Shown in pieces: positions 1-64,000 of a stretch of 64,000 nucleotides of DNA. The translations under genes were made by a program, and so were the position numbers. Source of the stretch: Takakia lepidozioides. Its lineage: Eukaryota; Plantae; Bryophyta. The notes under the pieces were generated by a model, which saw only the letters and a list, made by a program, of their open reading frames with translations, searched no databases and was not told where the DNA came from. The stretch is taken from contig CM060731.1 of assembly GCA_030704615.1 (NCBI GenBank), forward strand, positions 77,996,001 to 78,060,000, read 5' to 3'. The first letter of the stretch is position 1, and every line of letters starts with the position of its first letter.

Positions 1-677
1 AATAAACTTGTAAAGTGAACCCTTTGTTCTTAAACTAGCCTTTCATTTGCAAGTTCCATTATTCTCCAACCTTTCATGATGATTGAAATGGAATTGGCTT
101 GGTTCTTATGAATATGAGGTCAAGTGTCTCCGTCCCTTGACTCCATATTCTTGTCTTCGGGATTATTCCACCCTCATCTTCCGTGATCAGTACAAAGGGA
201 AAATGTACCTGACACTACTTGCTTGCAGACAAGGGAGAATTATTCATAGATGACATAACAGACACCCTACATTCACACAGTAGATCTTTTATTCACAATA
301 CAAATACACATCAACACCTGATGTACACTGTTTGAAACCCCAAATCATCACTGAGCTCTAGAGCTCAATCATTGGAGGTCGGCTGTATATTCGAACACCA
401 ACTATTTCTGGACAGACGAAGTTGATGATTACAACAGTGATCATGGTGATGGTGGTGAAGTGCCGAAAGACTTAGATTTTGCTCCAACGGAAACATCAAC
501 AATGTGACGTCTTATGTTGCGCCGTAGAAATAAACCCAAATGAATGGTGTTATTTTGTCCACACATATTATACATGATATGCAAATGTTTATTGGCTCCT
601 CCCTAAAAAGGAGACTACCCATCAGTTTCCAAAAAAAGGCAACTACCTGTTACACCTGGCCCAGATAACACCAACCT

Positions 678-887
678 CACATTACCTCCCTGCAGGTTAA
701 TTAAATTGACTGAAACCATCTGAGCCGTCAAACCCACCATCAACCGACGTCACATTACCTCCCTGCAGGTAAATTAAATTGACTAAAACTGTCAAACCCA
801 CCATCAACCGACGTCACATTCCCTCCCTGCAGGTAAATTAAATTAACTGAAACCATCTGAGCCGTCAAACCCACCATCAACTGACGG
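678..887 (+). repeat. Tandem repeat, 3 copies of a 64-73 bp unit
   Basis: CACATT(A/C)CCTCCCTGCAGGT...GTCAAACCCACCATCAAC units start at 678, 751 and 815. Confidence 0.9.
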
Positions 888-2024
888 CAAAAATATCTCG
901 CAGAATCTAATACCAAAAAGGTGGTAAAATATTTTACGCTTAAAAAGCTGCTGGACATTCGTGGATGGATCCCCATTGACGAAGGTCTGACCCTCAGATC
1001 TCTCCACATCAACATGGCCTGTTCTATTCTAGTTCTAAGAGGGGATGTCCTGCAGTTGTTTTTCTTTTTTTTCTTTTTCTTTTATTTTTGGGGTTAGCAG
1101 TTCCACATACAACGGCCTCCCGGTCCTAATGGCTGTATGACTGAAATTTTAATCTAAAGGAATTGACATGCCAATCACGAATGACGGAATGGAGTCCTTG
1201 TTGTAGTTAAATGAATGAAAAATGGATGGGATCAACTCCCCGGTGTCCCACAAAATAAACATGCCGTACCATTTAGGCATTTTTTTGCCTAATAAATATA
1301 GAAAAACAACAAGGCTGCTTAGGCACGTTTCTCAAACCATATCTTCACATTACGCATCTTCATGCTATAAGTTTTTTGAATTAGACACATAAAAAGAGAA
1401 AAAATTGATGTTTTACGAATTAAAATTAAAATTAAAAACCCAATGTGGTGGACGAGGTAGACGGAGAGATCATGATGATTAGCGATGAGGATGAATATGA
1501 TGACATTGTCGAGTCCATGCAGGGGCCTTTGGAATGCAGGGGCCTTCGGAAATTACGGAGTTGTCGCAAATAGATTGGGATTTGCTCGAATGTTTAGGAA
1601 TTAGGCACTTTGATCCTATAGTTTCTGTGCAATTAGGCCAAAATTCCCAAAACGCGCTAGACACTTTCAATTTGAATTAATTATCATATAAATGGTTGGT
1701 AAGGGACGGTATATCCACATCGCTCGAAATAAACTCGTTGGGTAAGCCTAGTCTCTTCGGCATTCGCTATTAAAAAAAGGGGCTGGTTGGGCCAATCGGT
1801 CACCTTATGTGGCGGACTTTCGAGGTCTGGGGAGAAATAGGGCTACATCCCATTTTCAAAAAAATAAAAATAAAAATAAAAATAAAACTTATTTCGCCCT
1901 TTCTAGTAAAAATAATAATAACTATTTGTAGCAATTGGTTTGAGGGTTGGCAGCCGTTCTTTATCTGAAATTTTAGTGTTTTGTTTTAGATTTTTTTTAA
2001 ACCCTTTAAAATGTATATATATTC

Positions 2025-2290
2025 AGTTATTTATTAATAACCTTCAAGTATCTATTATCCAGGAGAGGTTCATTTAGAGCAGATGTTATCTGGGGAAGGC
2101 CCTTTAAATATATATACATATATAATTATTTATTAATAACCTTCAAGTATTTATTATCTCAGGAGGTTCATTTAGAGCAGGTGTTATCTGGGGAAGACCC
2201 TTTTTATATATATGTATATAGTTATTTATTAATATCCTTCAAGTATCTATTATCCAATGATAGGTTTATTTAGTGTTATCTGGGGAAGGT
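2025..2290 (+). repeat. Tandem repeat, 3 copies of a ~97-100 bp unit
   Basis: TTATTTATTAATAACCTTCAAGTATCTATTATC...TGTTATCTGGGGAAG occurs three times; the last copy runs into the right TIR. Confidence 0.9.
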
Positions 2291-2916
2291 GTAACAAGGA
2301 GTTGATATACCACTACAGTATACTCACATCCTAAAATATTACCCTTCATTACAAGTAAAACCTCTATTTTTCTTCCACACACACACAACATCATATGGAC
2401 AACCGTATCCTCAAAATAAATATGGTACAAAAGATGCAATGTGAATATTTGATGTTACACAAACTGTATGCCACAGACAACCAACATACTCCAACAAAAC
2501 AATGGTTGATAGTCAAATATCTTGTCTACAAAGTATATAAACAAAAACTAAATCATTACCCTCACTCAACGAGTTACCAAGTTACTGCTATTCATAGTTA
2601 CTGTGATGACAAGTCAGACTTCAATGATAGCAGTGCTGAGAAGTCACAGTTAACAATAGAGGTAAGCTTAGCTAAAAGTTAGCTTCAGTTATTAATGACC
2701 GATGTCAGTGTACCAGAATAGCAGTTGGAGATAACTCAGACGTTATGCTATAGTTATCTCAGATGTTCCTATAATAGACTTTGAGTAGAGAGTTCTCAGT
2801 AATCAATTCATCTTGTCTCTATTCTATGTAAAATAGATGTGGTACAAATTGTTTAACTATTGTTTCTTTCTTTTGTCTTCATTGTTTTCAGGTAATCTTG
2901 TATTTTGGATAGTGTG

Positions 2917-4146
2917 ATGGCTGTAAGACGCAACCGATTTTTTTTTAGTGTAGATAATCTTGATTACAGTGTAAGATATGCAACCTTTGAGTGTTTTGAA
3001 CAGGTATAGAAACTTTGAGAAGACTAACACAGAGTCTTCTTCATTTTTTTACCTGCGTGCTGATATGACAGACAAATATGACATCCAGATTGTCACAATC
3101 ACCATCAGTGGCAATCTTGTGAAGAACCATGAAGAGTGTTTTATCAAAGGGGTTGCATTGAGGATTGAGAACTTTGGCTTGCGCCCTAAACAGAAGTGGG
3201 AGAAATGGGATAGCGAGGTGGCAATAAGGATCAGCTCGACCACAACTGATGAGGTGCTTTTTCTATTCGTTCCTCCTGTTGAGCTCTATTTCTTTCCAAC
3301 ATAATCAATCATTGAATTTGTATCACGCACGGGAGAAAAATCTGTGATTTCCACTCTCGCGGTGGTTGTGATATCTGTCCGGGGGCAGATTGACAGCAAG
3401 TATGAGCTGAAAATTGCCGACGACATCGGCCCTAACGATATCCAAATTGTAAGTTCTAATCCTATAGTTTTACTGTACAAAATGACCGATCTGAAAATGC
3501 AGATTTGACAATGTGGTTTTAAGGTTTCATTTTTAGTTCTTAGCTTTCTTTCGATTTTCAATTATACAAGTTTGGTTTTATGAACATGATAGATTTTGAA
3601 TTTCATTTAGATGTGCTTCAGACCTGTGTGTTGTGAATCTAGCTTTTCCCTTGAAACAATAGAAATTGATACAGATTGTGTTTGATATCATGTAGGTGAG
3701 TTTCATTATTTCCTTTCATTCTGAGTATGGGTGGTTGACAACGACTTTCCGGTCTGGAGGAATAACATGTGTTGTTCTAAAGCACATCACAATTACTCAC
3801 AGTGGTGATGTTTGACTACGGGCATCTTCATCAACCATTGTGACACATGTTCTTGATTCCGTTGCACAACATCGCCTTCAAGTAGTTTTCAACACTCTAA
3901 CATCGCAAGAAAGAGCACAAGCCATTGTGGCATAACAAGTAAGCTTAAACTACTTTTTGTGATATCATTCTTTGTTAATTCAAATTATTTCAACATTGTA
4001 AGTATCTTCTAACTATGCGCATATCCACTGGCGCAGCTTCTAGGGTTGATTTTCAGGTTATGGGAGAGTGGTTGCACACAATCGTAAAACTCGATGAAGC
4101 AAATCTTAGCCCCGTATCTAAAATTGTAGGTTACGATGCAGCTTAA
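2917..4146 (+). pseudogene. RPA70-like OB-fold ssDNA-binding protein (Helitron cargo), spliced, decayed
   Basis: ATG at 2917. Beta-rich OB-like stretches FYLRADMTDKYDIQIVTITISGNLVKNHEECFIKGVALRIENFGLRPK and STLAVVVISVRGQIDSKYELKIAD. GT-AG introns at about 3449-3695 and 3939-4057, with stops and a frameshift. Lies upstream of the Helitron Rep N-terminus. Confidence 0.55.
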
Positions 4147-4999
4147 ATAGTTTGATTCAAGTCAGTTTGCGTCTATTTTGCTCGCCGCCATTGAACGCTG
4201 ACAATATTTTTTGTGGTTCACTATCTCATTTCTAAATATTTCAGTTGTCGTATTCTCGGTTTAAATATTGGTTGCAAATGAAGAACTGTTTTTAATATTA
4301 TATATATTTTTTGTTGTTGATTTGTTGTTATCTTTTTAGAGTTGTTAGATATCATTAAAAAACATTGTCTAGTAATATCCATATTTTTTCAACTTTTTCA
4401 AAATCTTTAGATTTTTTCAGATCTAAAATCCCCTCAGGTCCCTTCAGATCCATCAATTTAAATATTGTTGTTATCTTTTTGGAGTTCTTAGATATCATTG
4501 AAAAAAACACTATAATTAATCAATAAATTTATGCCATAAAATAAAATACTCATGTTTATCAATCATTCATTCTTCACTTGTGACTAGAATTAATCACAAA
4601 TTTATTAAAATAAATTTTATATAAATATATATAATAAATACTCATATTTATCATTTTCTAATTAGTATTATATTTAGTATATACTTTTATTTAAATAAAT
4701 GTAGGTGATACTATTCCAGTATAGTAATATCCATATTTCTCTAACTTACCTCAAGTTTTTTTAAATCTTAGATCCCTTTAGGTCCCTTAAGATCCATCAA
4801 TTTATGTATCGTTTCACATCTACTAACATTTACGCTACAATTTTTTTTTAAAAACTTTATATGCCATATATTCTTAAGATTTTTATTATTATTTATTATA
4901 AATATTATTTATAATTTATCATATTTAATTATAATAATCTAAAAAACAATCATTTGTTACTAAAAATACATATTTTCTTACGCAAATCATTTTTTGAAC

Positions 5000-5490
5000 A
5001 TGGATACAGATTTTTTCTTGCATTCTAAAAATCTCGAACGAGTGAAAAATTATCCATATGCCGTCGGTGATTGTTGGTTCAACTCTATTGCGTTTTTATT
5101 GGAGTATACGTATACATCCGAAGAGTTGCGACAACAAAGCATGGCTTGTTTCTTACAATATCATCAAACCTCCAATAATGATATGTTGGAGATGGTGCAA
5201 ATACATTTTTTCTCCAATTACATGGCGTCCATACTTTCCAAGAATATATTGAGAGAATTTCTTTGAGTGTTGGAAATGGGGGTCTAGAAAGTGACAATCG
5301 CGTTATATTATGTCTGACAAATTATTTGCAAAGACGAATATTAGTTTAGTCAAATACAACAAAAACAATTATGTTATCAGCAGGCGATGAGTTTGTTTCG
5401 CAAACCCCACTTCAAATATTTTTCTCTAGTATCTAATTCTCCTACTTTGTCAAGTAAAAGTGGTCATTACGAGATAATCATCTCTCGTCT
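5000..5490 (+). pseudogene. OTU-like cysteine protease (Helentron-associated)
   Basis: YAVGDCWFNSIA resembles the OTU catalytic GDGNCLF motif, followed by 'EELRQQ'. A downstream SGHYE His motif sits at ~5460-5474. Frameshifted. Confidence 0.7.
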
Positions 5491-5699
5491 CTCCACATCG
5501 AGTCCCATATGTGAGGATATGTCAGCAGTGATCCCAACACATACTTGAAATGACACCCATCAAAGCTATAATCGTAATTGTTTAGAAGTACATCCAAACA
5601 TTGCAAACCATGTGACAACCACTAATTTTCAATTATTTGTAGATAATAATAAAGTTATCCGTTAAGTGACCATCCCTTCCGCCCCTGATACATCCCCAC

Positions 5700-5890
5700 T
5701 ATACCTCTCATGGGCACTTTGCGCGTATTCGTGTAAGTCCTGCAGACAAAGTACCAAAAGCAAAACTAGGGACGGCAACCGCAGGCCCATGCACAGGCGC
5801 ACATATTCTCATTAAGTCGGCGTGGGCCCCGCCCCAGCCACCCTGCCTTCTTCGTTTCACGCCGCGCCACGTATCCCGAGAGGAAAGCCA
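5700..5890 (+). promoter_or_regulatory. Putative GC-rich promoter of the RepHel gene
   Basis: GC-rich patch in AT-rich DNA with GGCCCA/TGGGCC site-II-like motifs and CCACGT, followed by a pyrimidine tract and TTGCAG acceptor (~6005) before the ORF. Confidence 0.3.
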
Positions 5891-6053
5891 AAAAACAAAT
5901 GCCGGATCAAACTTGTTTTACTCTCATTTTGGTGTTATTTTGAGTTCGGTCAAGTCTTTTCTTTCTTTGTACTTTAATCCCCTGCTCATTTGACATTTAT
6001 TGCAGGTCAGCCTATCTTTTGGTCAAACTGGCCTAACTCACCCTCCATCCCTA

Positions 6054-7270
6054 ATGGATAATTTTAATGAATGTATGAACGTTCATACTAAACCAATACG
6101 TTTTAAATGGTTATCTATTCATGATAATATCATATCGAATTTAACGGAAAATTATCTTTCTTCCACCCTCAAAAACATAACAGAATTTTTTGCAATACAA
6201 CAGATGAATTTACAACTACATTTCTCTCAAATCTACTCTCACTTAAAGTATATCATCCAAAAATGAAGAAATGTTGCAAAACGTATTGACAGTTCAATAA
6301 TACAACTTGACAATATTCCAAATAATGTACAACCAAGTAACGATAACTCTACCTCCACTCCAATTTCAGTCTCAAATGTTGAAGAAGAAATTAGTTTGAA
6401 CTCATCAGATAATCATAAATACCAATATACCAAAAAGTTGCTTGATATTCCAATACATCCATGCATATATTATCACAGACTATGTTTCAAAAAACAAATA
6501 TCCAAACTTACCAAAAAAATCCAAAGAAAAACTTACGGAGTTGTAAATTATTACTTCTTAAGGATGAACTTCCTAAATACCAAGTACCTATTCAAATATC
6601 ACTCAATAAATCGATAGATTTTGTTTATAGATTAACCCAATTGGAAGAAAGACTAATAGCACCGCGTATCGCTTTTGCACAAATATACCAATTATAAAGG
6701 TATGGACAGTACGGACTCTGTGGTAATATAATTAACGTTCCATCTAATGCAAATCAAACACAAATGATTTTACCTCGTCTACCGCATGATGATGCTACAA
6801 TTGGTTTGCTTCTAAAACGTCGTCTAGAATACAAATCTCCGTATTTATCAAGCAATGTCTGCCCTAACTCTATCATGAGTGCTTTGTATGATCTTGTCAA
6901 TACACCATTATACATAGAAAACCATGTCACTCTTCGTCCACAATGGTCAAGTCTATTCGTCACATCTCAACAAATACAAGAACAACTATTAACAGACAAT
7001 TGCGATCTTCCAGTAGACTTTGAAGAACTTCCACAGACAATTTCAAAGAAAATGTAGTAACCGATACATTAGTTCAAAATATCTTAAGTTCTGAACAAAT
7101 TCAAATATTTGACGATGATATTTTGACTGTCACACCTAGTCAACATTTTAAACCATTGGGTTTTTTCTACGATATCTATAGCGAAGAATTAAATTTTCCA
7201 ACTCTATTTTTTGGTTTTTCTCGTCAGAAACCTAATTGTTCGAAATTATCTTATCAAGCAATAGCAAAAT
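6054..7270 (+). pseudogene. Helitron/Helentron RepHel N-terminal region (DUF6570-like), truncated
   Basis: RLTQLEERLIAPRIAFAQIYQL*RYGQYGLCGNIINVP...ILPRLP..IGLLLKRRLEYKSPY...V.P...AL..L..TPLY, then SEELNFPTLFFG, typical of the region before the Helitron Rep domain. Ends abruptly at ~7270. Confidence 0.8.
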
Positions 7271-8052
7271 GATCGAGGTCTGATGGTGCACCTTCGGGTA
7301 TCGAAAGTTATTGATGTTTCTATGGTAGTGAAATTATTTTTAAGGTCAAATCCACCTTTGGCAGCTAGAGGTGCCGGATATGAAAAATATATATATGGAG
7401 ACTTAAACTATAAAGCCAAATCGCAATTTGAGGGACTCTCGCAAGAATTTCAGGGGCTAAAATTGGAATTTGAGGGGGGCCCTCAAATTGCAATTTCAAT
7501 GGCATATGTGGCCATCCGTGCTTGCATACACAGACTTATAGTATAAGTCATCAATATTATTTATTTATATCCGGCCATCCGGCCATCCGACCATCCAGAT
7601 TTGTATGTGGTCATCCAGATTTCTATCTGAACAACATGTTGTGGACAACACATTGGTCGACAACCATCCTTATCCGAAGCCCATTTTTTTTGAACGGATT
7701 GTCGTAAAGCATTCCAACAATTGGGAGCCGGACGATTTCAGGCAACATAAAAAAGATTAAATAATATTTAATCAAATAACAATTATCTACAAGAGACCTA
7801 CATGAACGTAGAATGGTTGGTAAGTGTTTTCATGTCTTCTCTTTTATGTATGGCACCATGTAAAATGTCATATATGATTATGCAAAAAATTGAGGAAGGA
7901 CAATTCTGAAATTGAAATTGATTTGTATTTTCAATAGTCAAAAAAACATTAAGAACCGTTGTTCGTGACATACACAAACCTACAACGCCATGGGTAACAA
8001 AGGTTTACACCAAGAAGTACCAACCCCTCTCTACACTAGCACTCTTTCAAAA

Positions 8053-9117
8053 CTATGCACAGCTGCTGTTTGTAGCGGTGTTATGTCCCCATGATCTAGT
8101 CTCAACCAAACGAATTAGATCATTCTTTTGCAAAATCACAGCCATGCACCCTACTAGTGAATACATATTTAGCCTTAGGGATACCTGGTGCTCTCTTGCA
8201 ATTCTCTTCTTATCCTCTGCCCTCGTTATCGTAAAACTCAAATCCCCAGAATTATTTTCCAGCTGCAGCATCTATTCGACATCAATGACGCGGCGTTCAT
8301 GCTCTGCTGCAGCCCTAGACCTGCTCTGTCATTCGGTGTGCAGACGTCTGTTCTCAAATCTAAAGTGGAGGATGAGCTGTTTTTGGTATACAATGAAGTT
8401 CATCTCAAGATGACCGATTTGAGCAGCACGGTTGTTCTCCTCCTCCCAAATCTCCTTGTCCAAATCATGCAGTTGGACGCAGAGACCATCAACGTCCACC
8501 ACAAGATTCTCGTACTCATACATGAAGTGGATCAACTCCTCGTAAGAGCCGTCGTTCGTGTCACCTTCATAGTAATGCTCTACCTCCTGCAAGATTTTGT
8601 CAAACCCCTCGCGGATTGTTGTGGTCGTAGCTATGATACAGTTTCTCAGAGTTAACGCGTCGTCTCTCAACGCCTCTACATAGCTCCTGCCATCTACGTC
8701 AACAAGAGACGACAGGGAGCTCACTGAGCCCATAAAGAAAATTAACGAGAGAATGGAAGAGGAGGACAAAAAGTAACGAGAGAGAGTAACGAGATAAAGT
8801 AATTCTGGTCTTCACCTTCGTCATCATTAGGTGTAAACTTTATGTACGGATATGTCAGCTTAGATTTCATTGGGGATATGAAAACAATTTTAGAATCTCG
8901 TCAATGCAACCTCGAAACATACCGCCACCTCCGAAGTCTTTTTCAATGCAACATCGAATGATGTCAATACCTCCGAAGCCCTCTTCACTGCAACATTGTA
9001 ATATGCAACCACCTCCAACGTCTTCTTTAATGCAACAGCAAACGCGTCCTTGTGAGCAACGCTCGACTCTATATGAATCTCTTCCAGAAAGCCAAGGCAG
9101 ACCACGAAGCGGTGCAT
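8053..9117 (-). pseudogene. Coiled-coil/acidic protein of unknown function, decayed
   Basis: ORFs 8329-8769 and 8053-8271 are in the same frame with two intervening stops. Upstream ORF 8890-9117 has 14-aa (42-bp) repeats VALKKT.EV. Confidence 0.4.
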
Positions 9118-9253
9118 GAATTCGTGGCCATGATGGACATGGAGTCATTGATTCTGAAAAGAGATTGAATATTATTTCATGAGAAACTCATGAAGGAGTT
9201 TATCTACAACTATGATTTCTGAAAAATCGATTTCAAAATAATATTTAATATAT

Positions 9254-9735
9254 CGGGATGTGGCGGTCCTATGTGTTCAAGAAAATATTTAAGATGACGG
9301 TCAGATGTGGTGGTCCTGAATGTTCAAGAAAATTTTAATAAATTGGAACCACCAGCTCTGATGGTCCCTATTTTTAAGAAAGTATTTAATAAATCCGGGA
9401 CCGTCAACTTTAGCGGGCACTATTTTGAAAAATATATCTAACGAAACAAGATCATCAACTCTAGCGGTTGCAATAATTATTTATTTATTGGGATAAAATC
9501 GGGTCTGCTACAACTTATGCTCCGATTTTTTTTAATCTTATTTTCCCGTCGAATACCGGGTTAGCTTGCCTCAAATTCAAAATAGATTTTGTGAATTCGA
9601 AAATCGGTGTTCCGGTATTTTGCTATCTTTTTAAACAAAATTAAAAATCAGGACCATCAGCGTCAGTGGTCTCTATTTTGTTTTTTAGAAAAATGAACCT
9701 TAAAAATCGGGACCGCCAGCGTTGAGGGTCTCGAA
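9254..9735. repeat. Degenerate ~52-bp tandem array with a palindromic core GGGACCRYCAGCNCTGRYGGTCCC
   Basis: Cores at ~9296, 9345, 9397, 9448, 9650 and 9709; the AT-rich linkers resemble each other. Confidence 0.7.
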
Positions 9736-11923
9736 TTTGCATTCCATTTTTTTTTAAGAAAAAAACATCGGGTTGACAACTCCAGTCGCTTAAATGCCCA
9801 ACTTGAGCCGCTCAGATCTTTAACTTCAGCTGCTCAGGTCGACAACTTCAGCCACTCAGGCCTCAACAAATAAAATAAATTAAAAATTAAAATATAAAAA
9901 ACCAAAATTAATCAATGAACTAAAGTTAATTGTTTGGATCAATATATTACATTGGTGGTTCATGGTTTAAATCCAATACCTTGCTTTTAACTTTATGTAT
10001 CAATATTTCATGCAAATCTATCATCTAAGAAGATGACGACTCAAACTTTTTTCTCAAATTTAACATCAATAATTCAGGTTTAATATTAATTCTTTACTAT
10101 GTATGGTACAAACAAAAATGAGTATTAAAAATAAAAGTAGTTGAAGTAAAACAACCAAGATGTTGGGTGGAAAGATAACAATGGTCACTCTAGTTGTAGC
10201 CACTTAAGTTCGACATTCTGAAAACAAAATATGTTCAAGCTTACAACCAACTCAAATTTTAAAGTAGTAATAATAATAATAATAATAACTAAGTCAAAAT
10301 TTAAATTTCAGCAAAATATAATAAAATATATAGTTTAAGTCAGAGTTTATTTCGAGTCAAAGTCAAAGTTGTCATCAAGTTCACTTTAATTTACTCAAAT
10401 TTAAGACTTATTATAAGTCAATTAAGTTTACTAAAATTTACTTAAGTATAGAACTTAGCTTATGTAAATGTTTTCCAGTTTAGAACTCAGTCCACTTAAG
10501 TCTTGTAAGTAAAAAAAATATGACTACCAAAACCATTTACTTAATCAACCCATTAGTCCCAATCCAAGGCCGCAGCGGATAGGAAGACCAAGAATATACA
10601 CATGTTTTGTTTATGAATTTTTGTTATATTCCGTTAATTTTGCCCGAGCACATGATGAGTTGTCATCCCGTAGAGTTCATGTGTTATTTCATTACTCACA
10701 TTTTCAACATCTTGGCACCACCATTTGTTGAAGAACGATCAAGTGTCACTAAGTTAGTTTTGACATGAAAATGATTAATAGTCATTTACTGATGTTTGGG
10801 TCAGGGCTAATGTCTTCCTTAATTGAGAGGTAAAGGAATTCATAGTGTGGAGCTTCAGCTCTCCAAACATGAGGTATATAAACTGATTGTAATTCTACAT
10901 GATTTGTTTTCTAGATTATGGCCTCACTCAATTAATCATTGTTGTCAGTATTTTACTATTACTGAAACAAATATTGTTTAAAAATATTGCATGCGGCAAT
11001 ACTGAAGATCGACATTTGAGGACTGATCAGTTCACAATTATTTGATCTACAGTTATTGATGGAGTAACTCAAAATAATCTTCAAATGATTCATGGAAGCT
11101 TTTATTAGAGTCAATACACTCGTCTATATATGTTTATTTTTATATATTATATTTGTATTATTTATAAATTATAAGAAAATATCAAATAAAAATATATATC
11201 TCATCATTATTTATCTATGATTACTAATTTAAACATGTTATGTTATTTTATACATTTTTATGAAAATATAAGCCTTCCATTTTCAATCTATCTGCTCCAC
11301 CATACAAGCGAGTTTCTGTGGATTGTTGACTTATAGACTTTTTTCGAAGTAATGATGACCAATTTCATTATAATGTTTTTCGAGCAAATAAGCAGATGGT
11401 GAATCAAGCATTTATTCAAGCCAAGATCAAATGATGAAACTCAAACTGTCATTAGTTACATATTTGCAAGGATAATGGTTGGAAGCTACAGTTGTTTCCA
11501 TGTTTGAACCCGAATTTTTTGCTTATAGCAAACACAAACAATTTGTTTATCAAGACTAAGTTTGGAATGTAAGTTTATGTTGTCACCCACTTCTTACTTG
11601 GTTGGATTTGAAAACCATTTAAGCCTATAAATTGTACAATATACCACATCATAAATAGCTTATGACATACCTTCATCAATTGTACCGGCATCTACATTAG
11701 ATTCATCCATTGAATCACATTTGATTCCAAAGCTTAAACAAATTCTCGATTCTTTTGGTAGTAAACCACTACTAGACACCAAGGTCTTGTTACAGTTTGA
11801 GTCCCTCTTGAAAAATGAAGCTTTTCGCACTACACCGAAACATGATTTTCAGGTTTTTTTTATTTAGGTGTCATGAATTTCATAACTAAAACCATGAATC
11901 AAAGAAGCATTGATCATAAAATG

Positions 11924-12514
11924 TGTCAAAGACGAGAACATGACTGAACACAAACAAGATATCAAACTAGAGGTACAAGACTAGACAAGAAATCAAGGTC
12001 GGCGTGGCCGAATGCATGATGGGTAAACATGAATCAAGATGATCTTTATAACAATTGACAAGAATACAAGATACTGGAACTTGATTCGAATACTGGAATG
12101 CTGGAAACTGGAGTAGAGTACTGGAAGATGGACTGAAGTATTGGGACTGGGAATAAGAGTAGCTTGAACTTGTGTTGGCGAGACTGAAGAATGTCCAGTC
12201 TCGCCTCCTATATATACTGGCTACAAGAAAGTTCCTTAAGAAGCTTCCCCAATGAAGGTTTTTTTATGGAGAAGTGTCTTTAAACAAAAGTTTCTTGAGG
12301 GAGAAAATTTCCTTAAATAAAGAAGACATCTTGATGGAGAAGTTTCTTCCAAAAGAAGCTTCATGAGCAGTTTCTCAAGTTACTCTTGGTAATTTGATAA
12401 CTAATAGTAATTTATGATAAATCATGATAAATTATGGTAACTTTTGATAACTTCGTAACTTGATAACTTCTGGTATTTACTCCTGGTAAGTTCCTCTGGG
12501 CTATGTCTGCGACA
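11924..12514 (-). repeat. 3' LTR of the Tcn1-like element
   Basis: TGTCAAAGACGAGAACATG...CTATGTCTGCGACA aligns with 17671-18268; adjacent PPT GTAGAGGAGGGGGTGA on the minus strand. Confidence 0.95.
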
Positions 12515-13129
12515 TCACCCCCTCCTCTACGCCGAGTTCCTCGAGGAGCGGTTAAATCTTGGACTTGCTTAGAGTTGGAAAAAATCCAAAATCCGGCGAA
12601 TGATACTTGCCAAGTATTCAGCTTTTCATTCTTGACTCAAATGATTTATAGGTCCTTGCAACCATCGATAGTGTCCAACACCTTGAACTTGGGACCACGC
12701 AGTGATTTGAGCATTCTGATTTTCGAAGCTGCCTTTCAAACATGATTTCGTTGCCCTCTGGATTCGAAGCCTCAACCTCCAACATGATTATCAGATTTCG
12801 TACCTCCACTTGTCGTCGTACGAGGTCCAGACGAGGATGTACGCGTCGCATTTGTGGCTTATCGTCTCGAGAACGTCGCCGTGATGTTAAAGGTCGTGAG
12901 AGTCGAAACGGCTGATCTGGTAGTTGGGTAAGCGACAGCTCCAATGTATCTGGTTCTTGTGACTCCATGCTGCCAATACAAGATGCAGAGTGTTGGAAAT
13001 GTAGCTATATATACTGATGTGTGGTGCTCCTCCCTCTTTAGTGTGTATCAGGTACACTGAATGTGGAGTCTTCACCTTGAAACTTGGCTGACATCATCAT
13101 TGTGATGTCTTATTGACGTGTAGCTCGGA

Positions 13130-16100
13130 GCTTAGCTAGATATCGTTGATGAAACTCTCGAACTTTGTCAGATGCATTGGCAAGGTTGGATGAAGGTTCT
13201 CACGTTCGTTCGTTCGTTGACGTCGTAGCCGTTCTAATGTACGAAATACTCAAGACGTTTATACTTGATGCGAGAGTCTAGGACTTCGTCGACTTCGTAC
13301 TCGATTTTCTGATTGACTTCGATTGGTGGAGGTGGTATGGAAACTCTCCCTGGAATATTCGATGGATGATACAACTCCAATAATGAAACATGAAAGACTG
13401 GATGGATGCGCATACTTCGTGGGAGTTCAAACCGAAAACTGATAGGATTTATTTGTCGAATAATTTTGAATGGTCTTAGGCGTTGATAATCCAACTTCCT
13501 TGATGGTCGCGAGGTTTGTATGTCCCGTCAAAAAAGCCACACACGATCTCCGACCTTGAACTAGGATTGAAGTTGTCGATGTTGATCTGCATATTCCTTG
13601 TATTGTTTTTTAGCTTCTGCTAGGTGGAATATAAACTCATTGTGAATCGTAGCAAGATGAGTAGCAAGGTTTTCTGTAGCAAGGCTTCCAACAGTCTTCA
13701 TGTGGAAAGGGTTTGCTCGAGGATGATGACCATAATTGGAGAAAAATGAAGTTTGTTTGGTCGAAGAATATATAGTGTTGTTGTAAGCAAATTCAGCCAA
13801 GGGCAGAAGGTCCGTCCAATTATTTTGGTGATAATTTATCGTACAGCGAAGATACTGCTCCAAAATTTGGTTTACGCGTTCGGTTTGACCATCAGTCTGT
13901 GGATGATTAGTTGTAGAAAGGTTGATCTTAGTATCCAATATGTGAAATAATCCTCTCCAGAAATTTGATATGAACTGTGGTCATCGATCAGATCAATGTC
14001 CTCCGGGAGTCCATGAATGCGGAAGATATTATTGAGGAAGAGTCTTGCAGTTTCCTCACCTGTAACCGTCTTATTACATAGAATGAAATGTGTCATCTTC
14101 ATAAAGGATAATAACAAGGACAATAACAAGGATTGAGTCGGTGGTCTTGGAAATTGGAAGGTCCGTAATAAAGTCCATAGACAAGGACAACCATGGACCC
14201 TTGAGAATGGGTAATGGTTGAAGAAGGCCGTAAGGTCGATGTCGTGGTCCCTTCATTCTAGCACGCGTGTCACAAGATTTTATAAATTCTTTCACAAGTT
14301 TCCACATCTGCGGCCACCAATAGTCTCTAGATATCAATTTCATTGTTTTGTTGAAGCCGAAATGTCATGCAGCCGGAAGATCATGACAAGTTTGAATAAT
14401 TGAAAGTCGTGTAGATCCTGGAGGTACATAGAGAAGTCCCTTGAAATAAAGTATATCATCTTTGAATTCGAAGTCGTTTGTAACATGTGGGTTGTCTCGA
14501 GGTCGATTTAGTTAACTTCGTACTGTCGTAGCAAGCTCTTCAGTGCTTCCTGAATCTCTTTTATGATCTCTGCATTGTCATAGGTGGATATGGATAGCAT
14601 ATTCAATTGGAGGTTTGCTGGTTTTAAGATGATGGATTTCTATTGGTCGAAAGCTGTCTCCCTTTTTTTCGGCGCAAGATACGATCGTCGAGAAAGAGCA
14701 TCGGGTTTCCCTTGAAGATGTCCGGGGGCGATAGGTAATAACAAAATCAAACCTTGCTAGTGACATACCCCATCTTGTTTGACGTCGATTCAAAACACGA
14801 GCACTCATAAAATATTCGAGGTTTTTGTGATCGATGTAGACAGTAACCTGATGTTTAGCTCTCTCTAATAGATGATGCCATTCCTCAAAAACATCGATGA
14901 TCGCTAGAAGATCTTTGTCATGGATTCACAATTGATCTCTGCAACGGAAAAATTTGCGAGAACGAAAACCAACAGGGTGAAGTCGGTCATCTATACCGTA
15001 TTGAGATAGTATAGCGCCAAGTACGAAGTTCGATGCATCTGCTTCCAAAAAGAATATTTTAGATGGATCTGCATATACTAGTGTTGGAGCCGTTGTAAAT
15101 GTCTGCTTCAACCTTTCAGATGTCTGGTCAGCCTTCTCGTCCCACACAAATTTTTCTTTTCATGTGAGTCGTGTCAATGGTGTAGCAATTGCCAATTTTG
15201 GAGTAGTCATTGATGAAGATTCTATAGAAATTTGCAAAACCCAGGAAACATTGTACATCTCGGACGGAAATTGGTTTACTCCACTCGATGATAGTTTGTA
15301 TTTTCTTCTGATCCATAAAGACGCATTTGTCGGAAATAATGTAGCTCATAAATTCGACCTTAGATTCATAGAAAAGATGTTTTTCCAACTTGACATATAA
15401 TCTTCTTTCTCTTAATTTATCAAGGACCAGGCGTACATGACGGTCATGTTCTTATTCATTCTGTGAAAATATCAAAATGTCGTCCAAATAGATGACTACA
15501 AAGTCATCTAAAAATTCTCGAAAGATATCATTCATCATATGCTGAAAAATTGTTGGAGCATTTGTAAGACCGAAAGGCATAACACTGTATTCAGAATGTC
15601 CATACCTTGTTCGAAAAATTGTTTTCCATTCGTCTCCTTCTTTTATCCGTACAAGGTTATAAGCTCATCTCAAGTCAATTTTGGTGAAAAATTTTGTTCG
15701 TCCAGCTGGTCGAGAAGCCCAGAAATCAGCGGCAACGGATAACGATTCTTAATTGTGTCTTTGTTAAGACCGCGATAGTCTACACACATGCGTAATGATC
15801 CGTTCTTCTTTTTCACAAACAAGATAGGTGCCCCCGCAAGTGATTTTGAATGTCGGATGAAGTATTTCGACAAATTTTCATCAACATATTCACGTAATGC
15901 AGCCAACTAGTTATAGATTGGGCCGAATGGTGGTTAGGCTTCTTCTTGTAACTCAATTGCACAGTCGCAATATGTCTGCATTTTTCTACTCAAAGACATC
16001 CTTGAAATCTTGATATTGAGTGGGTAATGTTGAAGTACATTTGTCTGTTGTGGTCTTGATCGGAGTCGCATAAAGTGCAAATGCCGCATTATTTTTGGTA

Positions 16101-17631
16101 GCTCTCATGAAAGCTCTAGCTCCAAGGAACAGGGGTTGAATACCTTTGATATTTCTACATTTTGTCTTGCAGAAATTTTTCGCATCGCCAGTTGATGTCA
16201 GGATTGTAAAGTACGAACCAGAGAGGTCCAAGGATCACAAGATTCGTTGGAGACTGGATAACATTGAAAACAACATGTGATGCTTGATCTTTAAGCTTCA
16301 CTTCAAGTGGTCGAGTTTCATGATCAACATCTCCTGATGCTAACGGTCGTCCATCGATGACTTCAACGGGGGCCGAGAGTTTCTTCTTTACTAGCGTTAA
16401 ATTGTGTTGCTTCGCAAAGTTTTTGTTAATAAAACTTGCTGAAGCCCTTGAGTCCAAAAGTGCATCAACAGATATATCTCGATTTTGCGCTCTGATTTTT
16501 ACCGGAACTGTGAAGCAAGGTTCAGGGTCTGGAATTATAAAGAAATTTTTTTTCGGTGAGGAATTTGTGGTGTTCAGCCGCATGGTCCATATTATGACTG
16601 GATATCTTCGTTTCCGACCTCCTCGTATCGAACACTTGAGTTGCGCCCCGAGTTTTGAATCTTCTCTTGTTGGGGCAGTTAAATGTTATGTGATCTTCTT
16701 CTCCGTAATAGAGGCATAATCCATTTGAACGTCGTCTTTGTTTTTCTTGTGGCGTCAATGGCTTGAATCGGACAGCATCAATCTGCATAAGATCACTACC
16801 GGATGTCTGATGGATCATTGTGTTTGGTGCCGTAATAGCAGCGGCATGATGCGTCAACAACCATCTAGATCGTTTCTCTTGACGTCTTTCGAACAAACGA
16901 TTATCGTATGCAATGACTTGGGTGATGAATTCGCTTAATGTGCTCGCGTTTGGCATTGTCAGCAACAAATCTTTTACATCATGTTTTAGCCCACATCGAA
17001 ACTGACTAATAAGGCTCTTTTCATTTCAGTAGAGGTCGCACGCAAGTTGTCGAAATTCGGCATCATAAACGAAAGAAGGACGTGCTCATTATAAAAGATT
17101 TCGCATCTTTGTCTCTGCAACTCTCTCTCTATCATTCTCTCCAAACATTGCAGTGAACTCGGACATGAACGCTTCAAAATTGTATAGTAAATGCGATTTT
17201 TTCTTCTTCTAATAACGGTGTAAATCAAGATAGGGCAGTGCTTTATAGAAGGGTGCCCACGAATCCCACTTGAATACCTTCATCGGGGTAGCGTTATAGA
17301 TGTAGTCGTATGAACATTCGTATTTGTTGAACAAAACCGCAAAATCTTAATCTCGTCCCATCAAATTTCTCGGGCATGCTGATATTTGATCTCTCGTAAT
17401 TTGTTGAAGAGGAACCGTTGCAGTAGGAGCTGGTGCAGTAGGGACTCGTATGGTTGAAGATCCATTGTTCGACTCTTTTAAGTCTGAAATTTGTTGTTGC
17501 AAATTGTAGAGAATGTTGCCAAGATCTTGAGACTGATCAGCTTGTAATTGGGCGGTAGAGGTACGAAGTTCTTGCATCTGGAGCTGAAGACTCTACAATG
17601 TGGCCACCATTTCCGCAAATGTGTCTTCCAT
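13130..17631 (-). pseudogene. gag-pol (Gag zinc knuckle, protease, RT, RNase H, integrase, chromodomain)
   Basis: CLYYGEEDHITFNCP knuckle, ALLDSRAS protease, [11 protein letters not shown] and YLDD RT, LEADASNFVLGAILSQ RNase H, LSMDFITDLP / HPQTDGQTERVN integrase, EYEVDEVLDSR chromodomain. Many frameshifts. Confidence 0.95.
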
Positions 17632-17657
17632 CTTAACTAACTAATGCAACAAACTTT

Positions 17658-17670
17658 AGTCTCGCCAAAC
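17658..17670 (-). promoter_or_regulatory. Self-priming primer-binding site
   Basis: Minus-strand TTGGCGAGACT just after the 5' LTR is complementary to AGTCTCGCCAA (17930-17920, minus), which lies ~31 nt downstream of the LTR TATA box (17954-17961). Confidence 0.75.
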
Positions 17671-18268
17671 TGTCAAGGATGAGAACATGACTGAACACAA
17701 ACAAGATATCAGACTAGAGGTACAAGACTAAACAAAAAGTCAAGGTCGGCGTGACCGAATGCATGATGGGTAAACATCTATCAAAATGATCTTTATAACA
17801 ATGGACAAGAGTACAAAATAACGGAACTCGACTCGAATACTGGAATATTGGAAACTGAACTAGAATAGGAAGCTGAACTGGAGTATTGGGACTGGGAACA
17901 AGAGTAGCTTGAACTTGTATTGGCGAGACTGAAGAATGTCCAGTCTCGCCTCCTATATATACTGGCTACTAGGAAATTCCATAAGAAGCTTTCTCAATGG
18001 AGGTTTTTTGATGGAGAAGTTTCCTTAAACAAAGATTTCTTGAGGGAGAAGTTTCCTTAAACAAATGACGTATCTTGATGGAGAAGTTTCCTCCAAAGGA
18101 AATTTCCTGAGCAGTTTTCCAAGTTACTCTCGATAATTTGATAAACTCCCGGTAATTTGATAACTTATGGTAACTATGGTAAATTATGGTAGATCATAGT
18201 AACTTTTGATAACTTGATAACTTTTGATATTTACTCCTGGTAAGTTCCTCTGAGCTATGTCTGTGACA
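17671..18268 (-). repeat. 5' LTR of the Tcn1-like element
   Basis: TGTCAAGGATGAGAACATG...CTATGTCTGTGACA; contains TATATATA and the GGCGAGACTG/CAGTCTCGCC hairpin. Confidence 0.95.
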
Positions 18269-18808
18269 AAACATACATATGATTATGTCTATGTGTACAC
18301 TTCAAAAAAGTAGTGTATTCATGGATGAAGGCACGGTATACCGTGCTATGTCACGTGGCATCGCGCCACGCTGCGCTGGACCACGTAACACTGTTTTTTT
18401 TTAAAAAGTTAATTAGTATGTATGATATATGTATTTTTTTATATACAATAAAAACATGATATGTACACATATGTAGTTAATAGCTATATTGGTTAATGTG
18501 TAGTGTAGTAGAAGTGATATTCAAGTGGTCAAAGCTTTATCCTCCACATACAATTAGATAAATTACTATGACTAATAAGATATGAATGATTAGCATATGG
18601 GAGCTCTAGGTGATCGACATGTGGTTAAAATAAATAATTTTTTAAAATAAAGAATGCCACATGGCGCGGCGCGGCCCGTCATGTGCAGTAGGAATTGTTT
18701 TGAAAAAATACTTAAAACATATATTTTTAAAAAAAAACTTGATGAGTTGCGCATCGCTTGGTGCAACAATTTGAATATTAATTTATTCTCTATTCATGAT
18801 ACTAATGT

Positions 18809-20570
18809 TTGACCCTTCAACTCATGGTTTTGGACGAAGTATCTCTCATTGGCAACATAATGCTTACGTTTGCATACATGAAATTAAGGTCAATCGAACG
18901 CATATACTATCATTTTTTTGGAAACCTAGATGTCATCATTACTAGAGATTTTCATCAAGCACCACATGTGAGAGAAATAAATGTAGGACCAGCTTCATTA
19001 GCTCAAAAAATTTGGCATGATTTTATTACATGTTATGACCTAAACCAAATTATGCGTCAATCAGATACCCAGTTCATAGATATATTGAATCGATTAAGAA
19101 CAGCCACACAAACATAAGATGATATACATGTTATTAACAATCAGTGTTGTCGTCCACCATCTAACAATTCTACATTTCCATATTTGTATTATACGAACAA
19201 AGAAATGTTAAGGCACAATGAAAAAATATTCAAACAAACAATCGGACAAATCTATATATTTCAAGCTGTTGATAAACATCACGATATATGCCTTTCTAAT
19301 TTCAAATTGCTGGATAATGCCAATTCCACAACGGGTTTGCATACAACGATTCATATTAAGAAAGATAGGTTAGTAGAATTGTGCGCATGAAATTATGCAA
19401 CACATGATGGACTTGTGAACGGAGCCGATGGAATTTTTAAACATTTCTCTGTTTTGTCAAATTCAACTATTTTAATATGGATCCAACTTAATAACCCGAA
19501 ATCAGGAATTGCTACGTGTGCATTATATATATATAATCAAGAGGATATAAAAACCATGCCAAATTGTTCGTTATGGACGCCAATCCAACCAGTTTCAAAA
19601 GAAATACAAATATGATCTAATACAAAACATATCATCACCAGAACCCAATTTCCAATTCAATTGGCTTCTGCTCGAACTATCCATTGTTCCCAATTATTAA
19701 CTTTGGATTATTTAGCGTTCGACCCTAAGGGTATAAAAAAAACATGGTTTAACATACACACACTTTCGCGCATTCGACCAAAAACAAATTTACATCTTAT
19801 CACACCTTTGCAATCAAACAATTTGCATGTTGATAATGGCGTTGCCGACGAAATGCAACGGTTTCATACTTCTGCTCGTTGGCAACTATTAATTCCCATT
19901 CTCATGTTATAGATAATCAAACATCATTGTGCAATCTTTGAACACTAGATCGTTGTCGTTACATAAAGAGGATGTTTTTTCCAACTTTAATATACAATAA
20001 TCTCATACAATGTGCTTTAAGGAAACTCACTTCAATCCAACAAATTCAAACATTGAATTGTTCTTTAATACTACATTGTACTCTTATCTAGCGGTTCATG
20101 CAAGCCATGAAATACTTGTATTATACGACCATACTATGTCATTAGCATCAAATCAAATACTTTCAAATGAAGGTGCTAAATATATAGCTGCACCATTTAA
20201 TTTGAATACCAGGAAAACAATTCACATAATTGCGGTCCATAAACCTCCAACACTACAATTAACTATTTTTTATCTTCTCTCAAAAAGTTCATTGATAATA
20301 TCCTACAAACATGTCCAACAATAATAATAGGGGATTTTAATGTAGATCTTTTACAAAATAATACCATAACAACAAATCAATTGTAAAAGTTCATGTCTTT
20401 TTTTCACATGCAACTACAATTCTCAATTAGTACTACTATCTATGGATCTCAACTAGACCATGTTTGGACAAATGCACCTCATCAACACTGCAATATCTGG
20501 CATTACAGAATCATAATATGGGACGGACCATAAACCTATATTTTTTGCTTTTAAATTACCTAATTACATT
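18809..20570 (+). pseudogene. Helentron PIF1-like helicase followed by an EEP/AP-endonuclease domain
   Basis: Helicase motifs LMVLDEVSLIG, FFGNLDVIITRDFHQAPHV, IMRQSD..FIDILNRLR, GLVNGADG, RTQFPIQLASARTIHCSQ. Then EEP motifs SLNTRSL, CFKETH, IIGDFNVD, SQLDHVWTN, TDHKPI. Confidence 0.9.
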
Positions 20571-20997
20571 CCTTGCTACCAACGTATATCATAATAATAC
20601 TCTAATAGGTACTCACCATAAGGAGGAGCCACTACGCGACGAGCCGCTTGTTACAATCTCAAGGCTTCTACAATTATGTAGTATGTTTTGATTGAATGTG
20701 AAAGAATAAAAATTGGATTCCATTTGTGACATACAAGTTACAACCTCATGTCCCATGTTTTCTTTTGTTTCATTCACATGCCATGTTTTCTTACAAACTT
20801 GCAGTCACACATTGTCATATATTCACACCTTTAATGTATTTATGATAACTCGTGGATTCTAGAGAGTCATGCATCATGCCACAACTCTAATATATATATC
20901 ATCCAATAATTGCAAGGGTCTTCCAAGACTAATCTATTTTTAAGTGCCCATTATTCGTTTAGGTATTCACTTATTGAAGCCTATAATACATTGTTGA

Positions 20998-21247
20998 AGG
21001 GCACTAGCGGTCCCAAATTTATTAGAACTTTTGGAACATATATGGGACCGCCAGTGCTGATTTAATTTAAATATTTTTTAAACATATCAGGATGAAAGTT
21101 AAATTAATATATTTTGAAAATATAACCATACCGCGAGCTGTGACGGTCCCAATTCAATCTACATATTTTATATTATAAAACGGGACGCCAGCACTGGTGG
21201 TCCTAATTTGATTTATATATACTTCAAATATATCGGGACCGTCAGCA
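20998..21247. repeat. Second array of the GGGACC..GGTCCC palindromic unit
   Basis: GGGACCGCCAGTGCTG, GAGCTGTGACGGTCCC, GGGACGCCAGCACTGGTGGTCC and GGGACCGTCAGC share the core seen at 9254-9735. Confidence 0.6.
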
Positions 21248-21383
21248 TAATCCAAAATTGTAAGCTTTAATGCATTGTTGTTACCAAATATAGCATTTTT
21301 TTCCATATTTAATAATTATTTACAATTATTTATCAGATGTCCAGATTTCACACTTTTGTCCACATTTACTTAAAATGGTGTTT

Positions 21384-22105
21384 ATTGTTTGAAATGCCAC
21401 CTTTTCATGCGGAAGGTCTTGGAATTTGGAGCTATTTTATGTGTCTGGTGTCTAGGACCATTGATTCTTCATATTTGGAGGTTCATTTTTTTGCAACATT
21501 ATATCAAATTATCGTTAAATTAGATTTTTTTAATATTTATATTTTAATTCCACATACTTTTTCTTTTCTTAAAACATATTGCTTATAATGGGTCCTCCGA
21601 ATGCCGAAGGTCCATCATGGGATTAATTTCCACACAAGATTCGGAAAAGATTCCTATATGATCTGAGACTTTCTTAATTTACTTCAGGTTTGTCGTGTGT
21701 CCTTTATACGATTTTTCTGGGATTTTTGATGTACCTGCTTTCTATATATTGTTTGAAATGCCACTTTTTAATGCGGAAGGTCTTGGAATTTGGAGCTCTA
21801 TTATGTGTATGGTGTCTAGGGCCACTGAACCTGAGATTCACTTTCTTACAACATTATATCAAATTATCGTTGAATTGGATTTATTTTTTGTGTTTCTATT
21901 TAAATTTCCACCTCTATGTATAAATTTTTTTTAAACGAATTATTTTTAATGAGACCTTCGAATGCCGAAGGTCCATCATGGGGTTAATTTTCCCAGAAGA
22001 TTCGTAGAAGATTCCTAGAAAATTGTTATGATCTGAGATTTTTTTAATTTACTTCAGGTTCGTCGTTTGTCCTTATACGTTTTTTTCTATATACCTGCTT
22101 TCTAT
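21384..22105 (+). repeat. Tandem duplication, 2 copies of a ~345-360 bp unit
   Basis: TTGTTTGAAATGCCAC...GCGGAAGGTCTTGGAATTTGGAGC at ~21385 and ~21749; ATGCCGAAGGTCCATCATGG at 21601 and 21962. Confidence 0.9.
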
Positions 22106-23709
22106 GGAATTTCGCATTCTTGAAATATTATATATATTTATTGTAGAACTGTTTGTTATTTTTTTTATAAATTACTTTTTATATTTAATTGTCATATGTA
22201 ATAAATATATTTACTAATCACTTTTATTAAATAGATATTATTTTGAAAGTGTATTACTGGTTCATTATTATTTTGATTTTTCCTCATTTTCGTCGCCACA
22301 TGTGTTGTGGGTCACATCCGCCATCAAGAGGATGTCACATTTAATTCCGCGGATTCAATTTCCTAATTGATTGTGGGCCGGTGGGAAAGGATATATTAAG
22401 CACTTGTTGCCCTACCTTATCCAGAGGGACCAACCCCACTTTTTCTGCTTACCTTACGTAGAGAAATGTGATGTCTCTAAATCATGTTATGCTCTAGGAA
22501 GCAAATGTAACCCTACTAGTACTGTGTCAGGAGAGCAGAGTTTTGGAGGTGGCTATCAGAAATGTGGTGGCCATGTTTGTTCTCGAGAAATGGATGAGGT
22601 GATGTTAACTTTTTCACTTTGTATAATTATCTTTTACCCCTGCTCTGTTGTTAGAGCAGCCTATAGTTTAGGGCTTCTTTGCCCGTCTTGAGCACCTGGA
22701 GAAGGCCGCTGGAGTAGTCCGCGTTGTGCGTATATGCGAGTATATGTGAGTTTGGTTGCAAAGGCGTTGAGCATCGACGGAGTTGTTTTTGTTCTTTCTC
22801 GTTATGTGCACTTTTGCTTTTGCGAGTTTGTTTGAAGTCCTTGAGTATCGCAGCTGATGAACTTTTTTGTCATAAGCTGCACGGTTGCTTTTTAAGTTTG
22901 CTTCTCGTAAGCTACACGTTAGAGGTTGCGTTTCTAGGTTTGCTTTCTTCGTTTGCTACTCCTAAGCATCTCACTGCAGCTTGTTTTGCTTTCTATATTT
23001 GCTTTCTAGGTTTGCTACAGCTCGTTTTGTTTTTGCTTATTTGGGTCTGTCATGCGGACACAAGTTAGAGAGAGAGTGCAAAAGTGTTGAGGGAGAGAAC
23101 CACAGATAGAATGTAGAAGAATGATGAAACATAATAAGGTGGGAGATGCACTCACATCTTTACTTAGCCACTGGTGAGAATGAAGTCTTTTACCAATTCT
23201 ATGCGTTCTTCCTCCTTGTTTGGCATGCTTGGTTTTTTCTATATGCTTGCTACTCCACTTCTGAATAGTACTGAATCCTTAAGATGGGTCCTTTGTTTAC
23301 TATTTCATAAAACTCCGAGAGCCTAACCGAATGCGTTCTACTAAGCCACAGTAGTTGTTTTACTTTTTCGTTTGTTTATGCTTGCTTCTGGGCTTTGATT
23401 GTGTGCAGGATGCAGAGGGGGGCGAGAATTTCTCCCTCTTGTCAGACGAAGGCCTTAGCAACCTCCTGGAGAGAACGGACATCCTGCAAAATTCTTTGAT
23501 TCTATTTCCAATTCCAGATGATGGTGAGCATGGAACAATGGAGGAAGACGAGGACCTGTACTCCTTACGTCGATCGAGCGTTGTTGCCGACGACAAGTGA
23601 GCTGGGGCTGGTACATCTGGCGGCTCCGTCAAAGAAGGGCATCGCGGGTGGGAAGGGGGTACAGTAACAACAGTCGGACTCAGAGGTTCAATGTTTTGCG
23701 GCTCCCTGA

Positions 23710-25489
23710 AGCAACTTGTCATCAGGCCCAATGTGATTGTGCAGTATAGCCCTGGAGCTTCTGTGACGGTTTATACGATGGACTTGACATAAGTACAAAT
23801 AGCGAAATGGCATAGAAAGATAGTCCGTCACCTGAAACCACCACGTCTCTTTGGACAACCACTTGTCCATAATCTTGTTGGTGATTTTCCCATCAGTTTC
23901 TGGAAAGTGGGCTTCTGTCTACTGGGCAAGTGGTGCAATATGAAGCTTCAACCACCGCTGCTTCTCCTATGGGGATACTTCGGAAGTTGCAATTAGGTAC
24001 GTTCTCTCCAATCCCACTCTCCCCCCCCCCCCCTCCTGGCAAGTCTGTAGGGTTGGCAGAAACTCTGAGCCATTGGCTAGATCGCAAATGGGCAGCTTTT
24101 TGGCCATTTGCTTGGATCAGGCCTTTGCTTTAGGCAACATTTTTAGCTGCAACAATGGCAATGGCCATTCCCTCGCGGTTCCTCTCTTCTTCAGGGGTTT
24201 CCGCTTGATACCTGATCTTTGCTTGTGCAATTGCCTTCATTATGTCCCCATACATGCAAATCAACCAATCTTTATAAGCATCCTTCTTATGCATATACAT
24301 ATGTGATTCCAACCGACCGGAAAGCCACAAAGGTGAAAGGGTAGGGGGTACTTACATGGGCTAGAATCTCGATCATAGCCTCTTGTGCCATGGTATACCA
24401 TGTCTTCCCTGGTTCCTTCGCCAAAGACTTGTCATAGTGGCGTTTGGTGAGGAGCCCTTTGTATCGCTCCAAAGGGCTTGGGCCGATCATTTGGATGTAC
24501 CAGAGCTTGTGAATATCATCGGTCTTCACGAACCGCTTCTCATTAATGCTGCAAACAAGACACGTAATTCGTATTAGTTTTCATCTACAATCATGTTGAA
24601 TGTACATTTGGAATTCCATTTCATTTCATGTCAATGTTAATTCAACAAGCAGATTAGTTGCATTACGCATTTGTTTGGAACATGGCAGCTTTGAGCATGC
24701 CGATAGTGCTGGGCTGGCATCGCAAATTCTTGGCTTGCACTCACACATGCCATGGTTTGTAATTTGTCGTCAAGGTGTTGATGAGCTTCAACCAAGTGTG
24801 CAAGCGGTGGTTACCATCCACACGTAGAACATCCAATTCTTCAACCATGCCCAATTTGCATCCGCTTCACAATTTGCATCAAACTCGTTGCTAACATGTT
24901 GCCAGTGTGCACTCCACCCTCCTTAGATCTCATCCGTCACCAACGCGGGATTTTCCAGCTCTTCTATAGGGGCCAAAAAGAAGTATCCACGACCTTCCAC
25001 ATATTACCCATTTGTTAAGAAATACTCTCTCAATGCATCCCCTGCATTCTCCCCAACTATTGGCCTACTTTTGGGATTCAATATCATTTTGCAAATAGGC
25101 GCAATTGGAGGCAGGGTGGGTTTAGTAATTGCCAGTTTATTCACAACGGACTGCAGGTTTTCAGCATTGTGATCATGAAGGACCTGTAACTACTTCATAG
25201 CATCAACCTGCTCCAACTGTTCATCTGTTAAAGAAGCAAGCGCTTGAGGGTTAGGAGGCCCCCGCCCCCCCCCTTTCCTAATCATTGTACAAGGAATGGG
25301 TTGTTGTTGTTTCTCTAAGGAGTGTATGATGGAAATAGGTTGTTGTAGAGGCTATGGACCTGTTCCTAAAGATCAGAGCAGATACAGATGAGGGGGGTAC
25401 ACATGCATTGGAGCAGTGGATTCTGGAATGGAAAATGAAGGCGTACAAAAAATTATTCAATCCGGAGATCGAGTCCCATCGCTGGACAT
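23710..25489 (-). pseudogene. ParB/Srx-like domain protein, spliced, decayed
   Basis: Minus-strand translation ...GDALREYFLTNG*YVEGRGYFFL...WMFYV(W)DGNHRLHTWLKLI..., with DGNHR at 24804-24818. Phase-consistent intron at ~24549-24666. C-to-T-type stops and frameshifts. Breaks off after ...WWFQVTD...PDDKLLQ. Confidence 0.65.
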
Positions 25490-26589
25490 TGCTACTGTCC
25501 AACGAATCAGGCGGACCTCGTGCTGCAAAAAGATTGTTGTACATGTGCCATCTAACCACACTCACCTACTTTTGTAAAATTATTTTTGCAATTAGACTAG
25601 TACTTACATTCCCCTGCAATTTCCATACAGCCAGTGCCCAAAGTAAGATATTGGAATCACATATATAAACCTTTCAAGAACATTATAAGCTGCAAGCACG
25701 CTCAGAGATTCCAAATTAGAGGTTTGATTGTAAGCACATGATATGGCCGTAATGTCAACTGTAGCAGTCTATATTTGGGAGATCAAGATACTTGATTCAA
25801 GTGAAAATTTGATTGCAAATTTAGTGCAAGGCCAATTAACATATGATATCCTAAATTGGGTGACCTCAGGTGTTTGTAACATCTCAGCACCCAGATGACA
25901 CAATTCAGGTTCAAAAGTCTTAGAACGGTTGAAGGTGTTCTAGTGCTAGAGTCTTCAAAAGAAGTCTATGGTGACCACCAACTTCTCTTATTCTTTGACG
26001 CATCTGGAAAACCATGCTCTGGAAGTCTAGTAAGCTGCTTATAATTGCAAAACATGTGAGCTTTGCATCCGTAAATCAGTCCAGAACTCTTGGCCTAGAT
26101 GGGAGGGACTATGTACAACGTATACTTTACAATGGTGATGGCGGCACATGAGATTGTACTAGATTGTGTATATGACTAAGTTGTAAGTTCTAGATTGTAG
26201 CTAGAGATGCATCCAGGTACTGGGACCAGGGGGATGTAAGCTTTATTCACGACCTGATAATTTGGGCTCGTCTTGTCCTCGGAAGGAGGTTGATTGGGCA
26301 CATATTTGCGCATGATTGAGCTGGAAAAAGCATACTCGGTGAACTTTGAGGATGCTAGCTAGGATTGTACATAATGGATTGTTTGCTGCAAAATTATCTG
26401 GGTTGTTGGAGCGTCTGTCTGGCTCTGCCTGCCCTCCCCCTCATACATGTAGCTCTTGGCAAGATGGTGCGTTTACTATGGCCTCTGCTCCCTCAATGCT
26501 CGGTATGGCTTGCCAAAAACCACGGCAACAAAATACCCGTATCCTCAAATCGTAATGGACTTTCGTTAGGCATAGGCGGGTCACAGAAA

Positions 26590-27355
26590 CCATACCCTGT
26601 GGCGTCACCCACCTTCGTTGGACGCTGCCTATAAACTGTTTTTGGATTGGCAGAAAATAGATTAATTTATCTATTTTTTTAATTTTTGATCTCTAGTTGA
26701 GGTTTCCGATACTATACTTGATTTATAAGTAGTTTGATTTACAACAACCTCACGACTTCACCCACCTTCGGTGGACGTAGGTGGGTCTTTGGCAGGCCCT
26801 ACCATCTGATCAGATTGGGAGGAGTTGGTAAAAAATTAAGTTTCCATTTTAATTATTTTGTTTTTGTGGGTGAGGGCCTTGTCTTGTCTTGTCACTGTCT
26901 TCAGTGGGCATAGGTCCATCCTTGAAAGGCCGAGGCCCCTCAAATTGCAATTTCAAGGGCAATATGGTCAGACTGGCAGCGAATTAGAACAATTTTTCTT
27001 TTTCCTATTACTTGTTTGTCTTTCAAGAGTTTGTGGTTGACATTTCGACCCTCCTGTTTTGTCCCCCCTCCTTCGGTGGACATAGGTTGGTCCTTGACAG
27101 ACCCACATATATGGTCAGATAGGTAGTAATTTAGAAAACATTAATTTACTTTTTTATGTCTTGGTTTCTTTCAGGCTTTACGATAGAGGTTTTTGACCGG
27201 TTGAGTAGAATAATTATATAGTCGAGTAGGCAGAAAAGTATAATATTTTTTTTAAAAAAAAATCTTTTGTTTTCCCTTTCAGTGTTTGAGGTTAAGGTTT
27301 TCGACAATACACCCCCCTGTCTCATCACCCACCTTCGGTGCACGTAGGGTGGTCC
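26590..27355. repeat. Repeat region with four CACCCACCTTCG-N5-CGTAGGTGGG-type dyads
   Basis: Dyads at ~26606 (half), 26760, 27068 and 27326; 26590-26830 aligns with 36121-36370. Confidence 0.8.
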
Positions 27356-27502
27356 CTGGGTCCATGATATGTGGTTTAAGTCCATTTGATATCCTTCTTA
27401 TCCACCCCCATTTTGACCTTTGTATGTCTTTATAATTAAGTGTTATTAACCACACATGGTTTCTTAGGGTTACTTGCACAAATTTAAGTGTTTGTGATCA
27501 AG

Positions 27503-28102
27503 TTACCAAAAGAGGAGTTATCCAAGGTAGCCGCGACTAACGCATTTGTGTAACAAATTTGACGGGGAGTACGTCAAGCTAAAGAGAAGCTGATGGTTGC
27601 CCAAAATCGCCAAAAGCAGTATGCAAATGCACGTCGACGGGATGAGGAGTTTGCAGTTGGGGATCAAGTGTGGTTGCCTACAATCAATTTACACATCATT
27701 GGATCGCGAAAACTAAGGGCACGATTCATTGGTTTTTTTTCGATCATTAAACGCATTGGAGCAGTAACATACAAGCTGGAGTTACCACCACATATGAAGA
27801 TCCACCCGATGTTTCACGTTTCTCTACTACGTCGTTACGAACCTCGACCATCGATATTCAAAGATAATCAAGAACCACAACCTTTACCAGAGTTGATAGA
27901 CCGAAATGAAGAGTGGGAGGTCGACCGTGTTCTGAAAAAATGCGCATACAAACGAGGACGACATAAGGTGTTGGAGTATTTGGTTTTATGGAAAGCATTT
28001 CCATTATATGAAGCTACCTGGGAACCGGTGCAAAATCTCACAAATGCTCAATTGGCAATTCAAGCTTTTGAAAATTCGAACAACGAGGACGTTGCTTCTT
28101 GA
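27503..28102 (+). pseudogene. Inverted integrase C-terminus (GPY/F region) plus chromodomain
   Basis: AQNRQKQYANARRR..FAVGDQVWL, IHPMFHVSLL, EWEVDRVL..EYLVLWK..ATWEP. Followed by PPT GAAAGAGGGGAGGA at 28101-28114. Confidence 0.92.
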
Positions 28103-28115
28103 AAGAGGGGAGGAT

Positions 28116-28552
28116 TGTAACAAGGTAGAATCTAGAAGGTTCTAGATGGAGGAGGAAAGTTCCCTAGAAGTTTCCAGAATAATTAGGAAGGATCCTAAGA
28201 AGTTTGACTTAATGAAGTTTGACTTGAGGCTCTAAAGTCAAACCTCTAAGATATTCATATTATGGAGAGTAGGTCAAATCTTTGATAAAATCATATTGTA
28301 GAGAATATGTCAAACCTAGGAAGGTTGACTTTAACAAGTATCTTTGATAAAGTCGTATTGTAGAGAATATGTCAAACCTAATAAGGTTGACTTTAGGAAG
28401 CTTTGACTTGAGGCTCTCAAGTCAAACATTTAAAATAATTATATTGTGAAGGGTATATAAACCTGCAATGAAAGCCTAAAAGGCATCGAGTTGTTTTGGG
28501 AAAAAATTGAGAAGTACTTCTATTCTAGTTTGTATAGATCATGGGTGTTACA
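28116..28552 (+). repeat. 3' LTR (inverted relative to the element body)
   Basis: TGTAACAAGG...GGGTGTTACA is the reverse complement of 33949-34369; internal ~61-bp duplication. Confidence 0.95.
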
Positions 28553-29371
28553 GGAATACTCATTCCACACAGGGACATGACCAGCCTCAAAGCCTACCGC
28601 AGGATCAACCGGATCAACAACATGTTCGTCTAGAAGCTCGCAAAAAAAATGTCAACGTTTTCAGGAAGACCCGGTTTCTCACGATTTATAGATGATTCAG
28701 TCTCCACAGCATTAAAGAACTTGTACAATGAGACAAGTAATGTCTCCCTCTTTCCAGTTCTACAAAGGTTTGTCAATGTCTCCAAGTCCCCCTGTAAACA
28801 CATCACATTCGAAGCTGATGCGGCTGTAAAAGAACCAATGTACCTTGCCGACCAAACAATCTTGTCGCTGCTACTCCCACTATGACTTCTTTTCTTCTTG
28901 AGCTGCTCCCCATCATTTGCACTTCCTGCAACGTTAGAGTCTCCACGATCAGAGTCAGTGATCGCTTTCTCTCCCGCGTTCATCCCCTTCATTGTAATGT
29001 ACTGTCTCCTTTTGTTTTTTGCTATGGCTGCTTCTGCAACTTTAATCCTTTCATCCTCCAAAGCAACTGCAGTTTTCGTGGCCTCTTTCTGCCGGAAGGA
29101 TCACTTTGTTGCCCGAGCATCGGGCTGCAATCCATGATTCTCATCACCCACATTAGGCTACTCCTGGGCAATTTTTTCTCTCTCTCTTTCTCCTGGAGGA
29201 CCGTCAAATGTTAGGGGGGTAGTCCAGATACCACGGACACAATTCAACATGAAGTGGGTTCATCTTTGCAGTCTAATCTCCAACGAATATAGTGTTTTCT
29301 CATTTACAGTAGTTGTCCACGCCTCGGCCACAGAGGGAAGGTTATCTTTCTCATAGATCTCAAGAAAATAC
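28553..29371 (-). pseudogene. Inverted middle exon of the N4/N6 DNA methyltransferase-like gene
   Basis: After an AG acceptor: YFLEIYEKDNLP...ELCPWYL...ENVDIFF(C)ELLDEH...GHVPVWNEYS. It reads in frame across the TSD into 34375. Confidence 0.7.
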
Positions 29372-29387
29372 CTACATAAACCACTTC

Positions 29388-32300
29388 GTAAGAGTTGTTG
29401 GCACATTTGGGTGTTCACCATACATAAAAAAAAAATGAGTTTCTTTCGTTGACGCGTTGACCGAGTTATTGTATGAAAATTCTACCAATGGTAATAACCA
29501 ATCCCACTCTTCTTGTTTTTCTAATGTAAAGGCCCGCAATATGTCTTCAATTGTACGATTCGCTCTGTCTGTCTGTCCATCTGACTTCGGATGATAGGCT
29601 ATTGACATAGCTAATTTGGTTTTAAAAAAACCAAATAAGCTTTTCCAAAACAAACTAGTAAATTGGGTACCCTTGTCAGTTATGAAAACTTTAGATAGCC
29701 CATGATGAGAATAGACCGCTTCCAGATATAGTCGAGCTAGTTCATGTGCAGTGACGGATTTTTTAGTGGGACGGATGTTTATCATTTTACTCAATTTATC
29801 TGCAAAGACCACTATAGTGTCGTATCCCGATGAGGTTTGAGGTAACTCACAAACTAAATCCATGCTCATATGTTCCCAACGTCTGTTTGGTACTGGTAGT
29901 GGTTGTAAAAGACCTGCTGCTGGCTTGCGGTTTGTTGACTTGTTTTGTTGACATTTCATGCAACTTCGAACGTACGCCTCCACCTCATCTCGCATCCGTG
30001 GCCAATAAAATGTTCGTTTTAATTGTTCGAATGTTTTTTCAACTTCAACATGTCCTGCTATCGCCGTATCATGAGCTTCAAACAAGACTTCTGTCTTCAA
30101 TGCATGTTCATCAGGGATCCAAAGTTTACCTTCCTTGAATACCAATCCTCAAATTTCTGTCACTTTGTCATTCTTCTTAGCGTCCACGATCTCCCCATCA
30201 TCTTTAGAAGCCGTCGCTATCTTGTTCCACCAATCGGGTTGAATGTTGATTTCTGTCAATGTGTTAATGCGCGACATTCTTGTCATTGCATCCGTCAATT
30301 GTCGTTTTTCCTCCACATAAACGATCTTCATGTTACATTGTTGTCGTCACTCCGCCCAACGAATCTGTCTCTTCGATAGATCTTTCTGTGTCTCCAAGTA
30401 CACCAACGGTTTATGGTCTGTCTCCACTATGAACTCTTTATCTCCAAGATAGTGCTTCCAATGTTTTGTACCCAAAACAATGGCTAATTCTTCTCGTTCG
30501 GTTATTTGGTAATTTTGTTCCGCAGGTAACAATTTGCGAGAAAAATATGTCACTGGGTGCCATCCGTCTTCCCATTCTTGTTGTAACACCCCACCCACTA
30601 CTGAGCCTAACACATCTACCGAGAGCTTGATTAGTCTTGTTGGATCATACCATTTCAAGATCGGGGCATGAAGCAACGCATCCTTCAAGGCCTGAAATGC
30701 TAACTCCTCTTCTGTACCCCACTTCCATCTAATTCCTTTGCCCAAAAGATTTGTCAATGGTTGGGCAATATTTGAGAATGCCCGTACAAATCGTCTGTAG
30801 AATCCGGTAAGGCCAAGAAAACTCCTTAATTGGGTAATGTCTTCAGGGGCTATCCACTGCTGAATAACTTCTATTTTCTCACTCATTACCTCAATTCTCT
30901 TCCTACTCATGCGATGCCCAAGATAATCTACTTCTTGTTTTCCAAACTCACATTTAGATGTTTTGGCATATAGCTGATTCTCACGGAGAACTTGTAATAC
31001 TTGTTTGAGGTGGTTTCTATGCTCGACAAGGCTGTTACTGTAGATCAAAATATCATCTAAAAAGACTATCACAAATCTATCTAAGAATGGACGGAATATA
31101 TCATTCATGAGGCCCATGAATGTGGCTGGGGCATTGGTGAGACCAAATGACATAACCATGTATTCAAAATGTCCATACGTAGTGCGAAAAGCGGTTTTAT
31201 ATACATCTTCATCAGCGACTCGAATTTGATTGTATCCACTCCTCAGATCAAGCTTCGTAAAGTATTTTGCTCCTCGCAGTTGGTTAAATAGATCGTCCAT
31301 GCGTGATAACGGATACTTGTTCTTCACTGTCTGCTGGTTGAGTGCTCGATAATCAATGCACATGCGCATTGCTCTATCTTTTTTCTTCACTAACAACACC
31401 AGCGCTCCATACGGGGATACACTTGGTCTTATAAAACCTTTTGATAATAGGTCCTCAACTTGAGCTTACATTCTTCCAACTCGTTTGGTGCTAATCGATA
31501 AATGACTTTACAAGAAGAAGTATTACTTGGAACAACCTCAATCTTATGATCTACTCTTCTCTTTGGCGGAAACCGTGCTGGTAGGTCATCTGGAAAGACA
31601 TCTTTGAACTCTTTCAATACACTCTGTAATTCTATAGGGACCTCACTCATGTCTTTTTTCGGATTTTCCACGTCTCTTATTAAACCTACAAATAATAATT
31701 CTTTCTTACATATAGCTGTAGTACCTATAACAAATGATGGTAGGTTTCGATATAGTGTCCTCACTCGATCTCCCTATATTTTTCCAATTCTGGGTTTTGA
31801 CTATCTTTCGACGCCAATCAACATCAGGGTTGTGAGATTCCATCCAAGACATGCCTAATATTACGTCATATCGAGCCAGTCTGACCACTCGTCATTCTAA
31901 GATTTCTCTATATTTACCAATTGACAACTCTATGTTTTTAGGTAGTGTCTCAATGGCCTCTGTATGTCCATTTGGCATTTCTACTTCCTCTCTTTCATCA
32001 TTTTCTAAGGGGAGTCATAGTTTCAAGGTAGCCTTTCTAGATAAGAAATTTTCTGCTGCCCCAAGGTCTATTAACACTCTCACATAAATACCTTCCAAGG
32101 TTCCATCTGCCACAATTAACTGCGTCTCTTTCTTGCCCGCATGATTGATTTGTCTCTTCTCCTTGTAGGGCCCCTCGCCTTTCCTCTTCTTTGTAGAACC
32201 AGTAAGACCGCGAAGTCTACTTACTGGTTGTCATCGTTTTCCTGCTCATTGTGATGTTCGTTATCTTCTCCTTTTCTTAAGAGGTCTTCGATAAGTTTTG

Positions 32301-33296
32301 TCGATTGTACCTTCCACTTCGGCAGTTGGCTGCAAGATGTCCGTATTTTCCACAGTTGTAACATTGTCTAGTTTCCCTTTGTCCTTCTATTCGTGGGAAT
32401 GTTGAGGAGGTCACATCTTTGTCATTCAATTTCATTCGCCGCTTTGGGTTATCTTCCCCATATCTGATTCCCGGCCTATTTCTTTGAGAGTATTGGAAGT
32501 TATCCCGTCTTCGAAGATTTCCAAGCTGTATAGGCGTTGGTCCGTATTGGTTCAATGGAACGTGTATACCTTCGTCGTATTTTGGTAGCATCCCTTCAAT
32601 CTTTTGGGCCAATGAAATTGCTTCGTGGACATCAACCGGGTTGAGTAAAATTACTTCTCCTTGAATTTTCTTCTTCAATCATCTTTTGAAGTTGTCTAAA
32701 GCTTCTGCAGGACTCATGTCTTCGATTTGGACCTGAAGATTAAAAAAATCTTCAATGTAATTTTGCACACTCTCACGTTGTTCCAAATTCCATAATTTTA
32801 TTCGAGCAGTTGTAACAGCATCTACTGCCTTGAATTGTTGGAGCAGTTCCGCTTTCAAGGTGCTCCATAGTAAATGTTCTCTTTTTGCAATCTGTCTTCT
32901 CTCCCATGTCTGTAACCATGTTGAAGCATTGTCGAGTAGAAAAGATCGTATGAACATTCCGTGGTCCAAATCACTTGATGTAGGGAAATATGACAGATGT
33001 ATTTCCATTTGATAAATCCATCTTTCTAGTACTCCCATGACGCGACTTCATTTATACGGCTTGACCTTGCACAACTTGGTCATTTTTTGCAGTAACGTAT
33101 CCGACCCATCAGCAACCAGTCCCGGGGCGGTTGATTGTTTCACTTGTTTAAGCTCCTCCATCAACACGTTGTTTTGTTGTTGGGTCATGACAAGAGCATT
33201 CTGCAATTCATATAAGCGCTCCATTATCCACACCGTCTGATCATTGGCTTGATGAGTAGTGTGTGCATTGTCCACCATTTCTTCATTGTCCGCCAT
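29388..33296 (-). pseudogene. gag-pol of the second chromovirus
   Basis: CYNCGKYGHLAANC knuckle, VLIDLGAA protease, [10 protein letters not shown] / FLDD RT, RNase H, HMSMDLV and YHPKSDGQ integrase. Truncated at the inversion breakpoint. Confidence 0.95.
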
Positions 33297-33948
33297 CTTG
33301 CTCCACTACTCCTTCCTTCGTGGTGTTTGTCTTCTAAAATTAATGTATACTATCTCTATTCTCTTATCCTAACACAGTATGTAAATAGTGCAATCCCAAA
33401 CCATCCCGTATGTGACTATTGGTAATACAAAAAGGACGTTTGAACTCATGACAAGGTTCATGAATTCTACCCCAAATTTTGCAACTAAAAATCTCACAAG
33501 ATGATGTTTATCAATGACGCGTACATTGATACTAAATATATTTGGCGGTGGAAAATTAGGCGGAAAATGTCTACCTCGATCCATGAGCTATGTATATACA
33601 CATATGTATACCTTCCAATTTCTAATTATAGGAAAGACGACATGTCGTGGGTTTTGTAACACTTCTTAATATTGTTCCTCTCCAAATCTTTGTACTATCA
33701 TATCTCTAATTTCTGCTTTACGACGACATATAATTTTAAACTCACACTCCGAAAGAAAATCACAGAAATGTGGTTGATTTAAGTCCATAAATTTTTTATA
33801 CTATCGTTATGATGCACCATCACTACTATCTATTCAACATTTAAAAATATTAACGACAAAAATCTCTAAAAAAAAAAACATCTCAATCGAATCCTCCTAA
33901 AGAATGTATTCACTCCCAACTTTAAGAAAGATTAGGTTCTGATACCAT

Positions 33949-34369
33949 TGTACACCCATGATCTACACAAACTAGAATAGAAGTACTTCTCAACTTTTTC
34001 CCAAAACAACTCGATGCCTTCTAGGCTTTCATCGCAGGTTTATATACCCTTCACAATATTATTATTTTAAAGGTTTGACTTTAGAGCCTCAAGTCAAAGC
34101 TTTTTAAAGTCAACCTTCCTAGGTTTGACATATTCTCTACAATACGACTTTATCAAAGATACTTGCTAAAGTCAACCTTCCTAGGTTTGACATATTCTCT
34201 ACAATATGACTTTATCAAAGATTTGACATACTCTCCATAATATGAATATCTTAGAGGTTTGACTGGAGAGCCTTAAGTCAAACTTCTTAGGATCATTCCT
34301 AATTATTCTGAAAACTTCTAGGGAACTTTCCTCCTCCATCTAGAACCTTCTAGATTCTATCTTGTTACA
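33949..34369 (-). repeat. 5' LTR of the second chromovirus
   Basis: TG...CA ends, adjacent Met PBS, flanked by ATTCC (minus-strand GGAAT) at 34370-34374. Confidence 0.95.
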
Positions 34370-35473
34370 ATTCCCATGAGAACATGCTCAATGCATTTGA
34401 CATTGTTTACGATTTCATTGAGGACAACAGATGTTTTATTCTGATTGTCCCAACCGATCTCCGTACGATAATTCGTAGGCACACCGAAAAAAAGGAGATG
34501 ACGATGTTCAAGACTTTGACATGCATCGATGACAGAGACTTGAGATGCAATACGGGAAATGTAATCACTTTTGCTATTCCTTGCAAAATTTTGGATATTA
34601 TTTTATAACTGTTCCAAATCTAATCCTTTCATATGTTCCTGCACTGATGCTATTCTTCAACGTCCATTGTTTGGTGCTCGCGAGTTGCACACAATTTGAA
34701 ATCAGTGACCAAGTGTTTCTCCGCTGATATGTTGCGACATTTTCTACCTTCATCTGAGATGACAATGTCACCAAATGATTATCCTTATAGAGGTCGCAAA
34801 GAGAAATCCCCCGCATTCTACGAGACAATCATGGAGCTATGTTCAGCTGAGGAGGCTAAAGTTATGGATTTGTCTGCTTTGGAAAATAACATTAATTCAT
34901 GTATTTATACATGTCTCTTTTGTAATTAGACTACTATTAAGTATGTCAAGGTTTTGCATATGCTTTGCTTTAACTGGAAACGGGTTATCGTATATTGGCC
35001 GAGTTAGTTGATGTTGTAGGAAACTCGGTGAAAGCCGCAATTACATCCGGCAGATACATCATTGCAATGGAGAGTGATTTTGAGCTGTTCGATGACATTT
35101 AAATGAAGCCAATGATGGACACTGGCCCGAAGAGAAGACGACCTCCTGGGCCACCTACTAGAAGGTTTGCAGTGAAGTATGTGGACACATCAGATGGCGA
35201 TGGTGATATGTGAGTGAGTCATCTCACAAACCTTCTTTGAATATTAGTCAGTTTCTCGGGTTATTATAATTATAATTATTATTATAAATGAGTTTGACTG
35301 CGTGGTTGCATTTGTGCAGGCACACAAATGTGAGGAGGCAGAAGTGGGATTTGCGTGCCTACGCCGCTGACATACCCATGATCCCACAACAGTTTCCGAT
35401 GCTCCCAATCTACGCAGAGGCTGAGACCGAAAGACAGACATCATCAATACGAGAAAATGAGTGGGATGACTAG
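34370..35473 (+). pseudogene. Class-beta N4/N6 DNA methyltransferase-like C-terminal exons
   Basis: YRGRKEKSPAFYETIMELCSAEEAKVMDLSA / GNSVKAAITSGRYIIAMESDFELF parallels HPTQKP..L...I...S..GD.VLDPFAGSGTT..AA..LGR..IGIE.D of beta-class amino-MTases. Introns and stops present. Confidence 0.7.
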
Positions 35474-36120
35474 TTGACGTGGACAAGGAAAAAATCTATG
35501 TTTGGGAATAATAGTTTTGTCTATGTGTTGGACGAGGCAACATGCATCTGAACTGTCTAGTAGTAGTATGACCGGTAGCCTAGATGATCTACCAAAAATG
35601 TGTAATAGATTTGGGATCTGAGGACACCATTAAATAACAGATTTTTAAGATGGGGAACGGGCTAAGCAGTAATGGATGTCTTACTGCCGGATGTTGTGTC
35701 TAAGTACAATGGCCTCGATGGGTGTGATGTACCCAAAGTGTCTCCGACCAAGTCATTTTTGAAGATCATACTTCTCTCTTTGTGTCTAGATTTTGAAACG
35801 GAATATAAGTGAAGCTTCATTTAGTCATATGTTCGGGGATGGATTTTACAAGATGGAGTTTTGAAAAAATACATACTCTGTAATGCTGAAGGGCCTATGA
35901 AAAGAAATATTCTCCAATTTAAAGGCCTAATGTATTGTCGCATTCAACATTAACAATGACAACGGACTATCAAGAAGCATGTTTGTTTTTGTGATTGAAT
36001 CATTCAATTTAGACATGCTTCCCCTAACAATGTATTTGCATACTGTACTCTTTGCCCTGTGTGAACGAAGGTGACGTTCGTCAGCGATGGATATGCGATG
36101 CTAAATAAGAGAATTAGAAA

Positions 36121-36490
36121 CCATATCCTGTGGAGTGACCCACCTTTGGTTGGTGGACGAAGGTGGCTCCTATATTGCCTATAATGTTTTCGTATAGGCA
36201 AAAAAATATTAATTTATCAAATTGTTTTATACTTGATCTATGGTTGATGTTTCCGACCCTATCCCTGATATATAAGTATTTTGCTTTATAACAACCTCAT
36301 AAGTTCACCCACCTTCGGTGGACATAGGTGGGTCTTTGGCATGCCATAACATATGGTCAGATTGGCATTAATTGAGATTTTTTTTATTTTTTTATTTTTT
36401 TTTCTTATTATTATTATTATTATTTTTCCGCAAACCGGCCCGTGTTCTACAACTGCGGAGGATACCTCCTTCGTTGGCCGTAGGTGCTTT
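36121..36490. repeat. Second copy of the dyad-bearing repeat
   Basis: Dyads at ~36138, 36306 and 36464; aligns with 26590-26830. Confidence 0.8.
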
Positions 36491-38622
36491 TATTGGGCAG
36501 GTTTGTTGGGCAGCGGCAAATGTGCTGACCTTCGTTTACCTTCGTCACTGATGGAATATAGCTGTTAACGGACACAATATGAGCTCTCCTTGCATGAAGC
36601 TATGTCAATCCCTTTCTATTGCATGTGCTTCGTAATGAGAAGGAGGCTGCCCTCACCATTCTTGTCTATCGAAAGAGGTTGGAGGATGATTTCCAAGACC
36701 AATGTACTGAATTGTCATTGCACCAGGCTAAATGTAATCTCAGATCCATTCTTAACCCCTAAAGGATTTTTGCCACGATCCAACTTTCATGGATGACAGT
36801 GGATAGAAGTGAACGCTGAAGATAAATTGTCGAGGTTAGAGAGGACCATATGTGGGAATTTACAGCACCCTAAAATAATAAAAGCTCCGCTCTCTAGAAT
36901 TTTGCAAAGTGCGAGGGGGTCAGGAAATCCAGCCTAGTGTTGAGCACCATTGGCTGGCCCCCACATGCACAATCTTGTAAATAACGTCTAGGGCTGAAAA
37001 TTTATCATAATGCCAAATTTTTTGGACAAGGCACTATGAAATGACTTACTCACCACATGAATTAGAAAACAACTATCACCTTATGGGTGTACTTGGGAAA
37101 GAAGCCAAAACATGACAATTTATCTCCCCGATTTTACATTTGGTCTCGATTTTGGGGGACGCAATCCTTTAGATGCCACATATCCAGATTAGGGAGGTCC
37201 TCAGTCTACGAAGATTCAACTCAATACTTGAATTCTGTGGTCAAACCAGATTTTCCATGCAATTTTGGAATACATTCAGAAATTGGGGCAGATTTTTTTG
37301 TTATAATCTCCCAAATGCAATGGTCAAATTGCCTACATTTTCGACTTGACGTTGATGTAGTAGATATGCACATATGTATAAGGTTCATCCCCATGGATGG
37401 TAAAAAGTTACTCCCTCATCCACGAGGTACTCTTCTGAAAAGAAAATGTCCCCTTTTTCATCCTCCATGGTTGTTCTCTGAGGTTATTTTTTCCTCGCCC
37501 TTAATTAGTAGAATTCTCTAGGGCCTCCGAGTCGGTTCCAGGTTTCACTGAAATCGGTGTGTGCCTTATGGCGTAACCGGGGTTTTAATTTTTCTCCCCT
37601 CAATAACTCTGAATAAAGCTCCAGGGCATCCCCCTGTTAATCCAAAAAAAAAAAAAAAAAAAAACAACGTCATTTTCTTCTTAGTAATACTGGGAGGAGT
37701 CGAATGGGTGGGCTTGTTTACCCGCAGGACAAATGTGTGACTCGGTGAATAATGAGAGCATCCGGCGAACGGACTGGGGGTATGAGCAAAACCGTTGAGG
37801 GGCGCACCCCTTGACTCTTCCTTGCGTGGCTTGTGGCTGCTCAACTGGCGGCCTCACACATTTGTATTGCCTGCTGTGACCGAGTTTCTCATCTTGGATG
37901 TGGGCAGGTCCAAGCTGTTGAGATTATTGCAGTTGGGTTCTTCTCTTGCCCTCTCTGTCTGCCTGCTTTCAAACCGAAGGAAGCTCATTTGGGCGTGCAA
38001 GTGTGGAAGATTCCAGGTCCATGGAGTTCATTCGATGACGGAGGTATTCTGATTGATGCTGTTGTTTTGATGATTTTGCAGTTTCAAGCTTCCAACACAG
38101 CGGTTCATTCTCAAAATTGGTTGCGTTTCATATTCCTACTATGAGGATGAGCGAGTTTCCATTAACTTCTGATTCTTGCTGGTAGTCTAGGCATCTTGAG
38201 CAAGAAAGACGAAGTGGATAGGCTCACTCACCATGAAAATCATTTTCACAAATTACAACTTTGATGAGAGAGAGGGGCACCAGATTGCATCCGATGATAC
38301 TCATGAATGGGCATCGCATTGAAGCTCCCGTAGCAGTATTCCAGGGCATTGAGTGGGACCCCTTTCTCCTTTGAAATTGTTTTACTCGATTAAGAACTTC
38401 TTAGCTGTAAGGTTTGGCTGGAGCCTTGACTCCAGTCACGATTGCAATATTCATTTGATGTGAACCTCTTTCCGTCACAGCTCCCGGAAATCTATTACTT
38501 TGCTCAGTGCTCGCGATGTTTTGCAGTGTTTTATTCCGGTATCTCCCACCAAGAACCCGAAGATACAGGATGGGGGCATGGACTGAGCCATAAGTTTTGT
38601 AAGATCCAAGAGACACAGCAAA

Positions 38623-41600
38623 ATGGAAGGATGTCATGAGGATGATGCTTCTCACAAACAGAGGCCACCGTACACTGAGATTTGTCCAAAGTCACCCTCT
38701 TCTGGTCTGCAAGTGATGCTGGATGAAGAGGAAACTGGACTTGATTCAAGTGAGCATGGAATAAGTGAACCCGGGCCTCTTAGTGCAAAGGATAGTGGGT
38801 CTGATACTGATCTGCCCTGTATGAGCCGCGGAATTGAGCAGCCGATATTAAATCTTCATTTGCAGTATACATCAATTTCTCAGACGAACAGGCAATCAGA
38901 CTGTGTTGATCCAGCACAAAAAGCAAATATTATCTTGTTGGTGGAAAGCGAGGAAGAGAAATTTGGCTTAAGGATCACCTGTGCGAACCATGTTGGTGAT
39001 GTTGGTTTGAGCGATGATACATTGGCTGGTGGATTGGAAGGAGACAACAATGTCAACAACTTGCCAGAGCCCGAGTTTGTCACAAATGAAATTGATGAGA
39101 AGATGGGGGCCACAGTTGGTGGTGAGGACAGAATTGGCGAAGGCAATGGTGATGCTGGTGGGACAGATGAAGAACAGGAAGAAGAGGAAAGCGGAACTGA
39201 GAGTTACTATCTCTATGACGAGGATGATGAAAAAAATCCCATTGATGGCAACGAGTGTCCTTCCAAGGTTGGGCCACATGGTGTTGGTAGCGTTGGACCT
39301 GCAGATGGCAGGAGCAGTGAGGCCGAGAGCCAGGATGTCGATGGTAACTTTGATGAGGATGGCGATGATATTGATGTGAGGGATAATGGTGACATAGATA
39401 TCATTCTTGAGATCGCACAGGAGGTAAAGCAAGAATGCAGCAACGACAGTCCTGACAGTCTGGAAGTGAAAATAAGCAAGGACTTGCAAGGTAAATAGTT
39501 GGCATCTCTCTCTCTCTCTCCAAATGTAACATATTTCTTTTCTCGTATTCTTTTCTTGTTGTTCTGCTTTGTCCAATTTGCCATGAGGGCCTCCTGTGGA
39601 TGTCATAAACTTTCCTCCTTTCTCTGTCCAAGAAATCACATCATACAGTTGTGAGAAGGAAATGCAGCATCAATTGTGTGTCGCAAAGAAAGACTAAATG
39701 GTAGCCTTTTGAGAAAGAAGAACGTATAAGCCCAACTTGCTGCACGCTTCCAGACATGGTGACCTAACTGTGCTTGGCTGGAGTTGGAGCCAGTTGTGTG
39801 AATATCTATGTTGAAGATTGTTATCATGATAACAGTCTCATTAAGGAAATGGAGACTGACTCAGTTTTCAGTTGAATACCCTATGTTGTTAGGTGGAGGG
39901 GATTCCAAGTACGGGTATGGAGCTGTGTTGCACAGAATTGCAAACAATGGCATGGCTGAGCCCCACAAAAACAAGGCCAAGAGTGCACAAGAAGGAAACT
40001 TCAATGAACTGTGGGAGGATGAATGCATGAGGTACTTGGAACGAGAGCCTGATTTTCGAGCAAGACTACAATATGAGATGCGAGTAGTTTTGATATCACC
40101 ATTGTTTGAAATTGCGGGCCAGAGTGCTTCAGCATTTTCTGGGCTTTACGAGAAGAAATTCAAGAAACCAGTGGAGACCACAGGCTTCAGCTCAGCTGCA
40201 AGGCTGTGTCGAGCAATGCCCAATGTAGTGCAGAGGGGGTTGCTTCATGACGAAGGAAAGTTACACTTGGTGGACTCTCCAAAGAATCATCGTGTAATAG
40301 CAGGAATCCGTTCAGGTCTGCGACGGATTGTGTACGACATCCTCCGGTCACGTCCGCAAGGCCTTGGCTTTGAGGAAATGGAAGAGCACTGCTCACGGTG
40401 GTGTGGGCAGCCCTTTTGTGATGTTCTCTCTGACCATGGGTACCAAATGCCAGTTATAGAATGCATGCTTCGTGACATGCCTGACATAGCTTACCTTGAT
40501 GATGCTGGACTAGATACCCGGGTTTATCTCTCCAAGAGAGCTGAGGATCCAGCTCTCACAGATGGACTACTGATTGGCCTGGCTGAGAGAAACTTTTCAC
40601 GGTTGAGCCAACAAACGTCCGTCATGGGTGAGGACAATTCAACACGATTTAATCAATCTGTATATGCCCCTCACTGGGCAAGAGGTAACTCTCTGGGGCG
40701 AGCAGAAAATGCAACTTCTAACATGACCATCAATGTCACCGACATGGCAATGGGTGATACGGCAGGTTTGGATTCAGATTCCTTGCCCTTTCTAACTTGT
40801 ATGTGGCAACTAATGAAGTGATGGCATCGTGTTGATTTACTGTCAACCATCAGTCATAGCTAGTTCAAGATGTTAAAACTTTGCTTTTTACTGTTTGAGC
40901 AGGAGGATGGCTTCGATTTTTATGAGCCTTATGTGTTCAGGAGCTTTACTGTAAGAATATAGGCACTGCTTGAACTGCTTGTCCGCTTGTCTTTTTGGTT
41001 GTGTTTGAAGTAAACCATTCACTGCATTCTGCTGCAACTAGCTGCAGGATTGCCTATGTTATGCTTGGATTAATGGGGATTGGGCACAGGTTCAAGAATT
41101 GGGCCTGCTGGTATGGCCCCCGAAGAGCTTGCAGACCTTCAAGTCCTATGCGCTGCCGAGACAGAATCATCCGATGCTTGTAAGAATGGATCCCTGTATT
41201 CTATAGAAGACACTTCCCCACAGGTGAGACTGCGCTTGAGATTACTGCTGGCCTTGCACAATGAAGGGCATGGAGCAGAAGTTTCAAAGCTAGAAGCAAT
41301 CTATGAGAAGATGTTCTCAACAACACTAGACCTTCAAACCTTGGGGTTTCCTTCGATTGAAGCACTAGCTAGATGCTGGGGGGATATCATGCTCCAGCAC
41401 AGTTCCCAGCCTGGGTGGGCATTTCCTGCTGAGACTGAAGAAAACAGACGAATCTTGAACACCGTGACCACGGGCCTCCGGTCAGCCATATTTGCAATCC
41501 TTTTAGCACGTTACCCAGATGGTCTGGACCCCCTTGAGCTTGTCCATTGCTTGGATCAAACACTCTCCGGGAAGCTCTGGGATGTGCTTAGGACCAATGG

Positions 41601-43392
41601 ATATGTGTTCAATGATTTACAGGCAACCCAAAAGCTATTGATGGACAAGGAGTCCGATTTTCAGTTGGCTGATTGTGGGGAGCTACGACTGCTGTTGCGG
41701 GACATGATTGACTTTGTGCGCCTGGGCTGTCGAGAGGATGGCTCCTTAATAGTGAAGCTACGGGATGGGGAGTTTCCACTTTTAGATCTGTTAGATTGTG
41801 ATGTAGCTGAGGAATTCTGCTGCAATGATCAAATAGTCTCCCCTGATACAAATTTACAGAGCCAGGTCATCCTTGATGCAAAGCAGGGCACCCCCATACA
41901 AGATACCAACAGCCAAATGGATGTGAGTGCTGGCCCAGTAAGAACCAACAGGTCTGGTTCAGAGACTGTGGCTGAGAACAAAACGGATTTGCATTTGAAA
42001 GCAAGTAGAGTGGAGGCAGATGGTTCTCTTGCAATGACACCTTCTCTGACTATAGCCCGCCATCACCACCAATCTCCCTCTAAAATGCTGAAACATGAGA
42101 CCCGGCTGATTTTGGGTTCAATTGAATACGTTGCACATGGTCTTGCAGTGCAAGACTTTTGTGCAGTTTATAGAGAAAGGACTGGGCACTTGCTCAATCC
42201 AGGTAAATTCAAGAATGTTAGGTCGCTTATGCAAGCAATGCCTGATGTGATCAACTTGAATTCTCTAGGGGCTGATTGCCTTGTGCTTTCAAGAACTGCT
42301 CAAAATCTTAGGGTGCTGTCAGCAACAAAGGCAGGGCTGCGTCAGGTCCTCTTTTGGGCATTGTTGAAAAACCCTGGGGGTATCTGGGCTGAGCTTCTTG
42401 AAGGCTGGTACCTGGATTTTGCGGGGTGTTCCCTGCCGAGCACCCTTGCTAGGAATGGTTATGGAAAATCAAAACGGGCACCACTGTCCCCCGTTATTCA
42501 GTTCTTGGAAGATATGGGCGATCTTCTGAAACTGCACTCGAGAGATCCTAGTATCTACATCTGGGCTGGAGGATTCGAGGACCCAGTCTTGACAGATGCC
42601 TCTCTGATTGGACTGCCTGCTGATATAATTCAATATGATCCGTTACATGAAGATTATGAAAATGCATGCAGTCATGCAGACTGTAGCCTGGAAATGACAC
42701 CAGTTGGTAGTCAACTGTGTGAGAGAGGTGGAGAGGAGAGGGATGAAGATGAAAGCCACAGTACAGTGCCTAACAAGTTGGAAGATGACAGTAATGCAGG
42801 CACTGAGACAGATGGGGAGTATACTGAGGGGGTTTTGAGGGCTGGAGTGGTTAGGACTCAGGAAATGGGTAAGGAAAATGACCCCTTTTACAGTTTAAGT
42901 GGCCAGCCTGAGATGGCAGGGAATGCCTCTGAAGACATTCTTTCTGACAATGTTGAGGCAAACACAGAGACAGGTGAGATAGGCAGCAAACCAACTAGAA
43001 GAGAATATGCAGTATTGCGATGCACAGTTACCCCCCATGTAAGGGAGGTGGATGAGAGCAGCTTTGCAAGCGGGAGTGGCCACTGGAGTAACAACCTAGA
43101 CTTTGAGAGTGAACTATGCCACTCCATTCATTATGCTGCAATTCGAGGTCAGGGGTCAGAACAGACTAGAGAGGATGGTTCTGTAGTTGAACCAGATGAG
43201 ACCAGTCCCTCTGCCACACCCCACTGTCCACTCCATTCTTTAGGAAATGACTTCACAACACTTGGCATCAAGGAAGAGGAGAGAGATGACTATACAGAGA
43301 GAGATAGACCTGAGCAGGTTTGCATGTCCGGCATGCCAGATCAACTGGGGGATGGGTGTATCACAGTTCAATCAATACCTGCCGGGGTCTGA
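38623..43392 (+). CDS. Multi-LOTUS (OST-HTH) domain protein, ~1347 aa; predicted exons 38623-39490, 39893-40765, 41090-43392
   Basis: Three long ORFs joined by phase-1 GT-AG introns. LOTUS-like motifs include YEKMFSTTLDLQTLGFPSIEALARCWGDI, YEKKFKKPVETTGFSSAARLCRAMPNVV and YRERTGHLLNPGKFKNVRSLMQAMPDVI. Acidic disordered termini. The 3' end could splice further at 43317. Confidence 0.8.
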
Positions 43393-44574
43393 AAGCCTAT
43401 AAACGACCCTTCTGGGAAACCGTTAAGCTTGTAAAGACATTCATCAAAGTACATATGGCAGTCGAATTGTGATCTTGTCAGGGGAAGGAGATTGGGTTAT
43501 TGCTCAGGTTCATAATATGGGAGGGGTGCTCCTCTGGATGAGGCTGAACTTAGCATGTCTGGAACTCAACAGCTGCTCCTTATTTCCCTTGCCCCCAGAG
43601 CCAAATCCTTCCAAGCTTCTTGTGGTACCACTGTACCCAAGGGAGTTTCAATTCCCCCTCCCATTCCCCTCTCTTGTCTCTACCTCCTGTTGCTCTGTCT
43701 TTCCACGTGCCATCTCTTGGTAGAGCGCCAACTTTGCCTGTGGAAGGTAACAGGATTGTCTTCTCCAAATGTGAACTATTACAATCTCTACTGCTTTGTC
43801 CACTACGTTATGCTGGGGAGGGGTCTCGAGTCGCACGCATGCACCTTATGTTCTTTATCCTGTATCTCCCTCCCTCCCACCAAAAGTAGTGGCCTGGTAG
43901 TTGAAGACGCATGTTTCAAGTATTCTTCCCCACATTTATCCTTTTTCTGTACCAGTAAGAGATCATACATGCATGTGGCATGAAATGGGTGGTTTTGTTG
44001 TTTTTTAGTTCTGGGAAGATACAAGATACCCAGTCCATATTTTGCAGGCAGATTGAATGTTGATGAATTTTGGCATGGACAGTGCTGACAGGAATTATGA
44101 TCACCAAGGCTATGTCTTGGGGCTCATGGTAAAAGAAAATCCAATGATCCATTCCTTGGACTGAATATCGAGTTTTGCACACAGAGAGTGCATGACGAAG
44201 ATAAAGTTTGTTTAGTGTCCAGAAAATTTAGAGCCATGAGTATTTCACGAGTTCTTACTGTGTCATATTATTGATGTCCTACAGACAACCACCAAGAATG
44301 AAGCTTGTTGTCATACCTGTTGTTGGCCATTTCATGCTACTCAGCAAATTGCTGACAAACACCTAATGAAACCAAGTTTCCATATGATATGACTAACAGC
44401 CCCTCCCTTCACTTCTATGGACCCTACGGCTATGAACTTTACAATACCCAGCAATATAAAATGGACTCGAGGTGGGTTCAGTCTTAAAACTTAGTCTCCA
44501 GAAATAATGTCTGTGAATGAAGTCTCAATGTCAACTAGCTGTTCAATGTTGGAACTATAATCCTCAATGTGATA

Positions 44575-47393
44575 TCAACGTCTAGGCCACTGTGGGCTCA
44601 CCAGCTGCACATGCAATGTTATTAGGATATTTAGAGCCAGATACCACATCCTACCAAACCTGCCAGTATAAAGGACACGGAAACGTTGTACTCCAGGACA
44701 GGGCTGGGACTTTCTAGTCATTGCTACTGTGGCTGCTGTGATGTTATGGGCAGAGGCTTTTTGATCTTGGGTCTAGCCTGTTTCCTCTTTCTACTGAACA
44801 AAAATTAAGGGAGAATGGTAAAGGAAGAAACAAAGGAAAAACATGAGTGGGAAGCCCAATGACTAATGGACGACAGCACGTGACCAAACAAAGCACTGGA
44901 AAACCTGGCTCTAAATCCCGAAGTCCACCTCGCGGAAATATGTTGGCAAGAAAGGAAAGAAAATTAGCAAACCAGGAAGTAAAAAAGAAAAGGAAGTCTA
45001 GAACATCCTTGGAAAGCTCAGAAGTTTGAAAAGAAATAAAGAAGAGCAAGGAAGGATATAAGATAAAGGAAGTCTACTGCGTCCACTGGAGGCCTAGAAG
45101 GCCAAGGAAACTATGAAACGTCCCGGGGGGGGGGGGGGGGGGCGCGGGCGAAAGGTCCTTGGGGGAAGAAATGAAGAACAAAAAAACCATATCATAAGAC
45201 ACCCAACATAAGAAAGAGAGAGCCAAAGAAATATAATAGGTCTGCAGGAGGTCCATAAGGGAGAGAAAAGGGACCTCAAGGGTCGTAAACACTAAGCGCA
45301 TTCGATCGGCCACCAAGGATGGCTCTTCTGCATACCCTGCCACTGCCAACTGCTCCATTTGTAATGTCTTCACTGGTAACCTGCAAAACCCATGTGGTAA
45401 AATCTTGTTCATATGTAATTAAGGAGTGGAATGCAATTGCAGGATATTTGGGGCTCATGGTACCAATTAAGCAATGTTTATTGTTTATGAATGTTGCATG
45501 TTCATTAACAGATCCCCTCAGTAAGCCTGTTGGAAATTCTTTCGAGATGTTTCACAAGGTAAGCAGTAAGAGTATAATTGGGCTTCAGCTTAGACAGCTG
45601 ATTGGGGTCACCTGCGTCAGCACAAGGGTGCCAGCTTCCTGTTCCATGTTAGTTTCAAATAGAAAATAAATGACAACCCTTTATGATATCTCACTGTAGA
45701 TTGTTGAAAGATTCACTTTCTTCACCAAATGCATTTGCCACAAACTTGTATCAAACCTTCAACAACATTCTTGTGGCCACAGACAGTGCAGTAAGCAAAC
45801 AATTACTCTTTTGCTGGACTTCACATACCTGGCATTCACTGAGTAAAGCATAGTGCCATCAACTATCACTAAGTGTCCAACTGCAAATGGAAGGCAGTGG
45901 CCCTTTGGGGTGAAGTGACACCATGAGTTATGCCTGGAGTCTTCCTCCTCTGTCGAATTTCTCAGTAACAGACTGTCACTGGTGATTGAAGGAAATTATT
46001 GATCTGAAGAACTACAGAAGCCTTTAGAGAGGTAGGTTCCCGAGAATACCAAGCCATGCCTCGCTTGTAGTAGGCATTAGCAATCAGTGCACAAAATCCA
46101 CGCCATTGGAGCTGGGTGTCAGCGGAAACAGGGGGAGTAGGGGACCATCGTACGATTGTCGGTTGCGGGGTACACAGAATAGTGATAAACAAAATCGAAA
46201 GCCACAGTATGCACTCCTCTATCTGCTTGCATCCCCACAAAATACAAAATGCCAAAAACTGTCACTTTTATGAAACCTATCATTACATTTGGTAGATTAT
46301 AGTGAGCCTCGTCCCTTTCATATTACTGTCCGTAGCATTATTCATAACCACAACGTCTTGTCCTTCGATGACAGAGACAAGACTTTGATTCTCCAAATGG
46401 AAATTGGAACATTTCATCAATTCCCTTTCCAGGAATGTCTGCAGAGGGAGAACAAATACAAAAAGAGTATCAAACACACACCTCCTCTGCTTTGAGCTTT
46501 GACTTCAAACCAATGTTGCCAGTGCTCCCCTCAAAGTCCCCTTCAACTTCACCGACACTCAAGAGCTCCTTGCGTAACCCCTCAGCAGTACAGCCCACAG
46601 AATATGCTGTCACCCCTGCATTAATAAACTCCTGCAAGTGTTCGAAATGTTCCTCTTTCAACATCATCTTTGAATAGCCGCCATCTGATGAGTGATTGCA
46701 AAGACTAGACTTTGCACCTCCCAAATCAACAGTGCAAACTGTTAGGGTTTTGGGTGGACTGGCAAGGGGCAGAGATGACAGCATTAGAGCACAAGTTGCA
46801 GGAACTTACATTAAGATTGTCAGTGAAGCCACTTTCCAAGACACTCTTATACCGACGGTACAAGCCCAATGCTATGCTCCGTGAGGAACGAAACTCATCG
46901 TCATAAGCTGCTTGAACAAGCTGCCCACCCCAAAGCCGAACACAATCAGGTATGCAGATATGAGGGGATGCACTTGAGACAAGCATTAACCTTAGATTAA
47001 TCTGCTGAGAGTCAGAGACACCAGTTACTTGGTAACTGTAACCAACTCTTTTCGAAAAAGATATACCTGGCGATTGATTCTTCCGTGAAGAGAATGCAGA
47101 CTATTGTTCCATAGCCCATGTTGCCAATGTGTACTGTCTCCTAGAACACACAAGTAATGGTCCTCACCAAGCCTGATTGATCTGGATGAAGCAAAACTCA
47201 GCCTTCCCTTGTAGCTGACCACCAAGGAATCCACGCGTATCAAAGAAAAGGTGCTACCAATTTGTAAGGGAAGAGGCCCATGGATAAAATGGCCTGATTT
47301 ATTACAGCCTCTTAAATAACAATCTTGTACTGTAGCCCTGGAAAAATCAGAGATTGGAGCTGAATATTTGCATGGCTTGACCACCTGCTTCAT
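44575..47393 (-). CDS. Conserved green-plant protein, probably plastid-targeted, ~298 aa; exons 47393-47067, 46920-46810, 46631-46482, 46222-46050, 45380-45275, 44604-44575
   Basis: All five introns are GT-AG and phase-consistent (897 nt in total). Conserved-looking blocks EFINAGVTAYSVGCTAEGLRKEL, ILWLSILFITILCTPQPTIVRWS, RGMAWLPVKTLQMEQ and RMRLVFTTLELVSPQWPRR*. Ser/Arg-rich N-terminus. Confidence 0.85.
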
Positions 47394-49089
47394 AGTATGT
47401 TACCTGCCACATAACATCAACGCTGTTGCATAAGAAATTTTCTCAACTACGGTAGGTGTTAGAGTGTGGAGAAGACAGAGATGCTCAATGACTGTTTTTT
47501 GAACATTGATGGAGATGTGCCCATGAAGGCATAGTTCCTTCAAACCCTGCCGAAGCTGGCTGTGGTTCTTAACCAAAATTCTCCCAAAATTGGGACTAAA
47601 ACCCTTGTGTGTTCCATAGAGCAAAAAAAACCATACATTCCTTCACTCACAGGAAACATCTAGAGTGCATGTCCTTCCGACCTGCAATGATCAGTCTATG
47701 AAAAATCCTTATTCCTCATCCCAGTGAAAGATGCTCAGTGTGAGGCACAAACTTTGTGTTCTCTGGAATTTTTTGGTTCTATTCCTAGGGTGGGTATATA
47801 AAAGGTGATGCTGTGGTCTCAGGATAGGACACAGGGCATCAAGGTTTAGGAATAAACATTTGACTCATATATGAAATTGTAGCCAACCAAACAGACACTC
47901 AACCACAAGTAGTGAATGGGTGCTTATAACGTTTCATGTTTCAAATGCCTGGGGAGGTTATCTGCAAGATTTTCACAGGCTTCAGACCTGTTACCTGGCT
48001 CCTGACTTGGAACTACTCAAGATGCCGTGCTTGGCAAGTACTGGTAGGAGCTGGATTGCAAAAGCTATAGTTTTAAGTCCCACCAGAGATCCATGTAGTT
48101 CTTTGCTGTCTCTACTTGTAAGTACAAAACGTTTCGGGTGAATGTATAAACTATCACCTTCGGTATAGGCGGTTGATTTGCCTTGGAGGGTGACAAAAAT
48201 TTGGCGAAAGACATACCTGTGGGTAACACTAGAACGAGCAACTGGGAATCAAAACTAGGCCAGCAGCGAGATGAGCATATTGATGGTCCTAAGTCCCTGT
48301 CTCTGGGATGAGGGGCTTCCAACTGAAGCAGACTTTGTCTACAAGCGCGACTCAGTCAATCTTCGTATTCTTCCCTGTTCTTTCCAGCTGCAACCGTTCC
48401 TACTAAGGATGGAAGAGGTATGAAAATCAAGAAGCTTAATCTGACTCTACGACATCTGAGATAGCAATTCAGACCATGTAATGCTGTTGCAACCTGAGCT
48501 GACGCACAGCAAATATACAAAAATTCAGCTACTACTTAAGGATGTCATAATTCGGCTGCTACTTGAGGATGCCAATAAGTGAGTACTTTCACATCTTCTG
48601 CACTCGACAGGATACAACTGTCTGGGTACGCGGATCACTAAAGAAAGCAGAATTGAGAGATAGAGAAAGCATACTGAAGGGTGTAACGCTTTGCCATTAC
48701 AAAGTTGCGCAATCCATCGAAGGTAAAACCCCTAGGAGAGTACCGAATTGCAACGGATCTCCCTTCTGGAGAGTGATCACTCGTCTAGCGACCTCAATTG
48801 GAGAGAGGGGGACTTACTTACACTAGACGCATCCCGTGTCGTCTTCTGGTGAAGGAGCAATGTGCATCTACAAAGGCTATAGCTGGGTGAAAAAACTTCG
48901 TAGTGGCATCATCTTTGAATCCATAGATTACCTCCTACTAGAGGGAACGACTAGATAATAACAGCAGAATTTCGAAGGCAGCGAATTGATTACCGGTCCC
49001 AATATGGATGTGGCTTGATTTTATTGCAAGCGTGTGAGCTGACAGGTACGGCCCGCGAGGTACAGTCCGGGAATTCCCGCTCCGGCAGC

Positions 49090-50725
49090 CTCGTCGGCGA
49101 ACTGGACCAAATCACCCCCACCCCCCCCCCCCGACCCCTCCGCCCGCTGCCCCGTCCCCCGCCCGCCTGCCCCCGCCCGGGACCGCTGGCCATGCGGCGC
49201 CCCACAACACAGCCTGATCTCCAGCCACATGGCGGCCCCCCGCTGTGGATCCCCTCACTGCACTGATCCCCTGGTCCAGTGCCGGAGTGATCCCCCACCC
49301 CCCATTTCCAGCCACGTGGTGCTCCCCCGAACCGTCGATCCCCTCCCCATCCATCCAACCTGGATGATGTGGGGTCATCCGGCCCTCAACACCCCCCCCC
49401 ATCCTCCCGTGCAGGGGATGGATGATGGCCGGATGAAGGCCCCATGACGCATCCATCGCCATGTGGCGCTCCCCCACCCCTCGGCCCCCTCGTTCCATCC
49501 ACGGCGCGCTCCCCCCAGACGTCGCCACTCCCCCGACCTAGCTCGACCCCCCCTCCAGACCGGAGTGATCCCCCACCCCTAATCGCGCGCCACGTGCCTC
49601 TCCCCCGAACCATCAATCCCCTGCGCATCCATCCAACCTCACAAACAATGGATGATGTGGGTCATGGGGCCCTCATCCCCCCGCCATCCTCCCATGCAGG
49701 GGATAGACGACGGCCGGATGAAGGGCCGATGACACTGACAAGCCACGTGCCGCTCCCCCGCCGTCGATCCCCTCTTCCCATCCACGGCGCGATCCCCCGA
49801 GACGACGCCGCTCCCCCCCCGACCTAGGTTGATCCCCCATCCAGACCGGGAATGATCCCCCAACCCAGGTCGCCCGCCACGTGCTGCTCCCCTGAACCGT
49901 CGATCCCCTGCGCATCCATCCAACCTAAAAATAATGGATTTTCTATGTCATCCGCCCCTCATCCCCCGCCATCCTCCCGCGCAGTGGATGGACGACGGCC
50001 GGATGAAGGCCTGATGACACGTCCACCGCCACGTGGCGCTCTCCCCGCCGTCGATGCCCTCATCTCATCGGAGTCGTTCCCCCGCAACTGGGTTGATCCC
50101 CCGTCCACGGCGGGAGTGATCCCCCACTCCCAATCGCGCGCCACGTGGTGCTCCTCGAACCGTTGATCCCCTGCCCATCAATCTTACGTGAAACCATTGC
50201 CGTTCACAGTGACACGCCACGACGCAATCCCCTCCACCGTCGATCCCTCCAACGGTCAGAGGCCTGATCCCCCGAGCCCAGGCGCGGTCCCCCGGGCCTT
50301 CGACCATGGACGGCGCATTCCCCGCGCTGTCGCTCCCCCACCTCGGTTGATCCCCTCCTCCAATTCGGGGACTGATCCCCCTCCCCACATTTTCCGTCAC
50401 GTGCTGCTCCACGGTGCCCTCCATGACCTGTGGGCCACGTCGTGGTCCCCTCGTCGTCGACCCCCCCCCCCCCCCCCTCGCCGCCCTGTCGATCCCCCTC
50501 GACCACGTGGCGGCACCCCCAATGTCGATCCGTTCCCAATCCCCTGCTCCCCCCGGGGACTGATCCCCCTTGGCCCTCTTCAACATCATGTGGCCATCCC
50601 CCCACCATCCGATTGTTTTGCGCGATGGTCCACTGCATGGCGCTCCCCCGGTCATCCATCCCCCTCCCTGGTCTTGCCGCCGATCTCCTGCTTTGATCCC
50701 CCTTCGACCGATCCCCCAATCCCTT
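49090..50725 (+). repeat. GC-rich degenerate repeat array rich in GATCCCC and CCACGTG
   Basis: Recurring ~290-bp unit (GCCACGTG..CTCCCCCGAACCGTCGATCCCC..CATCCA..GGCCGGATGAAGG) at ~49310, 49588, 49875 and 50140. Confidence 0.85.
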
Positions 50726-51245
50726 CCATTTCCAACGGTGGATATCGCACCACGTGGACCTGCATGTACTATTCACTTCGTCGTGGAGGTAGGGTTCTAC
50801 ATCTCCGTGGTTGAGGGTTTCCAGGTGTCGTGCTTGTTCGTGCTCCTACTTCGACGGGTTTGGGATGACCTGCCATGGCCTGAATCGTGTGCGCTCTACG
50901 ACGTTTGTGATTCTCTTACGACGAACATCTTGCATACAATGCGTACATGGGGTTGTTTTTCTTCTCTTCTTCTTCTTCTTGTTCTTCTTTTGTTGTTCTT
51001 TCTTGTTTTCCTCTTTCTTGTTTGTTGTTTTGTTGTTTTGAAAGCTGAAGTACAGGATTGGCGTAGGCTGCACCAAATCCATGTGCAGGGGGATGAGGAT
51101 CTGTAACTATAGTAGCTTTCGCATATTAAACTTCAGCCTCAACTTCATGTTTTTTTTTTCATACTACTTACCTTGCTAGATTGACACGTAAACATCTGTG
51201 TGTTGCAGAATTGAACATGGTTGCATATCGGGCAGCTGAATAGGA

Positions 51246-54200
51246 TTGATGGAGGTTGCAGAGTCCAAGATGGTTGTATACCGGCCAGCTCATAATGCAT
51301 GCACTTATAGGGATTTCTTTTTTCGACCTAGCATGGTGTTTTACTCGTCCTACACAACGGTCTCTTCTCATGTTCCCTGCCCTTGCAGTTTTGGTCCCCT
51401 TCCTCTCATGAGTTGCCTCCCTCCATCAATCCCTCACTTGCAAAATCCCCAAACAATTTTTGCTCCCCTACTGTCTGGTCCCCCCCCCGCCGCTCCCCCT
51501 GTATTCGCTGCCCATGTGTCACCTCCCTGACCATAGAATCGCCATGCATGTCATACCAGTACTCTCCGCACATGTCTGTTCCTATTTTCCCAGAATTGCC
51601 CCCGGTTTAAAAGCTGATTCTGTGTTGCATTTTTGCCTGCAGATCAATGCTTCCGCGGGAGAAATTGAGGCTATGCGGAAATCAGAGCGGGCATGGAGCA
51701 CCTGCAAAGACGGCGTTCCCTGTGCTTTATCCATTGGGGCTGGAGTTGGAAGATTTTGAGAGCTACCTTGTGGGAAAGAAGAGTACTCCATTCGTAACTC
51801 CCTCATTTCCGGTGAATGTTGTCCCCCCATCATGCCTGTCTCTTCTCCCCCTTCATCGTCTACCCCTGCCCCCCCCCGCCCGCCTTTGCTGCAAACAGGT
51901 ATGCTCCCCCCATCTCAGGTTCCCCCACCTCATGTCCCCCTTGCTTTATTCCCCCCTCTTCTGCTCCCTCGACTTCTTTCACGTCTGCTCCCCCCTCTGC
52001 TGCTCCCTCCTTTTCTGCTACCCCCTCATGTCTAGATCCCCAGTTTGATATTGTTGAACTATTGCTGGAGGAGCAAGACGTTTGACGTCTGCTTCCTGAA
52101 TTCCCTCTCCTAAGAACTGCTGAGGGATGTCGCGGCCCTTTGCCTTAAGGGCAGGGGGTCGGGATGCAGAGGGGCTGCCCCTGTGGTGGGGGCGGTGGCA
52201 GCAATAGGTACGGGGGGCTGAAGCACCCTTGAGTGCCCAAGGCACTCAAGGAGGCGGAGGCGCTCACTAGGTGGAGCCCCGTACACCAGGTTGCGGTGGG
52301 GATGGCTCCACAAGGGGTGGTGGTAGCTTAGTAGGACTTAGTGGGGATGACAAATGACTCACCATGGGGCGGAGACCTTGTGGTGGAAGTCGTGGGGAGT
52401 CTTGGGACTCATCACAGTCCAATGGGGCCGTGGTGGGTGGGCCAAGACTCACCGCGACTCATCACCGGGAGTTGAGGGTCTTCGTGGTGGTTTGCCATAA
52501 AATGGCAGGGTTGTTTGTGAAACCCCCGCGGACAGTCACAGAAGTATATATAGGGAGTAGTAACCCCCAGAACGGTGCAAGCCCGTTGGTGACCAAAAAC
52601 TAGTGAGTAAGCGAGCGAGCCGGAAAGCAACCAAGGAGTGGGGAGTTATTCCGGACTGCCATCTACCAAAGGGAATTTCCACTAGGCCCAAATTGGTGGA
52701 GGGTCTTTTGGAAGAGTAAAGGGGGACCGTTATGCCCCGGTGAGCAGCCGAAGCTCCGAGTTGGCCTGGCGGCCAGGTTGGGAGTTAGGCGTGCGCATCA
52801 AAGCGAGTAACTATGACTTGAAGGGGAGTTTACCGAAGTGAGGTGCGCGATAAGGGATTTGATGCCATTGTCTCTTTGGCTGAAACGTCAATGTCCAGCC
52901 CGACTGCCTCCGGTCCCTGTTCCCCTCCAAGTTTTTTTTACCATGGACCCTCGACCCCCTATTTCGTACTTGTATCCTTTGGCCGATTTAAGGCACGGCA
53001 TCTGCCCCAGTCATATCATGATGCTTTTTGCACCGCAGACTGCTCACAAACTGCCCTATCATGGATTTGGACTCTTCTTGCATGGAAGTTGGCGGATGTT
53101 TGGGAATTTTCAGAATCAGGAAAGTATGTTGAAAGAAGTGCTTTTGGCAGAGGGACAACTTAGATATGGTACAATGCAGGACAAAATCAAGATCGTCAAC
53201 TCCTGCCGAGCTTTTCTTCGCATGGTGCGTACCCGAGTGTTTCATGAATTTGCGGCAACGAAAACGGCCTATTTTCAACTTTTGTGGTGCAAGGGCAACG
53301 ATGCCGAACGCCTACGACGTGCAGCCAGGGCCTGGGAGGATCTATTGTTTAGGCGGGAGCACATTGATTTGGGATGCTACGTGCATCTTTTGAGTAGATG
53401 CATGCTTTTGCCTCTCCAAGAGTCTGTCATTGTGAAGATCAGAATTGGAATAGATGAATGGGGGAGCAAATTTTACAGTCGGGGATCAGGGGATCAGGGG
53501 ATCACGGGGGTCACAGCTAAGACACAAGCGCTTGTCTATGTGATAGGTGAGGCTGAGGCAGCTGATGTTGGAGTTCAAAATGCCATGGAGGAGGTCTTGC
53601 GAGCAAACAAGGTGTTGTTGGCGAGAAGACATGAACTACATGAGCGACGAGTGTCACCATATGCCCCTCACCTTTCCCACATTGATGTTGACGATTTCAA
53701 TTTATCATAGTTATCCCATCTTGCATTGCATATGACGTCGCCAACACCCTCACAGGTTGAAGACCTTCAAGCGCCTCATACAGATGCTTTTCAAGTGGAA
53801 TCTCCGACAGCAGGTTTCTACACACCCATTGCGGAAGTTGATGTCAATCCCATCCCCTCTCATACCGTTCTGCCTCACAGTCTTTTGTTAGACTCCCCAA
53901 GGGAATACTCTACTGCCCTCTTTGTCTCTGCTACCTCCGCCTCTTCTCCCCTTCCTATCTCTGATCCCTCCCAATGAGCTCTCTCCGCTAACCTCTCTGT
54001 CTCTACTGCCCCATCATCATGTGATGTCCCCGCCGCTGCTCCCCTTCAAATCTGTGAACCCGCATCAGGTGCTACCCTCCTCTCCACCCCCCCCCCCCTC
54101 TGTGTCTGCCACCCTCTCTGTTTTTGCTGCCCAACCATGTGATCTCCTCGCCTCTGCTCTTCTTCCATTATCTGCTCCCCCAAAAGTGGCTACCCTCGTC

Positions 54201-56480
54201 TCACCCCATGCTATCCCATCGGACTCATCTCCCTCCTCGCATGAGTTTTCTTTTTGTGCTCCCCCCTCATCTGATACTGCTTTAGTGTGTGTCAGTGCTC
54301 CCTCCCTTTCTGATCTCCCTTTAGCCCTGGCAGCCCCCACCCGTACTCCCAATTTTTTGTCTGCTCCCCCAGATCTATCTTCTATGAAGCATGCATCCGT
54401 GTGTGACCCTGGTCCCCCCCCTGTCTGCCCTGACTTCCACTCTTCTTCCCCACATCTGTCTGCTCTCTCGCATGCTACTGTGACTCCCTCTGGTCCCCCC
54501 CTGAGTGCTCCATCACCTGAGGTGTCATCCCCCAACGTTGTTCCCGATGTCATGCCTGCTCCCCCCCATGTATATGCCCTGTCGCAGACTGCTGTGTCTC
54601 TCTGTGGTCCTTCACTCTCTGCCCTTGTCCAATCACCTCTTTCAACTCATCCCGAGTCTGTGTGTACTTCCCACGTGGAGAGGGAGGATATGCCAAGAAT
54701 GGTGGATCCAACTGCCAGGTCTGGTAGATTTGCAGCTGTTTCCAGCCTTCTGCCGACGACACAGGCTGAGGTTATGCCAACGTTGGTGACCCCTGAATGT
54801 GACTCATTGCCAGGGCATACCAAATTGGAAACGGAAGGGTTTGTTCCACCCATGTCTGTTTTCCCAGGTGCACCCCCGTGTCATCCACAGGCCATCCCGT
54901 TGTTATCCGCACTCGCAGATCGTCTGGTCTCTCCCACAGCAGAGCGATTACTCCAGCCCCTTGGTACTGCTCCTATCGCTTCTACAGATCCTTGGAATAT
55001 TGAATTGGGGCTCACTCCTAGCTCCACATTCACCACGGGTCTGACGGTGCCTGGGCCTGCGGTTTCTGCTCCAACCCCCCTACACATAGGTTTGACCTCC
55101 GGCAAACCATCATCTGGCCCAGTAGCAGGTCGAACACGGCATAGGGTTGTTGCAAAAACTTCGGGACGCCAATTGCACCTGCAGGGGAAAGAGCAGGGTG
55201 ATCAGAAAGAAACAAAAGATAAGGGGAAGGTGAAGGAACAGATGAAGGGCAAGGGGGAGCAGAACGGAGAGGGGATCGGCAAGGGGAAGCAAAGACCCCC
55301 GAAGGACGAGAGGGAGCCGAAGCGTGCCACAAAAATCAAGGTGACGATGCGGGGGAGGGAGGAGAACCGTGCAGTTGAGGGGGAAAGTAAAGCTATCACC
55401 AGAACAGAGAAGAACGGAAGGTGAAATCTGGTCGGCCAGAACTCACTAAGTAAGTGGGCTAGGGCTTCCAACGACCAAGGGGGGACCAAATTCATGGTGA
55501 GTACATTCATCAGGGCTTATATGCATGATAGGGGGATGATATGGTTGCTTGAAAACACCCTTAACAGTTAATTGTCTACCTGTCTGACTTGATGAACTTG
55601 TGATAAATGCAGAAACCAGAATAGACTGAGGGAAAAGCTTCCAAAGGACAAGGGCTCCCTTATTTTCTTCAAAGGCACTCCACATGAGTCCATTCTGGGT
55701 TCATGGGATTACCTACGGTTGGCAAAATTGTATGGGGAAGCGGGGGATGGAGGGGTGTTTTTGTATGCCAATATTTTGCAGCTATCCTTGGAAGAGAGTA
55801 ATCGTTGCTGGTGGGCTGTGATGGACACACTGATATAAACGTCTTTAGAGGGTGTGTCCAAGGACGACCTTCACAAGATTTCCAAAGGTCTTGTAAATGA
55901 TTGGGTGGTTGAGACGTGCCTAGGGAAGGATCCAGATAAGGTTCAAACATGGTTCATCCCCTTGTGCACTGGGTCCATCCCTCAATCCTCCTATTTTGCA
56001 GCTTTGACTGACTTTGATTTGATTTGGAGAATGCAAAGCATTAGTGGTGTCTGGCCTCAAACACATGTGCGTTCTGCAAGGGCCATTGGAGTTTGATGGT
56101 TTTTGATAAGTCCAAGTTTGTTCATCTGAATTCCATGACATCATTCGGATCCCATAGCCAACTTGCCTTTGAAACCCGTCTTCGCACTTTTAGAGCATAC
56201 CTACACAAAGCCGAACCGGACTCAGTACTTTGGAAGGAAATAATGGCATGGGAGTGGTTGGAACCTGAGGTGCCACAACAACCAAGTGGCTGGGAGTGTG
56301 GCTACTTTGTAATGACTTTCATACAAAAATACTTGGAGACCAAGATCACATAAAAATGGGGGGCAACTTTTACAGCAGATTGGTTTACATGTGAGTGCGC
56401 AGTATCAAAGCAGGATTTTCTTTGTGGATGGATAGTGGATAATTGGGATGATGTTGATTTGCAGCGTAGACTGTCGCAGG
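51246..56480 (+). pseudogene. Large TE-borne gene: unknown N-terminal domain, Pro/Ser-rich linker, C-terminal Ulp1 (C48) protease
   Basis: ORFs 52838-53710 and 53726-53977 are in frame; 53922-55424 follows a frameshift. Then WVVETCL, WFIPLC, FVHLNSM and EVPQQPSGWECGYFVMTFI (Ulp1 Q-x5-CG motif). Confidence 0.65.
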
Positions 56481-56484
56481 ACAT

Positions 56485-57560
56485 GTGGAGGGGGGAACCA
56501 GGGGGACGGGTGGGGAGATCAGGGGATGAGGGAACCAGGGGAGCGGCGGGGAGAGCAAGGGATCAAGGAACCAGGGGAACAGGGCGGGAGATGAGGGGAT
56601 CAGGGAGGGAATGTCAGGAGCTGGACGGGAGATAAGGGGATGAGGGGACCACGGAGTGAGGGGATAAGGGACGGCAAGTTTCGAATCTGGGGATCGGGGG
56701 ATCAGGGAAGTAGGAGGATCGGGGGATCACGGGTGAAAAGTCGCGTGTGAAGGGGCAAGTTGTGAAAGGTCATGTCCGTGTCTTGCACTATGAAAGGTCA
56801 CGTCCCTTGCATATACGAGTGGTGCATAAGCATGCAACAAAAATTGAAAATAAACTCCAAAGCAAAATCTGAAATTTGCCCAACAATGGCCGAGAGCCGA
56901 GAGTCGGAAGATGACCCAGAGCCCACAAACTTTCGCTTTAGTCCAAGACAGTGTCATTTGCTCTCTGAAAGGGACGATGATACTGAAGCATCGGTTTTAT
57001 GGTGCACTGCCTTGCAAATGCAATGGTATCCTCCTTTTCAAATGGAGAACTTTGAATTGGTGGCTTCATGTTGGAAGCGAATGTATAATGGTTATGAGAC
57101 AGAATGGTTTTCAAAACCACATATACGGTGTCCGATATGTTATATACACTATGGGAATCCAAATGGTTCCCACTGAGGTCACCACAAATGTCTCTCATAC
57201 CACTGTGAATCGCACAAAACATCATGGGTCACTGAACACAAGGCGCTGGTTTCAATAATTGCCCCGTCGGATGACAGCCGCGCTGCCTTGTTGAGCGAAC
57301 TTTTTGGGTGATACATGGGGGAGCAGTGCACGGTGAAGGGGACCGGATATATCAATCTATTATGAAGCCGTAGGGGATCGGGGGATGAGGGGGAGCACTG
57401 AATGGGAAGGGGATCACGAAGAGCTGAGCACAACGTCGGGAAGCAGGGGTGTGAGGGGGCCAACTGTGATGAGAAGGGGGATGACAGGGATCAGGGAACC
57501 TCTGCAGGCTCAGGGGAGCAGAGGCCGAAGCAATACATGAAGAGGGGGATGCTGGGAGGA
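56485..57560 (-). repeat. GGGGATC/GGGGATG arrays (reverse orientation of the 49-50.7 kb motif) flanking a small ORF
   Basis: Purine-rich arrays at 56485-56730 and 57370-57560. Confidence 0.7.
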
Positions 57561-57913
57561 GGGGAGCAGTGTGCTTGCAATGCAAAAATGGTGGTAGGGA
57601 ACACACTAGAGACTGGCGGCAACCGTTTTTCAGTATTGGAATTTAGGAGTGGCTAAACATAATAGTGCACTGTAATTTGTGTTTTGCACATCACTGCAAA
57701 TGCATGCATACAGACTCAATTGCAATAAAATGTGGATGATCATCCACATCTCTTTCATTCCATTGTGAATTACACAACACATGTGTCACTAAACATAGCT
57801 TCAGTCATTTTGAATTATGAGAAATTGTTTGATACCAAATGTTTCGATGAGAATGCAATCTAAGGGAAATCAACAATCTGAATGGGAGCCCAAGAGCATA
57901 AACCTGCTTGCTC

Positions 57914-58975
57914 TCAACCCTTCAATCTGGGACACCCAACTTGACGAAGTGCATGCAAAATAGACGATGATGGAGGGATTGCTGAGATTCTTTTCGATCC
58001 AAGACGTCTTGATTTCCGTGACATAGAAACCTCTACCCAATCCTTTCTTCTCTTCAAACTCATTCTCGATCCATCCTGAACACGTTCAAACATTTTAACA
58101 AGATGTGGGTGGAAAAGACCCGTAGCCATGCGTCTGGCCATTTGCGCTAGCTTTCCTCTCGTCACACGAAGGTCACTCAAAAGATGGTTCTGAAGGGCCA
58201 TGTTACCTTTCACATAGACTTCCAAACCGAGCATCTCCTCTGCGATGGCCTTCATGACAGTTGCCTGCAATTCATGGCGGGGCTGCTGCTCGCCCAAGAC
58301 ATTGCCAGCCGGAACCGTGTGTGGTACAAGGGGATCAATGCCACACATGGGATCTGTGTCACACGGGGGCTCCGCAGCGGACAGGGGATCAAGGTCGAGC
58401 AGCTTGGCCATGCCCCCATCGAGTGTCCCAAGTCGTGTTCCACAAGTTCGGACAATTAAACCCTCTGGTACATGTGGCCGCAACATCTTGAACACCTTCA
58501 CTTGAGCTTGCATAGGTTCCCTTCCATGGCGTTAGGGCAGTCACAACAAATCCACTCGGATGCTGGATTGCATATAGTGTGTATAGTGCCTGGAGATGAC
58601 ATGCTTTTTACCTTCGCAGGATCCCCCATGTGCGGCAATTCCACGTTGGATTCCGGTATCTGCCCAGCCCATCCACACCGTATTTTGTACGAAATGTTCC
58701 ATCCTAGAGTTACGAATGAAACCTTTAGCTTTTAAGGTCAAAATGTACAAATAATGTGTGAGGAAGCTACCTGTTAGGATGTAGACCAAATCCAGTCGAT
58801 GCCCGTCCATTTTATGTCTTGTTTGGGACAAGCGCCTCTTCAGGTTGGCATGGTATGCTTCAATTCCAACATTCGTATCTTGTCCGGCATGTGAGATATT
58901 TCGAGCCCAACAACCCACATGTCTACTTTCGGGATCCACCATTTGTGGATATACAAGAAGAACAGTTCAGCTGCA
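57914..58975 (-). pseudogene. MULE transposase C-terminal fragment
   Basis: WARNISHAGQDTNVGIEAYHANLKRRL...HRLDLVYIL matches the TNxxxExxHxxLK...RxD motif around the catalytic Glu of Mutator transposases. The N-terminal part is absent. Confidence 0.75.
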
Positions 58976-59338
58976 GGATACTTTGTTTGTACATAGAAAG
59001 ATAGAAAGAGAAGAGTTCACACGATAACTTCTGGACACAAGAAGACCTTGAAAGAGGGAGCTCTAGATAGATTCAACTGGTTAGTGTCATTACGGTGGCC
59101 CTGCCTTCTCTCTTTGGCACCACGGATCACTCTTGGCCGCTGACTCTGTTTCGTACCAACACAATTGCGGAACGAGCTGATCAAAGAGCTGAGCTCGTAT
59201 CAATTGATCACATCTCACGAGGTTGTCATGCCTCTGATCTCTCTTATTACCCACCAATGTTGGTATGTATTTCGCATGACATGATCTACTACGTTTTTGA
59301 CAACCTCCTGATGATCACCACTTGCATACAGCTCCGCC

Positions 59339-59704
59339 ATGAGCAGCATTAATACAACCGGATCTAGTGCCTATTTTGACTGCAACATCTGCCTCGAAGC
59401 TCCAAACGGCCAGGCTATACTTACCAAGTGCGGCCACATCTTTTGCTGGCCCTGTATCCATAAATGGCTCCATGGTCGTACCGGTTTACCAGACCAGCAC
59501 AACAATCTCTGCCCAGTCTTCAGGAATTATATTGGTAGCTACGACAGCATAATTCCCATCTATGGTACTGTGGGGGACCACTCTCCAGTAACTACTACAA
59601 GCTCAGAGAATACTACAGAGGATTCTCCAGGGGTTACCATACCACCCCGCCCACAGCCGCAGGAGGCCAGCCCCGTTTCCGTACCAGTAGAAATTGGACG
59701 ATGA
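59339..59704 (+). pseudogene. RMA/RNF5-type RING-HC E3 ligase, degenerate
   Basis: FDCNICLE...TKCGHIFCWPCIHKW...CPVFR..IIPIYG..IPPRP. The eighth Zn ligand is Phe instead of Cys, and there is no C-terminal transmembrane anchor in frame. Confidence 0.7.
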
Positions 59705-61027
59705 TTCCATTTGCAATTGCTTCCACAAACTGAAGTCCGATCTGCTAACTACCGCGAGGAGCTACTGTTCTTCGGGTCAACAAGCTGAAGCTGGCTCTGC
59801 CAACTACAGGAGTTAGTGAGGAGTTAGTTTGCTCAATAGTAGCCTGTAGCTACGTAAATTGTGCATGCACATATTTTGCAGCTTCACCAGTGCATGTCTT
59901 CTGACACTAATGGTTTGTATGTTTGATCACTTTGTGTTCCGAGGAGATTTATGATATCCTTCTGGAACCTAGTGCCCAGGCTGCCTGATCAGTTCACGTT
60001 CATGGCGGCTATATTGAATAAGCTCTTAGTCTTTTATGGCACATGTGCCAGTCTCATTTGTATAGTTGACACTGCCCAGGATGGAGGCAAGTGTTGTGCA
60101 CATGTCAAACATCATGGGTCCAGTGAGATAGATTGCAAGAGCTCCCTACATTACTCAAACTGCACTGTCAGTGACATGATCTCTTAAGTACTTATAAAGC
60201 ATGAGGAACCTTATATATGTAGTCTTCTCTTTCCGCACGTGGTCGTGGACAAGAATGTATGTTTCTCCTTCTGATTTTCATGGAGTCCCATCATCCCCCC
60301 ATCATTTGCTCAAGAAGTGTTAATTGTACATAGTCTGTGCAGGGAGTGCAAGAATGGAGACACGAGCACTAACTATGGACAATCCTTGTCTGACTACCGA
60401 TGACATGTAATTTATTATAATTTTGTACACAGAATACTTGAACACAAGTCTTTGCGTCACGACCACAACACTGATTTCCAAGCTTTTGGATGGATCAATA
60501 CTTCCAAGATTGTGTTCGCCAGGTTCAGAAGCACTTGGATAAACAGATGCATCACGCTACTCTCTTGGGTCCAATTTCCAGCATGCAAGCTACACATCGA
60601 TTTTTTGCCACGATGTTCAAGCGCTAAGCACAATCACATGACACACATAATGTTGTAGACTAAAAAAGTACCAAGTAAAAGAGCAGACGTCAGGGCAAGG
60701 GACGTATACATGGTTCAATGCTCCTTGGTGAATATTAATAAGACAATGTCTTCAAAGGATCCCAACTTTGCAAAACATATCCATGTAGTCAGGAAGGATG
60801 GTAGGACTGAATTGGGCACCCTACTTTTGAGAGGGAGTTGACCAACAAGCACTCGTTTGGCACATGTGGCGATATGAGGACAGTATGTAAGATGAACATT
60901 TTGGACCAAGAGAGGTTGGGTCCGTAGAAGCTTCACCCAGCATAATCTCACAACGACCTCCTGTTAATTATGGAACTGATTGTTTGCTATCCAATTTGCG
61001 TTTATTGGTAATGATATCTGTAAAAAG

Positions 61028-61885
61028 GGAAAACCAACTTAATTCATCACATCAATATGCAAGCTAGTGCATACTCTAATTATCTTGGGCACCCCACCAC
61101 AACTCTTAAAAAACTATCTTTCAAAGTAACCACACTATGAGGCACCAAGCACATGGCTCATGGGAGCCCAACAAGTGAAGGGAAAGAAGAATCCATACAA
61201 GTCTTGGCACGGTTTCTCTCGACTGCAGAGACCAAACCTGCATATCTAGAGCTCTCGATATTCCTCTCAGATCGATAACTTGATTTGAAAACTCTTAATT
61301 TGTACGTACAAACACTAGGCACAGCTACATTCTATGAAATCTTGTACTACCTGCTTTAATCCTCGAAGAGCCTTCACTAACCATAGTGGGTAGGAATTAG
61401 AGATGTAGTACCAGCGATAAAGGCTGGAAGGGAAGGTTAACTTTAGGGTAGAAATCTGGCATATATATACTTTTAGAAATGCAAATTTCGTAGAAGTACT
61501 AATTAGAGCGTTGGCTTTCAACTTTCATCCTCCTGATCTGCTACAAGTTTCAAATCGGCGGGTGCCATATCTTGTGCCTGCACTCCCCTAACTAAACCAC
61601 ATTATGGCCTCCTGCTGAGGCTTTACCCAACTCCTAACTTTAAGCGAGATGTAGTTTCATAGAGTGCAATGATGCCTGTGTATGTTCGACACATGTTAGG
61701 AGGCTTCCTGGAGGCTTTCAAGAGCTATGAGCAAATAAGGGAAAAACCGACTTCATCACATCAATATGCAAACTGCACATGTGTTATTCTATCTAAGTGC
61801 CCTACCACAACTCTTGAAAAACTAATCTCTTTCAAAGTAACCACGCCATGAGGGAAGGGAAAAAAGAAGCCATACAGTTTCACGA
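61028..61885. repeat. Diverged direct duplication (~150 bp) downstream of the F-box gene
   Basis: TTCATCACATCAATATGCAA...ACCACAACTCTT.AAAAACTA..TCTTTCAAAGTAACCAC at ~61043 and ~61752. Confidence 0.7.
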
Positions 61886-61981
61886 ATTGAAACATGTTGT
61901 AAATGAAAAGAAAAGCTTTTCTAGACTTTTGCACCGAGACTAAGACCGCTAACCAAACCCATAACACTCCTGAATTCTACC

Positions 61982-63112
61982 CTATTTCGTGATTGGCAGA
62001 AAGAATCCATGGGATGTCCATGTGTGTTGCTTCATGTCGTACATCACAACTAATTCATCGCCATGTGGATATACTCTCCTCCACACTAATATGAGATTGT
62101 CGTGGCTCACCACTGTAAAATGGGCGTAGATATTGTCCAAACTAGTTCCGGCAATCTCTGTTGTTGCAATCTCCAGCCACTTTAGACTCTTTGTAGAAAC
62201 TTTCAACTCCCACACACGGAAGATAATTCTACGTATTGCCGAGGGGTCATCTCTAAGACTACTAAACCATCTACATATTGCCAAGGGTTTCTGTCGACGA
62301 GTAATAACCGCAGCTAGCTATAGGCGCTCGTTTCTCTCTAAAGCCTTCGAAGGACAAGCTAGAATACCACGTCCACCAAAATCAGGCGTTTGTACAGCAA
62401 CTTCAGTCCACACACTTGTACCAATGTCACAAGCCATCAAGTGGTGGCCTTTCTCTCGTATATAAAATATAGCAAAGAGAGTAGGCCCACATATCACACT
62501 TCCTGAACAGTACGCATCATCTTCTGTGGGCATCTTTCCAGTCTCGGTCCAACACTCGCAAACTGAGTCGTAGATGTCTGTTCTCCAACGTCTCCTGCTG
62601 TCGTAGCAATACTTGTGTGACATCACAAGGACCTTGTAGGTGCTGCTGCATCGATCCACAATCATATGCACCATGTTTACATCAAGGAAATATGTTGAAT
62701 TGTTGTGAGGCAGGGCGGGCAATTGTCTGGAACTGTTCAACAGAGGATTGCACACAATCCATGAACCTTTGTCCTTGGCCATTATGCAAAATAAGCCTCC
62801 ATTTGCAGCACAAATTCTGTAAGATGATCGGAATTCCTTGGGGAATTTGGGGCCCATCTCGTGCCACCGTCCAGTTGTGGGGGCATACAACATGCACATA
62901 TCTTGGGTTTTATAACTGTCAAAGAACAAGAGATAGGAGGAGACTTGGCGAAGAGGGAGGTGCTGACAGAGTTGTTGGAAGAAAGCAGTAGATGGGAGGG
63001 AGTTCCACAACTTGCAAACCGACTTAAATTGGGCAAGACTGCGATACGGCAACCAGGCCAACACTACCATCACTAACTCGAAAGGGAGCCTGCTCCAGAT
63101 CTCCTCCTCCAT
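61982..63112 (-). pseudogene. F-box/kelch-like protein with one in-frame stop
   Basis: IWSRLPFELVMVVLAWLP..LAQFKSVCKLWN F-box, then AANGGLFC, IVCNPL, YKVLV, TDIYDS..W. TAG at 62318-62320, and the same frame continues to 61982. Confidence 0.85.
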
Positions 63113-64000
63113 ATTGCCCACCAGGTCGTTCGGCGACAAAACCTCTCCAATTGTGCTCTTGTGATTCTAACCTTAACGGACAAGAACAGAAGGGAAAGAA
63201 AAACAGAGTCTTCAGCCTCTGAGATTTCATACCCATGAGCCCCGACTATTGTTGGTATCATGTCTAAAGCCTCGCTCTTGCTTTTACTATTCTGGTACTG
63301 CAACCTTCTTTGCTAGCCATCCACTTGCTTTTTATGTTGTGGTATGTACATAGAAACCTGGCAGCGCCGTGGAAGCTGGATAAACAGGCGAGTCCCGGAC
63401 ACTCTTGCTCTTCACGGAGGTCACAAACAGCAGGTGTGTTTGAACAATATTGGTGTGGAAGGTTAGTAGTTAGAGGGAAGCTGCACTGAGCCAATGGAGC
63501 CTGGGCGCTGACTGTTGGGAGCATGATGCAGTCGGCTGGTGCAGGCGATGCAAGCAGGTGATCCCTGGTATCAGAGTTGGCCTTCTGTGCAACAAGCTGT
63601 TCCGCATGTAATATCCCAGGTCACTGCACGGCCTAATTCCATGCTTTTGACGGTGCCAAGAGAATACAGCAAGCATGGAGGCCGGTAATGCAAAAACAGT
63701 CGGTCCCCGACAATGCTATCGGTAGCCTCAACCTCAAATCTGCTCAGGTGATACTCAGATCAATCGGGAAAGAGCCCGGGCGCGTGGAAGGAGGCCGCGA
63801 ATGGCAACTGCGCTCCCTAGTGTTGCTACACAACGTAACCCTTCTCATTTGCAGTATTTAACTGCACATTGTGGGTGCACTTGCAGTGCTGTACACACAC
63901 AGAGAAACAGGAACATGCCAACCAAAAATGGTATGAAATATCAGATCCATACCAGTCAAAATACCACTTGTTCAATGTCAAGCTGCCCATAAACATCCGT

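Follow-up and report, generated by a model that had tools for sequence, protein, structure and literature searches.

A dead, multi-exon gene copy in Takakia lepidozioides with ParB/Srx-like and methyltransferase-like halves, probably split by a retrotransposon and local inversions

ParB-methylase fusions occur in phages and bacterial mobile elements. In Ectocarpus, the giant transposon Sola1-1_Ec32 encodes a 1104-aa accessory protein with a ParB-like domain and an N4/N6 DNA methyltransferase, and similar ParB-like/methyltransferase proteins have been cited for green and red algae (PMC12477816). Red algal Plavaka/Mutator elements encode PAG2, a PF01555 methylase with a SET domain, and PAG3, a ParB-like protein with a 2OG oxygenase, and carry inverted-repeat arrays beside PAG3 (10.1101/2025.02.11.637652). 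In chlorophytes and chytrids, Dam-clade methylases are fused to a ParB-type HTH (PMC4738411). Our literature search found no report of ParB-methylase genes in land plants.

Here we describe a 64,000-nt stretch of the Takakia lepidozioides assembly (contig CM060731.1, positions 77,996,001 to 78,060,000; hereafter the window), in which a first-pass annotation had noticed a ParB-like DGNHR pseudogene and had suggested that it is the 5' half of a ParB-methyltransferase fusion. The window is plant-like nuclear DNA, rich in mobile elements, and includes Helitron remnants and an F-box protein gene (Table 1); a RING finger and a LOTUS-domain protein are also encoded in it. The region of the DGNHR remnant is flanked by the Helitron remnants on one side and a Ty3/gypsy element on the other. 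We find that a multi-exon gene is probably present there as a single dead copy, whose DGNHR and methyltransferase-like halves would have been split by a retrotransposon insertion and by local inversions, a second flip included.

The DGNHR family and its remnants in the window

A degenerate-codon pattern for YVWDGNHRL, scanned over a metagenome collection, gave 29 loci: 28 belong to the family, and the remaining one, L006, was rejected as a bacterial chance match. The 28 relatives lie on AT-rich, intron-rich, plant-like contigs, several of which are tens of kb long and which we take from their names to come from peat-moss-associated metagenomes. They form several diverged paralog groups, many are themselves pseudogenes, and in block b they share only 31-50% identity with the window. 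Comparison of the relatives gives eight conserved blocks, a to h, in a fixed order and on one strand (Table 1). YVWDGNHRL is nearly invariant in the family alignment, where the scan pattern itself demanded most of the motif.

With iterated block profiles, 15 loci have block e, 11 have f and 9 have g; every one of these blocks lies downstream of the DGNHR exon and on its strand, and no opposite-strand blocks were found in the relatives. Homologues of the DGNHR exon thus do not end without the methyltransferase-like region, and no relative shows a divergent arrangement. All relatives with enough sequence are co-oriented, with the middle blocks c, d and e bridging both domains. Consistent with the proposed fusion, tBLASTn matched the DGNHR pieces of the window and the piece 34974-35099 to the same relatives, L013 and L029, on one strand and in the order core, block d, block h. 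The collinear, same-strand exon chain from a to h, which has intron-sized gaps and recurs in several paralog groups, indicates, as far as sequence can, that both modules belong to one gene.

Each block profile was then compared with the complete set of stop-free pieces from a six-frame translation of the window (2,690 pieces). For blocks b, c, d, e, g and h, the best match, top of the 2,690, is the piece listed in Table 1. Neither the block-a profile alone nor the first half of block f alone gives a significant profile match in the window; block a is placed by its alignment with the relatives, both visually and in the family alignment A3. The two halves share no similarity, and no block is present twice.

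Table 1. Features of the window, with the consensus of each block in the relatives
Feature	Position	Strand	Support or content	Consensus in relatives
Helitron remnants	6.7-7.1 kb (DUF6570 6698-7054) and 18.8-19.9 kb (PIF1-like helicase 18806-19114)	+		
Block d	23832-23918, ends ...WWFQ, then GT 23831-23830	-	profile E 0.013 (piece 23918-23691)	ends ..FWCQ/GT
Block c	24290-24580, exon 3' of the ~24655-24449 intron	-	profile E 4.3e-5	third conserved block, between b and d
Block b	24744-24922; DGNHR 24818-24804; stop 24743-24741	-	profile match piece 24922-24791, E 9.9e-7	W..HW..N..F ... YVWDGNHRLQAW ... DWHVSV..VLD ... ELL..M.NLN
Block a	24926-25189, stop-free pieces 25189-25007 and 25003-24926	-	in-frame stop 25006-25004 between the pieces; end-to-end alignment with relatives' block a	IPLC..PTL..D..KME..FQ.GY
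29-nt quasi-palindromic motif, three copies between the halves and a fourth	26759, 27064, 27326 (span 26759-27354); 36306-36334	+	at most 3 mismatches	
First inversion	27498-29382		carries integrase C-terminus, chromodomain and 3' LTR (now +), block e and first half of f, f' (now -)	
Ty3/gypsy 3' end	27498-28552 (integrase SH3 and chromodomain 27593-28102; 3' LTR 28116-28552)	+	Pfam domains, LTR pair	
Block f, first half (methyltransferase motif-IV region)	28553-28651, stops at retrotransposon insertion site	-	empty-site frame alignment	GD..VDLV..D[LIV]P[SN] ... FL..DG.LL.F..DDP (block f as a whole)
Block e, core	29207-29272, …HVELCPWYLDYPPN	-	profile E 0.027; WYLDY motif with the family's H...C context	..DPK...NWSS.H...CGWYLDY
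Ty3/gypsy body	29383-34369 (gag, zinc knuckle, RT, RNase H, integrase core; 5' LTR 34369-33949)	-	Pfam domains	
Block f, second half (f'')	34375-34470, directly after ATTCC duplication 34370-34374	+	empty-site frame alignment	
Block g (region leading to SAM-loop motif)	34648-34926	+	profile E 0.0053	ends ..IVDFNCG.G
Block h (motif-I distal part, ...NS..AA..SGR.II..E.D..F)	34974-35099	+	profile E 1.7e-4; tblastn L013, L029	NSI.AC..LGR.ILALE.D..IF
F-box protein with At3g26010-type propeller	62.3-63.1 kb			

We confirmed the DGNHR remnant, which occupies 25351-23832 of the minus strand; its core contains three in-frame stops, and one nucleotide is deleted within MFYVW-DGNHR. The first-pass annotation had described it as a spliced pseudogene with the motif MFYV(W)DGNHRLHTW, starting at ATG 25489. 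The motif and the remnant stand, and the start is doubtful: the minus-strand frame from ATG 25489 to 24791 contains six in-frame stops (first bases 25459, 25375, 25354, 25192, 25006 and 24925), and 25351-24666 is one decayed exon, not spliced pieces. MFYVW, in the frame from 25489, and DGNHRLHTW (24818-24792, frame -1) are offset by the 1-nt deletion at 24817/24818. Two of the lesions are not shared by other copies in this genome. At 24817, precisely where the base was lost, three paralog contigs carry one base more, and two paralog contigs are missing the 3 nt of the stop at 25006-25004, by which the stop is removed; these lesions are thus particular to the window copy or to a subset of copies. 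An intron follows at ~24655-24449, where one paralog contig matches only the flanks, 24345-24448 and 24656-24819, with 206 unlike letters between them.

No exon of the 5' half can be recognised beyond block d, which has tblastn matches in L009, L013 and L029; in the relatives this exon stops at the same point, with CAG/GT. Three paralog contigs diverge from the window at 23828, 3 nt past the block d donor, and their continuation was found nowhere in the 64-kb window. No RNA runs containing the DGNHR stretch were found.

At the other end of the gap, an AG at 29373-29372 lies 10 nt from the exact inversion breakpoint 29382/29383, and no exons lie upstream of the methyltransferase-like remnant, in agreement with the orphan acceptor that had been annotated at ~29372. 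The start of exon e in the window could not be fixed statistically by the profile test. An AG followed by five codons (GAAKH) at 23707-23691 might be the start of exon e, originally joined to 29382, but did no better in this test than the alternative junction, and an argument from intron phase against direct splicing of d to e proved uninformative. When the retroelement and one copy of its target duplication are taken out, the empty site is bridged by an open frame of 81 codons, whose alignment to block f continues through the junction (E 0.08 at Z 2690). SPNDYPY at ~34770, once taken as motif IV, was wrong; block f sits at the retrotransposon insertion site.

Retrotransposon, inversions and the order of the halves

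The disrupting element is a Ty3/gypsy LTR retrotransposon of the chromovirus type, with all domains, the LTR pair and a 5-bp duplication present. Its coding domains from gag to the integrase core lie at 33.3-29.4 kb on the minus strand. The two LTRs are 92% identical and inverted relative to each other, and the target duplication GGAAT is found on both sides of the element, at 28553-28557 and as its complement ATTCC at 34370-34374. Canonical copies of the retroelement (4 contigs) join 27498 to 29383 on opposite strands, and the integrase frame stays open across this join; 27498-29382 is therefore an exact inversion. One of its breakpoints lies in the integrase, and the other just upstream of, or inside, exon e.

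In the present layout, the minus strand carries blocks a-d (25.2-23.8 kb) and also block e with the first half of f (29.3-28.55 kb), and the plus strand carries the rest of f, g and h (34.4-35.1 kb). With the retroelement discounted, the halves are ~4 kb apart. If we call the upstream region with blocks a-d S_A, blocks e and f' S_E, and the 3' end of the retroelement S_T, the present order reads rc(S_A), rc(S_E S_T), rest of the retroelement, f'' g h. Undoing the first inversion restores e-f'-element-f''-g-h on the plus strand and leaves a-d on the minus strand. Since a-d are still reversed at this point, a second flip of S_A in place, or one three-break event, is needed. This supports the second flip that the first-pass annotation had suggested, which puts the DGNHR half upstream of, and co-oriented with, the methyltransferase-like exons as in the collinear relatives. 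The Ty3/gypsy element inserted into exon f with the GGAAT duplication, and 27498-29382 inverted after this insertion; S_A, with its palindrome-bearing upstream region, would also have been flipped, by a second inversion or as part of one three-break event. With its stops, frameshifts and disruption, the gene copy would be non-functional.

Three junctions within 6 kb, beside a very high-copy retroelement, might lead one to suspect a misassembly of this repeat-rich region, all the more as a single study supplied the only DNA runs that contain it, perhaps the very data used for the assembly. Against this, contigs at single-copy depth, in two runs, span 23500-24033, 28511-28915 and 28902-29412 without differences, and we regard an artefact as very improbable indeed.

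We also observed repeats between and around the halves. The repeats at 26626-26818 and 36176-36365 are direct and 82% identical, which bears out the direct repeats annotated around 26590-26830 and 36121-36370. The 29-nt motif has four matches at up to 3 mismatches, all on the plus strand, where 0 are expected, and none elsewhere in the 64 kb. The restored layout would put the quasi-palindromes at 26759, 27064 and 27326 in inverted orientation relative to the copy at 36306. In the relative L013, a 51-nt tandem palindromic unit with 13-nt inverted arms lies between blocks e and f.

Once the first inversion is undone, the two halves stand head to head around three palindrome-bearing repeats. This geometry would also arise if, in this lineage, the halves were genes in their own right, transcribed divergently on either side of a palindrome array, so that only the first inversion and the retrotransposon insertion took place here, and red algal elements do keep PAG2 (methyltransferase) and PAG3 (ParB-like) separate (10.1101/2025.02.11.637652). 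However, the blocks are co-oriented in every relative with enough sequence, with c, d and e bridging the domains; the gene is split in the window between d and e, and in the relatives these are simply adjacent exons; and the 3' half lacks its own start. Two divergent genes are thus quite improbable, and we continue with a single gene that was split.

Where that gene was broken on the left can be approached from read depth. The contigs placed on the window at 80% likeness come from the only DNA runs that contain the stretch, and single-copy depth among them is ~36. The summed contig depth over 23.5-25.5 kb is 120-380, so several paralogs exist. In both DNA runs, the summed depth over 23500-23698 is accounted for by the window's own depth and a single paralog contig (98.6 and 60.1). 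This paralog contig spans 24024-24641, has small indels at 24024, 24132 and 24627-24641 and, at ~2.7x the single-copy depth, seems to be collinear with the window over 23500-24641. The DGNHR gene had been annotated as ending at ~23710, and this did not hold: the last block ends at 23832 with a GT, and exact-match contigs cross 23710. Because contigs run across 23710 and a paralog is collinear there, no break is visible at this position; the break would therefore be to the left of 23500, within a long d-e intron, or else other copies derive from the rearranged form.

The same paralog contig runs across the supposed junction and not over 25.5-26.7 kb, as might be seen if the remnants came from different copies. 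In such a history, the DGNHR half with its left flank would have been captured or transduced and amplified, for instance by an adjacent Helitron, and would have landed beside an unrelated, 5'-truncated methyltransferase-like copy; the Helitron remnants in the window, both on the plus strand (Table 1), would be in keeping with it. We consider this unlikely, as the halves are exactly complementary (a-d versus e-h), do not overlap, occur once each in the 64 kb and lie ~4 kb apart, and such a neighbourhood is not expected by chance for a family with few copies per genome. The same complementarity leads us to read the two remnants as halves of one gene.

In the genome's reads, the copy number of the palindrome repeats is as low as that of the gene remnants of both halves, and this low-copy repeat status fits a mobile unit. 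A search for transposase domains around the remnants and in the relatives' longest open frames found none, and the window showed no transposase, terminal repeats or target duplication of a DNA transposon; the gene is therefore no more than a candidate for transposon cargo.

Domain identity

The 5' half is ParB/Srx-like by its motif, the G-x-x-R or DGxHR box, and we use this name provisionally. Of the ParB/Srx identity put forward in the first-pass annotation, the motif box was recovered and the profile matches were not: Pfam gave no match on the DGNHR pieces of the window or on 12 family exons, and PDB profile searches with alignments A2 and A3 returned no ParB or Srx chain. In PHROGs, phrog_1033, 'ParB-like partition protein', was matched by 2 of 21 members (E 0.31). 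Profile alignment by hhalign with an F-plasmid ParB-like protein placed DGNHRL on GGRRL (P 0.14), and alignment with SopB (P 0.021) followed a path on another motif, inconsistent with the former. An AlphaFold2 model of a 105-aa exon, made with 12 sequences, reached a mean pLDDT of 45.7, too low for a fold search, and no stop-free sequence covers the whole domain.

Broader searches were similarly sparse. Pfam, NCBIfam and PHROGs gave no domain on any stop-free piece, save weak methyltransferase PHROG matches on one piece. Word-index protein searches with the 61-aa and 156-aa pieces gave nothing, as did phmmer searches of the PDB with the pieces, and an exhaustive phmmer search with the 61-aa N-terminal piece, which is poorly conserved, gave only two repeat artefacts. 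Atlas look-ups provided no usable lead. A bacterial ParB-methylase fusion was sought in phage and plasmid records, where only stand-alone methylases were present among the matches listed and the plasmid matches were near-identical to one another; the ParB seed search gave one phage match only.

For the 3' half, hhalign was run against a small class-beta profile made from the F-plasmid type and phage enzymes, both confirmed as PF01555. Block f aligned with P 0.00097 (template 8-83), g with P 0.05 (133-221) and h with P 0.08 (170-228), and the control blocks e and c gave P 0.53 and P 0.99. Blocks f, g and h align to the class-beta template in matching order, with motif IV N-terminal and motif I C-terminal, that is, in the permuted arrangement. 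In addition, the piece 34974-35099 has two weak PHROG matches, both annotated as DNA methyltransferase, and was second of the 2,690 pieces with a narrow custom methyltransferase profile (E 1.7). At the gathering score of PF01555, Pfam had no match on the window pieces or on nine exon pieces of relatives. These comparisons give weak but consistent support for a methyltransferase-like 3' half in class-beta permuted order.

It is probably not a standard enzyme. The catalytic (D/N/S)-P-P-(Y/F/W) is absent, and the relatives have D-L-P-N, D-I-P-S, D-V-P-S or Y-V-P-S after VDLV..; motif IV of the window is more decayed than theirs. With this degenerate catalytic tetrapeptide, amino-methyltransferase activity is doubtful. 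In intact copies, the N-terminal domain would be expected to bind the family's palindromic repeats, and the methyltransferase-like part might mark or shield the repeat DNA, or be a pseudo-enzyme.

Comparison with described systems

We tentatively propose, as a reading that is possible rather than likely, an undescribed, intron-rich family of land-plant genes in which a ParB/Srx-like DGNHR domain is fused to a class-beta methyltransferase-like domain with a degenerate catalytic motif; the family would be present in this genome and in peat-associated metagenomes, whose plant-like DNA is probably from mosses. Its members would be borne by mobile elements, come with element-specific palindrome arrays and recognise and mark or shield their own repeats, as a counterpart of the ParB-methylase accessory proteins of algal transposons. 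For annotators, the DGNHR genes and the methyltransferase-like genes would form one family with a fixed exon order, whose eight conserved blocks are missed by standard domain libraries. The theme known from algae, transposon-linked ParB-like and DNA-methylase accessory proteins beside inverted-repeat arrays, would extend to land-plant-like DNA, and the binding or modification of an element by its own such proteins would become testable in a plant. The locus itself appears to be dead DNA, and documents a compound rearrangement that comprises an exon insertion, one exactly mapped inversion and a second flip.

Compared with class-beta N4/N6 methyltransferases (PF01555) such as the F-plasmid leading-region methylase, the 3' half shares the permuted order, the GD...VDL.. 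lead-in and the ..GR..I..E.D tail. In contrast to them, it has no Pfam-level match, its catalytic motif is D[LIV]P[SN], and the SAM loop is only partly kept. The chlorophyte and chytrid fusions likewise join, in a eukaryote, a module derived from ParB to a domain of the adenine-methylase type that came from prokaryotes. Their methylases, however, belong to the Dam/group 2 clade and not to class beta, and their ParB part is an HTH and not the N-terminal GxxR-box domain.

As in this family, the red algal PAG2/PAG3 elements combine, in one repeated unit, a class-beta methylase, a ParB-like domain that searches detect only weakly and short inverted-repeat arrays; the counterparts of these arrays are the window's four-copy 29-nt quasi-palindrome and the 51-nt palindromic array of L013. 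There, the domains are encoded by two genes with other partner domains, whereas here they form one collinear exon chain in which no SET or 2OG domain was seen.

The domains of the Ectocarpus Sola1-1_Ec32 protein are found by standard searches, whereas Pfam finds neither here and motif IV is degenerate, and we liken the two by domain description. The genes described here are also intron-rich and lie in land-plant-like DNA, with no transposase or element ends in the window. What the Ectocarpus protein shares with this family is an N-terminal ParB-like domain and a C-terminal N4/N6-type methyltransferase in one long product, encoded in repeat-rich mobile DNA, and the role proposed for it is likewise the binding and marking of the element's own DNA.

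Left flank of the DGNHR half

The read-derived contig of another copy in the same genome, at ~2.7x single-copy depth, is apparently collinear with all of 23500-24641, and the reads give a depth of only 1.5-2.4x single-copy at 25.5-26.7 kb. The DGNHR half, the decayed ParB-like gene remnant on the minus strand, may form a repeated unit in its own right together with its left flank. At 23355-23770, we noticed two open frames antisense to each other (136 and 81 codons), neither of which gave a family match. Farther left, the stretch that separates the region of the DGNHR gene from a Helitron remnant holds a tandem duplication.

Features of the window and of metagenome relatives (L-numbered contigs)
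Feature	Position	Strand	Details
Helitron remnants	6698-7054 and 18806-19909	+	DUF6570, PIF1-like helicase
Second LTR retrotransposon	LTRs 11924-12514 and 17671-18268		600-bp direct LTRs
Tandem duplication	21383-22085		two copies, ~360-bp unit, 80-91% identical
Acidic open frame	23355-23597	+	81 codons
S/P/R/K-rich open frame	23363-23770	-	136 codons; stop at 23362-60
Ty3/gypsy chromovirus-type element	27498-29382 with 29383-34369		3' end inverted
GC-rich stretch	48000-56000	both	52-56% GC; proline-rich open frames
51-nt tandem array	L013:7747-8097; also L029, L008 about 11440-11660		between family blocks e and f
Open frame	L021:4832-5344	-	beside 3'-truncated family copy

Surrounding mobile elements and GC-rich stretch

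The inverted part of the Ty3/gypsy element (27498-29382) comprises the integrase C-terminus, the chromodomain and the LTR plus 830 bp of flank; the breakpoints of this inversion are base-exact, and the LTR pair shares 92% identity. The direct LTRs of the second retrotransposon are 86% identical, and this element (11924-18268) apparently splits the Helitron remnants. The GC-rich stretch contains internal 280-bp repeats at 49264-50183, and no Pfam domain was found in either of its long open frames (52838-53707 and 53922-55421).

Relatives in metagenome contigs

A stop codon lies at one conserved tryptophan position in family block b (WD.H[W]) in L014, L015, L017, L019 and L032, which are distinct relatives belonging to two paralog groups. 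This common stop position suggests that a family copy was amplified after its death. Each unit of the 51-nt array contains a perfect palindrome with 13-nt arms, and relatives with this array carry more both-strand repeats 1-2 kb upstream of the gene. Judged by eye, the open frame on L021 resembles a host ESCRT gene (Vps36 GLUE-like), which fits the metagenome contigs being plant nuclear DNA.

Follow-up and report, generated by a model that had tools for sequence, protein, structure and literature searches.

The window, the whole stretch of 64,000 nucleotides of Takakia lepidozioides DNA that was analysed, contains a Ty3/gypsy chromovirus LTR retrotransposon on the minus strand, lying inside the wreck of a once-spliced, single-copy host gene of at least four exons and about 350 to 380 codons with an NLS-like basic tail (Table 1). 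The element carries a TG..CA LTR pair, a 5-bp duplication, RT/RNase H, and an integrase with H2C2 and rve domains and a C-terminal chromodomain. Its LTR arms (28114-28548 and 33952-34371) form an inverted repeat of 95 to 97% complementarity, and the two LTRs are 95.5% identical over 424 aligned bases; the 3′ LTR reads forward on the plus strand because the segment that holds it is inverted. In Pfam, the N-terminal half of the integrase (29375-30145, minus strand) matched Integrase_H2C2 at 8e-22 as well as rve, and the plus-strand stretch 27593-28099 matched PF24626 (8.6e-20) and PF00385 (1.7e-12). The RT reading frame at 30350-31399 matches proteins with RT/RNase H Pfam domains, and the RT is 81% identical to a protein of Riccia sorocarpa. 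Unitig depth is in the thousands for the retrotransposon, compared with about 30 to 40 for the host gene, a value equal to that of the unique flanks and thus indicative of a single copy.

Table 1. Features of the element, the inverted segment and the host gene, in window coordinates.
Feature	Coordinates	Strand	Basis
Inverted segment, 1,885 bp	27498..29382	.	Split integrase, in-frame join, loose end of other copies, unitigs
Integrase C-terminal part (SH3_Tf2-1 + chromodomain), two stops near start	27498..28102	+	Pfam and translation
3′ LTR (TGTAACA...TGTTACA)	28116..28552	+	Inverted-repeat pairs I1, I2; 95.5% identity to other LTR
Target-site duplication copy 1, GGAAT on + (ATTCC on gene strand)	28553..28557	.	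Direct reading
Host gene 5′ part: 156-codon open frame (29100-28633), possible ATG near 28990, then 32 codons into insertion site	28553..29382	-	ORFs, unitigs
Alternative to the slip: 71-nt GT...AG intron with both flanks in phase 0, removing the ...ENVDIFF strand	28637..28707	-	Splice-pair reading
T8 run, site of the proposed one-base slip	28642..28649	-	Direct reading; same in unitigs of two runs, no gaps
Element internal region: gag with zinc knuckle, protease, RT/RNase H, integrase N-terminal half	29383..33947	-	ORFs, Pfam
5′ LTR	33948..34369	-	Inverted-repeat pairs; LTR-LTR identity
Target-site duplication copy 2, ATTCC	34370..34374	.	Direct reading
Interrupted exon continued (HENMLNAF...RCNTGN), donor AAT|GTAATC at end	34375..34560	+	Frame and splice reading
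Exon D (CFSADML...KEKSPAFYETIMELCSAEEAK), motif X-like helix; phase-0 acceptor CCAAG|	34714..34860	+	Splice reading; HMM alignment
Exon E/F (LVDVVGNSVKAAITSGRYIIAMESD..., then NLS-like PKRRRPPGPP), in-frame TAA 35100-35102	35004..35209	+	Splice reading; HMM, PHROG matches
Last exon, phase-2 splice 35209|35320, stop codon 35471-35473	35320..35473	+	Canonical splice

The integrase is split over opposite strands, with its N-terminal half on the minus and its C-terminal half on the plus strand, and a single reading frame returns when minus 29383 is connected to plus 27498. Before 27498, other genomic copies of the element continue with AACTCTTACAAAGT; here the same sequence, with one base different, stops at minus-strand position 29383. 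The in-frame rejoining of the integrase and the finding of the other copies' sequence at 29383 therefore set the limits of an inversion, which has one breakpoint within the integrase and the other in host DNA about 0.8 kb upstream. The inverted segment runs from the C-terminus of the integrase through the 3′ LTR and a single copy of the duplication into the 5′ part of the host gene. Removal of the element and of the inversion leaves an unbroken frame of 110 codons across the duplication (...VWNEYS|HENMLNAF...). Unitigs from public DNA runs, probably of the same sample as the assembly, bridge 28548/28553 and 29382/29383 with zero mismatches and extend 30 bases beyond 27497/27498. An earlier note had proposed that an LTR insertion and an inversion split the gene, and that 28553-29371, reverse-complemented and joined through the GGAAT duplication to 34375, reads as a continuous frame. 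The duplication, the split integrase, the restored frame and the bridging unitigs confirm the former, and the 110 open codons the latter.

Three phase-compatible GT-AG introns of 110 to 153 nt were found and speak for a coding origin. The later exon peptides given in the earlier note are present, but no canonical splice sites support their connection as DLSA|GNS; GT-AG sites in compatible phase exist instead at 34860|35004 and yield ...SAEEAK|LVDVVGNS.... After ...FELFDDI the frame is closed by the TAA, and it then continues via the canonical phase-2 splice to 35473. In the 5′ part, a one-base slip in a T8 run had been assumed. The run is there, but the slip is not required, as the 71-nt intron (28707-28637, minus strand; ...YKFFNA|LLDEHV...) serves equally well.

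The host gene is dead and no longer functional, as judged from the insertion, the inversion, the in-frame TAA and the lack of any RNA run carrying the sequence; two runs guessed to be RNA gave nothing. At the T8 run it has either a frameshift or the 71-nt intron. The chromovirus-type element would have come first, entering the largest exon and duplicating ATTCC. The inversion would have followed, moving the 5′ part of the gene to the other strand, and the in-frame TAA, possibly together with a one-base slip, may have added further damage. The earlier suggestion that the gene was transposon-borne is not supported here: it has single-copy depth, the LTRs are the only inverted-repeat pairs within 20 to 40 kb, no TIR pair being seen there, a transposase domain is absent from the large ORFs tested, and no transposase-like stretch was seen among the others. 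A Mutator-like (MULE) cargo gene is likewise not supported, given the depth of about 30 to 40 and the lack of long TIRs and of any visible MULE transposase.

What the gene once encoded was assessed by comparison with class-beta amino-methyltransferases, whose motif order IV-X-I had been claimed for the locus. On sequence grounds, the last 50 or so residues alone weakly resemble a bacterial-type DNA amino-methyltransferase. With hhalign, the C-terminal pair gave P = 0.012 for the join of the earlier note and 0.015 for the canonical join, and the sole local alignment placed QKP..LL..II...S..GD.VLDPF.GSGTT..A..GR..IGIE opposite EKSPAFYETIMELCSAEEAK-LVDVV-GNSVKAAITSGRYIIAMESD. With HMMER and the canonical join, the real score was reached by 27 of 3000 and 107 of 3000 shuffles. 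Taken separately, exon D aligned best with profile columns 193-214, from the motif X helix to strand 1 (189 of 2000 shuffles), and exon E with columns 224-242, from the tail of motif I to motif II (7 to 15 of 2000 shuffles); the two thus occupy adjacent, collinear profile positions, with D immediately N-terminal. Exon E matched just two of the 38,880 PHROG families, both annotated as DNA methyltransferase (E = 0.07 and 0.25). In a six-frame scan of the window it ranked 14th of 2066 stretches with an E of about 19, which is not significant window-wide. A P of about 0.01 moreover does not survive selection, because the stretch had been picked for its motif likeness.

The remainder of the claimed motif order is not recovered. 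Against our own class-beta HMM, built from 46 sequences of phage YhdJ/CcrM-like N6-adenine enzymes only and therefore saying little on N4-cytosine-type catalytic halves, the full composite scored -1.3 bits, and the N-terminal 147 residues, set against columns 1-140 (the half with motifs IV to VIII), were equalled or exceeded by 997 of 1000 shuffles. Motif IV, (D/S/N)PP(Y/F/W), is absent: in its place stands CELL if a +1 slip is assumed, and the 71-nt intron would otherwise splice the position out. The strand flanking the CEL(L/P) of the earlier reading exists only with a frameshift, for which the intron is an equally good explanation. Absent too is the glycine loop F-x-G-x-G of motif I, where VDVV-GNS (canonical join) or DLSA-GNS (earlier join) has a single glycine, and the last core strand lies about 35 residues from motif X, compared with about 95 in E. 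coli YhdJ. Compared piece by piece between stops, the sequence had no N6_N4_Mtase (PF01555) match up to E = 10. Nor was there a significant match for any piece among the curated profiles of Pfam, NCBIfam and PADLOC, or any match among PDB sequences or the ORF-sized proteins (79 to 250 aa) of a 5.8-billion set. A phmmer search with a 63-residue exon piece against 1.84 billion representatives, a library drawn from a collection with at least one Riccia sorocarpa protein, returned one artefactual match and no true relative.

Upstream, on the minus strand at 25189-24356, lies a ParB-like (DGNHR) gene of three exons with fitting phases; its ParB-likeness is weak (21 to 69 of 1000 shuffles, no Pfam match). 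With the inversion undone, it stands head-to-head with the host gene, about 2 kb away. No fusion of ParB and methyltransferase in one polypeptide is seen here, as the genes are divergent once the single inversion is undone. The hairpin motif CCACC-TTC-GGTGG occurs 5 times against 0.06 expected; four of the diverged repeats that bear it lie between the ParB-like gene and the host gene and the fifth downstream.

As the best explanation we tentatively propose, at just short of an even chance, that the wrecked gene had class-beta amino-methyltransferase-like ancestry, of which only the SAM-binding half can be recognised. We lean towards such descent from the alignments; the remnant would comprise the motif X helix, strand 1, the tail of motif I and motif II. 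That no gene was ever present, and that the retrotransposon struck unique intergenic DNA whose open frames arose by chance, is very improbable. It would agree with the failure to find a homologue or RNA, GT and AG are frequent, so that phase-compatible pairs are easily found, and open frames on the antisense strand are long too, reaching 131 and 102 codons. However, the sense strand holds frames of 156, 110 and 93 codons within 1.9 kb, a top-three sum matched in 1 of 3000 dinucleotide-matched simulations; across the measures of long sense-strand frames, the real values were reached by 1 to 8 of 3000. The 110-codon frame moreover stays open across the restored join, and the sense peptides are ordinary and protein-like in composition, whereas the antisense peptides are rich in Cys, Phe, Ser and Leu.

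It is quite possible, if on the doubtful side, that the gene was a lineage-restricted orphan without relation to methyltransferases and has since become a pseudogene; the motif X-I-II stretch and DGNHR would then be chance matches singled out by a reader looking for motifs. The blank profile and sequence searches, the N-terminal half scoring below shuffles, the unremarkable window-wide rank of exon E, the missing motif IV and G-x-G loop and the short spacer before motif X all fit this explanation, but it leaves to coincidence the adjacent, collinear positions of two separate exons, the methyltransferase identity of both PHROG matches, and the adjoining ParB-like gene and hairpin repeats. An improbable third alternative is a full class-beta domain with the motif order IV (CELL)-X-I, carried by a transposon, once fused to the ParB-like gene and displaced by a second inversion. 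LPENVDIFF does resemble the strand before DPPY, W-x3-S...CFILIVP resembles motifs V-VI, and an upstream stretch rich in Lys and Ala is reminiscent of the linker in phage ParB-methyltransferase fusions (profile columns 187-216, 1.3 bits). Yet the catalytic half has no statistical support, the motif IV strand requires a frameshift where the intron replaces it, no TIR pair was found within 20 to 40 kb, no transposase-like stretch was seen, and the depth is that of a single copy. One inversion also explains the whole arrangement with the genes divergent, while a fusion would need an extra rearrangement reusing the 27497/27498 breakpoint. On the SAM-binding reading that we favour, even an undamaged protein would not have been a 4mC/6mA writer but a derivative without catalytic activity, because neither motif IV nor the glycine loop survives and the catalytic half is unrecognisable. 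The locus can therefore be no more than a degenerate relic and does not conceal a methylation enzyme.

Among known systems, phage and plasmid fusions of a ParB N-domain with a class-beta N6/N4 amino-methyltransferase (PF02195 + PF01555; IMG/VR loci L038, L040, L043, L047, L054, L055, L058 and L068) share with the locus a DGxHR ParB-like gene and a motif X-I-II-like C-terminus, which here fall within a span of some 4 kb after insertion and inversion are undone, and the C-terminal alignment is collinear. Here, in contrast, there are two divergent, spliced eukaryotic genes instead of a single ORF, DPPY/SPPY and F-x-G-x-G are absent, and neither half is significant against the fusion profile. In E. 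coli YhdJ and CcrM-like class-beta N6-adenine methyltransferases (L001:3654-4535), the stretch from the HPTQKP helix to GR.fIGiE aligns with EKSPAFYE...GRYIIAMESD, whereas the catalytic half is unaligned and the spacer between core and motif X is some 60 residues shorter here. MpDN4MT1a/b of Marchantia polymorpha are sperm-specific class-beta N4-cytosine methyltransferases that retain TSPPY and are highly expressed in late spermiogenesis (bioRxiv 10.1101/2021.02.12.428880). Compared by description, DN4MT1 and the locus would share a permuted, class-beta type motif order; at the locus, in contrast, motif IV is missing, the gene is broken and no RNA run carries its sequence. A similar case is the N4CMT of bdelloid rotifers, a spliced eukaryotic gene that arose by domestication of a bacterial-type PF01555 domain (PMC8885841). 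N4CMT is intact, however, shows activity in E. coli and has a fused chromodomain, whereas the chromodomain found here belongs to the integrase of the inserted retrotransposon and not to the host gene.

The broken gene studied here (host gene; 28553-29382 on the minus strand and 34375-35473 on the plus strand) is interrupted by a Ty3/gypsy chromovirus-type LTR retrotransposon carried on the minus strand, with its 5' LTR ending at 34369 and internal ORFs running down to 29383. The 5-bp target-site duplication ATTCC was found at 28557-28553 (minus) and 34370-34374 (plus). Pfam matches to Integrase_H2C2 (8e-22) and rve lie in the minus-strand ORF 29375-30145, and those to SH3_Tf2-1 (8.6e-20) and Chromo (1.7e-12), which are expected after rve, at 27593-28099 on the plus strand. 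Joining minus-strand position 29383 to plus-strand position 27498 brings both integrase halves into one frame. Reads of other element copies show AACTCTTACAAAGT before 27498, identical but for one base to the minus-strand sequence ending at 29383. The restored integrase frame and the occurrence of AACTCTTACAAAGT in other copies therefore define an inversion spanning 27498-29382. Unitigs built from the short reads of public DNA runs bridge 28548/28553 and 29382/29383 with zero mismatches and extend 30 bases beyond 27497/27498. The long assembly therefore did not create the rearrangement artificially, although the runs probably derive from the same sample. Removal of the element and reversal of the inversion left an open frame of 110 codons across the join. 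The LTR insertion, the inversion and the rejoined frame described in the earlier note are confirmed.

The LTR pair forms inverted repeats with 95.5% identity and a Jukes-Cantor distance of 0.046, which corresponds to roughly 2-3 million years if the commonly assumed plant substitution rates, our assumption here, are applied. As the origin of the inversion, homologous recombination between two element copies in inverted orientation was considered and rejected: two intact chimeric elements would be expected, and here one breakpoint lies in host DNA. The RT/RNase H ORF of the element (30350-31399, minus strand) shares 81% identity with R1sor_017339 of Riccia sorocarpa; all remaining matches were at or below 65%, the next-ranked one at 56%. 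This match suggests a Ricciaceae-type liverwort as the probable source of the window. A second decayed LTR-retrotransposon-like run, with ORF fragments of gag, protease, RT and integrase, occupies 13234-17577 on the minus strand. As a pseudogene split by an LTR retrotransposon and one small inversion, the locus is unremarkable and matters little by itself.

Coordinates of the ParB-like gene, the hairpin copies, the inserted element and the accepted introns of the host gene
Feature	Position	Strand	Remarks
ParB-like spliced gene	exons 25189-25008, 24864-24745, 24548-24356	minus	canonical GT-AG, fitting phases
Hairpin copies	26609, 26762, 27067, 27329	plus	between ParB-like and host genes
Hairpin copy, fifth	36309	plus	downstream of host gene
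LTR	28116-28552		directly after plus-strand SH3_Tf2-1/Chromo part
Inserted element ORFs		minus	gag, protease, RT/RNase H, integrase N-terminus
Intron	exon end 34560, next exon 34714		phase 0, 153 nt
Intron	exon end 34860, next exon 35004		phase 0, 143 nt
Intron	exon end 35209, next exon 35320		phase 2, 110 nt

In the restored stretch of 1.9 kb, the sense strand contains open frames of 156, 110 and 93 codons, and their combined length was attained by the three longest frames in 1 of 3000 dinucleotide-matched simulations. That there is no gene at all at this locus is very unlikely. The antisense open frames were rejected as a real gene, their Cys/Phe/Ser/Leu-rich composition having the look of a non-coding reverse strand. 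Introns were accepted as GT-AG pairs with compatible phase. The join DLSA/GNS used in the earlier note has no usable donor and is replaced by the canonical join ...SAEEAK/LVDVVGNS.... The slip it had proposed in a T8 run stands as one of two options, the other being a 71-nt phase-0 intron (28707-28637) with its acceptor after the T8 tract; this intron would delete the ...LPENVDIFF strand, on which the reading of motif IV was based. An in-frame TAA (35100-35102) follows ...FELFDDI, and past it the frame runs via an NLS-like PKRRRPPGPP and one further exon to 35473. At an identity of 95% or above the host gene is single copy, with a unitig depth of ~30-40 like that of the unique flanks, against thousands for the element, and a search with every piece found no second copy inside the window. 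No RNA run matched the host gene and two runs guessed to be RNA were blank, which does not prove silence. The host gene is a pseudogene, and it is near certain that this copy is a dead gene and not an active writer.

Its possible kinship with class-beta amino-methyltransferases was analyzed using our own profiles, drawn from E. coli YhdJ and 80 viral loci carrying relatives (identity 29-98%). The HMMs were built from the 46 proteins kept after redundancy was removed, including eight true ParB-methyltransferase fusions, and the composite, i.e. the conceptual spliced protein after undoing insertion and inversion, was assembled purely from window coordinates. For Smith-Waterman chaining, very cheap gaps led to a linear, uninformative regime and stricter settings alone were used; the global mode of hhalign was dropped because it returned a meaningless 8-column end alignment. 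The whole composite scored −1.3 bits against the class-beta HMM. For the N-terminal 147 residues, supposed to hold motifs IV-VIII, 997 of 1000 shuffles scored at least as well as the real sequence against profile columns 1-140, so that the motif IV half proposed in the earlier note failed. The C-terminal part gave P = 0.012 in hhalign with the join of that note and P = 0.015 with the canonical join, the sole local alignment extending from the helix of motif X to the end of motif II. In HMMER, with the canonical join, its score was reached by 27/3000 and 107/3000 shuffles. Taken separately, exon D (34714-34860, plus strand, with the motif X-like helix) aligned at columns 193-214 (189/2000 shuffles) and exon E (within 35004-35209, plus strand) at columns 224-242 (7-15/2000 shuffles). 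These neighboring columns put the two exons adjacent and in the right order without any chosen splice. Against this resemblance, exon E ranked only 14th among all 2066 stop-free stretches of the window, and the stretch had moreover been picked by eye for motif likeness. In E. coli YhdJ, the spacer before motif X is ~60 residues longer than in the host gene. The host gene lacks both motif IV and the glycine loop, and the 4mC/6mA writer suggested in the earlier note is excluded as an active enzyme for this copy.

Database searches bear on the same question. Against PHROGs, exon E returned two matches only, at E = 0.07 and 0.25, and both families are DNA methyltransferases. Pfam, NCBIfam and PADLOC gave nothing relevant for any stop-free piece, the two pieces searched against PDB sequences gave chance matches only (E > 1), and no phage record matched the 63-residue exon in tblastn. 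The ESM Atlas top score for this exon was 0.75, a low recognition. Its sole phmmer match among 1.84 billion representatives, a library whose parent collection includes at least one Riccia sorocarpa protein, was a Cys-rich repeat protein and was discarded as an artefact of five weak stretches summing. The 143-residue ORF was matched by none of 5.8 billion proteins with lengths of 79-250 aa. This blank record is what an orphan gene unrelated to methyltransferases would leave, and such a gene is a serious possibility, clearly below an even chance, with the C-terminal profile scores and the order of exons D and E on the other side. Judged on these alignments, the SAM-binding half may be homologous to class-beta enzymes, and a degenerate class-beta-like ancestry limited to that half is our tentative reading, held at little short of an even chance. 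The full reading, a complete domain that is transposon-borne, as in the earlier note, and also fused to the ParB-like gene, is improbable: the N-terminal part failed, and for this copy neither a TIR pair (in 20-40 kb) nor a transposase-like stretch was found.

The spliced ParB-like gene encodes 165 residues, including ...LDVLRVDGNHRLH... and a DGNHR motif, and an in-frame TAG (25193-25191) lies upstream of its exons. It is blank in Pfam and resembles weakly the ParB part (ParB N-domains) of the phage fusions (21-69/1000 shuffles). With the inversion undone, it stands head-to-head with the host gene with ~2 kb between them, and one inversion suffices to account for the whole arrangement. A former fusion of the two would need a further rearrangement reusing the 27497/27498 breakpoint, and two divergent genes explain the data better. 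A unit of ~160 bp carrying the hairpin motif CCACCTTCGGTGGAC is present in five diverged copies, all on the plus strand (5 matches versus 0.06 expected). The repeat stretches 26540-27420 and 36240-36400 bracket the restored host gene, and the copy at 26762 is 82% alike to that at 36309. The unit showed no tRNA-like part, and the one copy checked on reads was at single-copy depth, so that the unit is not a high-copy SINE. Another repeat, a ~360-bp unit in two to three tandem copies (direct-repeat families D3, D5, D6 and D9; 83-92% identity), lies at 21383-22160, and stop-ridden fragments resembling by eye a Helitron/Pif1-type helicase (...LDEVSLIG...ITRDFHQAPHV...) at 18806-19909 on the plus strand.

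To our knowledge, a role of class-beta N4C methyltransferases in shaping the sperm methylome is known among plants from Marchantia alone. Should the C-terminal resemblance be genuine, the ParB/amino-methyltransferase-like gene set gains a relative that is diverged, non-catalytic and non-mobile, in a liverwort close to Marchantia. The locus could be what is left, decayed and non-mobile, of a eukaryotic module of three parts in Ricciaceae-type liverworts, with a ParB-like gene, a divergent class-beta amino-methyltransferase-like gene and hairpin-repeat arrays between and beside them, and could be akin to the source of the Marchantia sperm 4mC writers; we consider this unlikely. The locus cannot write 4mC or 6mA itself; its value is that of a pointer. 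The 4mC of Marchantia sperm is written by two class-beta-like N4C methyltransferases with TSPPY (bioRxiv 10.1101/2021.02.12.428880), the other co-option known so far being N4CMT of bdelloids (PMC8885841). No publication on ParB-linked amino-methyltransferase genes carried by land-plant transposons came up in our literature search.

Further along the window, large plus-strand ORFs of 291, 337 and 770 aa occupy 38623-43392, 3 kb downstream of the host gene, the last of them with a single Pfam match (OST-HTH/LOTUS, 2.5e-07). Between 48000 and 56000 the G+C content is 52-56%, compared to ~40% elsewhere, with proline-rich overlapping ORFs on both strands; the ORFs 52838-53710 (290 aa) and 53922-55424 (500 aa) are without a Pfam family. 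Finally, an F-box ORF (PF00646, 8e-08) lies at 62318-63139 on the minus strand and also matches, weakly, an At3g26010-like beta-propeller.
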